The translations under genes were made by a program, and so were the position numbers. From positions 1 to 40,051 of the forward strand of contig JAYTLZ010000014.1 of assembly GCA_043728995.1 (NCBI GenBank): a stretch of DNA of 40,051 nt, in the 5' to 3' direction. The notes beneath the pieces were generated by a model. That model was not told where the DNA came from. It searched no databases and saw nothing but the letters and a program-made list of their open reading frames with translations. The first letter of the stretch is position 1. Every line of letters starts with the position of its first letter. The DNA comes from Minisyncoccota bacterium. Lineage in GTDB: Bacteria > Patescibacteriota > Minisyncoccia > Phycocordibacterales > JAACPR01. This document shows, piece after piece, positions 1 to 40,051 of the stretch.

Positions 1-59
1 GGTCCGCCGCGCTTTTGTAATTGCCAATACCCAATTTAGTGTTATTATTTTGCCGATAC

Positions 60-500
60 ATGCAAACAGTTCCTTCCGCTACAACGTTACTCGTCTGCGG
101 TTTTTTGTTCCTTAGACTTCCTGCCCAAGCAGAAGGATACGGAGTAGAGCCCACAGATACTAAGATCACCGCGATCCTAGATTGCCCCCTCAAGGTACTC
201 GACTTGCTCAAAGAAGGAAGGATTATCAACCACGACGAGGCCACCCTAGCCTGGTCGGAGTTGTCAGAAATCGCTAGAGATCACGCAAAGGCATTCATCA
301 TCAGCCTTGCCGCAACAGTCGAACGGGACACGCTTGCCGCGCACAAGGAGTGGATGAGTTCCGGCAACACGAGTCAGAGAGGCAATCCGTACTTTTCCCG
401 TTGGGAAAAGAAAGCGCTTCGTAACCAACAGATCCGTAACCTTGCCTCGCGGCTTGGCATTACGGTCTGTCCTTGGTCGCGTCAACGCACATGGAACTAA
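60..500 (+). CDS. hypothetical protein with hydrophobic signal-like N-terminus
   Basis: ORF 21..500 with the first ATG at 60 (MQTVPSATTLLVCGFLFLRLPAQA...). A strong hairpin terminator follows at 519..553. No family recognised. Confidence 0.4.
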   Translation: MQTVPSATTLLVCGFLFLRLPAQAEGYGVEPTDTKITAILDCPLKVLDLLKEGRIINHDEATLAWSELSEIARDHAKAFIISLAATVERDTLAAHKEWMSSGNTSQRGNPYFSRWEKKALRNQQIRNLASRLGITVCPWSRQRTWN

Positions 501-518
501 TCGCGATGAAGACAAAAT

Positions 519-553
519 GGCTGGCCCGCATACGGGCCAGCCATTTCTTTTTA
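519..553. terminator. bidirectional intrinsic terminator
   Basis: GGCTGGCCCG-cata-CGGGCCAGCC is a perfect 10-bp stem followed by ATTTCTTTTT. It lies between convergent ORFs 60..500 (+) and 574..2748 (-). Confidence 0.75.
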
Positions 554-573
554 TACAAATCTTTTTATACAAA

Positions 574-2748
574 CTACTTCGCCACCAACACCGCTTCCTC
601 AAACTTAATAGACAGAACCTTGGACGCTCCGTCAGTCATGGTGATTCCGAAGATCACACCGGCGCGTGACATCGTCTCTCGATTGTGCGTAATGAGGATG
701 AGCTGCGAATGCTTGGATAGGTTCTCAATCATGTCTCCGTATCGCCTGCTGTTGGCCTCGTCGAGTGCAGCATCTGTTTCATCCAAAATGATGAACGGCG
801 GAGGATTCACTGATGACATCGCAAACAGGAGTGCGATCGACGTCAGTGCCCTCTCTCCTCCCGAAAGCATCATCAGACTGCGAACCTTCTTACGCGGCAG
901 GTTCACATCGATGTCGAGTCCTTCCTCGAACACTTCCTCGGCATCCTCTTCCCCACTGATCTTCTTTTTCTCCAACTTGAGCGACGCCTCACCTCCGTCG
1001 AACATCACCGAGAAGAACTTCGAGAACTGCACGTTGATCTTCTCAAGCCCTCCCCCGAACCGTTCCGCGATCTCGACATTGAGATGCTCGATCACTTTTT
1101 GCAGGTCAGCAGATGCGGTCTGCAGGTCCTCAAGTTCCTTTCGCAGGAACTCATCGCGCTCTACGGCCTCCTGGTACTCCTTCACGACGTCGTCGCTCGC
1201 ACCGACACCCATTTCCTCTAAACGGATCTTGAGACGCTCCAGAGCCCTGCGACGGTCCTTCTGCAGTGACCTCTGCTCGGTCAGCACCTCCATGTTCTCC
1301 TTGTGCGCGTATTCGCTGACCATGCGGCCTGCCAGCACGATCGCCTCCTGTATCTCTCGATTGAATTCCTCTTCGTCCATCTGTAGTTCTCGTTGCCTGT
1401 ATTGCAACGCAGAGTAGGTCGAAGACAGGTCAGTCTTCTGGTTCATCAGCTGGATGATCTCGACGTTTGATACTGGCTTCTGTGCATTTTGTAGTTTGTT
1501 CTGCAGATCAGACTGCTTTGTAGAAGCAGTCTCAATCTCTGCCTTAATCTTCTCAATCTTTTCCTTGTTACTCTCAATTTCCTTTTCCAAAACAGCAATC
1601 TTGCCCGACATATCTGGAGCATGCACCTCTTCCTTTTTTTCTCCAGATACAAATGATTCGAAGAAACGTATCAGCTTATCGATCTGTGCCTTGACCACCT
1701 CTATCGAATCAAATTGCAAGGACTTCAGTTCCTCGATCCGCGACTCAACATCACTCTTTTTCAAAATGATCTTTTCCTCCGTATGTACTGGGGCACTGTT
1801 CTGCAGGTCGTTCAATGTCTTTACCTGACCTTCCAGCCCTGCAATCATGCGTACCAATTCGTATTCAGAGTCCTTCAATCTAGAGACCGCGCTTCGCACA
1901 TCCTGCATCTCATTTCTCAACGAATCCTCCTCGCTCGTATCCCGCTTCTGGTTGGAAAATGATTCTATTTGTGTATTTAAATGTGCAAGCTGCGTCTTTA
2001 CCGTCTCCAATTCAGCCAACTCACTCTTTGCATTCTTAATATATGTAAACTCCTTGGAAAGATATTCTTGGTACTTGTCAGAAACCTCGCGTCGCAGCTC
2101 GACTGCCTTCTCGACCTTCTCGACCTGCTTCTTCAGAAACCGCAGGTGCGGCGCGATCTCACGGCGAAGCGATTCTACCTGCGTCATGTTCTCGACGGTC
2201 TTCTCAAGTTTCTTCTCGGAATCCTGCTTGCGGTACTGGAACAGCCGCAACCCGAGCGCGTCCTCGAGCATCTCCTTCCGCTCCTTGTTGGACGTATTTA
2301 GAATTCTATCGGCCTCACCTTGCGAAATAATGTGATGCCCGGTTGACCCGATGTTCGCTCCCGCAAGCAATTCCTGCACGTCCTTGAGACGCACCTTGGA
2401 CGTATTGATCAGATATTCGTTCTGTCCGTCACGGTGCACGACTCGCTCGATGATTACCTCGTCCAGATCAAGCTTGAGCAGACGGTCTCGGTTATCAAAT
2501 GTAATCTTTACGGATGCTTTATTCTGTCTCGAGATCTTGGCAGTCCCATTAAAGATCATGTCCTCGCCCTTCTTTCCTCGCATGGACTTGAGTGACTGCT
2601 CACCCAGCACGAATCTGAAAGCCTCCGCAACGTTCGACTTACCAGATCCGTTAGGACCAACAATAGATGAGATTGGAGTTTCAAACGAAAACGAGTCCTT
2701 CTTGGCAAAGGACTTGAACCCGGAAATCTCGAGAGATGTGAGACGCAT
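574..2748 (-). CDS. smc: SMC-family chromosome-condensation ATPase, unusually short (724 aa), no recognisable hinge
   Basis: The N-terminal head reads MRLTSLEISGFKSFAKK...GPNGSGKSN (Walker A). The C-terminal head has LSGGERALTSIALLFAM (signature) and FIILDETDAALD (Walker B). The middle is long and E/K/L-rich, consistent with coiled coil. Confidence 0.85.
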   Translation of the reverse strand: MRLTSLEISGFKSFAKKDSFSFETPISSIVGPNGSGKSNVAEAFRFVLGEQSLKSMRGKKGEDMIFNGTAKISRQNKASVKITFDNRDRLLKLDLDEVIIERVVHRDGQNEYLINTSKVRLKDVQELLAGANIGSTGHHIISQGEADRILNTSNKERKEMLEDALGLRLFQYRKQDSEKKLEKTVENMTQVESLRREIAPHLRFLKKQVEKVEKAVELRREVSDKYQEYLSKEFTYIKNAKSELAELETVKTQLAHLNTQIESFSNQKRDTSEEDSLRNEMQDVRSAVSRLKDSEYELVRMIAGLEGQVKTLNDLQNSAPVHTEEKIILKKSDVESRIEELKSLQFDSIEVVKAQIDKLIRFFESFVSGEKKEEVHAPDMSGKIAVLEKEIESNKEKIEKIKAEIETASTKQSDLQNKLQNAQKPVSNVEIIQLMNQKTDLSSTYSALQYRQRELQMDEEEFNREIQEAIVLAGRMVSEYAHKENMEVLTEQRSLQKDRRRALERLKIRLEEMGVGASDDVVKEYQEAVERDEFLRKELEDLQTASADLQKVIEHLNVEIAERFGGGLEKINVQFSKFFSVMFDGGEASLKLEKKKISGEEDAEEVFEEGLDIDVNLPRKKVRSLMMLSGGERALTSIALLFAMSSVNPPPFIILDETDAALDEANSRRYGDMIENLSKHSQLILITHNRETMSRAGVIFGITMTDGASKVLSIKFEEAVLVAK

Positions 2749-2817
2749 GGCAGTATTGTACCAACTTATATGACTTTGCAGAAGATTTTTGACTGGATAA
2801 TTACGAAGCGCGTATCA

Positions 2818-2846
2818 TTGACGTAAACGTATTTATACTGTATTAT
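2818..2846 (+). promoter_or_regulatory. sigma70-like promoter (TTGACG-17-TATTAT)
   Basis: TTGACG at 2818-2823, a 17-nt spacer, then TATTAT at 2841-2846. A second weaker candidate is TTGACT 2789-2794 / TATCAT 2813-2818. Confidence 0.4.
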
Positions 2847-2878
2847 TATTGAGCTGTCCCGGTTACCAAACCACAGCA

Positions 2879-3232
2879 ATGTTACAAATAGTTCAAAGAA
2901 AAAAGGAAAACAAGTGGGCATTCGTGCTCGGCGGACTCAGGATCGAATCGGAACTTGGATCACTCCTCGTTCTTATCGAAACATTCCAACGACTTCAACA
3001 GGCCTCAGCCAGGCCTCCACTTGAAGTCGTCGCAATATTCCACCGTCACAAGGTCTACCTGAACGTCACTGACATCAGGCAAGAAGACGAAGATACGGAA
3101 TCCTACGAGATTCGCGGTACGGTTACGCAGACCAGTCGGTTCACACCTGACATCAAGCGTTTCACGACCGTCAAAATCATAGGATGCCGTCCTGACGGAA
3201 TCGCGGAGGCAGTCCACCGCAAGCATCGATAA
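2879..3232 (+). CDS. hypothetical protein (weak call)
   Basis: ORF 2849..3232 with the first ATG at 2879 and no SD. It is bracketed by the promoter at 2818-2846 and the terminator at 3251-3288. No family recognised. Confidence 0.3.
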   Translation: MLQIVQRKKENKWAFVLGGLRIESELGSLLVLIETFQRLQQASARPPLEVVAIFHRHKVYLNVTDIRQEDEDTESYEIRGTVTQTSRFTPDIKRFTTVKIIGCRPDGIAEAVHRKHR

Positions 3233-3250
3233 CCCACGCACCCAAACGAA

Positions 3251-3288
3251 GGGGCGACGAACATCACGTTCGCCGCCCCTCTTTTTAT
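3251..3288. terminator. intrinsic terminator
   Basis: GGGGCGACGAAC-atcac-GTTCGCCGCCCC pairs 11 of 12 bp and is followed by TCTTTTTAT. It lies between the + unit and the 3' end of rnc (-). Confidence 0.7.
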
Positions 3289-3307
3289 ATAAAATCAAAA
3301 CCGCGAA

Positions 3308-4012
3308 CTACACTGTCGGCATCCACTCCTTCTTCTCGAGTGCCTTGCGTGCAGCTTCCTGCTCGGCCTCTTGCTTGGACTTGCCCTTGCCTGTCGCGAT
3401 AGTCTCCTCACCAATCTTTACAGCCACGGTAAAATACTTGTTGTGGTCAGGACCCTCCTCGTGCGTCGTCTCGTATACAGGAGTGATGGAAAGCGTCTCC
3501 TGGGACTTCTCCTGGAAGAAGCTCTTGGCGTCGATAAACGACCCGTTCTCGACAATGCCATCCGTCAGTGATAGCAGGTATGTCTCGATAAACGTGTACG
3601 CGGCGTCATATCCCTGGTCCAGATACACAGCACCGATCACAGCCTCGAACGTGTCTGCAAGAATGTACTGACGAGCTCGCCCCGTATCCTTTGACTCTCC
3701 TTTTGAAAGAAGCAGGTATTCGTTGAACCCAAGTCCGGTCGCAACTTCAGATAATGTGTTCGTGTTCACGAGCGCAGCTCGGAATGACGTCAGCTCCCCC
3801 TCGTTTCGCTTGGGATATTTTTTATAGAGAAAGGCAGTCGCTGCCAATTCCAAAACGGCATCACCCAGGAACTCCAATCTCTCGTTATGGTCCTTCGCGC
3901 TCTTGTTCTCGTTGATGAACGATCGGTGCGTGAATGCCTGCTGGATGAGTTCCTTGTCGTTGAATGTGATGCTTAGTTTTTCTTCTAGGATTGAAAATTC
4001 AGGTAGTTGCAT
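3308..4012 (-). CDS. rnc: ribonuclease III
   Basis: RNase III signature NERLEFLGDAVLE, plus a C-terminal dsRBD-like segment (GKGKSKQEAEQEAARKAL). Confidence 0.93.
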   Translation of the reverse strand: MQLPEFSILEEKLSITFNDKELIQQAFTHRSFINENKSAKDHNERLEFLGDAVLELAATAFLYKKYPKRNEGELTSFRAALVNTNTLSEVATGLGFNEYLLLSKGESKDTGRARQYILADTFEAVIGAVYLDQGYDAAYTFIETYLLSLTDGIVENGSFIDAKSFFQEKSQETLSITPVYETTHEEGPDHNKYFTVAVKIGEETIATGKGKSKQEAEQEAARKALEKKEWMPTV

Positions 4013-4015
4013 AGG

Positions 4016-4909
4016 TTAGCTCTTGATGAGAATCTCGATCGATTTGGTTATCAAAGGCACAATATCATTGTAGAAGTTTAAGTCAAGAATCTCAGAAGCG
4101 CGGAACCACCGTGCGTCGTCGAGTCCTCCGGACTCGCCAAGCTTTACGTCCTCGTAGTTTGCTTCAGCAAGATAGTACAGAACGTGCTTTCGGTGCTTGC
4201 CCTTCTCAGGATGGTTGGCTACGTACTCGTTTTCTCCGAGCACATTTCGCACCTCAGTGACCGTAAGGCCGATCTCCTTCATGATGACACGCTTTACGCC
4301 GTCAGCATCGGTCTCCCCTTCCTCAAGTCCTCCCTTTGACAGGGTCCAGTGTCCGAAGACGTCGTGCACAAGCGCAAAGTACAGATCTGTACCTTGTCGC
4401 GCGTAGACCACGGCTCCAACCTTCTTCTCGACCGGCATGTCCTCGAAGGCGATCTCCTTCTTGCGAGCAGCACCCTGGTCCTTGCCAGGCTCGCCGATCT
4501 CCTTGTAGACCGCACCAAGCACTCCGTTCACGAACTTACCGCTGTTCTCACCACCGAAGCTCTTTGCAAGCTCGATGGCCTCGTTGATGGCAACCTTTGG
4601 CGGAACCTCTCCTCGGTCAGAGAAAAGAAGCTCGTACAGACCGATGCGCAAAACGTTTCGGTCTACTGTGGATATCTTTTCGATCGGCCAGTCCGGAGCG
4701 GCCTTGTTGATGATAGCGTTTAGGTCTTCGGTTTTGGCGATGACACCTGAAAGGAGATTCTTCATGAACTCAAGATCTGCAGCGCTGTCCGCGAACTCCG
4801 CGATGTTGCGGTGCAAAATATCAATCGACTCGTTTGTAGTGATTGTATTGAAGTCCCACTCGAAAAGAGTTTGCAAGACTATCGATCTTGAAAGGTGCCT
4901 GTTTGCCAT
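4016..4909 (-). CDS. nusB: NusB antitermination factor fused to a C-terminal Nudix-fold domain
   Basis: Residues 1-140 are NusB-like (SRSIVLQTLFEWDF, DRNVLRIGLYELLF, VAINEAIELAKSFGGENSGKFVNGVLGAV). Residues ~160-297 are Nudix-like, with the box GGLEEGETDADGVKRVIMKEIGL. Confidence 0.85.
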   Translation of the reverse strand: MANRHLSRSIVLQTLFEWDFNTITTNESIDILHRNIAEFADSAADLEFMKNLLSGVIAKTEDLNAIINKAAPDWPIEKISTVDRNVLRIGLYELLFSDRGEVPPKVAINEAIELAKSFGGENSGKFVNGVLGAVYKEIGEPGKDQGAARKKEIAFEDMPVEKKVGAVVYARQGTDLYFALVHDVFGHWTLSKGGLEEGETDADGVKRVIMKEIGLTVTEVRNVLGENEYVANHPEKGKHRKHVLYYLAEANYEDVKLGESGGLDDARWFRASEILDLNFYNDIVPLITKSIEILIKS

Positions 4910-4938
4910 ACTAAAGTGCTAATTGATTACTCACTCAA

Positions 4939-5157
4939 TTATTTTACCTTCTTTTTTGTTTTTGTCGATTTTACAGAGGCTACTTTTTCAACAGGTCGGA
5001 TTGCTTGCTTCCCCTTGTAGATCCCGTCCTTGGTGGCTCGGTGTCTTAGGTGGATAGTTCCAGTCTCCTTGTCAGTTGTTACTGCTGATGCTGTGAGAGC
5101 GTGGTGTGAGCGCCGATTTGCTGTGTGCGCTCGTGTGTGTCTCATTCGAATAGTCAT
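4939..5157 (-). CDS. rpmF: 50S ribosomal protein L32
   Basis: Internal start MTIRMRHTRAHTANRRSHHALTA... (ATG at 5155-5157, reverse strand). The N-terminus is basic and L32-like. Promoter TTGACT-17-TATCGT ends 9 nt upstream. Confidence 0.8.
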   Translation of the reverse strand: MTIRMRHTRAHTANRRSHHALTASAVTTDKETGTIHLRHRATKDGIYKGKQAIRPVEKVASVKSTKTKKKVK

Positions 5158-5224
5158 AGTGAGAATACGATAGCAGATATTATGGGATAAGTCAAAAGGT
5201 GTGGATAGATGGAGGCGGCAGGGT

Positions 5225-5256
5225 GGAAAATGCCCCGCGCCAAAGGCGCGGGGCAT
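5225..5256 (-). terminator. intrinsic terminator downstream of ORF 5274..5969
   Basis: ATGCCCCGCGCC-aaa-GGCGCGGGGCAT is a 12-bp stem. The T-tract on the minus strand is short (TTTTC). Confidence 0.55.
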
Positions 5257-5273
5257 ACTGCGAAGGCAGCGAC

Positions 5274-5969
5274 TTACTCACTGATTCCGTAGTAGAAAGT
5301 CTCGGAACTGACAAACCCCTGATGCAGGTTGTACGCAATCAGCTCCACGCGGCTGCTTCCGTCCTTGCCTATCCCGAAGCACATCTGGTACTCACGGTTG
5401 CCGATTTTGAACGGATCATGGCAGATCCGTTTCCACAAATCGGTTTCGGGAACCAAATGGGCATCACGGATACCGATCCCTTGGGGAAATATCGGAAACT
5501 GTACGCGCAATAGAAGACTGAATACTTCTGTTTGCGTGAAAGGACGTCCCCTTGAGCTTTCAATTTTGTCTTTGATCATCCCGAGGGTAACGAGCTTGAT
5601 GGCAGGCAATGAATCATGAGGACGATCGATCAGCCTTAGTACCTGAGCACGAAACACGGTTGCGCTTCGCGTTGTTCTTTTGATTCTGGCAATCTCTGCG
5701 TCAGGCACCGCTTCAACGTGGCGAGTGAAATGATACTTGGCATCTGGATCAGATCTGCCAGTTCTCGGAAACAACTTACGGACAGTCTCCCATGAGTGAC
5801 TGACGCGCTGCGGCTGCGTCATCTTTGCCTCGGACAAAAGCGTCGGCAGGTGCAACAGAATAAGTGGCGAAAGCACTATCCCGCTTTTTGCACAGATTTT
5901 CTGATACCTTTCAGCAGTCATCTTCTTCATGACGTAATTGGATATGTGGGTTGTGAGAGTGAGTTCCAA
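5274..5969 (-). CDS. hypothetical protein
   Basis: 231-aa ORF with no recognised motifs. The start is uncertain (M1, M14 or M17). Confidence 0.55.
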   Translation of the reverse strand: MELTLTTHISNYVMKKMTAERYQKICAKSGIVLSPLILLHLPTLLSEAKMTQPQRVSHSWETVRKLFPRTGRSDPDAKYHFTRHVEAVPDAEIARIKRTTRSATVFRAQVLRLIDRPHDSLPAIKLVTLGMIKDKIESSRGRPFTQTEVFSLLLRVQFPIFPQGIGIRDAHLVPETDLWKRICHDPFKIGNREYQMCFGIGKDGSSRVELIAYNLHQGFVSSETFYYGISE

Positions 5970-6045
5970 ACAGGATGTAAGGAACTATGGTGGTCACTTC
6001 ATTAGAGCATCCATTTAACCTTTCACCAATCTGCTCGCCTGTGGA

Positions 6046-6091
6046 TAAAACAAAAAGAAAAGGCCGGCAAGGGGTAAACCCCTTGCCGGCC
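6046..6091 (-). terminator. intrinsic terminator of the membrane-protein gene
   Basis: GGCCGGCAAGGGG-taaa-CCCCTTGCCGGCC is a perfect 13-bp stem. It is followed on the minus strand by TTTTCTTTTTGTTTT. Confidence 0.85.
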
Positions 6092-6111
6092 GATATTTAG
6101 AATCTCGGAAC

Positions 6112-7161
6112 TCAGCAGAAACCGCCGCGCGTACGGACACATCGCGACAAGAAACCGCGTACACGTCTCTCAAACTGGCGATACACCAAATACTCGACTA
6201 GGCCAAACGCAAATCCAGCTGCCAAACAGATCAGTGGAGCCTCTCGGTATGCGCCGAACCACTCCGCCACTACTCCAGACATAAACCCAACGAATGAGCA
6301 CGTAAAGATCGCGAGGCGAGCTCTCGTGTTCAGAAGAAGGAAAAGCCGCGAAAAGAATATGAGGACAAACAGTGTACCCGTCACAATTCCGATCCGACTT
6401 TTTCTATAAACCTTCCGGGACAATTCCGGGACATACTGAATAAACTTTCCGATTCCCAGACACGTGAATGCGACGATCGATAGCACCATGCCGGTAAAAA
6501 GAATCGATATCCCAATCGGATTGAACATCAGCAGGCTATGGAAAGTCTGCTTAAGGCTCTTGGTGCAGTCTTTCCTATGGCGCCGCCTTCCTAGTACCTC
6601 GCAGAGATACACATCCTCGAACGGGTCGTCCTTAGGCTCAATAAGTGCGCCAAAAAATATGATGCCTCGAAGTACCAATGTAGACAGAAACCCGACGACG
6701 ATTATCGTCATCCAAAAATCCGCCGTGGGTTGTTTGAGATGGATCGCAAGAAAAGCGTACGAGAGCGTCATGGCCCATGAAAACAGAACTGCCCAACGCA
6801 TGAATGTAATTAACCGCTTTGTCCGACGCGTGATCTTCTGATACATCAGATCTTTCTTGTTCTTTCTGACTCGCGTCCAAGCAAGCCATTCTTCGTGCTG
6901 TGTTTGTTTGCGGCGTTTGCGGCTGTGATGAGCAAAAACTGCCTCACCGAATGCAGACTTGATTGCGGTTAGCACATCGGCTGGCCGGAACGCTACGAGT
7001 CCGAAAATAACGGAAAGGGCGAAGCCGATCAGGACGCTCGGTCCGAAAGACAGCTGGTACTCAAGGTGAGCGTAACGATAGGCAACGAATCCGGCGAGGC
7101 CAGACAGGCTGCCAACAAATACCCAATGAATCGGTGAGTTCGACGTATTTTTTGTGTTCAT
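6112..7161 (-). CDS. polytopic membrane protein, unknown function
   Basis: 349 aa with many hydrophobic segments separated by R/K-rich loops. A strong terminator lies downstream. Confidence 0.7.
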   Translation of the reverse strand: MNTKNTSNSPIHWVFVGSLSGLAGFVAYRYAHLEYQLSFGPSVLIGFALSVIFGLVAFRPADVLTAIKSAFGEAVFAHHSRKRRKQTQHEEWLAWTRVRKNKKDLMYQKITRRTKRLITFMRWAVLFSWAMTLSYAFLAIHLKQPTADFWMTIIVVGFLSTLVLRGIIFFGALIEPKDDPFEDVYLCEVLGRRRHRKDCTKSLKQTFHSLLMFNPIGISILFTGMVLSIVAFTCLGIGKFIQYVPELSRKVYRKSRIGIVTGTLFVLIFFSRLFLLLNTRARLAIFTCSFVGFMSGVVAEWFGAYREAPLICLAAGFAFGLVEYLVYRQFERRVRGFLSRCVRTRGGFC

Positions 7162-7204
7162 GATAAAGACCAGGTTGAATCCTCACCACTCTACGCCGCG
7201 ACCA

Positions 7205-7864
7205 TTACTTGTCAACCTTGCACCAGCCTGCACGGTGCTCTGCACACAGACCGTTCAGCACCAACGCTTCCTTGTGCTTTTTCGTCCCATACCCTTTGTG
7301 TATATCAAATCCGTACGCGGGATATTTCTTGGCGAGCTTTTTCATATGGCGATCACGAGTCACTTTCGCGACAATCGAAGCGATCATGATGCTCGGCTTG
7401 ATGCTGTCACCTTTTATGATGACGCTCGCCTTTTTCCAATCTCCTTCAGGTATTTTTAATGCGCCGTCCATTTCCAAAATAGATTTCTCGCACAACTTAT
7501 GCACGTCCAACTTTTTAAAACATTTCTGTATTCCATTCTTGATCGCAAAAACGATTCCCTTTTTTGAAATGATATCAGCGGAAACGAGCGCAACAGCGAA
7601 CTTCAGTTTGCCTTCTTTCTGCATTTCAGAAATCATCTCGAACAATTTTTCACGCCCGACCTCCTTCACCTGCTTGGAATCGTTCAGTCCCGCCTTTTTT
7701 AATTGAGAAAACACTGCCCTGCTCGTGGATTTTGGAATAAGAGAAACGCCGACCGCGACCGGTCCTGCCAACGGCCCCCGTCCTGCCTCATCTACACCAA
7801 TAATGTATTCTTCTGTCCACTGCAAAGCGGGCTTCATAGTGTGTATAATACCAGACATGTCCAA
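7205..7864 (-). CDS. rnhB: ribonuclease HII
   Basis: IIGVDEAGRGPLAGPVAVG active-site motif. The start may instead be the downstream Met (MKPALQW, ATG at 7837), which would avoid overlap with dnaE. Confidence 0.9.
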   Translation of the reverse strand: MDMSGIIHTMKPALQWTEEYIIGVDEAGRGPLAGPVAVGVSLIPKSTSRAVFSQLKKAGLNDSKQVKEVGREKLFEMISEMQKEGKLKFAVALVSADIISKKGIVFAIKNGIQKCFKKLDVHKLCEKSILEMDGALKIPEGDWKKASVIIKGDSIKPSIMIASIVAKVTRDRHMKKLAKKYPAYGFDIHKGYGTKKHKEALVLNGLCAEHRAGWCKVDK

Positions 7865-10800
7865 GCCGTTTGCCCACCTCCATGTCCATAGCCACTATAG
7901 CCTTTTGACGGCTCTGCCCAAGATCAAAGACCTCATTGCAGCTGCCAAAGCAGACGGCCAGACTGCCCTCGCCCTGACTGATAACGGAAACATGTACGGG
8001 ACCATCGACTTCTACGAGAAATGCCGCGAGAACGAGATTAAGCCGATCCTCGGAATCGACGCGTATGTTGCCCTCCGAACACGCAAGGACAAGGAGCGAA
8101 TCGACGCCCGCCGGTCACGTCTGATTCTTTTGGTAAAAAATAACCAAGGATACAAGAACCTCATCGAGCTCGTGACCGATTCCAACATGGAAGGTTTTTA
8201 CTACAAGCCGCGAATCGACAAGGAAACGATTGAGAAATTCCACCACGGAATGATCGCCATCTCCCCATCGTTCAATAGCGAGATCGTGAACGCGCTCGCG
8301 ATGAGTAACGAGACGAAGGCGCTCGAGATTCTCGATTTTTACAAGAAGACATTCGGTGATGACTTCTATATGGAACTCACACACCATCCGGAGATCGACG
8401 GACACGATGCGCGAATGAGCCTTCTGCGTGACTTTGCCAAAAAGACGAACACGAAGTTGGTCGCCGCGTCCGACGTCTACTACATCAAGCCAGACGACCG
8501 CGATGCGCGCAGGACGCTCATGTCGGTACAGAACTCATTTGGAGGAGATGCCCGCTCTGACGACGACGAGGACTTTTCTTTTATTACGCAAAAGCAGGCC
8601 AACGCGTATTTCAAGGAGGACCAGGACGCGCTCGCCAACATCCAGGAGATTATCGACAAGTGCAACATCGAGTTGGAGCTCGACAACTGGGTGTTCCCCG
8701 CTATCGATCTCGACGGACGAGTAGCCAAGGACGTGCTCAAGGAAAAAGCGTACGCCGGAATCGAGAAGCGCATGCTCGAGCGGACAGATGAACTCATTAC
8801 CCGAGTGGAATACGAACTGGACGTGATCGAGACCAAGGGATACTCGCCGTACTTCCTCGTAGTGTCGGACCTGCTTCGTTTCGCCAAGGAGAATGGAATC
8901 GAGTCCAACACTCGAGGATCCGCTGCCGGATCGATGGTTTCCTATTTGATCGGAATTACGACGATTAACCCGATGGAATACAACCTTCCGTTCGAGCGAT
9001 TCCTCAACCCTGATCGACCATCTCCCCCTGATATCGATATGGACTTCGCTGACAACAGACGCGATGACGTGATCGACTATGCGCGTCGCAAGTACGGCGC
9101 ACACAACGTGGCGCAGATCGGTACGTTCGGAAAGATGCTCGCGAAGGGTTCGGTGCGAGATACCGCCCGAGCCATGGGATTCCCCTACGAGATCGGAGAC
9201 ATGGTTGCCAAGCCGATCCCGATGGGAGCGCAAGGATTCCCCATGACGATCAAGCGCGCATTGGCGGACGTTCCTGAATTCATGGAATTGTACAAGACGA
9301 ATGCCGATGCCAAGACCATTATCGACATGGCCCAGAAGATCGAGGGTTGCGCGCGACACATCGGTGTCCATGCTGCGGGAGTGGTTATTTCCCCTACGTC
9401 AATGACTGACTTCGTTCCTGTCCAGATGGATCCCAAGGGCGAAGGCAAGATCATCACGCAGTACGACATGCATTCGGTTGAGAAGGCCGGACTCCTCAAG
9501 TTCGACTTCCTCGGACTCAAGAATCTCAGCATCATCGCGCAGACAGTCAGGATGGCCGACCGAATTTATGGAGAAAAGATCGACACGGATCTCATCCCGC
9601 TCGACGACACAAGGACGTACGAGATGCTTGCGCGCGGTGAGACCGAAGCGACGTTCCAGCTCAACGGAGACGGCATGACGCGCTTCCTCAAAGAGCTTAA
9701 GCCTTCCAACATTCATGACATCAACGCGATGGTGGCGCTCTACCGACCGGGACCGCTCGCCTTTATTCCGGATTACATCGAACGAAAGCACAATCCCGAG
9801 AAGGTGTCGTACTTTGATCCGAAGCTCAAGCCGTTCCTCGAGCCGACGTACGGAATTCTGATCTATCAGGATGACATTCTTCTGATCGCCGTAAACCTTG
9901 CTGGGTACTCATGGGGAGAGGCCGACAAGTTCCGAAAGGCTGTGGGTAAGAAGATCCCGGAGGAAATGGCAAAGCAGAAGGAGAAGTTCATCAAGGGATG
10001 TATCGAGATCGCGGGATTCACCGAGGACAACACGAACAAGCTGTGGGACATGATCGAGACATTTGCCGCGTATGGATTCAACAAGGCGCATGCCGCTTCG
10101 TACGGACGTATCGCCTACGTCACTTCATACCTCAAGGCCAACTTCCCCGTACTCTACATGGCCTCTGTTCTTACTGCCGACTCCGGTGACGTCGAGAAGA
10201 TCGCGACCATGGTACACGAGTGCGAACGTATGGGTATCGAGGTTCTTCCTCCTGATATCAACGAGTCGTTCGCGGAGTTCGGCGTGGTGCCTGGTGAGCG
10301 TGGCAAGGAGGTTATCCGATTCGGACTGACGACCATCAAGAACTTCGGACAAGGAATTGCGGATGCAATTATTATAGAAAGAAAGGCGAACGGAAAGTTC
10401 AACGACATCGAGGAATTCTTCACGCGCGTGATCGATCGTAATTTAAATAAAAAGTCAGTCGAGGCCTTGATCAAGACTGGAGCGTTCGACAGCATCTTCC
10501 CTGATCGCGCTACCCTGCTGCATAATCTGGAGAATCTTTTGAAATTTAATAAAGAAATCGGCAAGACCGACGAGGGACAGGATTCGCTGTTCGCATTTGC
10601 TGGAATAGAAATGTCTCACCTGCACATTGAGCCAGGTCCAGTAATTTCAAAGACTGAAATGCTCGCATGGGAAAAAGAGCTGCTCGGACTCTATGTTACA
10701 GGCAACCCGCTTGATCAGTTCAAGGATCTGATCACCGCAAGCGGCCACAACATCGCCAGCATCAAGGAGAAGACACGCAACGGCGCCACCGCCGTTGTCG

Positions 10801-11030
10801 CTGGACTGATAGAAGAAGCCAAACCAATCCTCACCAAGAAAGGAAACGCCATGGCCTTCCTCAAGATCAAGGACTTCACTGACTCGATCGAGTGCGTGTG
10901 CTTCCCAGAGGTGTATGAAAAGTTCAAGGACATCATCGAGGGTGACGGCTGCGTTGCGGTAAAGGGTGCGCTGTCTGAGCGGAACGGCGAGAAGAGTATT
11001 TTGGTGGATAAGATCAAGAAGCTGGAGTAA
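7857..11030 (+). CDS. dnaE: DNA polymerase III alpha subunit
   Basis: PHP domain MSKPFAHLHVHSHYSLL, plus GYSPYFLVVSDL, YRPGP and FNKAHAASY motifs. The ATG at 7857 lies 7 nt after TATAAT (7844-7849). Confidence 0.95.
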   Translation: MSKPFAHLHVHSHYSLLTALPKIKDLIAAAKADGQTALALTDNGNMYGTIDFYEKCRENEIKPILGIDAYVALRTRKDKERIDARRSRLILLVKNNQGYKNLIELVTDSNMEGFYYKPRIDKETIEKFHHGMIAISPSFNSEIVNALAMSNETKALEILDFYKKTFGDDFYMELTHHPEIDGHDARMSLLRDFAKKTNTKLVAASDVYYIKPDDRDARRTLMSVQNSFGGDARSDDDEDFSFITQKQANAYFKEDQDALANIQEIIDKCNIELELDNWVFPAIDLDGRVAKDVLKEKAYAGIEKRMLERTDELITRVEYELDVIETKGYSPYFLVVSDLLRFAKENGIESNTRGSAAGSMVSYLIGITTINPMEYNLPFERFLNPDRPSPPDIDMDFADNRRDDVIDYARRKYGAHNVAQIGTFGKMLAKGSVRDTARAMGFPYEIGDMVAKPIPMGAQGFPMTIKRALADVPEFMELYKTNADAKTIIDMAQKIEGCARHIGVHAAGVVISPTSMTDFVPVQMDPKGEGKIITQYDMHSVEKAGLLKFDFLGLKNLSIIAQTVRMADRIYGEKIDTDLIPLDDTRTYEMLARGETEATFQLNGDGMTRFLKELKPSNIHDINAMVALYRPGPLAFIPDYIERKHNPEKVSYFDPKLKPFLEPTYGILIYQDDILLIAVNLAGYSWGEADKFRKAVGKKIPEEMAKQKEKFIKGCIEIAGFTEDNTNKLWDMIETFAAYGFNKAHAASYGRIAYVTSYLKANFPVLYMASVLTADSGDVEKIATMVHECERMGIEVLPPDINESFAEFGVVPGERGKEVIRFGLTTIKNFGQGIADAIIIERKANGKFNDIEEFFTRVIDRNLNKKSVEALIKTGAFDSIFPDRATLLHNLENLLKFNKEIGKTDEGQDSLFAFAGIEMSHLHIEPGPVISKTEMLAWEKELLGLYVTGNPLDQFKDLITASGHNIASIKEKTRNGATAVVAGLIEEAKPILTKKGNAMAFLKIKDFTDSIECVCFPEVYEKFKDIIEGDGCVAVKGALSERNGEKSILVDKIKKLE

Positions 11031-11167
11031 GGTCATCCGGACTTGATCCGGGATCCAGTAATAAAGACTTTCTAACGTACTTTCTTGACATTCATTTGAG
11101 GCTTGCTAGACTGAATGCACAAATACCTTCGGGCCTTCTCACGAGTACGATCGTGAGGGTAAAAGAA

Positions 11168-11210
11168 AAGGTCCTTCAAAGTAACGCTTTGAAGGACCTT
11201 TTTACATTTT
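11168..11210. terminator. bidirectional intrinsic terminator
   Basis: AAGGTCCTTCAAAG-taacg-CTTTGAAGGACCTT is a 14-bp stem flanked by A-run and T-run. It overlaps the last codons of the minus-strand toxin ORF. Confidence 0.7.
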
Positions 11211-11562
11211 CAAACGACGATCTTTTCACCCCAATAATAAAGTCACTCAAGCGTTTTGAATCCACCATCCGCACTTGTGACAAAATGCATGATTGTATTT
11301 GTCCATCAGTGAATTCAATAAGGATGTAATATCTGTTATGATCCTTTCGAACAGTGGACAATGGCAGGGTCCAAAACAGATTATTATTAAACTTTTTCAA
11401 GATCAACACAGGCCGTTCAAAATAATCTCCCTTCCCGTCTTCTTCGTCGCCGATATTGAGTCCAAGCTTGCACCACCACACGCTACCCTCCTTTGGATAT
11501 TTAACGCGACTGCTGCCATGGGTCTTTTTCTTTATTCTATTCCAACTGTCAAAATCCTTCAT
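11176..11562 (-). CDS. PemK/MazF-family toxin-like protein
   Basis: The protein reads MKDFDSWNRIKKK...GSVWWCKLGLNIGDEEDGKGDYFERPVLILKKF...PLST. This matches my memory of the PemK/MazF fold consensus (G..W...LG.N.G.E..G...RPVLIL). Confidence 0.7.
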   Translation of the reverse strand: MKDFDSWNRIKKKTHGSSRVKYPKEGSVWWCKLGLNIGDEEDGKGDYFERPVLILKKFNNNLFWTLPLSTVRKDHNRYYILIEFTDGQIQSCILSQVRMVDSKRLSDFIIGVKRSSFENVKRSFKALL

Positions 11563-11683
11563 TCCTAAAGGATACTAAGACCCCATAAATTAATGATAAA
11601 TTAAACATAAAGAAAAAACTGCCTGGAAAAACACCACGTGGGCTTGCGCGCATTCAATATTGCAGTAGTATCGATTCAAACAT

Positions 11684-11914
11684 ATGAAATCGCTCCTTGA
11701 ACAGATCGAAGAAGTTGGCAACAACATTCCAAGTGCACACCATAACCAAGAGAGCCTTGGAAGTTTCCAGCGGCTAATGTACGGTGAAGTGTTCAACTCA
11801 GTAACCAACAGGCCGCACAATGGCTGGAGGATCATTGGCGCCAACAAAGGACTGAAGACCGTTTGGTTTGAGCACGATGACGGCACCAAAGTCTTTTTTC
11901 ATACACCACCCTGA
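11684..11914 (+). CDS. small hypothetical protein
   Basis: 76-aa ORF starting at an ATG, with its own terminator at 11922..11957. Confidence 0.5.
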   Translation: MKSLLEQIEEVGNNIPSAHHNQESLGSFQRLMYGEVFNSVTNRPHNGWRIIGANKGLKTVWFEHDDGTKVFFHTPP

Positions 11915-11921
11915 TTACAAC

Positions 11922-11957
11922 GGGCCCGGAGCAAGCGCTCCGGGCCCGCCTTTATTT
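11922..11957 (+). terminator. intrinsic terminator
   Basis: GGGCCCGGAGC-aagc-GCTCCGGGCCC is an 11-bp stem followed by GCCTTTATTT. Confidence 0.7.
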
Positions 11958-11985
11958 CCCCCATATTTTTGCTACTATACAAAGC

Positions 11986-13719
11986 ATGTCTACCATACAA
12001 GAAAAGCGACACTCACTCGCCCACCTGCTCGCGCAGGCCGTTTTGAATATCTATCCGGATGCCAAACCAACCATTGGGCCAGCCACGGACAACGGCTTCT
12101 ACTACGACTTCGACTTCGGAACGCAGAAGGTTACGGACCATGACCTGGGACGAATCCAGAAGGAAATGAAAAAGCTCCTCCCAACCTGGGACGGGTTTGT
12201 CGCCATTTCAAAATCTGCTGACGAGGCACGCACAGAATACGCACACAATCCCTACAAGCTCGAACTGATCGAGGAGATCGCCGCACGAGGTGAGGAAATC
12301 ACTTTCTACAAGTCCGGAGAATTCACTGACCTGTGCCGAGGCGGCCACGTCGAGCACATGAACGAGATCGATCTTGAGAGTTTCAAGCTGGAACGAATCG
12401 CCGGCGCGTACTGGCGTGGAGACGAGAAGAACGCGATGCTTACGCGAATTTACGGATTGGCTTTTGAGAACAAGGATGAGCTGGACGAGTTCATCGCAAA
12501 CATGGAACTCGCAAAGGAGCGAGACCACCGCAAGCTTGGGAAGGAACTCGGAATCTTTTCTTTCGACAATGACGTTGGCCCAGGACTCCCACTCTGGCTT
12601 CCAAATGGAGGAGCAATGATTGAGGAACTTGAGAAGCTTGCCAAGAAGACCGAGTTCGAATACGAGTACGAGCGTGTAAAGACCCCTCACCTTGCGCGAG
12701 AATCAATGTACCTGACATCCGGTCACCTTCCCTATTACGAGGACTCCATGTACCCACCGATGGAATATGAGGGTGGAAAGTATTACCTCAAGGCCATGAA
12801 CTGTCCCCACCATCACAAGATCTTTGCTTCGGAACCACATAGCTACAAGGATCTACCACTTCGACTCGCTGAGTACGGAACGTGTTACCGACACGAGAAG
12901 TCAGGAGAGCTCTTCGGGCTGATGCGAGTACGCTCAATGCAGATGAACGATGCTCACATTTATTGTACGGAGGAGCAGTTCTTCGACGAGTTCAAGAAGG
13001 TTATCGAAATGTACTTGTACTACTTCAAGGTATTCGGAATCGAGAAATACGTAATGCGACTGTCAAAGCACTCAAAGGATGGCCTTGGCAAGAAGTATAT
13101 CGACGAGCCTGAGCTATGGCTCAAGACTGAAGACATGGTTCGCCAGTGTTTGGTGGATCTCAAAGTACCGTTCGTCGAAGCCGAGAACGAGGGAGCATTC
13201 TATGGTCCAAAGATTGATGTGCAGATCTGGAGCGTTATCGGACGAGAGTTCACTCTCGCGACAAACCAGGTAGACTTCGCTGTACCTGGACGATTCGGAC
13301 TGGTATACACGGACAAGGACGGAACACAGAAGACGCCGCTCTGTATCCATCGAGCACCACTCTCAACTCATGAGCGATTCATTGGATTCCTCATCGAGCA
13401 CTACGCCGGTAACTTCCCTTTCTGGCTTGCTCCGCAGCAAGTCGCTGTCGTACCAGTAAAGGATTCCAACTTTGACGCGGCGCAGGAAATCTACAAGAAG
13501 CTTCGATCTCTTGGAATCAGGGCAAAGATCGACCTTTCAAGCACGGGATTTGGAAAGAAGATTCGAGATGCCAAGAACCTGAAAGTCCCCTACACGATCA
13601 TTATCGGAGACAAGGACATGGAAGCTCAGATGGTTACGCTCGAAAGTCGAGATGACGGCCAGCTGGGACAAAAGACTCATGATGAAATAATCGACCTGTT
13701 CAAGTCGCTTCAGATCTAA
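11986..13719 (+). CDS. thrS: threonine--tRNA ligase lacking the N-terminal TGS domain
   Basis: It starts at the editing-domain HxxxH (KRHSLAHLLAQAV). Class II core motifs are present (AMNCPHHHKIF, RVRSMQMNDAHIY, FYGPKID), followed by a C-terminal anticodon-binding domain. Confidence 0.95.
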   Translation: MSTIQEKRHSLAHLLAQAVLNIYPDAKPTIGPATDNGFYYDFDFGTQKVTDHDLGRIQKEMKKLLPTWDGFVAISKSADEARTEYAHNPYKLELIEEIAARGEEITFYKSGEFTDLCRGGHVEHMNEIDLESFKLERIAGAYWRGDEKNAMLTRIYGLAFENKDELDEFIANMELAKERDHRKLGKELGIFSFDNDVGPGLPLWLPNGGAMIEELEKLAKKTEFEYEYERVKTPHLARESMYLTSGHLPYYEDSMYPPMEYEGGKYYLKAMNCPHHHKIFASEPHSYKDLPLRLAEYGTCYRHEKSGELFGLMRVRSMQMNDAHIYCTEEQFFDEFKKVIEMYLYYFKVFGIEKYVMRLSKHSKDGLGKKYIDEPELWLKTEDMVRQCLVDLKVPFVEAENEGAFYGPKIDVQIWSVIGREFTLATNQVDFAVPGRFGLVYTDKDGTQKTPLCIHRAPLSTHERFIGFLIEHYAGNFPFWLAPQQVAVVPVKDSNFDAAQEIYKKLRSLGIRAKIDLSSTGFGKKIRDAKNLKVPYTIIIGDKDMEAQMVTLESRDDGQLGQKTHDEIIDLFKSLQI

Positions 13720-13747
13720 TCGCCGTTCTCCCGCTTCCGCTGAATAC

Positions 13748-13788
13748 AAAAAGAAAAACCACCGATCTCTCGGTGGTTTTTCTTTTTA
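13748..13788. terminator. bidirectional intrinsic terminator
   Basis: AAAAACCACCGA-tctc-TCGGTGGTTTTTCTTTTT lies between convergent thrS and the surface-protein gene. Confidence 0.85.
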
Positions 13789-13793
13789 ATAGA

Positions 13794-15023
13794 TTATGCT
13801 TTCGCGAGCTTGTTTGCTTCCTTGAAGTTTGCGATTCGATTCGCTACCTCGGACTTGCCCTTCTTGTTTCGAAGAACCATGGCTCCGGCGGCACTCCAGG
13901 CGAGCAGAACTGCTACGAATGCGATTCCCTTGGCTACATCCTCAGGTCCAGTATATGGAACCTGGTTCAGGTAGACAGATCCGACAGTCGGAGGAACGTA
14001 TGGGATTGTTCCGGTCGTGATGTTCACGTCTCGGTCATCCTCGTCCTCGTCGTCTCGAACTCGCACCGTACACGTATCACGAGCCACTCGTCCCTCGTCG
14101 TCAGTTACCCTGAGATCAATCTCATAGGTTCCCTCTCGATCGAATCGGACAGTAATCTCGTCATCGTCTCCGTCGGCATCTCCGGACCAGTCGTACTCGT
14201 ACGGTCGGTCACCTCCCTCAACTCGTGCCTCGAGCGTTACTCGCTCGTTCCTGTCGACAGTCGTTCGGGCTGGTACGCAGATCGCGTCAAAGTCCTCAGG
14301 CTCGTCATCCTCCTCAACTCGTACCTCACACTCAGCAGAGTCAGTTCGACCCCGTGAGTCAGTCACTCGGACTGTCGCTCGGTAGGTTCCCTCGTCGTCA
14401 AATCGTACAGTGACGATTCGGCTTGATGAGGTGAAGTCTCCTGTCCATCGGTATGTGTATGGAGATCGTCCACCGTCCACCTCGGCCTCGAACGTTACTG
14501 ACTCGCCAACCTCGACCGTTCGGTCGGATGGGATACAGATTACGTTTAGGTCCTGTACTGGTGGCTGTGGTGGCGGATTACAGTTTGTCCGACATGGCTC
14601 TGGCCGCGGATTACAGTTTGATCCACAATTGTTCCCCCCGTCGTCGTAGTAGTAATCATCGTCATAGTAGTACTCATCATCGTAATAATAGTCATCATCA
14701 TAGTAGTACTCCTCATCGTCGTAGTAGTATCCGTCGTCGTATGAGTAGTCATCGTAGCCGTAGCCAGAGTCCCACGAGTAGTCATCGTAGCCGTAGCCAG
14801 AGTCCCAACTGTAGTCATCGTAGCCGTAGCCAGAGTCCCACGAGTAGTCATCGTAGCCGTAGCCAGAGTCCCACGAGTAGTCATCGTAGCCGTAGCCAGA
14901 GTCCCAACTGTAATCGTCGTACCCGTATCCGGAATCTTCCCAATCGGCAGAAGCAAACTGAGGAATTATCACGAATGCAAGAATCGCGAGAACTATACTG
15001 ATTTTTTTACTAAAATTTTTCAT
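13794..15023 (-). CDS. secreted repeat protein: signal peptide, 6x DSGYGYDDYSW repeats, D/Y-rich tract, two PKD-like domains, VPYTG sorting-signal-like C-terminus
   Basis: Signal peptide MKNFSKKISIVLAILAFVIIPQFASA. PKD-like segments carry SPYTYRWTGDF and RPYEYDWSGDADG. The C-terminus reads VPYTG, then a hydrophobic stretch, then RNKKGK. Confidence 0.85.
   Translation of the reverse strand: MKNFSKKISIVLAILAFVIIPQFASADWEDSGYGYDDYSWDSGYGYDDYSWDSGYGYDDYSWDSGYGYDDYSWDSGYGYDDYSWDSGYGYDDYSYDDGYYYDDEEYYYDDDYYYDDEYYYDDDYYYDDGGNNCGSNCNPRPEPCRTNCNPPPQPPVQDLNVICIPSDRTVEVGESVTFEAEVDGGRSPYTYRWTGDFTSSSRIVTVRFDDEGTYRATVRVTDSRGRTDSAECEVRVEEDDEPEDFDAICVPARTTVDRNERVTLEARVEGGDRPYEYDWSGDADGDDDEITVRFDREGTYEIDLRVTDDEGRVARDTCTVRVRDDEDEDDRDVNITTGTIPYVPPTVGSVYLNQVPYTGPEDVAKGIAFVAVLLAWSAAGAMVLRNKKGKSEVANRIANFKEANKLAKA
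13797..13961 (-). other. candidate sortase sorting signal (VPYTG + TM + basic tail)
   Basis: Codons gtt cca tat act gga lie at 13947-13961 (reverse strand). They are followed by PEDVAKG-IAFVAVLLAWSAAGAMVL-RNKKGK and a 19-aa extension. Confidence 0.55.
14739..14936 (-). repeat. six tandem 33-bp in-frame repeats
   Basis: The near-identical unit GTAGTCATCGTAGCCGTAGCCAGAGTCCCA(CGA/ACT) on the plus strand encodes DSGYGYDDYSW six times. A D/Y-only tract follows at 14643-14738. Confidence 0.95.
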
Positions 15024-15050
15024 ACCTTTTTATTAATTTGTTATGGTGAT

Positions 15051-15078
15051 AGTATATCACATATACAGATTTTGTCAA
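15051..15078 (-). promoter_or_regulatory. sigma70-like promoter for the repeat-protein gene
   Basis: On the minus strand: TTGACA (plus 15073-15078), a 16-nt spacer, then TATACT (plus 15051-15056) preceded by TGa. Confidence 0.55.
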
Positions 15079-15079
15079 T

Positions 15080-15112
15080 AACTAAAATGAGGGCCCTCGA
15101 AAGGGCCCTCAT
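15080..15112 (-). terminator. intrinsic terminator of ORF 15146..16093
   Basis: ATGAGGGCCC-tcgaaa-GGGCCCTCAT is a 10-bp stem followed on the minus strand by TTTAGTTATT. Confidence 0.65.
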
Positions 15113-15145
15113 GGGTACAGTTTATAGGTAAACTGTCAAAACGTG

Positions 15146-16093
15146 TCATTTGCCACCGGCAACGATAACCACAGGCTTGCGTCCAGGACGGACAGACAGA
15201 CCTTGTGGGACGTTGCTTAGGCTCATCAGCTTTCCAGACGGGCGCTGGGTTTTGAAGTCGATATCGCCGAGCGGACCTGTGTGGTCTGCACCGACGGTAA
15301 TCATCTTGTCACCCGGGCCATAGAGGATGTAGAAGGTTCCGTTGGGGGAAGTCTTCTTTTGCACCCTGACTACTTCCGGCACATCGACGTCGATCGTTGG
15401 ATCGAATTCGGTGCGGCCGACGTCACGAGCTTCGTCTTGAGCTTCGTCATAGCGGTTTGATCCTGCCGAGCCGGTTGTGCGCGTACGTCCTTGTGGACGT
15501 TCAACACGATCAGCTTCCACCTCTTCGCTCGCAGCTTCGACAGATGCCTTGCGGGCATCTTCGAGTGCGGTAACGCGGTCGGCTTCAGCTTTTTTCGCAT
15601 CTGCATCAGCTTTGGCTACCTTGGCCTTTTCGGCCTCGAGTTGCTGTTCAGCCGCCTTGGTTTTTGCCTCGGCAGCCTTAGCAGCGGCATCCGCTTTCTG
15701 CCATTCGTCGCTCCGGTTTTTCAACTGGGCCTCGAAGGTGATCTGCATCTCCTTGGCTTGCTCATCGAACGCCTTCTTCGCCTTGGCGATCTCGGCCTCG
15801 AGCTGTTGCTTGTCGGCAGGGTTGGCAGTCTTGTTGGACGCATCGGCGGCGGTCTTCATTTCGATTTCGGCACGCGACTTTTTGATTGCGTTGCTAGTCT
15901 CAATCTCCCCGAGAAGCCAACCGGTGCCGATGACGGCAACGATGATTGCAAGGATGATGATCAAGGACCACTTGATGATGGATCCCATGAACTCCTTGAA
16001 AAAGCGATTAGCGGGTTTCTTCTTGCCTGGTGTTGCGGCTGGTGTTACTTCTGTTTTCATAACGGTGTAAAAGAACCACTTTTCCATTCTCAA
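15146..16093 (-). CDS. membrane-anchored A/K/E-rich coiled-coil protein
   Basis: It has one N-terminal TM segment (IKWSLIIILAIIVAVIGTGWLLG). A low-complexity AEAKTKAAEQQLEAEKAKVAKADADAKKAEA region follows, then a globular C-terminus. The start may be M12 (16060). Confidence 0.7.
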   Translation of the reverse strand: MRMEKWFFYTVMKTEVTPAATPGKKKPANRFFKEFMGSIIKWSLIIILAIIVAVIGTGWLLGEIETSNAIKKSRAEIEMKTAADASNKTANPADKQQLEAEIAKAKKAFDEQAKEMQITFEAQLKNRSDEWQKADAAAKAAEAKTKAAEQQLEAEKAKVAKADADAKKAEADRVTALEDARKASVEAASEEVEADRVERPQGRTRTTGSAGSNRYDEAQDEARDVGRTEFDPTIDVDVPEVVRVQKKTSPNGTFYILYGPGDKMITVGADHTGPLGDIDFKTQRPSGKLMSLSNVPQGLSVRPGRKPVVIVAGGK

Positions 16094-16287
16094 GCATCTA
16101 CATATCGTTTATCACCTACCAAGGCGATAAAGTGTCCATTTCGGTACACGTGCACGTATGTGTCAACTTTTGAATTGATAGGTCCATACCTTTCTTCAAG
16201 CGATATATTAACATATTATATGAAAAAGTCAATAGCATATGCCATTATTTGCAATTAATAGCTTGTCTCCAGCGAAATAACCAGCAT

Positions 16288-16315
16288 TTGACAAATATAA
16301 TAGAAATGGTATTTT
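16288..16315 (+). promoter_or_regulatory. sigma70-like promoter with extended -10
   Basis: TTGACA at 16288-16293, a 16-nt spacer, then TGgTATTTT with the -10 at 16310-16315. Confidence 0.5.
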
Positions 16316-16352
16316 TCATTTGAATTCAACGCCAAACCAGACAGTCCTGAAC

Positions 16353-17102
16353 ATGAAAAAGTTACACTTGCTCCTCATATCACCTATTGTCCTTAGTTTA
16401 ATTGTGTCCTGCGCTTCTTCCCGACGGCCCAACCATGAACCAGCCGCCAACGCTGCCCAGCCTGAACTGCTGGGTACGCCGGTGGAGATCGACTTAGGGA
16501 CCCACGAGGGTTACGGCTACCGGAATGGAGCTGTCATCAAGTCAAAGGCCAACGACATCTACCCCAATATGGTATCCATGATCGACCTTGACGGGGATGG
16601 CTCGTTTGATTCAGCTCGAGAGCAGTATCTGCCAGGAGACGGAATACGGACATTTTACAACCTCAAAGCTGCAAAAGGTGTCTCACACGTCGAGAACACA
16701 CTGAGTGAGAGGAAGGTTCTTGCGTACTTTGACCTGGGTTACCAGGTCAAGGAACGAGCTCGAAAGATCGCGCAGCCCAATCCTCCGCCGAAAGCAGTCC
16801 AGGTCAACGACTCGAAAAAGCAACGGCAGGAATTTGATCCGGTCGGTCCAGCAAGCAAGAGAAAAGTTACCCAGCCTACACCGGTATCCAAGGTTTCTAA
16901 CCTGTCGACAAAGAGCCGTGCACCCAAGTACGCCACTCAGTCAACCAGCTCAACCAAACTGTCCCCCACCGCCAAGCGACGTTACGATAAGTGGGTTGAG
17001 GCGCAAGAAGCAGCCAAAGCAGACGGCAGGCCGTTGATTGACCTGGACGAATATCCCGGTCCTGACGCAATTGTCGAGCCCACAAGCACGGCGGACAACT
17101 AG
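16353..17102 (+). CDS. lipoprotein, unknown function
   Basis: MKKLHLLLISPIVLSLIVSCASS is a signal peptide plus lipobox (LIVSC). The C-terminal half is P/K/S-rich. Confidence 0.75.
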   Translation: MKKLHLLLISPIVLSLIVSCASSRRPNHEPAANAAQPELLGTPVEIDLGTHEGYGYRNGAVIKSKANDIYPNMVSMIDLDGDGSFDSAREQYLPGDGIRTFYNLKAAKGVSHVENTLSERKVLAYFDLGYQVKERARKIAQPNPPPKAVQVNDSKKQRQEFDPVGPASKRKVTQPTPVSKVSNLSTKSRAPKYATQSTSSTKLSPTAKRRYDKWVEAQEAAKADGRPLIDLDEYPGPDAIVEPTSTADN

Positions 17103-17120
17103 GTTGTCCTATCAAAAACC

Positions 17121-17166
17121 AATGGCTCTCACGCATTTCAATATGCATGAGAGCCATTTTCTTTAT
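17121..17166. terminator. bidirectional intrinsic terminator
   Basis: AATGGCTCTCACGCAT-ttcaat-ATGCATGAGAGCCATT has 16-nt arms with 1 mismatch, followed by TTCTTTAT. An A-run lies upstream. Confidence 0.8.
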
Positions 17167-17172
17167 ATACAA

Positions 17173-17793
17173 CTACACAACCTCCTTCAGTTCCGCTTCC
17201 ACGACCCACCTGTCCTGCTTCTGTCCGAACGTATCGCAAGTAGAGATGGTCAGTGTCCTTCCTCCCTTGTCGAACTCCACTAGGACGTCATTCTCGCTCG
17301 CCTGTATCACTGATTGCACCGCATAGATATACTTCTTACCTCCACTAGTCAGCACGATTTCGTCCCCTGCCACTAGATCCTCCAGATTATTGAATGTCTT
17401 GTATGCTGGATTATTCACCACCTTCCAGTTGGTACTGTGCCCGAAGATGAACATGTTCCCGCCCTGGAGCGTTCCTGATCCTGGATAGTAGGTTGCACCT
17501 CGTGCAAGCGCTGCATCTAGTACTGAAACATCCGCGCTGCGAGGAGCCTGGATTACCGAAGACACGCCGATCTTGGCGATCTCGATCTTCTGCGGGACAA
17601 GGTTAGCGTCCTGTGGAGTTGCCGGCTCGTCATCTACTGGCTGTTCAGGCCCGTCCGTGACAGTTACTGGCGGTCGATTGCCCCCGAACTTGAACTGCTC
17701 AGGTACGAACCCTGCAAGTGCCAATATCGCGTATGTCCCCATAAAAATAAGCAGGGTCATTCCTGCGAGATGAATGTAGTCTTTTGATTTCAT
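17173..17793 (-). CDS. sortase-family transpeptidase
   Basis: N-terminal TM anchor, then FIFGHST (His), TLTISTCD (TLxTC Cys) and a downstream RWVV (Arg). The start was taken at MKSKDY (ATG 17791-17793). Confidence 0.85.
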   Translation of the reverse strand: MKSKDYIHLAGMTLLIFMGTYAILALAGFVPEQFKFGGNRPPVTVTDGPEQPVDDEPATPQDANLVPQKIEIAKIGVSSVIQAPRSADVSVLDAALARGATYYPGSGTLQGGNMFIFGHSTNWKVVNNPAYKTFNNLEDLVAGDEIVLTSGGKKYIYAVQSVIQASENDVLVEFDKGGRTLTISTCDTFGQKQDRWVVEAELKEVV

Positions 17794-17799
17794 TGCGCA

Positions 17800-17827
17800 A
17801 TTATACAACACATTTTGTATTTGACAA
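17800..17827 (-). promoter_or_regulatory. promoter of sortase gene, 6 nt from ATG (leaderless candidate)
   Basis: On the minus strand: TTGTCA (plus 17822-17827), 16 nt, TATAAT (plus 17800-17805), then TGCGCA, then ATG. Confidence 0.55.
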
Positions 17828-17900
17828 ATACTGTTTGTGTTTCATTATCAAAATGACTAAATTGACAAAGGCACGTTTTCCTATAACTTGTTCCTTAGAC

Positions 17901-18317
17901 ATGAACAAACCCTACAAACCGTTGGCGCTCGAAATTTTTGGAGCGAGGATGCAGCGTATGATCAATGCAATCCGAGAGGACCCCAAAAAAAGTATCCGTG
18001 ATGCTAATCCGGAAGGAAGATGGGGGCTGTACCCCGCAAACCATAAAAAACTGTTGGCCGAACTGACTTCCGCTGTTCACGAAGGACTGGATGACTGTGC
18101 ATTACACACAACATTCCTGGATCGTTATGCACTGGCAGAAGTCAATCTTCTAACCACTGTGCTTTTAACCGGACATATAGGACCGGATAAGCTACACGGC
18201 GCGTACGAAGACTTTAAATCCTACCCAGGCATGGCCGACTTGTCAGAACGAGACTTTTATTTTTTCGTTTCGCACATATTACTAGACCACATACAAAAAA
18301 TTAGAGAATCCATCTAG
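17901..18317 (+). CDS. hypothetical protein
   Basis: ORF 17784..18317. Candidate starts are ATG 17853 (MTKLTK) or ATG 17901 (MNKPYK). A terminator lies at 18332-18360. Confidence 0.5.
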   Translation: MNKPYKPLALEIFGARMQRMINAIREDPKKSIRDANPEGRWGLYPANHKKLLAELTSAVHEGLDDCALHTTFLDRYALAEVNLLTTVLLTGHIGPDKLHGAYEDFKSYPGMADLSERDFYFFVSHILLDHIQKIRESI

Positions 18318-18331
18318 GAACTGATTTTAAT

Positions 18332-18360
18332 GGCCGCGCGCAAGCGCGGCCTTCTTTTAT
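18332..18360 (+). terminator. intrinsic terminator
   Basis: GGCCGCGC-gcaa-GCGCGGCC followed by TTCTTTTAT. Confidence 0.8.
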
Positions 18361-18418
18361 AAAGCAAAACAAACGCTTTCTTGTAAAACTGCCCCGTTTT
18401 GGGTATTATGTCACTAAT

Positions 18419-18504
18419 GCGTAGATGGCAGAGCGGTCAATTGCAAGGGACTGTAAATCCCTCGCCTTCGGGCTACGTGGGTTCGAATCCCTCTCTGCGC
18501 ACCA
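18419..18504 (+). tRNA. tRNA-Tyr (GTA), long variable arm, CCA encoded
   Basis: Acceptor GCGTAGA pairs with TCTGCGC (one G-U). The anticodon arm is AGGGA-CTGTAAA-TCCCT. The T-loop is TTCGAAT and the 3' end is ACCA. Confidence 0.9.
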
Positions 18505-18508
18505 AAGT

Positions 18509-18536
18509 TCCAGGCCTCACGGCCTGGATTTTGTAT
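18509..18536 (+). terminator. intrinsic terminator after tRNA-Tyr
   Basis: TCCAGGCC-tcac-GGCCTGGA followed by TTTTGTATT. Confidence 0.75.
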
Positions 18537-18575
18537 TAGGTTTAGCCCGTTTTTCAAATGTGCTATGATGAACGG

Positions 18576-18785
18576 ATGCTACGGATACCCGTCACATCTA
18601 GTGACATAAAGTCGATAGGTTACGACCCTGATAATCTTATACTTGAGATTGAATTTCTTTCTGGAGGAACGTACAGATACTTCGGCATTCCCCCGCATCT
18701 GCATAAAGAGTTTATGCATGCAGATTCGAAGGGAAAATTCCTACATGCCTTTATCAAGTTTAGCTACCGCTACCAGCGAGTATAA
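18576..18785 (+). CDS. KTSC-domain small protein
   Basis: MLRIPVTSSDIKSIGYDPDNLILEIEFLSGGTYRYFGIPPHLHKEFMHADSKGKFLHAFIK matches my memory of the KTSC domain pattern (S.I..IGYD.....L.V.F..G..Y.Y..VP...........S.G.F). Confidence 0.7.
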   Translation: MLRIPVTSSDIKSIGYDPDNLILEIEFLSGGTYRYFGIPPHLHKEFMHADSKGKFLHAFIKFSYRYQRV

Positions 18786-18798
18786 ATCTAGGCACCGA

Positions 18799-19539
18799 AT
18801 GTTTAATCCCAAGACCAAAAGAATAGAGGAAATTGCGAAGATTAACCCTAACCCCATAGTTCAACTCGAAGGACTCTTTGGACCAGTCACAAGAATGTAT
18901 ATCGACTATGCTAACGTTCGGCCATGGAGCACTAAGCTAGGCTGGCACGTAGACCTCGGAAGGCTCAAGCAATTTTTCGATTCATTCGATACGACAGACG
19001 CAATAACTATCTATAATGGGTATATAGAAGGGGACATTCGTTCCGAACAGGAAATAAAGCAAGCAGAAAAACAGAAATATATAGTGAGGACAAAACCAGT
19101 AAAGAAGATGCGGCTCGCAATCGACGCATCGAGCATACCCAGCGACTCTACCGCTCTCTTGGACCAGTTCGTCAAGCGTTGCTTATTGAGGAAATTTGAG
19201 CTGGGAACTGTAGAATACCTTAACGAACGTTTCAGGGACATGAACAAAAAGGGCGAGTACTTTATCGAGGATCGCAAGTGTAACTTTGATGTTGAAATAG
19301 GAGTAGACATGTTGATGGATCACGAGAAAGAAATTGCTGACACATTCGCTCTCTGGAGCGGAGACAGCGATTTCTTTGATCCACTTGAGAAACTGCTCAA
19401 GGCAGGAAAACGAGTTATTCTCTTCGCGACCACAGGAAAGGTTTCCAGAGAACTATCCCTCCTTAGAAGCCAGGGTCTCATTATTTTCGAGGTTAAGAAG
19501 ATAAGGAACTTTATCTGCTGGAAAAAAGAGGTTCAATAA
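18799..19539 (+). CDS. NYN/LabA-like (PIN-related) domain protein
   Basis: MYIDYANV, NFDVEIGVDM and SGDSDFFDPL motifs are typical of NYN/LabA nucleases. The ATG is at 18799. Confidence 0.75.
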   Translation: MFNPKTKRIEEIAKINPNPIVQLEGLFGPVTRMYIDYANVRPWSTKLGWHVDLGRLKQFFDSFDTTDAITIYNGYIEGDIRSEQEIKQAEKQKYIVRTKPVKKMRLAIDASSIPSDSTALLDQFVKRCLLRKFELGTVEYLNERFRDMNKKGEYFIEDRKCNFDVEIGVDMLMDHEKEIADTFALWSGDSDFFDPLEKLLKAGKRVILFATTGKVSRELSLLRSQGLIIFEVKKIRNFICWKKEVQ

Positions 19540-19690
19540 AGCAAAAGGGACCCGGTGAAGGGCCCCTAAGCTCTAGAATTATTGACTTTTAGGTCAATAA
19601 CAGTATAGCACTCGACTTGTCATTGTCAACTGATTGAAGACTGCCAATCTTTTTCTTTATACCCAACACATTTTTTGATATACTTTCCCC

Positions 19691-19942
19691 ATGACTACAG
19701 AAATACCAACACAGGCACCAAAGGCGCCGGCATTATCAAGCGAGAGAAAAGCTTTTATTGGAAACCTTCTGACTATCGGAGGAGCAATCTTCCTCCTGGC
19801 AGGACTGATGTTCTTCATCACACTCATGTGTGCACTCAAGCTCAAGCTTGATATCCTCACATCATTCCTTATCGGATCGCTTATCGTAGGAGTCGCGTCG
19901 TTTGCGACAGGACTTTCACTCGTAGGTTCAAAGATCAAATAG
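19691..19942 (+). CDS. small two-TM membrane protein
   Basis: 83 aa with two hydrophobic helices. A terminator lies downstream. Confidence 0.55.
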   Translation: MTTEIPTQAPKAPALSSERKAFIGNLLTIGGAIFLLAGLMFFITLMCALKLKLDILTSFLIGSLIVGVASFATGLSLVGSKIK

Positions 19943-20005
19943 TTTCAAACGCATTTACAAAAACCCGATGTGTGCCCAAGGACGCGTCACTTGATTCCAT
20001 TCATA

Positions 20006-20047
20006 CAAAAAGCCCGACCGCTGTCCTGCACAGCATCGGGCTTTTTG
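20006..20047. terminator. bidirectional intrinsic terminator
   Basis: AAAAAGCCCGA..GCTGT-cctgc-ACAGC..TCGGGCTTTTT lies between convergent ORF 19691..19942 and clpB. Confidence 0.75.
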
Positions 20048-20063
20048 TAATGAGTTTAAAGTA

Positions 20064-22754
<2,691 letters not shown>

Positions 22755-22805
22755 ATAGTTGGATTAGAGTATTAGTATACAATGTTTTTATAAAAAATCA
22801 AGGAC

Positions 22806-23606
22806 CTACGACGCCGGTATCTGGGACCTGAAGACATTGGCTGGCATGAACGTCGCCTTGTCCTCTACTGCCGCTGTCTTGATCCCTACAATTGATCCCT
22901 GCAGGTTCAGCAGCACGCTTCCGACCAGTACGTTGGTCGGGTCCACGGACGTCTTGACTGACGTAATCGCACCGTCGGTTGTCGTCGGTAGGCTTGTGAC
23001 TGAGGCTGTCGACACGCTGGTATCGCGCGAACCCGACAGGGATATCACGCTCTGGGCAAGCTTGAGCGTTGAAGAGTCTCCGAACGTCGCAGGTACGAAG
23101 TTGCCCGGTGAATCTCCCCGGATCTCAAGCGTGATGAAGTCCGCTGTCTCACTGCCTGACTTGTACCTGACGACGTAGGACTGCGTGCCAAGGCGTACGG
23201 TGTACTCCGCGACCTTGCTGACCATCCTCTTGTCCACGACGATGTTGCCCGCTGAGTTTACGATGATACCCATGGTGATGAAGTCCGTGTTCCGTCCGGA
23301 ATAAATCCGCACGATGCTCAGCTCGTTCTTAGTTACGGCATTGATCGTCTGGTCCTCTTGGTTGACGACGACAGTCACCACCTCCTTTTCGGGCTGAGGG
23401 GTCTGCGTAATGATGTTCTTGATCTGCTCGATCGGCTCATTGGACGCAACTGTCTCGACAGTTCGCTCGATCACCCTATTAATCGTCTGAGTAACGGGCC
23501 CTGGTCCCTGCTGCATGAGCGAGACGACAGTTATACCGGTAGCAATCGAGGTAACGAAGCTTACCAGCAAGCACAAGAGGATGATCTGCTGGGTGTTTAG
23601 AATCAT
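22806..23606 (-). CDS. membrane-anchored trypsin/HtrA-like protein with apparently degenerate catalytic triad
   Basis: It has an N-terminal TM segment. Three HtrA-like blocks are visible by eye. MGIIVNSAGNIVVDKRMV has no His where ...TNNHVV is expected. ADFITLEI resembles D.ALLK. VLVGSVLLNLQGSIVGI sits where GNSGGPLVN..G.vVGI is expected. Confidence 0.55.
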   Translation of the reverse strand: MILNTQQIILLCLLVSFVTSIATGITVVSLMQQGPGPVTQTINRVIERTVETVASNEPIEQIKNIITQTPQPEKEVVTVVVNQEDQTINAVTKNELSIVRIYSGRNTDFITMGIIVNSAGNIVVDKRMVSKVAEYTVRLGTQSYVVRYKSGSETADFITLEIRGDSPGNFVPATFGDSSTLKLAQSVISLSGSRDTSVSTASVTSLPTTTDGAITSVKTSVDPTNVLVGSVLLNLQGSIVGIKTAAVEDKATFMPANVFRSQIPAS

Positions 23607-23633
23607 GGTTAGATTCTAGCATTTTTGACGAAA

Positions 23634-23670
23634 GAGTAAAAGAAAGGGCCCGCGACTTGCGTCGCGGGCC
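23634..23670 (-). terminator. intrinsic terminator
   Basis: GGCCCGCGAC-ttgc-GTCGCGGGCC is followed on the minus strand by CTTTCTTTTAC. Confidence 0.75.
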
Positions 23671-23685
23671 GGGAACTCACTCAAT

Positions 23686-24576
23686 TTACTCCGACTCAAG
23701 ACCAACACGTGAAGATGTGCTACCGGCACTTTCCTCTCCAGATTGGACCAGGCCTCGTTCAGCGGCCCTCATGAACTCACGAGGGTTATGGGTACTGAGT
23801 AAGTCATCGCCATCTTTTTCATTGATGAAACGTGCAAACTTTTCCGCAAGCTCAAGGGGCGTAGTTTTCTCACAATCCAGGTCGCATACCCATGTAACGT
23901 CTGGCTTCTTGATCTTCATGCCGTCCGATGAAAGTTCGAGTCGTGCAAAGAAATGTGCCCCTTTGCAATCGTCATCGGAACCGACTCTTGTTCTGCATTC
24001 GACTTCGAAGTGGACATACGCGATCTTGCCCACAATCTTTTCATTCATGACTTCGACCCGCTCGTAACGCGGAACGTTAACCCCGTTTGGGATGCCAAGT
24101 GGATCACGCCCGATCTGGTCTCGCACAATTTCCTCGCAAGCACTATTGATAAGGCCTTTGGTGAAAATGTTCGCACGAAATCCGATCACCTGATGCTGAA
24201 TCTTCTTTTTGTCAATTTTTCCCGCGATCAGACTATTAAGCAAACGAGAGCCTCGCACTTCGGCATTCATTGTTTTTGAATACAACAACCTAAATGGGTA
24301 AGCCATCACATCAAATACGAGAGCTGGAAGAACATATATAAGCCAATAATGGGGATAGACCACTCCGTTAGTAATAAGGGCCGGGACGACTGCTGAAATA
24401 AAACTTATACCAAGTGCCATACCGAACCCAACCGAAACAAAAGGCAATGCCAATAATGCACCGAGAAAAATCGGTAGAATAAAAATGCATACACCTAGAA
24501 AAAAACTTATGTCTTCGTAGTCCAGTGCTCTGCCGTAATAATCTGCCAGACGTCTTGAAAAGTTGGTTACTTTCAT
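23686..24576 (-). CDS. membrane protein with cytoplasmic or extracytoplasmic globular C-terminal domain, unknown function
   Basis: 296 aa with 3-4 N-terminal hydrophobic helices. No family recognised. Confidence 0.6.
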   Translation of the reverse strand: MKVTNFSRRLADYYGRALDYEDISFFLGVCIFILPIFLGALLALPFVSVGFGMALGISFISAVVPALITNGVVYPHYWLIYVLPALVFDVMAYPFRLLYSKTMNAEVRGSRLLNSLIAGKIDKKKIQHQVIGFRANIFTKGLINSACEEIVRDQIGRDPLGIPNGVNVPRYERVEVMNEKIVGKIAYVHFEVECRTRVGSDDDCKGAHFFARLELSSDGMKIKKPDVTWVCDLDCEKTTPLELAEKFARFINEKDGDDLLSTHNPREFMRAAERGLVQSGEESAGSTSSRVGLESE

Positions 24577-24636
24577 CTATGTGTTGGTTTGAGTTGAGAA
24601 TGAAACGAACTATCGAAACCAACAATAAAACTTTAT

Positions 24637-25854
24637 TTATATACTGTCAATGTTCTGCTTTCGGCATACAGCCGCAAGAAGCCGTACTGCTTTTTTAACT
24701 TCATTCACAGTCGTATTCCGTCCAAAAGAAAATCTCAGTGAGGACGCGGCGCACTCCGGCTTGCCAATCGCCTCGATGACTTGTGACTTAGGTGTCCCCT
24801 TCGCGCTGGCACATGCGGTCATGGCAGAACAGTTCACACCGAGCTCGTCCAGCTGGATCACTGCAAAGTCAGAATTGAGTCGCTGTATACAAATATTGAG
24901 AATATGTGGGACGCGAGCACTCTCGTTGCCATTCAGCTCGTATGCGATCCCTGTTTTGGAAAGTTCGTCCAAAAAAACTGCGCGTAAATTTTCAAAATAC
25001 TTGGTGTCTCTTTCCTTAGAAGTTTTGGTCAGCGCAAGCGCGACAGACAGCCCGATAATCCCCGACGCGTTCTCAGTCCCCGACCGCAGTCCGAACTCCT
25101 GTCCTCCTCCATATATAAGCGGTTCAAGAGGAACGTGCTGCTTGCGAATCAGTAGACCAGTCATCTTGGGCGCATAGATCTTGGAGCCGTCGATCGAGAT
25201 CATGTCCACACCTAGCTTTGACATCCCAACATCCTCGGTTAGCATCGCCTGGCTTGCATCAGTATGTATAAAAGGATACTGGGTGAAGGGTCGCTTCAGC
25301 TTGTTCTTGTACCTCTTGATCAGGCTCGATACCTTATGTATCGGCTGAATCGTACCGATCTCGTTGGACACCATGATCACCGATATCAGAATCGTTCGCT
25401 CCGTCAGCTTCTTTTCCAAATCCTGCGTGTCGAGCGTACCCCTCTCGTTCACGAGAACAATATCAATATCGATTCCCATCTTTTTCAAAACAGGAATGCA
25501 CTCAGAAACAGCAGGGTGCTCAATTTCAGAAAACAGCATGTGCGGTTTGAAATCAACATGCTCCACGGCATGCCGTGCGAGTCCGAGTATCGCCAAGTTG
25601 TTCGATTCTGTTCCTCCTTGGGTAAAGATGACTTCGCTGTCCTTAGACTGAAACATACGTGCAATCTCAACACGATGCGCTCGAATCTCCTTCTTCACCT
25701 TCTGCGCATCCATGTAGCTGGATGATGGATTAAAAAACTGCTCCGTCAGATACGGTCGCATGGCCCTCACCACCTCGGGCGCAACCGGCGTCGTTGACGC
25801 ATAGTCCAGGTAAATGTTCCTCCTGTTTATAAAATTATTTAAAAATGAGTTCAT
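24637..25854 (-). CDS. cysteine desulfurase (class V aminotransferase, NifS/IscS-like)
   Basis: FTQGGTESNNLA, SIDGSKIYAPK (PLP-Lys region) and AMTACASAKG (active-site Cys loop). Confidence 0.88.
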   Translation of the reverse strand: MNSFLNNFINRRNIYLDYASTTPVAPEVVRAMRPYLTEQFFNPSSSYMDAQKVKKEIRAHRVEIARMFQSKDSEVIFTQGGTESNNLAILGLARHAVEHVDFKPHMLFSEIEHPAVSECIPVLKKMGIDIDIVLVNERGTLDTQDLEKKLTERTILISVIMVSNEIGTIQPIHKVSSLIKRYKNKLKRPFTQYPFIHTDASQAMLTEDVGMSKLGVDMISIDGSKIYAPKMTGLLIRKQHVPLEPLIYGGGQEFGLRSGTENASGIIGLSVALALTKTSKERDTKYFENLRAVFLDELSKTGIAYELNGNESARVPHILNICIQRLNSDFAVIQLDELGVNCSAMTACASAKGTPKSQVIEAIGKPECAASSLRFSFGRNTTVNEVKKAVRLLAAVCRKQNIDSI

Positions 25855-25872
25855 ACTGTATAATCTTCAATT

Positions 25873-26352
25873 ATGTTAGGCGTATTTGACCAGACCACGA
25901 TCCTTTTTGCAATAGCGTCAGCTATCATTCTAATCCTTGCAGGTTGGATTTCCTATCTGCATTACCGGTTCAATCGACTCGTCCGAACGGCCCACAAGGA
26001 CAATATAGAGAAGAGTCTGGTCGAGATCTATGACTATCTGGAAAAGAACCACAAGCAGAACCATGACATAGTCGCATCACTCAAGGTGCTTGATCGCAAG
26101 GTGCACACATCTCCAAGAGGACTCGGTCTCGTCCTCTTCAAGGCGTTCGACGGCGTAAAGTCCGGCGGCTCAAACAGCTTCGCCCTTGCACTTATTAATG
26201 AGAAGGGTGACGGCGCGATCGTCTCGACACTCCATTCCCGCGACCGCGTGAACGTCTATTCCAAGGCGATCCAGGGCTTTAAGGCGCTTGTTTTGCTTAC
26301 CGACGAGGAGCAGGACGCCTTGACAAAAGCCCAAAAATCTTTAAGTTTGTAG
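25873..26352 (+). CDS. DUF4446-like membrane-anchored protein
   Basis: It has an N-terminal TM segment. The segment GLVLFKAFDGVKSGGSNSFALALINEKGDGAIVSTLHSRDRVNVYSKAI resembles the DUF4446 consensus as I remember it. Confidence 0.6.
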   Translation: MLGVFDQTTILFAIASAIILILAGWISYLHYRFNRLVRTAHKDNIEKSLVEIYDYLEKNHKQNHDIVASLKVLDRKVHTSPRGLGLVLFKAFDGVKSGGSNSFALALINEKGDGAIVSTLHSRDRVNVYSKAIQGFKALVLLTDEEQDALTKAQKSLSL

Positions 26353-26370
26353 TATAACTTCCATATTCTC

Positions 26371-27879
26371 ATGCCCAACACTTCTCACACAACAGAAGCG
26401 AGTATTGCTCGCCCGCCCGTAGTCGCCATCATGGGACACATTGACCACGGCAAGTCTACCTTGCTCGACTTCATCCGCAAGTCGAACGTCGTTGCCAAGG
26501 AGGCCGGTGGAATCACCCAGCACATAGGCGCGTACGAGGTCGAGAAAGACCAGAACGGAGAGAAGAAGCGAATTACCTTTTTGGACACTCCTGGACACGA
26601 GGCATTCTGCAGCGTGCGTGAGCGTGGAGCCAAGATCGCTGACATCGCGGTGCTTATCGTTTCTGCCGAGGATGGCGTAAAGACACAGACCAAGGAGGCA
26701 TTGAACTGCATCAAGGACGCAGGACTTCCGTTTGTTGTCGCAATCAACAAGATCGACTCACCTAAGGCAAACGTCGACATCACCAAAGCGTCACTCATCG
26801 AGAACGAGGTATATCTCGAAGGACTTGGAGGAAGCATCTCGTATGCGGAGATTTCTGCCAAGACAGGACAAGGCATCGACGATCTGCTCGACGTCATCCT
26901 ATTGACTGCAGAGATCGAGGACTTCAAGGCAAACAAGGTATCTGCCGGAACAGGATTTGTCGTAGAAGCCAACAAGGACAAGTTCAAGGGAGTGACGGCA
27001 ACGCTCATCCTCAAGGACGGTACGGCTCGCAAGGGCGACTTCATCGTGACGACTGAGACATACTCTCCTATTCGATCAATCATCGACCAGAACAACAAGC
27101 AGGTCGATTCGATCTCTTTTTCTACGCCTTTCACCGTTTCTGGATTCGACCAGCTGCCCGCAGCCGGTGAGCCTTTCCAGATCGTGAAGAACAAGAAGGA
27201 TGCAGAGGAATACATTTTGAATAATAAATCGAACGTAAAGGTGGAGAACGTAACCGAGAAGGCCAGCGACGATCACGTGTACCTGCCCGTCATCATCAAG
27301 TCTGATGTAGTCGGCAGCAAGGAGGCCATCGAGTTCGAACTACGAAAGATAAACGTCAACCACGTAGCGATCAAAGTCATCAGGTCAGAGACCGGTGACA
27401 TCTCGGAGTCCGACGCCAAGCTCGCGCTGACTAACGACAAGACGGTCATCATCTCCTTTAACGTAAAGACAGACGCGCAGGCGCGAAGCATCATCGAGAG
27501 GAATAATACTCCAATCAAGAACTTCTCAATTATTTATGAGATCCCTGCGTGGATCAAGGAAATCGCGGAGAGCGTGCAGCCAACCGTCATGAAGGAAGAG
27601 GTTGTTGCAGAGGTAAAGGTGCTCAAGATCTTCGGAGCGATCAAGAAGCTGCAGATCATCGGTGCCAAGGTTCGAACAGGAACGGTCGAGAAGGGTCTCA
27701 AGTTCAAGATTATCAGACGGACAGAGGAAATCGGTCACGGCGCACTCAAGGGACTGCAGCGAGCCAAGCAGGAAGTGGACAGCGTACCAGAGCCTGAGGA
27801 GTTCGGTTGCGTGGTTGATACCAAGATAGAACTGGCCGAGAGCGACATCCTTCAGGTACTTAAGATGATCCAACAGTAA
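26371..27879 (+). CDS. infB: translation initiation factor IF-2 (short form, starts at G domain)
   Basis: RPPVVAIMGHIDHGKSTLLD (G1), DTPGHEAF (G3) and NKID (G4). 502 aa. Confidence 0.95.
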   Translation: MPNTSHTTEASIARPPVVAIMGHIDHGKSTLLDFIRKSNVVAKEAGGITQHIGAYEVEKDQNGEKKRITFLDTPGHEAFCSVRERGAKIADIAVLIVSAEDGVKTQTKEALNCIKDAGLPFVVAINKIDSPKANVDITKASLIENEVYLEGLGGSISYAEISAKTGQGIDDLLDVILLTAEIEDFKANKVSAGTGFVVEANKDKFKGVTATLILKDGTARKGDFIVTTETYSPIRSIIDQNNKQVDSISFSTPFTVSGFDQLPAAGEPFQIVKNKKDAEEYILNNKSNVKVENVTEKASDDHVYLPVIIKSDVVGSKEAIEFELRKINVNHVAIKVIRSETGDISESDAKLALTNDKTVIISFNVKTDAQARSIIERNNTPIKNFSIIYEIPAWIKEIAESVQPTVMKEEVVAEVKVLKIFGAIKKLQIIGAKVRTGTVEKGLKFKIIRRTEEIGHGALKGLQRAKQEVDSVPEPEEFGCVVDTKIELAESDILQVLKMIQQ

Positions 27880-27880
27880 T

Positions 27881-28240
27881 ATGTCAGACTTCAGACAAGA
27901 AAAGGTGGAGCAGCTCATCCAGCGACTAGCCGGAGAGTTCATCGAGCGAGAGTCCAACAGGAACTCGCTTATTACCGTTACTCGCGTATATATCCCGACT
28001 GACCTCAAGACCGCGTCAATCATGTTCACCGTGTTGCCCGAGGGACACGAGCAGAACGCGCTGAACTTCCTCAAGCGATCCCGCGGAGACTTCAAGGACT
28101 ATTTCAAGAAGCACGCCAAGGTGGGACGAATCCCCTTCTTTGACTTCCAGCTCGACAAGGGAGAGAAGATTGCTCAGCGAATTCGAGAGCTCGAGACTGA
28201 GCAGGATGAAGTTAAGCCTGAGGACTCCCCTGCGGCCTAA
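27881..28240 (+). CDS. rbfA: ribosome-binding factor A
   Basis: It lies directly after infB. The RbfA-like pattern is present (R..KVEQLIQR...EFI.......LITVTRV....DLK.A.I.F). The tail is acidic. Confidence 0.8.
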   Translation: MSDFRQEKVEQLIQRLAGEFIERESNRNSLITVTRVYIPTDLKTASIMFTVLPEGHEQNALNFLKRSRGDFKDYFKKHAKVGRIPFFDFQLDKGEKIAQRIRELETEQDEVKPEDSPAA

Positions 28241-28352
28241 TTATTCATACCGTCAAAAACAATACGGCACACTGTATACAGGGTCACTAGACTTTTATAA
28301 TATTTTGGATACTATTCTAGGCAGATTACCCCAACCAAACAAAGGAGACACA

Positions 28353-28721
28353 ATGGCAGCAAAGACAAAGGATTTGGCATCATTATTTGGCAAAGATCTT
28401 ACAGGATTCAAAATCATTGAAACTGTCGAGGTCTATCGTCTCATTCAACCCGGTGCATATGGCACGGGAGGAGTACGCAAATATTCGTTCGGTTATTTTA
28501 TCAATTCGAAATTGGCCGGTTTACTTGCAGCGACAAACAAGAAAAAAGGATACCAGACCAGGAACGCCTTAGTACTTACGAACGGCACGGATACCTATGA
28601 TCTTGAAGCGCGAATTAATATCCAGTTTGCGGACGAGAAGGTAACAGCTCACGACCTTCGCCAAGACGCACTCAGGGTCCTTTCGTCTGAACAGCGTCAG
28701 ATTCTCGAAATGAAACATTGA
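28353..28721 (+). CDS. hypothetical protein
   Basis: The ATG at 28353 is preceded by the SD AAAGGAG (28341-28347). 122 aa, with a terminator downstream. Confidence 0.65.
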   Translation: MAAKTKDLASLFGKDLTGFKIIETVEVYRLIQPGAYGTGGVRKYSFGYFINSKLAGLLAATNKKKGYQTRNALVLTNGTDTYDLEARINIQFADEKVTAHDLRQDALRVLSSEQRQILEMKH

Positions 28722-28743
28722 TAAGACCAGCAAGAAAAAAACG

Positions 28744-28780
28744 CAGCCCCGTCACGCAGCAGCCTGACGGGGCTGATTTA
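28744..28780 (+). terminator. intrinsic terminator
   Basis: CAGCCCCGTCA-(10 nt)-TGACGGGGCTG followed by ATTTATA. Confidence 0.6.
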
Positions 28781-28825
28781 TACCTAGAAATAGGCGCCAG
28801 TTTCTGATATAGTGTGCACACAAAA

Positions 28826-28897
28826 GGCGTGGTGGCGAAGTGGTAACGCTGGGGACTGCAAATCCTCCATGCGCGGGTTCGATTCCCGCCCACGCCT
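28826..28897 (+). tRNA. tRNA-Cys (GCA), CCA not encoded
   Basis: Acceptor GGCGTGG pairs with CCACGCC. The anticodon loop is CTGCAAA. The T arm is GCGGG-TTCGATT-CCCGC. Confidence 0.9.
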
Positions 28898-28935
28898 CAA
28901 TTGGCACGACATGTTGCCTTTGTTATACTGAAACT

Positions 28936-29115
28936 ATGAATATCAAGACATTACTCAATAAGATCTTTAAGTCCCGCGCAGAAAAGAGCGACGAGGCTTT
29001 TGACACAATCATCAAGGACGTCTACAAGAAGCACCACAAGGAGATAGAGTCGCTCCGCAAGCACGATCAAGGAGAAAAAATAATCAATGCACCCGATCTG
29101 CGACAAATTGGTTAG
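28936..29115 (+). CDS. small protein, candidate antitoxin partner of the Doc-like toxin
   Basis: 59-aa ORF (MNIKTLLNKIFKSRAEK...) immediately upstream of the Doc-like ORF and overlapping it. The antitoxin role is assigned by position only. Confidence 0.4.
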   Translation: MNIKTLLNKIFKSRAEKSDEAFDTIIKDVYKKHHKEIESLRKHDQGEKIINAPDLRQIG

Positions 29116-29479
29116 GGTTTTTGAGGAAGCGCTGTATCAAACAGGCGAAGTTGCTTTTCCATTACAAGAAATTCACAAGGAACGACTTAACACGATTGTA
29201 AAGACCGTATATGCAAACTATTATGAAGTGGACAGATTCCCCGGCCTCAAGGAAAAGGCGTCGGCTTTCTTTTATTTGATTATAAAAAACCACCCGCTTA
29301 CGGATGGCAACAAAAGACTCTCTGTTATGTGGCTCAGGGTGTTCTGTCGAGATAACGAACTCGAATTCGACATCGAAGACCACATTCCCCTCGACGAGCT
29401 TGCAATCTCAGTTGAGCGGACAACATTGGGGTTAGAAGATGCAATACCGTATATCCAAGGTGCCCTATGGAATCAGTAA
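29087..29479 (+). CDS. doc: Fic/Doc-family toxin (death-on-curing-like)
   Basis: The Fic/Doc motif HPLTDGNKR fits HxFx(D/E)GN(G/K)R with F replaced by L, in a ~130-aa protein. An alternative TTG start lies at 29108. Confidence 0.78.
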   Translation: MHPICDKLVRVFEEALYQTGEVAFPLQEIHKERLNTIVKTVYANYYEVDRFPGLKEKASAFFYLIIKNHPLTDGNKRLSVMWLRVFCRDNELEFDIEDHIPLDELAISVERTTLGLEDAIPYIQGALWNQ

Positions 29480-29480
29480 T

Positions 29481-29507
29481 TTGACAAATTATATACTATT
29501 ATATAAT
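29481..29507 (+). promoter_or_regulatory. sigma70-like promoter
   Basis: TTGACA at 29481-29486, a 15-nt spacer, then TATAAT at 29502-29507. Confidence 0.45.
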
Positions 29508-29579
29508 CATACAAGAGATCGCCTTGTGGCTCAGAGTGCTTTATCACTAGAGCTTTTTGAGCCATAAGGCAATCAAACC

Positions 29580-29960
29580 ATGAGAAAACAATTGTTCATC
29601 GCAGCCACACTCGCCATCGCATACGGCATCCTTTATTTCACATCGCTCCAGTCTGTCCTCAAACGGGATCACCTCAACCGATATCAAAGACTTACGAGTC
29701 AAGACAAGGAGCTGGTAGATCGTTACGAGGCTTCAGTACGGAAGATCCAGCCCGGAGATCTGGTAACGGACGACACCGGTACGACTTACATCGTGGAAAA
29801 CTACCAAAGTACAGGTCGTTGGCGAATGAAGGCCAAGGACGGTACCATAAAGTACCTGAGCGAGGCTTTCGAATCAGCCCACAAAAACCGCACGTGCAGT
29901 TTCACTCATCGCAGTGATCCGCACTATGTGCAGGCCGTTCACACGTTCAAGCTGGAGTAA
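29580..29960 (+). CDS. membrane-anchored hypothetical protein
   Basis: 126 aa with an N-terminal TM segment (LFIAATLAIAYGILYF). A structured leader lies upstream and a terminator downstream. Confidence 0.6.
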   Translation: MRKQLFIAATLAIAYGILYFTSLQSVLKRDHLNRYQRLTSQDKELVDRYEASVRKIQPGDLVTDDTGTTYIVENYQSTGRWRMKAKDGTIKYLSEAFESAHKNRTCSFTHRSDPHYVQAVHTFKLE

Positions 29961-29996
29961 CGCCCCAGCTCACACGATCGCTGACAGTGGTCAGCA

Positions 29997-30027
29997 GCGC
30001 CCCGTATCCACGGGGCGCTTTCTTTTT
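29997..30027 (+). terminator. intrinsic terminator
   Basis: GCGCCCCG-tatcca-CGGGGCGC followed by TTTCTTTTT. Confidence 0.85.
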
Positions 30028-30073
30028 ACGCCCTGGTCAAATAGCCTTTGTTCTGCTACTATATTCCCTACAT

Positions 30074-30155
30074 GCCGGGGTGGCGAAATTGGTATACGCA
30101 CCTGCCTTAGGAGCAGACGGGGCAACCCATGGAGGTTCGAGTCCTCTCCCCGGCA
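30074..30155 (+). tRNA. tRNA-Leu (TAG), CCA not encoded
   Basis: Acceptor GCCGGGG pairs with CCCCGGC. The anticodon loop is CTTAGGA. It has a long variable arm, and the T arm is GGAGG-TTCGAGT-CCTCT. Confidence 0.88.
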
Positions 30156-30210
30156 CAGCGCGTTTGTTTTTGAAATAGGTATAGTAATCTGTTAGGATTA
30201 ACTGTACCTT

Positions 30211-30295
30211 GCTCGGGTGGCGGAACTGGTATACGCGCACGACTTAAAATCGTGTTCCGAATGGAATATGGGTTCGACCCCCATCCCGAGCACCA
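30211..30295 (+). tRNA. tRNA-Leu (TAA), CCA encoded
   Basis: Acceptor GCTCGGG pairs with CCCGAGC. The anticodon arm is CACGA-CTTAAAA-TCGTG. It has a long variable arm, and the T arm is ATGGG-TTCGACC-CCCAT. Confidence 0.9.
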
Positions 30296-30333
30296 TTGGT
30301 AAGTCCACTTAGCAATGTTAAGATACACCACAT

Positions 30334-30406
30334 GCGCCTATAGCTCAGTCGGTAGAGCAGTCGCCTCTTAAGCGAACGGTCGTAGGTTCGAATCCTACTA
30401 GGCGCA
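30334..30406 (+). tRNA. tRNA-Lys (CTT), CCA not encoded
   Basis: Acceptor GCGCCTA pairs with TAGGCGC. The anticodon loop is CTCTTAA. The T arm is GTAGG-TTCGAAT-CCTAC. Confidence 0.9.
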
Positions 30407-30511
30407 CCTTGTCGGACAGCAAGTTCGAAATCAATTTTAACCTTATTTAGAGCCGTATAATCGGTTTATTTTGCATGTCTTCTGTAGGGCTAGTCGGACG
30501 GAGTTCGCACC
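30400..30511 (+). repeat. island junction copy 0 (tRNA 3' end + left-arm block)
   Basis: AGGCGCACC, then GTCGGACAGCAAGTTCGAAA, then CCTTATTTAGAGCC (30441-30454), then GTAGGGCTAGTCGGACGGAGTTCGCACC (30484-30511). Confidence 0.8.
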
Positions 30512-30638
30512 TTTGACAGACCTCGGTATTCGTACTCGAATTTACATATTGCCAAGGAAGTGTTAGTTTGGTTCTGAAACAGTCAGAGAAGGCACAGTTG
30601 CCTCCTCCCTCTCAAAAAACAGAAAACAAACAGAAGAC

Positions 30639-31550
30639 ATGACAGCGACTTTTCGACTTAACCCCACGGGTTTCCGAGTTCCCGCCCTTGAGGAAATCAG
30701 TGACGACTTCAAGTCAATGTTCAAGAAACATTACCACTGCATCCCGGAGATGGAGGATACCGACAAGGTGGCATCCCTCCTTCTCTCATCTTCCTGTCTC
30801 GAAGAGACAGGCGGAGGAGGAGAGATTCTGCAACGACTCATCTTCAAGATGCAGGACGAAGAAAAGGATATGTACAGCCAACGGCTTCCTGGTGCTGCCA
30901 GTTGGTGGGCACAGCTCCTTCTCAGACTCGGAACAGAACCCTACGACCTTGGCATCTTCAGCCTCGAGGATCTTGGATTCACGGATCCGAAAATATTCGA
31001 ACGAGCAACCGTCGCAGACCTGGTGGAACGCGGCAGGCAGCTCGGACTGCGGCATGTTCCCTATCCCTCTGTAGCGGCACTCGTACTCGCGAAGCCGAAA
31101 GTTTCCTGGGGATCAGGAGTGGTGATCATGACCGAGCCCGTAAACGTCATCTGTGGCGATCTAGGGTGGCGGAACAGACCTCCGTACCTTAAGTACTGGT
31201 TGATCGAGGGAAGAAGCACCGAGAGCGTGCTTCATTACGCGTATGGAAACCCGACGCGCAAGATAACGGAAATGGAAGACGAAAAAATGGTTTTCGGTTC
31301 CTGTGCCACGGGAGAAATCGACATTCCCTCTCCGGCAAAACTCGGCTTCATGTTCGTCGTCCCACCGGGATTCAGACTGCCGCAGCCGAGGCCTCAGCAG
31401 GTAATCGAGGTGATCGAGTCTCCATCCATCACGCTTCTTGCGGACACGCAGATGACTGAAGAGGTTCAGATATTCGCCCTTCCGTCCTGCAATGATGACA
31501 GCGAGCTGATCAGTACGGCCTCCACAATGCAGGAAGCCGTGCTCGTCTGA
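30639..31550 (+). CDS. hypothetical protein (island module 1)
   Basis: 303-aa ORF starting at an ATG, with its own terminator at 31568-31602. No family recognised. Confidence 0.6.
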   Translation: MTATFRLNPTGFRVPALEEISDDFKSMFKKHYHCIPEMEDTDKVASLLLSSSCLEETGGGGEILQRLIFKMQDEEKDMYSQRLPGAASWWAQLLLRLGTEPYDLGIFSLEDLGFTDPKIFERATVADLVERGRQLGLRHVPYPSVAALVLAKPKVSWGSGVVIMTEPVNVICGDLGWRNRPPYLKYWLIEGRSTESVLHYAYGNPTRKITEMEDEKMVFGSCATGEIDIPSPAKLGFMFVVPPGFRLPQPRPQQVIEVIESPSITLLADTQMTEEVQIFALPSCNDDSELISTASTMQEAVLV

Positions 31551-31567
31551 ATGTTCGGTTTACCAAC

Positions 31568-31602
31568 AAGGCGCAGCGGTACCCCGCTGCGCCTTTTCTT
31601 AT
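31568..31602 (+). terminator. intrinsic terminator
   Basis: AAGGCGCAGCGG-tacc-CCGCTGCGCCTT followed by TTCTTATG. Confidence 0.8.
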
Positions 31603-31712
31603 GCGGCCGTCGACGCGCACATTGGACAGGTCCCGACTAATGTTTTAATATCACGGAAACTGATTCAATCAGACCAGAACACCAAAATACAAACAAGAAA
31701 GGAATCCCGACC

Positions 31713-32309
31713 ATGACCTCAACAAGCTCGAAACTCACGCTTGCAGACTTTGACAGCTCATCAACCATCACGCACCACCTCCTGCCCGACGAACGCCTCT
31801 TCCTGGTAACGCATAGCGAAAACGGAAAAGGGGTATTCTCGGCAGCGACGGAGTCATTGATAGTCCCCTGCGGCACGGAGACGGTCAACATCTCGCCAAT
31901 CGAAACGCTTGTCACCGGATCAAAAGTCCTGTGGCTCGTCACGCAGAAGGACGAGACCGAACGCGTCTACGCATCCGCAGGAAAAAGGTGTGGGAGGATC
32001 GGTCCGCTTATCGAGCTTAAAAAAGGATGGAAATTGGACCGCGCACTTTCCGACGACATCCTTCTTCTCTGGGTAGAGAGTAGCCGTCCGAACCGTCGCT
32101 ATCGGTTAGCCTTTCTGAAATCCGGCTCAAATGTGCTGGATTTCCAGACTAACTGGACGCAAATACATATCGGAAAGATCATCGTACGCCCAAACAGAGA
32201 TTTTATCATTCCGTTTCAGCGAAAGGACGGCGTCTACCCCCGTGGGCACATCATCTTTCTTATCAACAGTGAGTCCGAGACCATTGAAAATTACACCTTT
32301 GGTCAGTGA
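31713..32309 (+). CDS. hypothetical protein (island module 1)
   Basis: 198-aa ORF starting at an ATG, with a terminator at 32331-32367. No family recognised. Confidence 0.6.
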   Translation: MTSTSSKLTLADFDSSSTITHHLLPDERLFLVTHSENGKGVFSAATESLIVPCGTETVNISPIETLVTGSKVLWLVTQKDETERVYASAGKRCGRIGPLIELKKGWKLDRALSDDILLLWVESSRPNRRYRLAFLKSGSNVLDFQTNWTQIHIGKIIVRPNRDFIIPFQRKDGVYPRGHIIFLINSESETIENYTFGQ

Positions 32310-32330
32310 GCACGGACTCGCTAGATACAT

Positions 32331-32367
32331 GGACGCAACGAAAGCAATCGTTGCGTCCTTTTTTCTT
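32331..32367 (+). terminator. intrinsic terminator
   Basis: GGACGCAACGA-aagcaa-TCGTTGCGTCC followed by TTTTTTCTT. Confidence 0.85.
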
Positions 32368-32542
32368 ATGCAGCCTTTCTCCTTTCACCTGTGGATAAGC
32401 CTTTGCCAGCTGTGCGAACTTTGTCCAACAAGGCGCACCTAATATTCGATACGTCGAAATTCCTATTATAGCCTTATTTAGAGCCATGAAATCATGGTAA
32501 GTTTTTGATTTTCCGTAGGGCTAGTCGGACAAAGTTCGAACC
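32366..32542 (+). repeat. island junction copy 1 (complete)
   Basis: In order: CTTATGCAGCCTTTCTCC, TGTGGATAA (32390-32398), GTGCGAACTTTGTCCAACAAGGCGCACC (32412-32439), CCTTATTTAGAGCC (32472-32485), and GTAGGGCTAGTCGGACAAAGTTCGAACC (32515-32542). It contains a perfect 12-bp inverted repeat: CGAACTTTGTCC (32415-32426) and GGACAAAGTTCG (32527-32538). Confidence 0.85.
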
Positions 32543-32586
32543 TAACCGAAATACGCATCGATTCTATAAAATGATATGATGACCGC

Positions 32587-33372
32587 ATGGAGAACCTATG
32601 GGAGAAAGTAGTCCGGCTTCTGGACGAGCTGGAGGCTGACGGAGACCTGGAGAAGGCGAAGGCGTTCTACGAGAGGCACATCAGGGCGCGGGAACACTCC
32701 GAGAAGGACCTCGACATCGCCCTCTTCGAGCTGCGCGAGGCGCTCTTCGTGCATCCCAACTTCTCACCGAGCAGCAGGCATCGAGATCTCAAGACCTCGA
32801 TCGCGATAGTCAGGGACGAGATCGGCCCGACTGTGAGGATCGAGGACTACTTCGAGAGGTTCGACTTCGAGGCGTGCAGGCTCGAGATACTCCCATCCTA
32901 CGACTCGTGGGAAAACAGCCCCGGGCTCGCCGACTACCTCGCGGGAAACACACCCAAGGAACCAGCGTTCGATGAGTGGTGCTCCAGGATGGCGGCCGCG
33001 AAGGCGGAGGGCAGGAAGTACAAGAGGCTCCGGTTCGTGACCTTCCCGCTCATCGACTCCGTTAGGTACGAGATAGACGCGTGCTTCCGCAGATCCGCTA
33101 TGGCCGGCGAGGAGATCAAGTACTTCGCCCATGCGCCCGTCCTGAAGGGCGCGCTCGGCACAAAGGACTTCTGGCTGTTCGACGGCAAGGAGCTGGTCAT
33201 CCTGGATTACAGGCTCAACGGCACCTTCTGCGGAGCGAGGCTCGCCTCCCCCGAGCTTGCCAAGGATATAGCAGCCTGGTGGGAAGGAGTCTTCGAGATC
33301 GCGGGACCGATCCGTGACCTTCCCTTCTGGGGCGACCGGGGCAACCGTACTGCCGAGAAGAGGCGGCGATAA
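32587..33372 (+). CDS. DUF6879-like protein with helical N-terminal extension (GC-rich)
   Basis: The C-terminal half (YKRLRFVTFPLIDSVRYEIDACFRRSAMAGEEIKYF...KDFWLFDGKELVILDY..NGTF) resembles the DUF6879 consensus as I remember it. The extended -10 TGaTATGAT ends 6 nt before the ATG. Confidence 0.55.
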   Translation: MENLWEKVVRLLDELEADGDLEKAKAFYERHIRAREHSEKDLDIALFELREALFVHPNFSPSSRHRDLKTSIAIVRDEIGPTVRIEDYFERFDFEACRLEILPSYDSWENSPGLADYLAGNTPKEPAFDEWCSRMAAAKAEGRKYKRLRFVTFPLIDSVRYEIDACFRRSAMAGEEIKYFAHAPVLKGALGTKDFWLFDGKELVILDYRLNGTFCGARLASPELAKDIAAWWEGVFEIAGPIRDLPFWGDRGNRTAEKRRR

Positions 33373-33438
33373 ATTTAATTACTCCATAAACAACATGACA
33401 GGAATAGCTATCCCATACCAATATGCTAGTATCAGCTT

Positions 33439-34494
33439 ATGAAGTTATACATCGACACGAATATCTACTTATCTTTCATTAGCCCAACAAGCGACATTAA
33501 ATCTCTCATAAGATTAAAAAAATTAATAAACGAGCAAAAGGTTGAGCTCATTCTACCCTCTCAAACGAAACAGGAATTCATCAAAAACTTCAAAAGCAGA
33601 GTTGCTCAAGAAAAAAGCAAGATAGAGAACGCAAAATCATCCATCGAAATCCCAAACCTGCTTAAAGGAGTGAAAAGACCTTCAAAAGAAGAGAAATCAA
33701 TAATTAAGCAGATTGACGATTTAAATAGTGATCTGAAGATTTATCACAAAACAAAATTAAAGGATTTCAAAAATCACATAGACAGCACTGAAAAATTGTT
33801 AGATGAAATATTCACAGCATCCACGTTCTTTGAATATACAGACGACATCGTTCAAAAAGCCTTAATTAGGTATGCAAAAGGACTCCCGCCAAAGAAAAAT
33901 GATTTTAAATTTGGAGACTCTATCATCTGGGAAACCTTAAAGGACAATATTCGAAATGAAGATCTGGTCATTGTAAGCCATGATGGAGACTTTGCAGAGA
34001 ATTCAAATAAACCCCTTAGGATTAACAAGACTCTCGCTGCAGAATGGAAAAAAGAAAGAAAGAGAAAGATAAGCTTACATAAAGTGCTTGGCGAATTCAT
34101 CAATACGCTTGATAAGCAGGATGTTGTTGATTCTGATACCATTGACCGTGAAATCAAACAGGCTAACGCCCTACACAATCAGTATGTTATTGCTGCTAAC
34201 GATCAGCCTGCTTATATCTTAAATAACGGTAGTCTTTCCGTGCCCAACATTGGTGCGGCGACATACAAAATACCAAATGCAAGCAATTTGGTCATAAATC
34301 CAAATTCAAATCTTGCCAATCTTTCCTCTTACAGAATTAACTATCAAGAAAATGATTACAGCGCTTACATCTTAGGCAACAATAAAAAATGCTCTAAATG
34401 TGGCAAAGACTTTTTCCCGGGACTGTTAAGTGTTAGTGACAATCTTTGTGCGGAATGTACGCTTAACAAATATCAACACTGGGATTTTAATTAG
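33439..34494 (+). CDS. PIN-like (DUF4935-like) nuclease-fold protein with C-terminal CxxC..CxxC zinc ribbon (AT-rich)
   Basis: MKLYIDTNIYLSF (first acidic site), GDSIIWETL, VSHDGDF, and C-terminal CSKCGKDF...LCAEC. The extended -10 TGcTAGTAT ends 6 nt before the ATG. Confidence 0.65.
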   Translation: MKLYIDTNIYLSFISPTSDIKSLIRLKKLINEQKVELILPSQTKQEFIKNFKSRVAQEKSKIENAKSSIEIPNLLKGVKRPSKEEKSIIKQIDDLNSDLKIYHKTKLKDFKNHIDSTEKLLDEIFTASTFFEYTDDIVQKALIRYAKGLPPKKNDFKFGDSIIWETLKDNIRNEDLVIVSHDGDFAENSNKPLRINKTLAAEWKKERKRKISLHKVLGEFINTLDKQDVVDSDTIDREIKQANALHNQYVIAANDQPAYILNNGSLSVPNIGAATYKIPNASNLVINPNSNLANLSSYRINYQENDYSAYILGNNKKCSKCGKDFFPGLLSVSDNLCAECTLNKYQHWDFN

Positions 34495-34510
34495 ACCCAC
34501 TGATCCAATC

Positions 34511-34700
34511 TTGCTGTGGACAACTTTCAAAACAGGTTCGAACTTCGTCCAACAAGCTGCACCCAGTAGAACGGCCCTCTGAGGCCCAAAATACCCTTTA
34601 TTTTCAACGTAAATTCATCACGCGAGCCCGACCTCGGACTCTTTTATCGTAAATGGGCCTTTGTTAGAGCGGTGCTAGGTCTAGCAACGAAAATGGGTTT
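34511..34700 (+). repeat. island junction copy 2 (degenerate)
   Basis: TGTGGACAA (34515-34523), then GGTTCGAACTTCGTCCAACAAGCTGCACC (34535-34563), then CCTTTGTTAGAGCG (34658-34671), then GCTAGGTCTAGCAACGAAAA. Confidence 0.6.
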
Positions 34701-34790
34701 TAGTCAAAAAGCGTTACGGCGTATGGAGCACGAAAAATGAAAATGCCCACGGCGCACATGGCGTCGCGGGCACTTGGATGTAGGAACGGC

Positions 34791-35093
34791 TCAGTCCTTC
34801 GGAAAGCGGTCGTCCCGCTCGTAGGTATCGGTCCCGGGAGGGACGAGCTTCCATTTTCCTTTCCGCAGGACGAGCACCCCGTCGAGCTGGAGCAGCTCGA
34901 TGAAGTCCGAGCCGGTGAAGCCCGGGAACATCTGCCTCTCCCCGAAGAGCTTGGCGAACTCCTGCTTCGAAATCCCGTCGCGCAGGCGCGGGAGCATGTC
35001 CCTCATCAGTTCCCCGACTTGGTCCGAAATCCCGGCACAGTAATGGTCGACGAAAGTCGTCTCTTCTCCGTCCTTCTTCTCCGTGGTTGGCAT
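34791..35093 (-). CDS. small hypothetical protein, divergent from the TIR operon (possible wHTH regulator)
   Basis: ORF 34791..35132. The internal ATG at 35093 is preceded by GAAAGGA 8 nt upstream. The C-terminus reads FIELLQLDGVLVLRKGKWKL. Calling this a wHTH is a guess. Confidence 0.45.
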   Translation of the reverse strand: MPTTEKKDGEETTFVDHYCAGISDQVGELMRDMLPRLRDGISKQEFAKLFGERQMFPGFTGSDFIELLQLDGVLVLRKGKWKLVPPGTDTYERDDRFPKD

Positions 35094-35204
35094 GGTCGTA
35101 TTCCTTTCTTGGTTGGATGATTCTGTTCCCATTTAACCACGAAGGGACTCCGATGGGAAATGGCCCCCTTGTACTTCCCCGCCCGCCGCGGTAGTGTCAG
35201 GCGC

Positions 35205-35756
35205 ATGAGTGAAAGAAGAAAGTGGGAGATATCGGACAAGGCGCTGGCGGAATTCCACAGGATCGCTGTGGCCGAGACCGGCGTCGACGCCACCATGGAC
35301 CAGGCGCGCGAAGTCGCGGAGTGGATGCTCTCGCTCGCCGACAACGTCGCGGGGCACAGGCGGTCGGTCCGAGCGATGGAGGAAGGGCTTGCCGGCTTTC
35401 CCGACGGGTACGAGCTGCCGCCGGACTCAGGGTACGACTGCTGGATCTGCGGCGGCGGGCGGCGGGAGTTCCGCGAGGTCTGGTTCGATAGGACAGGCGT
35501 GAAGTGCGGGCCCTGCTACATGACGTTCCGCAAGCGCGCGCTTCCCCTCTCCGTCGCGACCGACCGCGAGTCGTGGTATGACGACTGGGACCTGAAGCGC
35601 AGGCTGGGCATGACCTCGCGCATGATCGCGGTAAAAATCGGGAGCGGCGAGCTGATCGCGCGCACCGTGAAGGGAACAGGGTTCCGTATTTTCATGATCA
35701 AGGAGAACCCGTCGCTTCCCTATCCGAGGCCAGACGTGGTACGATTGCGTCAATGA
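35205..35756 (+). CDS. zinc-ribbon (CxxC..CxxC) plus C-terminal HTH-like protein
   Basis: The protein reads MSERRKWEISDK...CWICGGG...CGPC...WDLKRRLGMTSRMIAVKIGSGELIARTV, which is excisionase/MerR-like by eye. Its stop overlaps the next start (ATGA at 35753-35756). Confidence 0.6.
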   Translation: MSERRKWEISDKALAEFHRIAVAETGVDATMDQAREVAEWMLSLADNVAGHRRSVRAMEEGLAGFPDGYELPPDSGYDCWICGGGRREFREVWFDRTGVKCGPCYMTFRKRALPLSVATDRESWYDDWDLKRRLGMTSRMIAVKIGSGELIARTVKGTGFRIFMIKENPSLPYPRPDVVRLRQ

Positions 35757-36703
35757 GCAGGCCCACGCCCAAGGTTTTCATATCATATTCCCACGACAGC
35801 GAAGCGCATAAAGACTGGGTGCTGACTTTGGCAACGCGTCTGATGAGCAACGGCGTCAATGTCGTCCTTGACCAATGGGACCTTGAGCTCGGCGGGGACC
35901 TGCCACTCTTCATGGAATCTGGCCTGACCTCGGCCGACAGAGTCATCGCGGTGTGCACAGGAGCGTATGTCGAGAAGGCCAACGCAGGCAAAGGTGGCGT
36001 AGGCTACGAAAGGATGATCATTACCCCTAGCCTTATGAGGAACATCAGCGACACGACTATTATTCCCGTGATTCGCAACAGCGAGGACGCCCCTACTCCC
36101 ACGTTCCTTGCCTCAAAGCTCTACATCGACTTTCGAAACGACTCGGACCTCGAAGCCGGTTACGCGCGGCTTATAAGGGAAATCCATGGGGAAGGCGTGA
36201 AGCCGCGTCCCGCTCTCGGGCCAAACCCCTTCGACGACGACGTCAAATGGCGCGAGCCAAGGCTTGAGTTCTCAAGCGAGCGCTACGTCTCGCCTACCCT
36301 TCGCGGCGTCGTGACGTTTGATTACTCAGACAACAACGGGGAGTTCGTGCTCGGATCTGGAAAGATGGCCTTCGAAACGAAGTGGTCCAGCGCAAGCAAC
36401 GACTCCATCCATTCCTACGTCTGGAATGAAAACATCAGCACAATGGCAATTGCATTCGGAGTCGAGAAGATCAGCGACATCCGCGACGCCGGTGTCTTCA
36501 ACACCTCTTCGACGAGCCGGACACCCCGCATCAACGAAATCATCGTCTGGCAGAACTCCGCTGGCTACTATGCGGCAGCACTCATTGTGGCCGTCTCCTG
36601 CCGTTCGCACGGCCGGGAAGGAGACAGTGTAACCTTCTCCTACGTGGTCCAGCCCAACAGAACCGGCGACTTCAGCAATTTTGATGAGGTAGAAACTGTT
36701 TGA
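35753..36703 (+). CDS. TIR/SEFIR-type domain protein with uncharacterised ~165-aa C-terminal domain
   Basis: The N-terminus reads KVFISYSHDSEAHKDWVLTLATRLMSNGVNVVLDQWDLELGGDLPLFMESGLTSADRVIAVCTGAYVEKANAGKGGVGYE. This matches the bacterial TIR-like pattern (FISYSH, D.W.L, FME, VCT..Y, GV.YE). Confidence 0.8.
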   Translation: MSRPTPKVFISYSHDSEAHKDWVLTLATRLMSNGVNVVLDQWDLELGGDLPLFMESGLTSADRVIAVCTGAYVEKANAGKGGVGYERMIITPSLMRNISDTTIIPVIRNSEDAPTPTFLASKLYIDFRNDSDLEAGYARLIREIHGEGVKPRPALGPNPFDDDVKWREPRLEFSSERYVSPTLRGVVTFDYSDNNGEFVLGSGKMAFETKWSSASNDSIHSYVWNENISTMAIAFGVEKISDIRDAGVFNTSSTSRTPRINEIIVWQNSAGYYAAALIVAVSCRSHGREGDSVTFSYVVQPNRTGDFSNFDEVETV

Positions 36704-36715
36704 TAGCCTGAACGA

Positions 36716-36811
36716 GCCTTATTCCTAAGCAGCCTCCCTCCACTCCCCTGTGGATAAGGGTCTGCCAACCGTGCGAACTTCGTCCAACAAGGCGCACCAA
36801 GTCGGACAGCA
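36716..36811 (+). repeat. island junction copy 3 (right end, attR-like)
   Basis: CTAAGCAGCCTCCCTCC, then TGTGGATAA (36749-36757), then GTGCGAACTTCGTCCAACAAGGCGCACC (36771-36798), then AAGTCGGACAGCA. Confidence 0.8.
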
Positions 36812-36853
36812 TATCCACGTCTCATGCATCCTGTTTCGTGTTACCATTTACAT

Positions 36854-37564
36854 ATGAAAATTCTTATGATTCTCACCGGCTTACTCGTTATCGGTATTTT
36901 TTATGCATATCCGTTTTATAGGACGACCAAGATAAGTGCAAAACTAGAAGAGAACACAATTCCTTACGAGCAAAGCCCTGCAGATCCAGACATGACTATC
37001 CTCATCGCTGGTGATAGTACAGGCGTCGGAACAGGTGCAACGGAAACCCAAGATTCTACGGCTGGCAGAATCGGGTCACTGTATCCGCGCGCAACGATCA
37101 CAAATATTTCAGAAAATGGATTAAAGCTTGAAGATTTGGAACAAAAACTGAGCAGCGTATCTGATACATATGACCTCATCGTGCTTCAGATTGGAGCGAA
37201 CGATATCGTACGACTTTCTTCCTTCAAAAATATCGAGCAACGAGTTGAATCTGTACTCACGCTTGCAGAGGGCATTGCGGACAACGTCCTAGTCCTGACA
37301 TCAGGAAACATCGGCTCGTCCCCTACCTTTAGGTGGCCGCTCTCAGCACTGATGGACTATCGGACCCGGAAGGTGCGTGAGATTTTCTTGTCAAAAATTT
37401 CAACGCACCCAAAGATATCATACGTAGACTTATATAAAGAAAGAAAGGATGACGAGTTTTCAAAAGACCCTCAGAAATATTACGCAGCGGACAAATTCCA
37501 CCCAAGCAGCAATGGCTATGCGATCTGGTTTGAGAAGATGAAAAGCGTCCTTGCGAGCAAATAA
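36854..37564 (+). CDS. membrane-anchored SGNH/GDSL-family hydrolase
   Basis: MKILMILTGLLVIGIFYAY is the TM segment. ILIAGDSTGVGTGA is block I (GDS). LQIGANDIV is block III. DKFHPSSNGY is block V (DxxH). Confidence 0.8.
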   Translation: MKILMILTGLLVIGIFYAYPFYRTTKISAKLEENTIPYEQSPADPDMTILIAGDSTGVGTGATETQDSTAGRIGSLYPRATITNISENGLKLEDLEQKLSSVSDTYDLIVLQIGANDIVRLSSFKNIEQRVESVLTLAEGIADNVLVLTSGNIGSSPTFRWPLSALMDYRTRKVREIFLSKISTHPKISYVDLYKERKDDEFSKDPQKYYAADKFHPSSNGYAIWFEKMKSVLASK

Positions 37565-37577
37565 CAAAGTACTATAT

Positions 37578-37605
37578 TTGACTTTATAATTAAACATGGT
37601 ATTAT
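37578..37605 (+). promoter_or_regulatory. sigma70-like promoter with extended -10
   Basis: TTGACT at 37578-37583, a 16-nt spacer, then TGgTATTAT with the -10 at 37600-37605. Confidence 0.5.
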
Positions 37606-37660
37606 ATGTAAAAGTCAGAAAGGCATATTGCCCTTCCCTTTTCAACACACGTTTCCTATT

Positions 37661-37855
37661 ATGAAAATCATCGGTGCAACCTGGATGGCAGTTCTCTGTG
37701 CTGTAAATGTCTATAGCTACTTCGAGAAGGGCAAAGAGACACTTCCCTTGAGCATGGCGGTATTCACTGGACTGATGTTCATCGTATTCCTTGCATTTCC
37801 AACAAGGAGCAGCTGCACATCCTCAACCCCTGAAACTAAAACTGGCGAAAAATAA
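37661..37855 (+). CDS. small two-TM membrane protein
   Basis: MKIIGATWMAVLCAVNVYSYF... An alternative TTG start at 37628 is preceded by GAAAGG. Confidence 0.5.
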   Translation: MKIIGATWMAVLCAVNVYSYFEKGKETLPLSMAVFTGLMFIVFLAFPTRSSCTSSTPETKTGEK

Positions 37856-37865
37856 CTTCGCATTC

Positions 37866-37897
37866 AAGAAAGCCCAGCGTAACCCGCGGGCTTTTTA
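37866..37897. terminator. bidirectional intrinsic terminator
   Basis: AGCCC(A)GCG-taacc-CGCGGGCT followed by TTTTT, with an A-rich run upstream. It lies between convergent ORFs. Confidence 0.65.
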
Positions 37898-37928
37898 CTT
37901 ATACTAGGTTCACCTGCAACAAACTACG

Positions 37929-38495
37929 CTACTTACTCTTCCGTATCCCCTGCACAATATTTCTATACCCATCCCTCTCCACAATCTGCCATGCCTTATA
38001 GTACTCGACATTTTTCTCTGAATTTGATTTGGATTTCTCTACCTCTAATCGTTCTGGTTCATTCAATACGTCTCTGAACAAGTACTCTTCAACGGCAAAC
38101 ACATACACGTGACTTCTTGTACTATCTGTCTCTTCCTCATATCCTTTTATCAGTCCAATATCATTAAATAAATTGTGAAGTAGCTCGTGCAGCAGTACGC
38201 TGATGAACTCCTTCTCATCATACCGACTTCGAATAACGAGCGGTGCGCTCATGTCCCTGTCTGTCGCGGCAATAACGAATACCTCGATGTGGTTTCGAGT
38301 AAATTCCAAGCCTATCTTTTCCAACCCATCAAAAAAGGCATCCTCGTACTTAGCCCATTCCTGCTTGAACAACATGATCTTCTCATTCACCATGTCATCG
38401 CTCGGGAAAGCGAAATCAGGATACTTCTGCTCGATAAACACCTTGAAGAAGGGCTCGAGTAGCTTTCCTCGTTTGATTGTTAGTTTTGGTCTCAT
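37929..38495 (-). CDS. hypothetical protein with HExxH motif (possible metallopeptidase-like)
   Basis: 188 aa containing VLLHELLHNLF. No family recognised. Confidence 0.55.
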   Translation of the reverse strand: MRPKLTIKRGKLLEPFFKVFIEQKYPDFAFPSDDMVNEKIMLFKQEWAKYEDAFFDGLEKIGLEFTRNHIEVFVIAATDRDMSAPLVIRSRYDEKEFISVLLHELLHNLFNDIGLIKGYEEETDSTRSHVYVFAVEEYLFRDVLNEPERLEVEKSKSNSEKNVEYYKAWQIVERDGYRNIVQGIRKSK

Positions 38496-38609
38496 ATCAG
38501 TAATAGTAGCATACCTATCCCGCTCGACATGCTAAGGAGGATTCGAACCTAAACCCACCCTTCACCTTTCGCACCTTCTTCTTTCCCAAAAACGATATAT
38601 ACTACCCAT

Positions 38610-38987
38610 ATGGAAAACCAAATAAAGATCCTCATCGTTGAGGATGATGACCTGCTGCAGAGTGCTCTCATGAGCCGATTTCAGACTGAGGGATACAACG
38701 TATTAGTCGCAAATAACGGCGAGGAAGGGCTTGCACTCTTTCTGTCAGAAACACCCAACGTCGTGATCTCGGACGTCGTCATGCCCAAAATGGACGGCGT
38801 ACAGATGTTTGCACAGATAAAGGAGAAGAGACCTGACGACATGACTCCAATCATCATGCTCACCAACTCAGATGACATGAACAACCTCGCATCCGCGCTC
38901 AAGAACCACACGGTCACACACCTCCTCAAGTCAGGTCTCAAGCTCGACGACCTAGTCAAGATCGTAAAGGAAAAACTCGGACTGTAA
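38610..38987 (+). CDS. stand-alone response-regulator receiver (CheY-like)
   Basis: ILIVEDDD, the phospho-acceptor region VISDVVMPKMDG, and LLK. 125 aa with no output domain. Confidence 0.88.
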   Translation: MENQIKILIVEDDDLLQSALMSRFQTEGYNVLVANNGEEGLALFLSETPNVVISDVVMPKMDGVQMFAQIKEKRPDDMTPIIMLTNSDDMNNLASALKNHTVTHLLKSGLKLDDLVKIVKEKLGL

Positions 38988-39019
38988 TCCGAGTTGTTCT
39001 CCATTTTATATTTAGATAC

Positions 39020-40051
39020 TTATTTAAATGGAAACCTGACCGTAAAGGTCGTGTCGTCTTTTGATGTCACACCGATTGATCCTCCATGTAGTTCCATGAC
39101 CTTCTTGACCAAATACAGTCCAAGTCCTGTTCCGTCCTGCCCTGAATTGATGGAGCGCTCCGTTCGATGATATCCGTCAAAGATGTGCGCTATCTCGTCA
39201 TCCGTCATGCGGTCGCCGTGGTTAGTGATACTCAACGCATGATGTGCCGCTTCCTTTTTATATGAAATTCGTACCACTGTCCCCTCGTGCGCATACTTGA
39301 TCGCGTTTGAAATCAGGTTAAAGACCACATGATGGACCTGTTCGCGGTCGCAGAAGATCAGCTGCTTAGCAGACAGGCTTTCCTCAACCATAATCGTAAT
39401 CCTCCGCTTCTGCGCGGCAAACGTCATGCTCTGGGCGATCTCCATTATCATCTGTCTGATTAGCAAATCCTCCTTCTTGAGTCCCTTGGTGGAAGCCTCG
39501 ATCTTAGTAACAGACAACAGGTTGTTAATTCTCTGCAAAAGGTTGTTGGAAGTATCAAGCATCAGATTCAAGGTCTTCATAATCGCAGGCGCGAAAGCGT
39601 TCTCCTTTGCCTTGACCATACCCTCGATCGCCCAACTGATACCCGTCACTGGTGTACGGATCTCATGCGCTGCAAGTGAGAGGAACTCCTCCTTCTCCTC
39701 GATAAACTTGATCTCCCGCTTGAGGTTTTTTCTGATGGACATCAGGATGACCATCAGCACGAGCGCGACAAGAAACGGAATGACAGAGTTTGCGATTGCC
39801 TGGAAGAAGTACGGCTGCGCAGGCGTGTCGATTCCGAGCACCGCGATCATGCGGCCGTCCGGCAAGAAGATTGGCACCAGTCCAGACAGCCAAAATCCGT
39901 ACTCATCATCCGCGACGTCGATGCTCGCGACACCCGTCTCGAACACGTCATTCAGAATTTCTGACGGTTCCTCATACAATTGTCCTGGATACGAATAGTC
40001 CTCGGACGACGGGTCCTCTGAGTCCACAAAGAAGAACATCTCACCGTCAGG
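39020..40051 (-). CDS. sensor histidine kinase (N-terminus runs off the window)
   Basis: H-box SLAAHEIRTPVTG, N-box NLISNAIKYA, G-box GTGLGLYLVKKVMELHGG, and one TM segment. The frame stays open upstream of Met-40039 to the window edge. Confidence 0.88.
   Translation of the reverse strand, partial: PDGEMFFFVDSEDPSSEDYSYPGQLYEEPSEILNDVFETGVASIDVADDEYGFWLSGLVPIFLPDGRMIAVLGIDTPAQPYFFQAIANSVIPFLVALVLMVILMSIRKNLKREIKFIEEKEEFLSLAAHEIRTPVTGISWAIEGMVKAKENAFAPAIMKTLNLMLDTSNNLLQRINNLLSVTKIEASTKGLKKEDLLIRQMIMEIAQSMTFAAQKRRITIMVEESLSAKQLIFCDREQVHHVVFNLISNAIKYAHEGTVVRISYKKEAAHHALSITNHGDRMTDDEIAHIFDGYHRTERSINSGQDGTGLGLYLVKKVMELHGGSIGVTSKDDTTFTVRFPFK

Follow-up and report, generated by a model that had tools for sequence, protein, structure and literature searches.

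Three recombinase-less cassettes at the 3′ end of a Paceibacteria tRNA-Lys gene: a probable SCC-like array of the large serine recombinase family

In a 40,051-nucleotide stretch of DNA (the window) from a tiny-genome member of the Paceibacteria (CPR) with a conserved IF2-RbfA-tRNA cluster, the gene for tRNA-Lys(CTT) is followed by an island of three tandem modules of ~2 kb each. How was such an island assembled, and by which enzyme? No recombinase was found among its seven ORFs, as the initial annotation had already noticed, or among the 23 other ORFs of the window; that annotation had considered an unrecognised assembly mechanism as one possible answer.

The island is delimited by a repeat whose left copy, AGGCGCACCTTGTCGGACAGCA at 30400-30421, recurs as AGGCGCACCAAGTCGGACAGCA at 36790-36811. 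Gapless extension lengthened the similarity to 29 nt (86%; 30393-30421 vs 36783-36811). The core AGGCGCACC was present as an exact copy at 32431-32439 and as the variant AGCTGCACC at 34555-34563, as previously described. These repeats lie far above chance: the 17-mer GTCCAACAAGGCGCACC, with up to three mismatches, occurred seven times in the window vs 0.05 expected from shuffles, and the right-arm motif CTAGTCGGACAAAGTTCGAAC four times vs 0.00 expected. The junction repeats extend well beyond the lengths given earlier, with 82.5% identity over 80 nt between 32360-32439 (J1) and 36719-36798 (J3; blastn, E 5e-17) and 76% over 92 nt between 30425-30512 and 32454-32543 (E 6e-10), the latter pair being the P′ arms of J0 and J1. 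An immediate divergence of the flanks outside the repeat had also been claimed. This fails to the left of the right-hand copy, where the similarity to the tRNA 3′ part goes on (TCCAACA vs TCCTACT).

Windowed G+C analysis bore out a mosaic composition. Modules 1 and 3 have 52% and 58% G+C, and module 2 is divided into a DUF6879 segment of 59% and a PIN segment of 36%, compared with 44-53% in 2-kb windows of the host. The island ORFs were not found in relatives of the host. The nearest genomes (IF2 identity 71-76%) are non-syntenic 3′ of tRNA-Lys, and there was no sign of an empty site, a circular junction or an alternative array. On the right, the island is followed by a GDSL/SGNH hydrolase gene, which has 46% G+C and a tetranucleotide content resembling that of the host and was taken as host DNA; no homologue of it lies close to tRNA-Lys among the relatives. 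The view of the interval as an acquired island at the 3′ end of tRNA-Lys, made of three modules that are each closed by the same junction sequence, was upheld. Its features are collected in Table 1.

Table 1. Position and assignment of the features of the island and its flanks in the window.
Feature	Position	Strand	Remarks
tRNA-Lys(CTT)	30334..30408	+	ARAGORN; Rfam tRNA 73.6 bits
tRNA-Lys T-arm/acceptor 3′ part	30384-30408		AGGTTCGAATCCTACTAGGCGCACC; host-side (attB-type) left half-site
J0 (attL-like)	30384..30512	+	tRNA half-site, core AGGCGCACC (30400-30408), right half-site CCTTGTCGGACAGCAAGTTCGAA, type-1 P′ arm (end CTAGTCGGACGGAGTTCGCACCT)
Module 1 ORF1, 303 aa	30639..31550	+	Pfam, PADLOC: no match
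Module 1 ORF2, 198 aa	31713..32309	+	No family match
Terminator-like hairpin 3′ of ORF2	32323-32366		Inverted repeat
J1 (attP-like)	32360..32543	+	P arm 32360-32430, core 32431-32439, type-1 P′ arm 32440-32543
Module 2 DUF6879 protein, 261 aa	32587..33372	+	Pfam PF21806, E 3.6e-30; 59% G+C
Module 2 PIN_12 domain protein, 351 aa	33439..34494	+	Pfam PF16289, E 2.5e-20; 36% G+C
J2 (attP-like)	34508..34636	+	Short P arm, core AGCTGCACC (34555-34563), type-2 P′ arm
Module 3 ORF5, 113 aa	34791..35132	-	No family match
Module 3 backbone gene ORF6, 198 aa	35160..35756	+	Conserved across related cassettes with differing cargo
Module 3 bSEFIR (TIR/SEFIR) anti-phage protein, 316 aa	35753..36703	+	PADLOC bSEFIR, E 9.3e-78; Pfam TIR_2, SEFIR
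J3 (attR-like or truncated attP-like)	36710..36811	+	P arm, core 36790-36798, 13 nt
Right flank GDSL/SGNH hydrolase gene	36824..37564	+	Pfam Lipase_GDSL_2

Each module comprises two or three ORFs with terminators of its own, and one gene is reversed. The Pfam matches agree with the conflict-type cargo suggested previously (DUF6879, PIN_12, TIR_2/SEFIR). The cargo is probably largely of this type: bSEFIR counts among the recognised defence genes. No match to a defence family was obtained for the PIN/DUF6879 pair or for either ORFan in module 1. The start of bSEFIR overlaps the stop of ORF6 by 4 nt. ORF6 has a winged helix of the excisionase/MerR type at its C terminus, besides a four-Cys zinc ribbon and a helical hairpin (AF2 pLDDT 70). 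Its homologues in the loci L003, L004, L033 and L034 are 60-75% identical, and the family has 148 representatives, with HTH_17, DUF1233 or MerR matches in 5 of 36 members. ORF6 is predicted to bind DNA and to serve the cassette backbone as an accessory protein of the excisionase type; it is not a recombinase. ORF5 is not conserved in the related cassettes.

The answer to the question of the enzyme lies in the junctions. All four junctions share homology with the 3′ end of a gene for a large serine recombinase (LSR). An unrecognised assembly mechanism is not needed, as the junctions are recognisable LSR attachment sites. When 120 LSR homologues were compared with the window by tblastn, only C-terminal relics were detected, at J1 (P0007 aa 583-605 vs 32437-32369, 70%), J2 (P0009 aa 579-598, 75%) and J3 (P0007 aa 579-605, 70%, E 9e-7); read on the minus strand, J1 represents a remnant of the C-terminal LSR tail. 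In relatives that carry the recombinase, the att core sits in the LSR gene itself, within its last ~30 codons. Such related arrays, in an Akkermansia-labelled MAG and a JGI contig, have the LSR gene at the array end and cassettes with defence genes. Two to three copies of the junction are present at each of the loci L002/L003/L007 (Akkermansia-labelled MAG) and L004; there, the final one overlaps the 3′ terminus of the gene for a 605-633-aa LSR with Resolvase and Recombinase domains. Junctions and LSR were found together in L003/L007, L004, L018 and L026, and three contigs of more than 20 kb have the same arrangement. The layout of the related arrays is that of the island, with the LSR and an 82-aa ORF exactly at the break point of J3; neither this ORF nor another such backbone gene is present in the window. 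There is no tRNA gene within the 20-kb loci of the L003 and L004 arrays. A Phage_integrase gene is located just beyond the LSR module of L004.

The sites share one layout, consisting of a left, element-type P arm of ~80-100 nt, the core and a right arm, P′. The att core reads GTCCAACAAGG-YGCA-CCWWGTCGGAC, with inverted half-sites. In an alignment of 11 junctions, the P arm was conserved and the P′ arms were homologous to, but diverged from, LSR codons (NPAFEPEKTVDTS...). The order P - core - P′ is complete in J1 and J2, whereas in J0 the tRNA half-site takes the place of P, and in J3 only 13 nt of LSR-side sequence stand between the core and the host DNA. The tRNA-Lys T-arm/acceptor can be aligned with the P half-site of the element with a gap of exactly 5 nt. 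This matches the shift known from serine integrases, in which the zinc-ribbon-domain motif lies 5 bp further inward in attB than in attP (PMC3783163). The right half-sites are only weakly symmetric, and a crossover dinucleotide could not be placed.

Counterparts of J1, J2 and J3 exist in the related arrays. J1 is 77% identical over 121 nt to L003b, a junction of the Akkermansia-labelled MAG. In J2, the P arm and core share 94% identity with the LSR-linked L003 junction over 36 nt, and the right side matches positions 8969-9072 of L003 at 83% over 104 nt and 8657-8770 of L004 at 75%. J3 matches positions 14031-14130 of L003 at 86% over 100 nt and the LSR-linked junction there (17808-17907) at 85%; its last 13 nt (CCAAGTCGGACAG) are identical to the LSR-side half-site of L003, with unrelated host DNA beyond. 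These data also modify the reading of the 21-nt end repeat as attL/attR. The repeat is present, but it is not a simple duplication of a host target, because its right part, GTCGGACAG, also adjoins the core at the site linked to the LSR in the Akkermansia-labelled array. The repeat thus reflects related half-sites of the recombinase, or possibly a 13-nt stump left by deletion of the LSR module. The right boundary of the island admits two readings, a true attB half-site or the scar of a deletion.

The cassettes of the related arrays behave as exchangeable units. L003 contains an additional cassette inserted precisely between junctions, and the contig L033 consists of exactly one cassette between junction halves. 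Truncated P′ arms fall into two types with the same end points in each: type 1 in J0, J1 and L003b, and type 2 in J2, L003a, L004b and L033. Module 3 resembles related cassettes in its P′ arm (83%) and in ORF6 (80% at the DNA level, 75% in amino acids) but carries bSEFIR, where those carry Gabija or OLD ATPases instead; the defence cargo of the related arrays comprises Gabija, Shedu SduA_C, PycTM, AAA_15/OLD and Druantia DruA. Between L003 and L004, identity of the Gabija cassette reaches 91.4% over 3.9 kb, compared with 76% for the LSR and 82-aa ORF. Either of the two other options in the initial annotation, mobilisation in trans or a decayed tandem array, may apply; the comparisons favour cassettes spreading as recombinase-less units.

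Probably, the island is an SCC-like tandem array of three non-autonomous LSR-family cassettes at the 3′ end of tRNA-Lys(CTT), with a recombinase module that was lost or acts in trans. An LSR element would have integrated at tRNA-Lys by attP x attB recombination, and further circular cassettes, each with one attP-like site of ~190 nt, would then have been inserted at existing junctions by the same LSR, an accumulation likened to that of SCC elements at rlmH. The recombinase module may have been deleted later or never co-transferred, and present-day movement would therefore need an LSR in trans. Since canonical serine integrases recombine only attP with attB, insertion at attL- or attP-like junctions would require a relaxed specificity like that of Ccr.

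A less likely explanation is that the island is a dead relic of three once-autonomous LSR elements, which integrated serially, each lost their recombinase by deletion in situ, never moved as recombinase-less units and are now fixed. The window indeed has no LSR, the P′ arms resemble decayed LSR 3′ coding sequence, the right half-sites of J1 and J2 are degenerate near the core, and the P arms of J1 and J3 have diverged to 82.5%. On the other hand, identical P′ truncation end points recur in different genomes and phyla for both types, which independent deletions in situ would not produce, and the recombinase-less Gabija cassette is better conserved between two arrays than their LSRs (91% vs 76%). 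We regard as quite improbable a tyrosine-recombinase system, be it a tRNA island or CIME-like element or Xer-dependent IMEX/pdif-like modules using the inverted 11-bp arms. In its favour, the 3′ end of a tRNA gene is a classic target for tyrosine integrases, inverted arms flank a short central region in the core, and L004 has its Phage_integrase gene. However, the junctions share homology with the end of the LSR gene and are found together with an LSR, and no tyrosine integrase adjoins the L003/L007 array or is encoded in the window. Moreover, tyrosine-integrase attP sites typically hold an exact duplicate of the tRNA 3′ end, unlike the 5-nt indel between the tRNA copy and the element arm.

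Two further explanations have very little probability. J1 is an imperfect palindrome of ~130 nt with outer AAC/GTT triplets that folds significantly better than shuffles (z -4.0 and -3.4), and, together with the defence or toxin cargo, this would suit an integron-like array without integrase (CALIN), in which the junctions are attC sites folding as single-stranded hairpins. The long hairpin is not conserved, however: the folding of J0, J2 or the LSR-linked junction does not surpass that of shuffles, and in L003b another local hairpin forms. These results, the lack of IntI in the window and in relatives, and the homology of the sites to the LSR gene largely rule out the CALIN reading, to which the two or three ORFs per module, their own terminators and the reversed gene are also opposed. 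Chance repeats, or a chimeric assembly of a CPR contig with Verrucomicrobiota-like DNA, are just as hard to credit. The G+C content of module 3 (58%) equals that of the Akkermansia-labelled loci, and ORF6 adjoins unrelated GH3-like sequence in a 1-kb contig (L006); against this stand the repeat statistics and the recurrence of the arrangement in the three long contigs. Furthermore, both island ends meet CPR-like DNA via structured att sites, and modules 1 and 2 resemble the Akkermansia-labelled MAG in their junctions only.

The proposed LSR-family array has its closest parallel in the SCC/SCCmec islands and tandem SCC-like defence cassettes of staphylococci, which depend on the large serine recombinases CcrAB/CcrC (PMC11470126). 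Common to both are tandem cassettes at one conserved chromosomal site, repeated att sequences of the recombinase as borders, a cargo enriched in anti-phage defence and an LSR as recombinase, although the LSR described here need not be a relative of Ccr. Some cassettes lack a recombinase in both systems; in SCC, these are excised or circularised by the recombinase of a neighbouring cassette (PMC11470126). In contrast, the target is the tRNA-Lys 3′ end instead of rlmH, and the hosts are CPR/Paceibacteria and a Verrucomicrobiota-labelled MAG instead of Firmicutes. The att site lies inside the 3′ coding end of the recombinase's own gene and has conserved arms of ~100 nt, the cassettes are small (2-5 kb), and the array in the window, known from its sequence, has no recombinase at all. 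Phage-type serine integrases (A118/LI, Bxb1, phiC31, SPbeta) share the inverted half-sites with a short core and the outer zinc-ribbon-domain motif 5 bp nearer the centre in the host-side than in the element-side half-site (PMC3783163). They also share the Resolvase, Recombinase, Cys4 zinc-ribbon and coiled-coil domains. However, they recombine attP with attB only (attL with attR in the presence of an RDF), form no arrays with attP-like internal junctions and mostly target protein-coding genes, and the elements described here are cassettes, not phages.

Integron arrays and CALINs likewise have small recombinase-less cassettes separated by structured sites of ~130-190 nt, a single recombinase at the array end (in the relatives here) and defence or toxin cargo. 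They differ in using the tyrosine recombinase IntI instead of a serine enzyme; here, the sites are not attC and have no conserved single-stranded hairpin, the recombinase is convergent on the array with the site within its own gene, and the cassettes are multi-gene units with their own terminators. CIMEs, tRNA accretion and tycheposon-type tRNA islands involve tyrosine recombinases and exact partial-tRNA repeats. They resemble the island in tandem accretion at a tRNA and in att-flanked recombinase-less units that a neighbour can mobilise, whereas the att sites described here derive from an LSR gene end and show the 5-nt indel relative to the tRNA. Distant homologues encoded in CPR genomes, 36-39% identical to the LSR whose relics lie in the window, lie in convergent orientation to tRNA-Asn, whose 3′ end they overlap; one of these genomes carries a repeat of the tRNA 3′ end ~19 kb away.

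The initial annotation had described a direct repeat at the ends of the island and further copies of its core inside. These repeats are real: the end repeat AGGCGCACCTTGTCGGACAGCA at 30400-30421 recurs as AGGCGCACCAAGTCGGACAGCA at 36790-36811, and inner copies of the core were recovered at 32431-32439 (AGGCGCACC, exact) and 34555-34563 (AGCTGCACC). Copy numbers were well above expectation, with seven copies in the window of the 17-mer GTCCAACAAGGCGCACC (up to three mismatches; 0.05 expected) and four of a second motif, CTAGTCGGACAAAGTTCGAAC (0.00 expected). The repeats extend further than originally claimed: 32360-32439 resembles 36719-36798 (80 nt, 82.5%, E 5e-17), 30425-30512 resembles 32454-32543 (92 nt aligned, 76%, E 6e-10) and 34536-34575 resembles 36771-36810 (40 nt, 82.5%). 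An internal junction consists of three parts, a left arm P of up to ~100 nt, the core and a right arm P′ of ~100 nt. The whole island has the structure B-O-P′ / P-O-P′ / P-O-P′ / P-O-(13 nt), where B is a host-type half-site, O the core and P and P′ the arms of the element.

Coordinates of the tRNA gene and the junctions in the window (J0 to J3) and in two related arrays (L003, L004)
Feature	Position	Description
tRNA-Lys(CTT)	30334-30408	last of tRNA cluster; Rfam 73.6 bits
J0	30384-30512	3′ portion of tRNA-Lys, core, P′
J1	32360-32543	P, core, P′
J2	34508-34636	P, core, P′ of second type
J3	36710-36811	P, core, 13 nt; unrelated DNA with GDSL hydrolase gene beyond
L003 junctions	8909-9072, 14011-14241, 17791-18101	
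L004 junctions	~6387-6502, 8579-8770, 14025-14331	

Two additional sequences, TACCAACAAGGCGCAGC at 31561-31577 and TTCCAACAAGGAGCAGC at 37797-37813, match the core of the attachment (att) site at 14 of 17 positions (0.05 expected) and are 83% identical to each other over 23 nt. The first is part of a terminator-like hairpin in the stretch that separates ORF1 from ORF2, and the sequence after it, TTTTCTTATGCGGCC, is similar to the beginning of the P arm. The second belongs to a 75-aa ORF past the GDSL gene. Both may be degenerate junction relics, in which case module 1 would comprise two units and the island might reach ~37.8 kb.

The seven island ORFs agree with their first description as two ORFans, a DUF6879 protein, a PIN_12 protein, a 113-aa reverse ORF, the 198-aa ORF6 and a TIR/SEFIR protein. 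Pfam bore out that none of them is a recombinase, and it assigned only housekeeping functions to 23 further ORFs of the window. The mosaic composition that had been noted was also evident, with G+C contents of 52% in module 1, 59% in the DUF6879 part, 36% in the PIN part and 58% in module 3 against 44-53% in 2-kb windows of the host. PADLOC identified the cargo of module 3 as a predicted bSEFIR anti-phage defence protein (PDLC03957, E 9.3e-78, residues 1-273). It is a single protein with an N-terminal SEFIR/TIR region, matched in Pfam by TIR_2 and SEFIR.

ORF6 belongs to a family with 148 representatives (E <= 1e-3) in a library of 1.8 billion proteins. Its AF2 model (pLDDT 70) comprises a helical hairpin, a four-Cys zinc ribbon and a helix-turn-helix with a beta-hairpin wing; the zinc-ribbon cysteines C94, C97, C116 and C119 are invariant in 36 members, five of which have Pfam matches to HTH_17, DUF1233 (putative excisionase) or MerR. 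The winged-helix/zinc-ribbon model and these family matches led us to reject ORF6 as a hidden recombinase. Foldseek against the PDB returned nothing below E 0.8, and the best weak matches were winged-helix proteins, mycobacteriophage Xis among them. With low confidence, ORF6 is a predicted DNA-binding protein with an accessory or regulatory role, possibly like that of a recombination directionality factor (RDF). An Xis-type RDF of a large serine recombinase (LSR) has a precedent in phiRv1.

A scan of GTDB genomes with the junction pattern gave two matches, separated by 3.8 kb, in L002, a MAG that bears the label Akkermansia sp. GFS_3381. L003 (ENA) and L004 (a 161-kb JGI contig) were reached through ORF6 homologues. 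L003 was taken as the same organism as the Akkermansia-labelled MAG, its LSR protein being 100% identical and its junction sequence equal; the array-bearing contigs are JAYTLR010000027.1 (Akkermansia-labelled) and Ga0604627_0000056 (JGI). In L003 as in L004, the last junction overlaps the 3′ end of a gene whose product (605-633 aa) combines Resolvase and Recombinase domains with a Cys4 motif and a coiled-coil region and is, by this domain content, an LSR. The core lies ~20-50 codons ahead of the stop codon. LSRs are present in the related arrays L003/L007, L004, L018 and L026. A tblastn comparison of 120 LSR homologues with the window recovered exactly the LSR tail at three junctions, namely residues 579-605 of P0007 at J3 (70%, E 9e-7), 23 residues at J1 (70%) and residues 579-598 of P0009 at J2 (75%), P0007 and P0009 being LSRs of related arrays. 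The rest of the LSR had no match anywhere in the window by this search. Pfam likewise detected no LSR among 30 window ORFs, and the C-terminal relics at J1, J2 and J3 are all that the window holds of the gene.

The P arm was kept throughout an alignment of eleven junctions, including those of the LSR-bearing L003c, L004c, L018 and L026. Three kinds of P′ were distinguished: real LSR coding sequence, type 1 (J0, J1, L003b) and type 2 (J2, L003a, L004b, L033). The LSR codons NPAFEPEKTVDTS... have diverged homologues in types 1 and 2, whose end points are fixed. The LSR tails of L003 and L004 read the P arm in different frames, yet the DNA of the arm is conserved, so that the constraint on it seems to act on the DNA and not on the encoded protein.

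Directly upstream of the LSR there is in every case an 82-aa ORF (55-70% identity; L003 17823-19888, L004 13975-16124, and L007, L024, L027, L029 and L030), whose product is a candidate directionality factor. We rejected a homology of this protein to the N-terminus of ORF6 as too weak (hhalign probability 31%, E 5e-4). The backbone 5′ of the LSR comprises in several loci a ~1030-aa TrwB_AAD_bind/DUF8128 ATPase, 175-aa and 416-798-aa proteins and the 82-aa ORF, and might serve the complete element in translocation or transfer; the window has no match to any of these proteins. Where the similarity between L003 and L004 ends, ~100 nt upstream of the gene for the 82-aa protein, both carry a degenerate att-like sequence, GCTGCGAATTGTACCA...GTGTGCCAAGTGGACGCAG (L003 19890-20000; L004 16130-16215), possibly the distal boundary of the LSR module.

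At J0 and J3 the core is built of inverted 11-nt half-sites around CGCA, with GTCCAACAAGG on the left and, reverse-complemented, GTCCGACAAGG or GTCCGACTTGG on the right, the full arrangement being GTCCAACAAGG / ATCCTACTAGG - CGCA - CCTTGTCGGAC / CCAAGTCGGAC. Distant LSR genes (L027, L030 and L024) have a palindrome at the equivalent place of their 3′ end, for example AACACTCTGTGCAGAGAGTGT in L027. When the T-arm and acceptor of tRNA-Lys were aligned with the P arm by MAFFT, AGGTTCGAA-----TCCTACTAGG matched AGGTTCGAACTTCGTCCAACAAGG with a gap of exactly 5 nt; in extended form, AGGTTCGAA-----TCCTACTAGGCGCACC matches the P half-site AGGTTCGAACTTCGTCCAACAAGGTGCACC. In serine integrases, the motif of the zinc-ribbon domain (ZD) lies 5 bp nearer to the crossover in attB than in attP half-sites (PMC3783163). 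By this rule the tRNA-Lys 3′ part looks like a host-type half-site and the P arm like an element-type half-site. The 5-bp relationship holds for the left half-sites only. In the right half of J0, CCTTGTCGGACAGCAAGTTCGAA, an inverted P half-site can be read whose outer motif is displaced outward by 2 nt; right half-sites are otherwise weakly symmetric. A reconstructed attB would be the tRNA-Lys 3′ end followed by CGCACCAAGTCGGACAGCATATCC.

The cores of J0, J1 and J3 read AGGCGCACC, in which the partner of G3 in the acceptor stem of tRNA-Lys (window 30403, tRNA position 70) is a C, and a T is found there in J2 and in all junctions of other genomes (GGTGCACC or GCTGCACC). A G3:U70 pair is an alanine identity element in tRNA. 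Since a T at position 70 would create this pair, the C may have been selected in this host, or it may have been copied from the tRNA by recombination.

CPR genomes of Giovannonibacteria, Pacebacteria and Minisyncoccia encode relatives of the L003 LSR with 36-39% identity. The LSR gene of a Pacebacteria MAG (L019) converges on tRNA-Asn, with which it overlaps at the tRNA 3′ end, and in Giovannonibacteria contigs (L021-L023) a second LSR likewise converges on tRNA-Asn and overlaps it, with a 36-nt copy of the tRNA 3′ end ~19 kb away. J0 has the same layout, in that sequence derived from an LSR follows the tRNA on the opposite strand. No tRNA was found in the L003, L004 or L031 loci, so the related arrays were not seen to begin at one.

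Comparison of the arrays shows that the cassettes are units of exchange. The ORF6-GajB-GajA cassette is 91.4% identical between L003 and L004 over 3.9 kb, whereas the LSR and the 82-aa ORF reach only 76%, and an extra cassette in L003 is placed exactly between junctions. The 3670-nt Logan contig L033 represents one cassette, with core and type-2 P′ at its beginning, then an 84-aa ORF, an ORF6 homologue and an OLD-family ATPase, and a P arm at its end. Module 3 resembles the L003 cassette in the type-2 P′ arm (83%) and in ORF6 (80% DNA, 75% aa); similarity ends at the ORF6 stop codon, where bSEFIR takes the place of Gabija. The exchange between arrays and the single-cassette contig are indirect indications that recombinase-less cassettes may be excised and circularised in trans. 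Cassette ends share 83-87% DNA identity between the window and arrays of the Verrucomicrobiota-labelled genome, which points to cassette traffic across phyla. The related arrays carry defence cargo: Gabija, Shedu SduA_C, PycTM and AAA_15/OLD are found in L003 and L004; Druantia DruA adjoins an LSR of 61% identity, and L029 carries caspase-helicase and Gabija-like genes.

The junction and LSR family is rare in searchable collections. Among GTDB genomes the junction pattern matched only the Akkermansia-labelled MAG, apart from one chance match (L001); JGI metagenome contigs gave one real (L018) and one chance match (L017), viral contigs gave none, and the scan with a pattern for the type-1 P′ arm gave none. 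A GTDB search with an LSR alignment found nothing beyond the same MAG, and one with an ORF6 alignment added one Uhrbacteria prophage-like locus without LSR and without array.

The IF2 of the window is 71-76% identical to that of Candidatus Paceibacterota/Paceibacteria MAGs, and the IF2-RbfA-tRNA-Cys-Leu-Leu-Lys cluster is conserved in five Paceibacteria-like MAGs. At these IF2-anchored loci there was no empty-site allele, and neither the island ORFs nor the right-flank genes, GDSL included, were found downstream of tRNA-Lys, where the DNA is unrelated. This supports acquisition of the island. The same arrangement is present in three contigs of >20 kb, which argues against a chimera; together with the repeat statistics, these replicate contigs exclude chance repeats or misassembly as an explanation. 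A 1059-nt ENA contig from sample BUSI22-1 (L006) is identical (100%) over positions 1-771 to window 35077-35847 (ORF6 and the start of bSEFIR) and then encodes, in the reverse direction, a fragment of a GH3-like glycosidase; the join lacks an att site. This short contig is probably chimeric and was not counted as evidence for mobility, but it does place cassette DNA in the sample set that contains the Akkermansia-labelled MAG.

We propose that an LSR element would have integrated at the tRNA by attP x attB recombination and that circular recombinase-less cassettes, each with one attP-like site, would then have entered existing junctions. Each insertion would regenerate a P-O-P′ junction and, next to the LSR, give the LSR a new tail. 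The LSR occupies the equivalent of the J3 position in related arrays; in this genome its module would later have been deleted, or the array would have been acquired without it. Next to the J3 core, on its right, 13 nt match the LSR-side half-site of L003c without a difference, which fits a deletion scar at the right boundary; alternatively, they may be a genuine attB half-site with the inner recognition motif in common. Canonical serine integrases are not known to join an attP-like site to an attL-like or a second attP-like one, and cassette insertion would therefore need a Ccr-like relaxed specificity in this LSR family. Taken at its widest, the proposal is of a previously undescribed, serine-recombinase-driven gene-capture system with integron-like logic, in which an LSR with a recombination site in its own 3′ end gathers small circular defence cassettes, each with a ~190-nt site derived from the gene end, into tRNA-side arrays, and cassettes circulate between Verrucomicrobiota-like and ultra-small CPR bacteria, including genomes without the recombinase. 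We put this forward tentatively, as a possibility that we hold to be rather less probable than its negation.

A purely decayed array, in which three LSR copies were deleted in situ, is disfavoured because identical truncated arms recur in other genomes and because of the identity contrast between cassette (91%) and LSR (76%). A tyrosine-integrase tRNA island (CIME) or Xer system would account for the tRNA target, and one Phage_integrase gene lies beyond the LSR module in L004; nothing else speaks for it. Pfam found no Phage_integrase domain among the window ORFs, and the repeats and the tRNA have just 9 exact nt in common, any further similarity requiring a 5-nt indel; we consider this explanation very improbable. 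An integron or CALIN fails, as Pfam detected no IntI among the window ORFs, the cassettes are multi-gene and a single-stranded hairpin is not conserved. A long hairpin forms at J1 only and not at J0, J2 or the LSR-linked junction, and its arms pair without bulges; attC-like folding was rejected on these grounds.

The closest known system is the staphylococcal SCC/SCCmec region, to which the array would be analogous in its working. There, the LSRs CcrAB or CcrC excise and circularise SCCmec and adjacent tandem recombinase-less, defence-rich cassettes bounded by att sites (PMC11470126). The layout agrees in that three modules of the window are bounded by four junctions and that, in related arrays, just one module carries the LSR. 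SCC, however, integrates at the 3′ end of rlmH (orfX) by Ccr-family recombinases, whereas the target in the window is tRNA-Lys(CTT); further differences are an att site located within the LSR gene, long conserved arms, small cassettes and a host range that includes CPR and a Verrucomicrobiota-labelled MAG. The tandem-cassette principle is already established in Firmicutes; in this variant the att site is placed within the recombinase gene and a tRNA is the target. The principle of tandem recombinase-less cassettes serviced by one LSR would be extended beyond staphylococci and enterococci. The array is a real, well-structured element, and it makes cassette exchange across phyla a testable hypothesis. 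CPR/Patescibacteria genomes are tiny, and we know of few mobile elements or defence systems recognised in them; the array would offer a defined, testable route by which they gain anti-phage genes. As tools for genome integration, LSR/att pairs of this kind, whose sites are compact and well delimited, are of practical interest too.

Two other stretches of the window adjoin tRNA genes. Between tRNA-Cys and tRNA-Leu(TAG), a 1.2-kb insert (28899-30073) carries a small ORF, a Fic/Doc-family protein (29087-29479) and a 126-aa ORF. The stretch at 18505-19539, with 43-45% G+C below its surroundings, has a terminator-like hairpin and the gene of a 298-aa NYN-domain protein after tRNA-Tyr; this may be another small tRNA-adjacent insertion. 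No att-like repeats of the tRNA 3′ end were found at either place. The spacing from tRNA-Cys to tRNA-Leu varies in relatives (45 nt in L015, 110-240 nt in L008/L009 and 3.5 kb in L010), and the tRNA cluster seems to be a general insertion hotspot.

Follow-up and report, generated by a model that had tools for sequence, protein, structure and literature searches.

In streptococci, CIMEs accrete with ICEs at the 3′ end of a tRNA gene, where integrase-less units with att repeats lie beside an autonomous element; in these CIME/ICE systems, the recombinases are tyrosine enzymes, and the tRNA fragment that is duplicated is longer than at the locus described here. The staphylococcal SCC and SCCmec elements use the large serine recombinases (LSRs) CcrAB and CcrC, and SCC-like cassettes with defence genes occur in tandem (PMC11470126). 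In the serine integrase systems of A118/LI, Bxb1, and phiC31, attP is ~50 bp and attB ~40 bp with two boxes per half-site, and in serine integrase sites the distance from the zinc-ribbon-domain motif to the centre is 5 bp shorter in attB than in attP (PMC3783163). According to the Islander study of 2014, targeting of tRNA genes was not known for serine integrases (PMC4383910).

Here, we analysed a 40,051-nucleotide stretch of DNA from a Minisyncoccota bacterium (from here on, the window), in which an earlier note had described a repeated junction element with features of integron attC sites and a DnaA box. Based on the analyses below, the junction is probably an attP-type site of LSR-moved mobile elements, which persists between recombinase-less modules tandemly integrated at the 3′ end of a tRNA-Lys(CTT) gene. 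The array resembles SCC/SCCmec in its tandem cassettes at one chromosomal site, its repeated attachment sequences, the many cassettes without a recombinase, and its anti-phage genes, and the system proposed here would also share with SCC that one array member supplies the LSR that mobilises the others. Unlike in SCC, the target is a tRNA 3′ end and not rlmH (orfX), and no rlmH gene adjoins the array; the LSR probably belongs to a different clade, and there are no ccr genes; attP overlaps the last codons of the recombinase's own gene; and the hosts are uncultured Patescibacteria- and Verrucomicrobia-like organisms. The array is an analogue of SCC and not a member of it.

The sites appear similar to those of A118/LI, Bxb1, and phiC31 in size, in their two-box half-sites, in an outer motif that is 5 bp closer in attB, and in a short common core. 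They differ in that the presumed attB is the T-arm/acceptor part of a tRNA gene with the universal T-loop as outer motif, in that attP and attB barely differ in their right half-sites, in the palindromic centre (GC), and in that products accumulate as arrays. The tycheposons of Prochlorococcus also integrate at tRNA 3′ ends and carry integrase-less cargo between att repeats in a hypervariable island, but they likewise rely on tyrosine recombinases, with duplication of a longer stretch of the tRNA (10.1101/2020.12.28.424599). Integrons (IntI, attI, attC) share with this locus small cassettes, often with defence genes, imperfect palindromes between them, and cassettes without a recombinase, whereas their recombinase is a tyrosine enzyme acting on attC that folds as single-stranded DNA with extrahelical bases, and we found no such feature here.

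A 6.4-kb insertion at tRNA-Lys(CTT)

Window positions 30409-36798 form a 6.4-kb insertion between the 3′ end of tRNA-Lys(CTT) and a lipase gene. In the related genome L084, the site is empty; there, the tRNA-Lys 3′ end is followed by TA, ATCGGACAGCACGTCC..., and the lipase gene, and this sequence aligns with window 30378-30408 (31 nt) joined to 36799 onward. A point absent from the earlier note is that AAGGCGCACC at the far end of the insertion duplicates the tRNA gene's 3′ end. The insertion consists of three recombinase-less modules with the repeated junction between them, and at least one module carries an anti-phage gene. The features along the window are as follows.

30334..30408, plus strand: tRNA-Lys(CTT) (ARAGORN; Rfam, 73.6 bits)
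3′ part of tRNA-Lys (T-loop/T-stem/acceptor): T-loop GGTTCGAA (30385-30392), TCC, TACTAGGCG, and CACC (30405-30408); predicted left half of attB, the attachment site in the chromosome
30409..30493, plus strand: S1, the element-side arm adjoining the tRNA gene (attL side); begins TT GTCGGAC AGCAA GTTCGAAA and includes CCTTATTTAGAGCC
30494..30522, minus strand: left arm of module 1, GTCGGAC GGA GTTCGCACC plus 11 nt, which repeats the right-end half-site in inverted orientation
30512..32364, plus strand: module 1, with ORFs 30639-31550 and 31713-32309; two proteins without a Pfam or PADLOC match
32365..32410, plus strand: P arm of junction 1-2; contains TGTGGATAA at 32390-32398
32411..32439, plus strand: attP-type left half-site and core of junction 1-2; TGTGCGAA (outer box), CTTT, GTCC (inner box), AACAAGGCG, CACC
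32440..32523, plus strand: S2, the arm to the right of the junction 1-2 core; homologous to S1, inner box degenerate
32524..32542, minus strand: left arm of module 2, GTCGGAC AAA GTTCGAACC; inverted partner of 32412-32429 (I2, I4), with which it forms the hairpin (the inverted repeat of the earlier note)
32543..34510, plus strand: module 2, with a DUF6879 protein (32587-33372; Pfam, E 3.6e-30) and a PIN_12 protein (33439-34494; Pfam, E 2.5e-20)
34511..34563, plus strand: junction 2-3; type-B P arm (TGTGGACAA at 34515-34523), half-site GGTTCGAA CTTC GTCC, core AAGCTGCACC
34564..34700, plus strand: S3, a second right-arm type, conserved in L008 and L077 beside homologues of ORF 35160
34701..36709, plus strand: module 3, with ORF 34791-35132 (minus strand), ORF 35160-35756, and a bSEFIR/TIR defence protein (35753-36703)
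36710..36798, plus strand: terminal junction, attR; full P arm (TGTGGATAA at 36749-36757), half-site GTGCGAA CTTC GTCC, core AAGGCGCACC
36799..36865, plus strand: chromosomal right flank B′, AA GTCGGACAGCA TATCCACG..., toward the GDSL lipase gene; aligns with L084 right after the tRNA end (alignment A4)

The junction is conserved in other genomes

The ~180-bp repeated element is real, and all sequence features listed for it in the earlier note were found with small corrections; the pyrimidine block, placed at 32366, is present and starts at 32365. The partial copies at 30400-30511, 34511-34700, and 36716-36811 are true homologues. A profile of the ~95-nt left part matched 32353-32444 (junction 1-2; E 6e-24), 34477-34569 (junction 2-3; E 5e-20), and 36710-36804 (terminal junction; E 1e-26), beyond what chance would give. 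At the right end of every module, the same ~95-nt conserved arm with TGTGGAYAA leads into the half-site GKTKCGAA-N4-GTCC and then into the core GCACC, which is identical to the tRNA end. In two of the window's junctions, an inverted half-site copy is additionally present.

The full right-end arm is conserved with E values of 1e-20 to 1e-28 in the window, L008/L026 (=L076), L057, and L077, while diverged copies are present in L079 and L081 (E 1e-8 to 1e-12) and in L092 (E 6e-7). The architecture GGTTCGAA-N4-GTCC-N18-GGAC is kept in relatives. Junction 2-3 is 90% identical to L057 across 61 nt, and S3 matches L077bS (E 4e-16) and L008aS (E 8e-15). These data support the earlier note in that the region is a gene-cassette array with site-specific recombination sites between cassettes; they also support that the junction is a conserved functional unit present in other genomes too. 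Scans of species-representative genomes with exact and degenerate junction patterns identified one genome, plus one more in a further scan. In a metagenome collection, the pattern scan identified one short contig, and there were none in viral contigs; the remaining matches in all these scans were attributable to chance. An Rfam scan of 29800-37600 returned the tRNAs and sub-threshold chance matches only. Xer/dif-like module boundaries, considered because GGTGCG... presumably resembles the XerC arm of dif, were dropped because no XerD-type arm is present.

The site overlaps the 3′ end of LSR genes in relatives

In three other contig lineages (L076/L078, L077, and L057), the full arm plus core sits on the final ~14 codons of an LSR gene and the sequence downstream of it. 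This gene encodes Resolvase and Recombinase domains (605/633 aa), and an 82-aa ORF lies upstream of it. In L076, L077, and L057, it is positioned immediately at the last junction, and its ORF runs through the core and outer box as ...CPTWCSLLDEVRT. The layout of half-site plus core is retained at the 3′ ends of diverged LSR homologues (54-59% identical) from L079, L081, and L082. The 40-kb window contains no LSR gene, and by tblastn the sole LSR trace is the last ~25 codons on the minus strand of the junctions: LSR residues 583-605 matched 32437-32369 (E 0.003), and residues 578-605 matched 36811-36728 (E 4e-6).

S1 is probably a decayed copy of the recombinase gene 3′ end, as suggested by a chain of sequence matches from S1 to S2 (E 1e-8), from S1 to L026a-S (E 0.014), and from L026a-S to the LSR 3′ coding end (E 3e-7), together with alignment A1. 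A profile of LSR 3′ coding ends did not detect the S segments of the window, which join LSR 3′ ends through L026a alone (E 0.002-0.014); we therefore treat the homology of the S segments to the LSR gene as weak and transitive.

Among the tails of 120 LSR homologues, the motif P.LL..xD.xRT is intact in 56, a stop codon follows 1-3 codons past P.LL in 28, and 11 continue into a tRNA T-arm in antisense (QDSNLRP...). In more distant homologues, the LSR gene and a tRNA-Asn gene are fused tail-to-tail, and in L099 and L100, the LSR 3′ end overlaps tRNA-Asn(GTT) at the DNA level; L100 carries GGTTCGAA-TCC-N18-GGAC. The Giovannonibacteria homologue (L086-L090) has no tRNA gene nearby. The nearest LSR-bearing loci belong to other organisms, one of them labelled Akkermansia sp., and homologues of the window's lipase are labelled Patescibacteria. 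A related-locus search with the LSR returned its own genome only, and no recognisable att site was found in L078 and L079 when the opposite end of the complete LSR element was sought.

The tRNA and element sites differ by a 5-bp shift

The T-loop sequence GGTTCGAA in the tRNA gene is exactly 5 bp nearer to the crossover than in the element copies. Specifically, compared with every element copy in alignment A1, the tRNA shows a gap of 5 columns that falls precisely between GGTTCGAA and TCC, and the junction 1-2 half-site has a 5-nt insertion relative to the tRNA. In the 120 LSR tails, the distance from the LL codons to the start of TTCGAAC is 16 nt for the attP-type and 11 nt for the tRNA-joined type. 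This offset matches the published attB/attP rule for serine integrases. It is seen for the left half-site only; in the right half-sites, the outer box is weak or absent. At the DNA level, the shift is not universal because the element arm in L100 copies 20 nt of the tRNA without the 5-nt shift.

The expected products of recombination are represented by the empty attB in L084, attL and attR in the window, and intact attP-type junctions beside LSR genes in relatives. From the sequences of these sites, we infer that crossover occurs within GCACC (32435-32439 in junction 1-2): to the left of GCACC, the junction 2-3 core AAGCTG differs from the tRNA, and to its right, attL has TT and attR has AA. 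Geometrically, the site is centred on GC, a palindromic dinucleotide that would give a serine integrase no polarity; the true crossover dinucleotide may be offset.

Alternative explanations for the junction

The tRNA 3′ end is the classic target of tyrosine integrases, and the Islander statement argues against tRNA targeting by serine integrases. The array could thus have been built by a tyrosine integrase whose gene was lost or is located elsewhere, in which case the junctions would be attP with putative arm-type/accessory sites GCCTTATT and TGTGGATAAG. Consistent with this, GCCTTATT-like motifs flank the core on both sides, and L077 has a tyrosine integrase gene (Phage_integrase, 455 aa) two genes beyond the LSR gene. 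We nevertheless regard this as unlikely. There is no tyrosine recombinase in the window or within 10 kb in L076/L078, the site overlaps the LSR stop region in three lineages with the layout kept in L079, L081, and L082, and LSR homologues adjoin tRNA-Asn directly. Moreover, tRNA and element are identical over only ~9-10 nt beside a 5-nt indel, whereas islands of tyrosine integrases copy a long tRNA stretch, and the Islander-type combination of a tyrosine integrase on board and a displaced tRNA fragment restoring the gene is absent from the window. A second explanation accepts the LSR and takes the junctions for decaying, functionless scars of full LSR elements that integrated serially and lost recombinase and backbone by deletion. 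This would account for the lack of an LSR in the window, for the resemblance of the junction parts right of the core to a pseudogenised LSR 3′ end, for the degenerate inner box right of the core in junction 1-2, and for a further, strongly decayed junction-like stretch between the ORFs of module 1 (~31555-31640), in which the 13-mer CCAACAAGGCGCA (31563-31575) matches the junction core region. We give little weight to an inert fossil because all three junctions retain an intact TGTGGAYAAG and half-site, and because this genome and a distant one share 83-86% identity in the ~95-nt arms although the cargo is unrelated, which argues for selection or recent transfer. In addition, ORF 35160 has a 100% identical copy in a different context in another sample (L075).

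The observations behind the attC reading of the earlier note largely hold. CGAACTTTGTCC (32415-32426) and GGACAAAGTTCG (32527-32538) form a perfect 12-bp inverted repeat, which extends to 34 nt with 74% complementarity (I2); the left arm of module 1 has inverted repeats I1 (33 nt, 82%) and I8 and matches the site profile on the minus strand (E 2.6e-10). GTCCAAC fits RYYYAAC, GTCGGAC misses GTTRRRY at one position as claimed, and the outer boxes terminate in AAC and begin with GTT. Strand folding as for attC gave a long hairpin for junction 1-2 (z of -4.3 and -3.9 for the two strands; 0 shuffles fold as well), and the outer box matches within the module while the TTT/AAA spacer matches within the junction, as a G|TT crossover predicts, in one example only. 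Still, a site that is folded as single-stranded DNA and recombined at the outer box by an IntI-like enzyme is very improbable. The stem is perfectly paired over 12 bp without extrahelical bases, bulges, or an unpaired central spacer; no IntI or other tyrosine recombinase was detected in the window (Pfam on 30 ORFs; tblastn with a tyrosine integrase); the core is shared with the tRNA 3′ end; and the junction overlaps the LSR stop region in relatives. Furthermore, the tRNA-side junction folds no better than shuffles (z -0.2), just 3 of ~17 junctions in the family have the inverted arm and only two form full hairpins, the L026a arm pairs with a different plus-strand partner, and modules in relatives contain several genes, in either orientation and with their own terminators. 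The reported co-variation of arms by module exists as a pattern from three modules with two sequence states, but it is not significant because chance would produce it in ~15% of cases (rough estimate from the observed type frequencies). The suggested search of relatives for a recombinase next to the junction yielded the LSR and no integron integrase in the window. What fits best is the alternative that the earlier note had set against its own reading, inherited attP arms of related islands, to which our data add a serine enzyme as the recombinase. We propose that the inverted left arm is a local rearrangement scar or an extra half-site and not a family feature. Two other origins of this arm were rejected: antiparallel LSR recombination of two junctions predicts core-only spacing while 85 nt are observed, and an alignment of the arm to LSR coding sequence (MAFFT, ~53% identity) was unconvincing.

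The 9-mers in the P arms were found where the earlier note placed them, and TGTGGATAA is the exact complement of TTATCCACA. The 9-mer lies 10-12 nt from the half-site in elements with LSRs that are just 54-57% identical (L079 and L081) and is also present in L092; its fixed distance from the half-site in distant relatives supports that it is the site of some protein, with DnaA among the candidates. A working DnaA box that would make the junction an origin or a DnaA-controlled element, e.g., for replication of an excised circle, is nonetheless very improbable. Each junction has a single box, without a box cluster or an AT-rich unwinding region, and one junction has TGTGGACAA instead. The boxes lie within an insertion that is missing from L084, and cumulative GC skew does not turn at the locus. 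With up to one mismatch, TGTGGATAA has 14 matches in the window versus 6.9 ± 2.5 expected; exact matches number three, the third being unrelated (position 6040), and they are not in excess beyond the homologous copies.

A proposed model for LSR-dependent array growth

Returning to the attP-type site of LSR-moved elements, we suggest that one LSR dimer would bind a circularised module at the junction (attP) and another would bind attB, i.e., the tRNA T-arm/acceptor and the downstream GGAC. Both duplexes would be cut within GCACC with a 2-bp stagger and joined by subunit rotation. Because the right half-site hardly differs between attP and attB (GTCGGACAG), the tRNA-side product would still be attB-like; the next module could insert there, and the array would grow from the tRNA gene. 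Lacking a recombinase, the modules would rely on a full-length element to provide the LSR in trans. Located 10-12 nt outside the half-site, TGTGGAYAAG is conserved and a putative accessory site.

A broader and more tentative possibility, which we rate well below the assignment of the junction itself, is that an LSR clade across Patescibacteria, Verrucomicrobia, and other uncultured groups targets tRNA 3′ ends using the T-loop GGTTCGAA as the zinc-ribbon-domain motif, carries attP across its own stop codon, and regenerates a usable attB in that only the left half-site differs. Such a clade might build and reshuffle integron-like arrays of recombinase-less defence cassettes that move between phyla. 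If so, it would amount to an integron equivalent based on a serine recombinase and would be an exception to the view that serine integrases do not target tRNA genes. Already if the serine-recombinase reading of this locus is true, tRNA-gene targeting is not limited to tyrosine integrases, contrary to Islander (2014). The locus would also be a natural example in which the 5-bp attP/attB shift can be read from genomes, as T-loop versus shifted element copy, and the model of site discrimination becomes testable on a new enzyme clade. LSRs with a defined and universally conserved tRNA target could become integration tools. For annotation, such junction repeats would be labelled as att scars and not as integron sites or origins. 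Finally, reduced Patescibacteria genomes may gain anti-phage genes by this route, as recombinase-less cassettes common to distant phyla.

Cargo of module 3

For the protein encoded by ORF 35160-35756, a Zn-ribbon/winged-helix-like fold is weakly suggested; its family has no match in Pfam, PDB sequences, or PADLOC, and its AF2 model (pLDDT 70) gave weak winged-helix/Xis-like Foldseek matches (E about 1). The defence protein encoded at 35753-36703 matches Pfam TIR_2 (E 1e-23) and PADLOC bSEFIR (E 9e-78), and homologues of module 3 (P0002-P0006) were found.

A three-module insertion at tRNA-Lys

The region 30000-37500 opens with three tRNA genes, the last of which is tRNA-Lys(CTT). The ~180-bp junction that recurs between the downstream modules contains AAGGCGCACC, which is also the final ten bases of this gene (TAGGCGCACC); we therefore read the repeats as copies of an attachment core, a correspondence that was overlooked in the earlier note. 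Using homologues of the GDSL lipase encoded immediately downstream of the array, we reached the contig L084, in which the lipase shares 81% identity with that of the window. L084 starts with GGTCGTAGGTTCGAATCCTACTAGGCGCACC-TA-ATCGGACAGCACGTCCGCATCTCATG...TTTCGTGTTACCATT, i.e., the tRNA-Lys 3' end fused straight to the sequence that follows the last junction in the window (alignment A4). Because the tRNA end is here joined to the lipase flank, 30409-36798 is an insertion at tRNA-Lys. It consists of three modules of ~2 kb each, along which GC content varies between 0.44 and 0.61.

Features of the insertion and its ends
30334-30408, tRNA-Lys(CTT) gene
At the tRNA, attL, GGCGCACC TT GTCGGACAGCA AGTTCG
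Module 1, two ORFs without a family match
Module 2, 32587-34494, DUF6879 protein and PIN_12 protein
Module 3, small minus-strand ORF, 198-aa protein of a recurrent family (35160-35756), and TIR/SEFIR protein
32437-32369, minus strand, trace of recombinase residues 578-605 (tblastn, E 0.003)
36811-36728, minus strand, trace of recombinase residues 578-605 (tblastn, E 4e-6)
36789-36811, attR, GGCGCACC AA GTCGGACAGCA TATCC

The TIR/SEFIR protein matches the bSEFIR defence model (E 9e-78). The 40-kb window encodes no serine or tyrosine recombinase gene, and the sole recombinase trace detected in it by tblastn is the match to residues 578-605 of a large serine recombinase (LSR) on the minus strand of the junctions. 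The features described in the earlier note were all found at, or at most one base from, the positions it gave, including TGTGGATAA at 32390 and 36749, TGTGGACAA at 34515, the perfect 12-bp inverted repeat 32415-32426/32527-32538, and partial junction copies at all four places where it had seen them.

The lipase homologues carry Paceibacterota or Patescibacteria labels in their sources and, together with the housekeeping genes of the window (those for SMC, RNase III, DnaE, ThrRS, ClpB, a 502-aa IF-2, and sortase), this suggests a CPR-type host. A second contig (L085, 1-217) has a lipase 84% identical and no tRNA upstream; another ORF ends there instead, with a terminator, and thus synteny at the site varies among close relatives. 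Both L084 and L085 stop no more than ~220 nt from where the lipase begins, as would be expected for a variable or repeated site.

Two observations concern the modules themselves. Within module 1, 31555-31640 resembles a fourth, decayed junction: it contains, in this order, the 13-mer CCAACAAGGCGCA, identical to the junction core region, CTTATGCGGCC, which resembles the start of the conserved left arm, and GCGCAC ATT GGACAGG. A terminator-like hairpin (31568-31595) has the core sequence as its stem, and module 1 may represent two single-gene cassettes. In module 2, no junction separates the GC-rich DUF6879 gene from the AT-rich PIN_12 gene, and this sharp contrast in composition suggests a composite origin.

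The junction adjoins a large serine recombinase gene in other genomes

A profile of the left ~95 nt of the junction matched the three window copies with E values of 6e-24, 5e-20, and 1e-26. In pattern scans of public collections the junction was rare, being found in a MAG contig labelled Akkermansia (L008/L026, which is also the L076/L078 locus), in L057, a metagenome contig of 1.9 kb, and in one further MAG (L092); L077 was added through homologues of ORF 35160-35756. In L076, L077, and L057, the last junction of the array adjoins an LSR gene. The encoded proteins, of 605 or 633 aa, have Resolvase and Recombinase domains and occur in two versions that are 78% identical. The LSR ORF reads across the junction, and its tail ...CPTWCSLLDEVRT is the reverse complement of GTGCGAACTTCGTCCAACAAGCTGCACCAAGTCGGACA; the junction arm thus overlaps the LSR 3' end in these relatives. 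Cargo of the LSR-linked arrays includes Gabija-like OLD/UvrD pairs, an SduA_C protein, a PycTM protein, and AAA_15 ATPases. L079-L083 encode LSR homologues with 54-59% identity and have in common a backbone that includes a TrwB-like ATPase and a small upstream ORF, cargo 3' of the LSR end, and additional junction copies.

In L078 (1457-6323 and 294-368), the junction-associated LSR has as neighbours a second, more canonical LSR (614 aa) and a TrwB/TraG-like ATPase, with a tRNA-Val gene nearby; this locus is a compound mobile region. L076 (9929-13821) and L077 (10019-13905) share a module, 91% identical, with the ORF 35160 homologue and a Gabija-like pair; the module is followed by differing arm types (type A versus type B), and in L076 a further module intervenes before the LSR gene. 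These arrays are mosaics. The LSR 3' coding region contains three TTCGMACC-like motifs ~100 nt apart (L026, 7560-7700; L077, 14190-14310; also L079, L081, and L082), on xRT, FEP, and S(N/H)L codons and all oriented like the attP outer box; they would be either secondary binding sites or a coincidence of conserved codons.

The arms to the right of the core differ in type. At L026a, ~90 nt past the core are clearly a decayed copy of the final ~30 LSR codons (E 3e-7 to 4e-6). The corresponding arms at the tRNA side (S1) and at the module 1/2 junction, J12 (S2), are homologous to each other (E 1e-8); their link to L026a is weak (E 0.002-0.014), and a profile of LSR 3' ends did not detect them. They are likely a pseudogenised LSR end. 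The arm at the module 2/3 junction, J23 (S3), is a second type, conserved at E 1e-15 beside ORF 35160 homologues in L008 and L077.

Half-site spacing, LSR tails, and the inferred crossover

In the alignment of all copies, the junction reads TGTGGAYAAG, 10-12 nt, the outer box GKTKCGAA, 4 nt, GTCC, 18 nt, and GGAC. The tRNA has the same boxes as GGTTCGAA-TCC-N18-GGAC, with the outer box directly against the inner, and the MAFFT gap between these is exactly five columns (alignment A1). For a serine integrase, attB was shown to be ~10 bp shorter than attP, with its zinc-ribbon-domain motif 5 bp nearer the centre (Rutherford et al.; PMC3783163). The left half-sites here follow this rule. To the left of GCACC, element-specific bases are kept (AAGCTG at J23 versus TAGGCG at the tRNA), and to its right attL has TT versus AA in attR; since the differences lie on both sides, exchange is placed within GCACC.

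A comparison of C-terminal tails in 120 LSR homologues bears on the same point. The intact tail P.LL..xD.(V/I/L/F)R(T/K/R), corresponding to unsplit attP, is present in 56; 11 run on as LLRG-QDSNLRPID or similar, an antisense reading of the tRNA T-arm; in 28 the stop is one to three codons past P.LL; and 25 fit none of these patterns. The tails thus diverge exactly at the crossover deduced from the DNA. Measured from the LL codons, the start of TTCGAAC lies 16 nt on in the attP class and 11 nt on in the tRNA class, which is the same 5-nt shift.

Read-through tails were checked in the DNA in two cases, L099 and L100. In both, the LSR 3' end overlaps an opposite-strand tRNA-Asn(GTT) gene among housekeeping genes, i.e., LSR and tRNA are fused. 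L100 carries GGTTCGAA-TCC-N18-GGAC, and the final 20 nt of its tRNA-Asn recur at distances of 8.1 and 8.8 kb, each time behind one of two identical 60-nt arms that are 732 bp apart (reverse-complement coordinates 10033, 18133, and 18865). L100 thus has an LSR element, integrated at tRNA-Asn(GTT), and a 732-bp mini-module in tandem; its array logic is that of the window, at another tRNA. Its own arm duplicates the tRNA without the shift, and the 5-nt rule is thus not uniform in DNA.

Folding and the DnaA-like 9-mer

The earlier note had compared the junctions to integron attC sites, with inverted arms that co-vary by module. Single-stranded J12 does fold well (z -4.3 and -3.9), but the tRNA-side junction does not (z -0.2), and on the plus strand the L026a arm favours a different partner. 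The inverted arm, GTCGGAC-N1-3-GTTCGMACC, repeats the left half-site in opposite orientation; in module 1 the inverted similarity spans 33 nt, and the distance from arm to core is a constant 84-85 nt. Only three junctions (tRNA/module 1, J12, and L076b) have such an arm within 260 nt, whereas roughly 14 others lack it, and it is therefore not a defining junction part. With three modules and two states, the co-variation is not significant.

The 9-mer reported as a DnaA box occurs once per junction, imperfectly in one copy. We rejected a replication origin, as these single 9-mers form no cluster, coincide with no skew turn, and sit in inserted DNA. In L079, L081, and L092, TGTGGATAAG is nevertheless kept at 10-12 nt from the outer box, although LSR identity is only 54-57% for L079 and L081, and at ~36-45 bp from the centre it is beyond a normal serine-integrase half-site. 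Being both retained and outside the half-site, it is probably the site of an accessory protein, which could conceivably be DnaA. A third exact TGTGGATAA, at 6040-6048, is intergenic, just upstream of the unannotated ORF 6112-7161 (minus strand), and bears no relation to the junctions.

Proposed mechanism and related systems

We propose that the LSR, making a 2-bp staggered cut in GCACC, recombines the junction of a circular module (attP) with the tRNA site (attB). As attP and attB have near-identical right half-sites, attL would still be attB-like, and new modules would enter at the tRNA, giving tandem arrays. The same near-identity could permit excision without a separate directionality factor, and recombinase-less modules would rely on a full element in trans.

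In logic, the nearest system is the SCC/SCCmec composite island, in which Ccr serine recombinases mobilise tandem defence-rich cassettes (PMC11470126); in chemistry, it is the phage serine integrases. Integrons and the tandem tRNA islands of tyrosine integrases are alike in outcome only. According to Islander (2014; PMC4383910), targeting of tRNA genes by serine integrases was not known, and a limited literature search found no such case; later island catalogues may hold some.

A recurrent 198-aa protein family

The family of ORF 35160 recurs across modules of different genomes, mostly just inside the right-hand arm of the junction.

Members of the ORF 35160 family
Window, 35160-35756
L076, 10001-10450 and 15944-16441
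L077, 10001-10534
L057, ~1240-1420

The 198-aa protein of module 3 is also present, 100% identical, in L075 (1059 nt, sample ERZ28573521), where the downstream bSEFIR gene ends after ~100 nt and unrelated DNA follows; this is either another context of the same module or an assembly chimera. The family, which is marked by CxxC...CxxC motifs and a helix-helix-beta-hairpin region at the C-terminus, found no match in Pfam, PDB sequences, or PADLOC. In Foldseek, the AF2 model (pLDDT 70) gave only weak winged-helix matches (E about 1), including phage Xis and BldC, and the protein may serve the cassettes as an accessory or regulatory factor that binds DNA.
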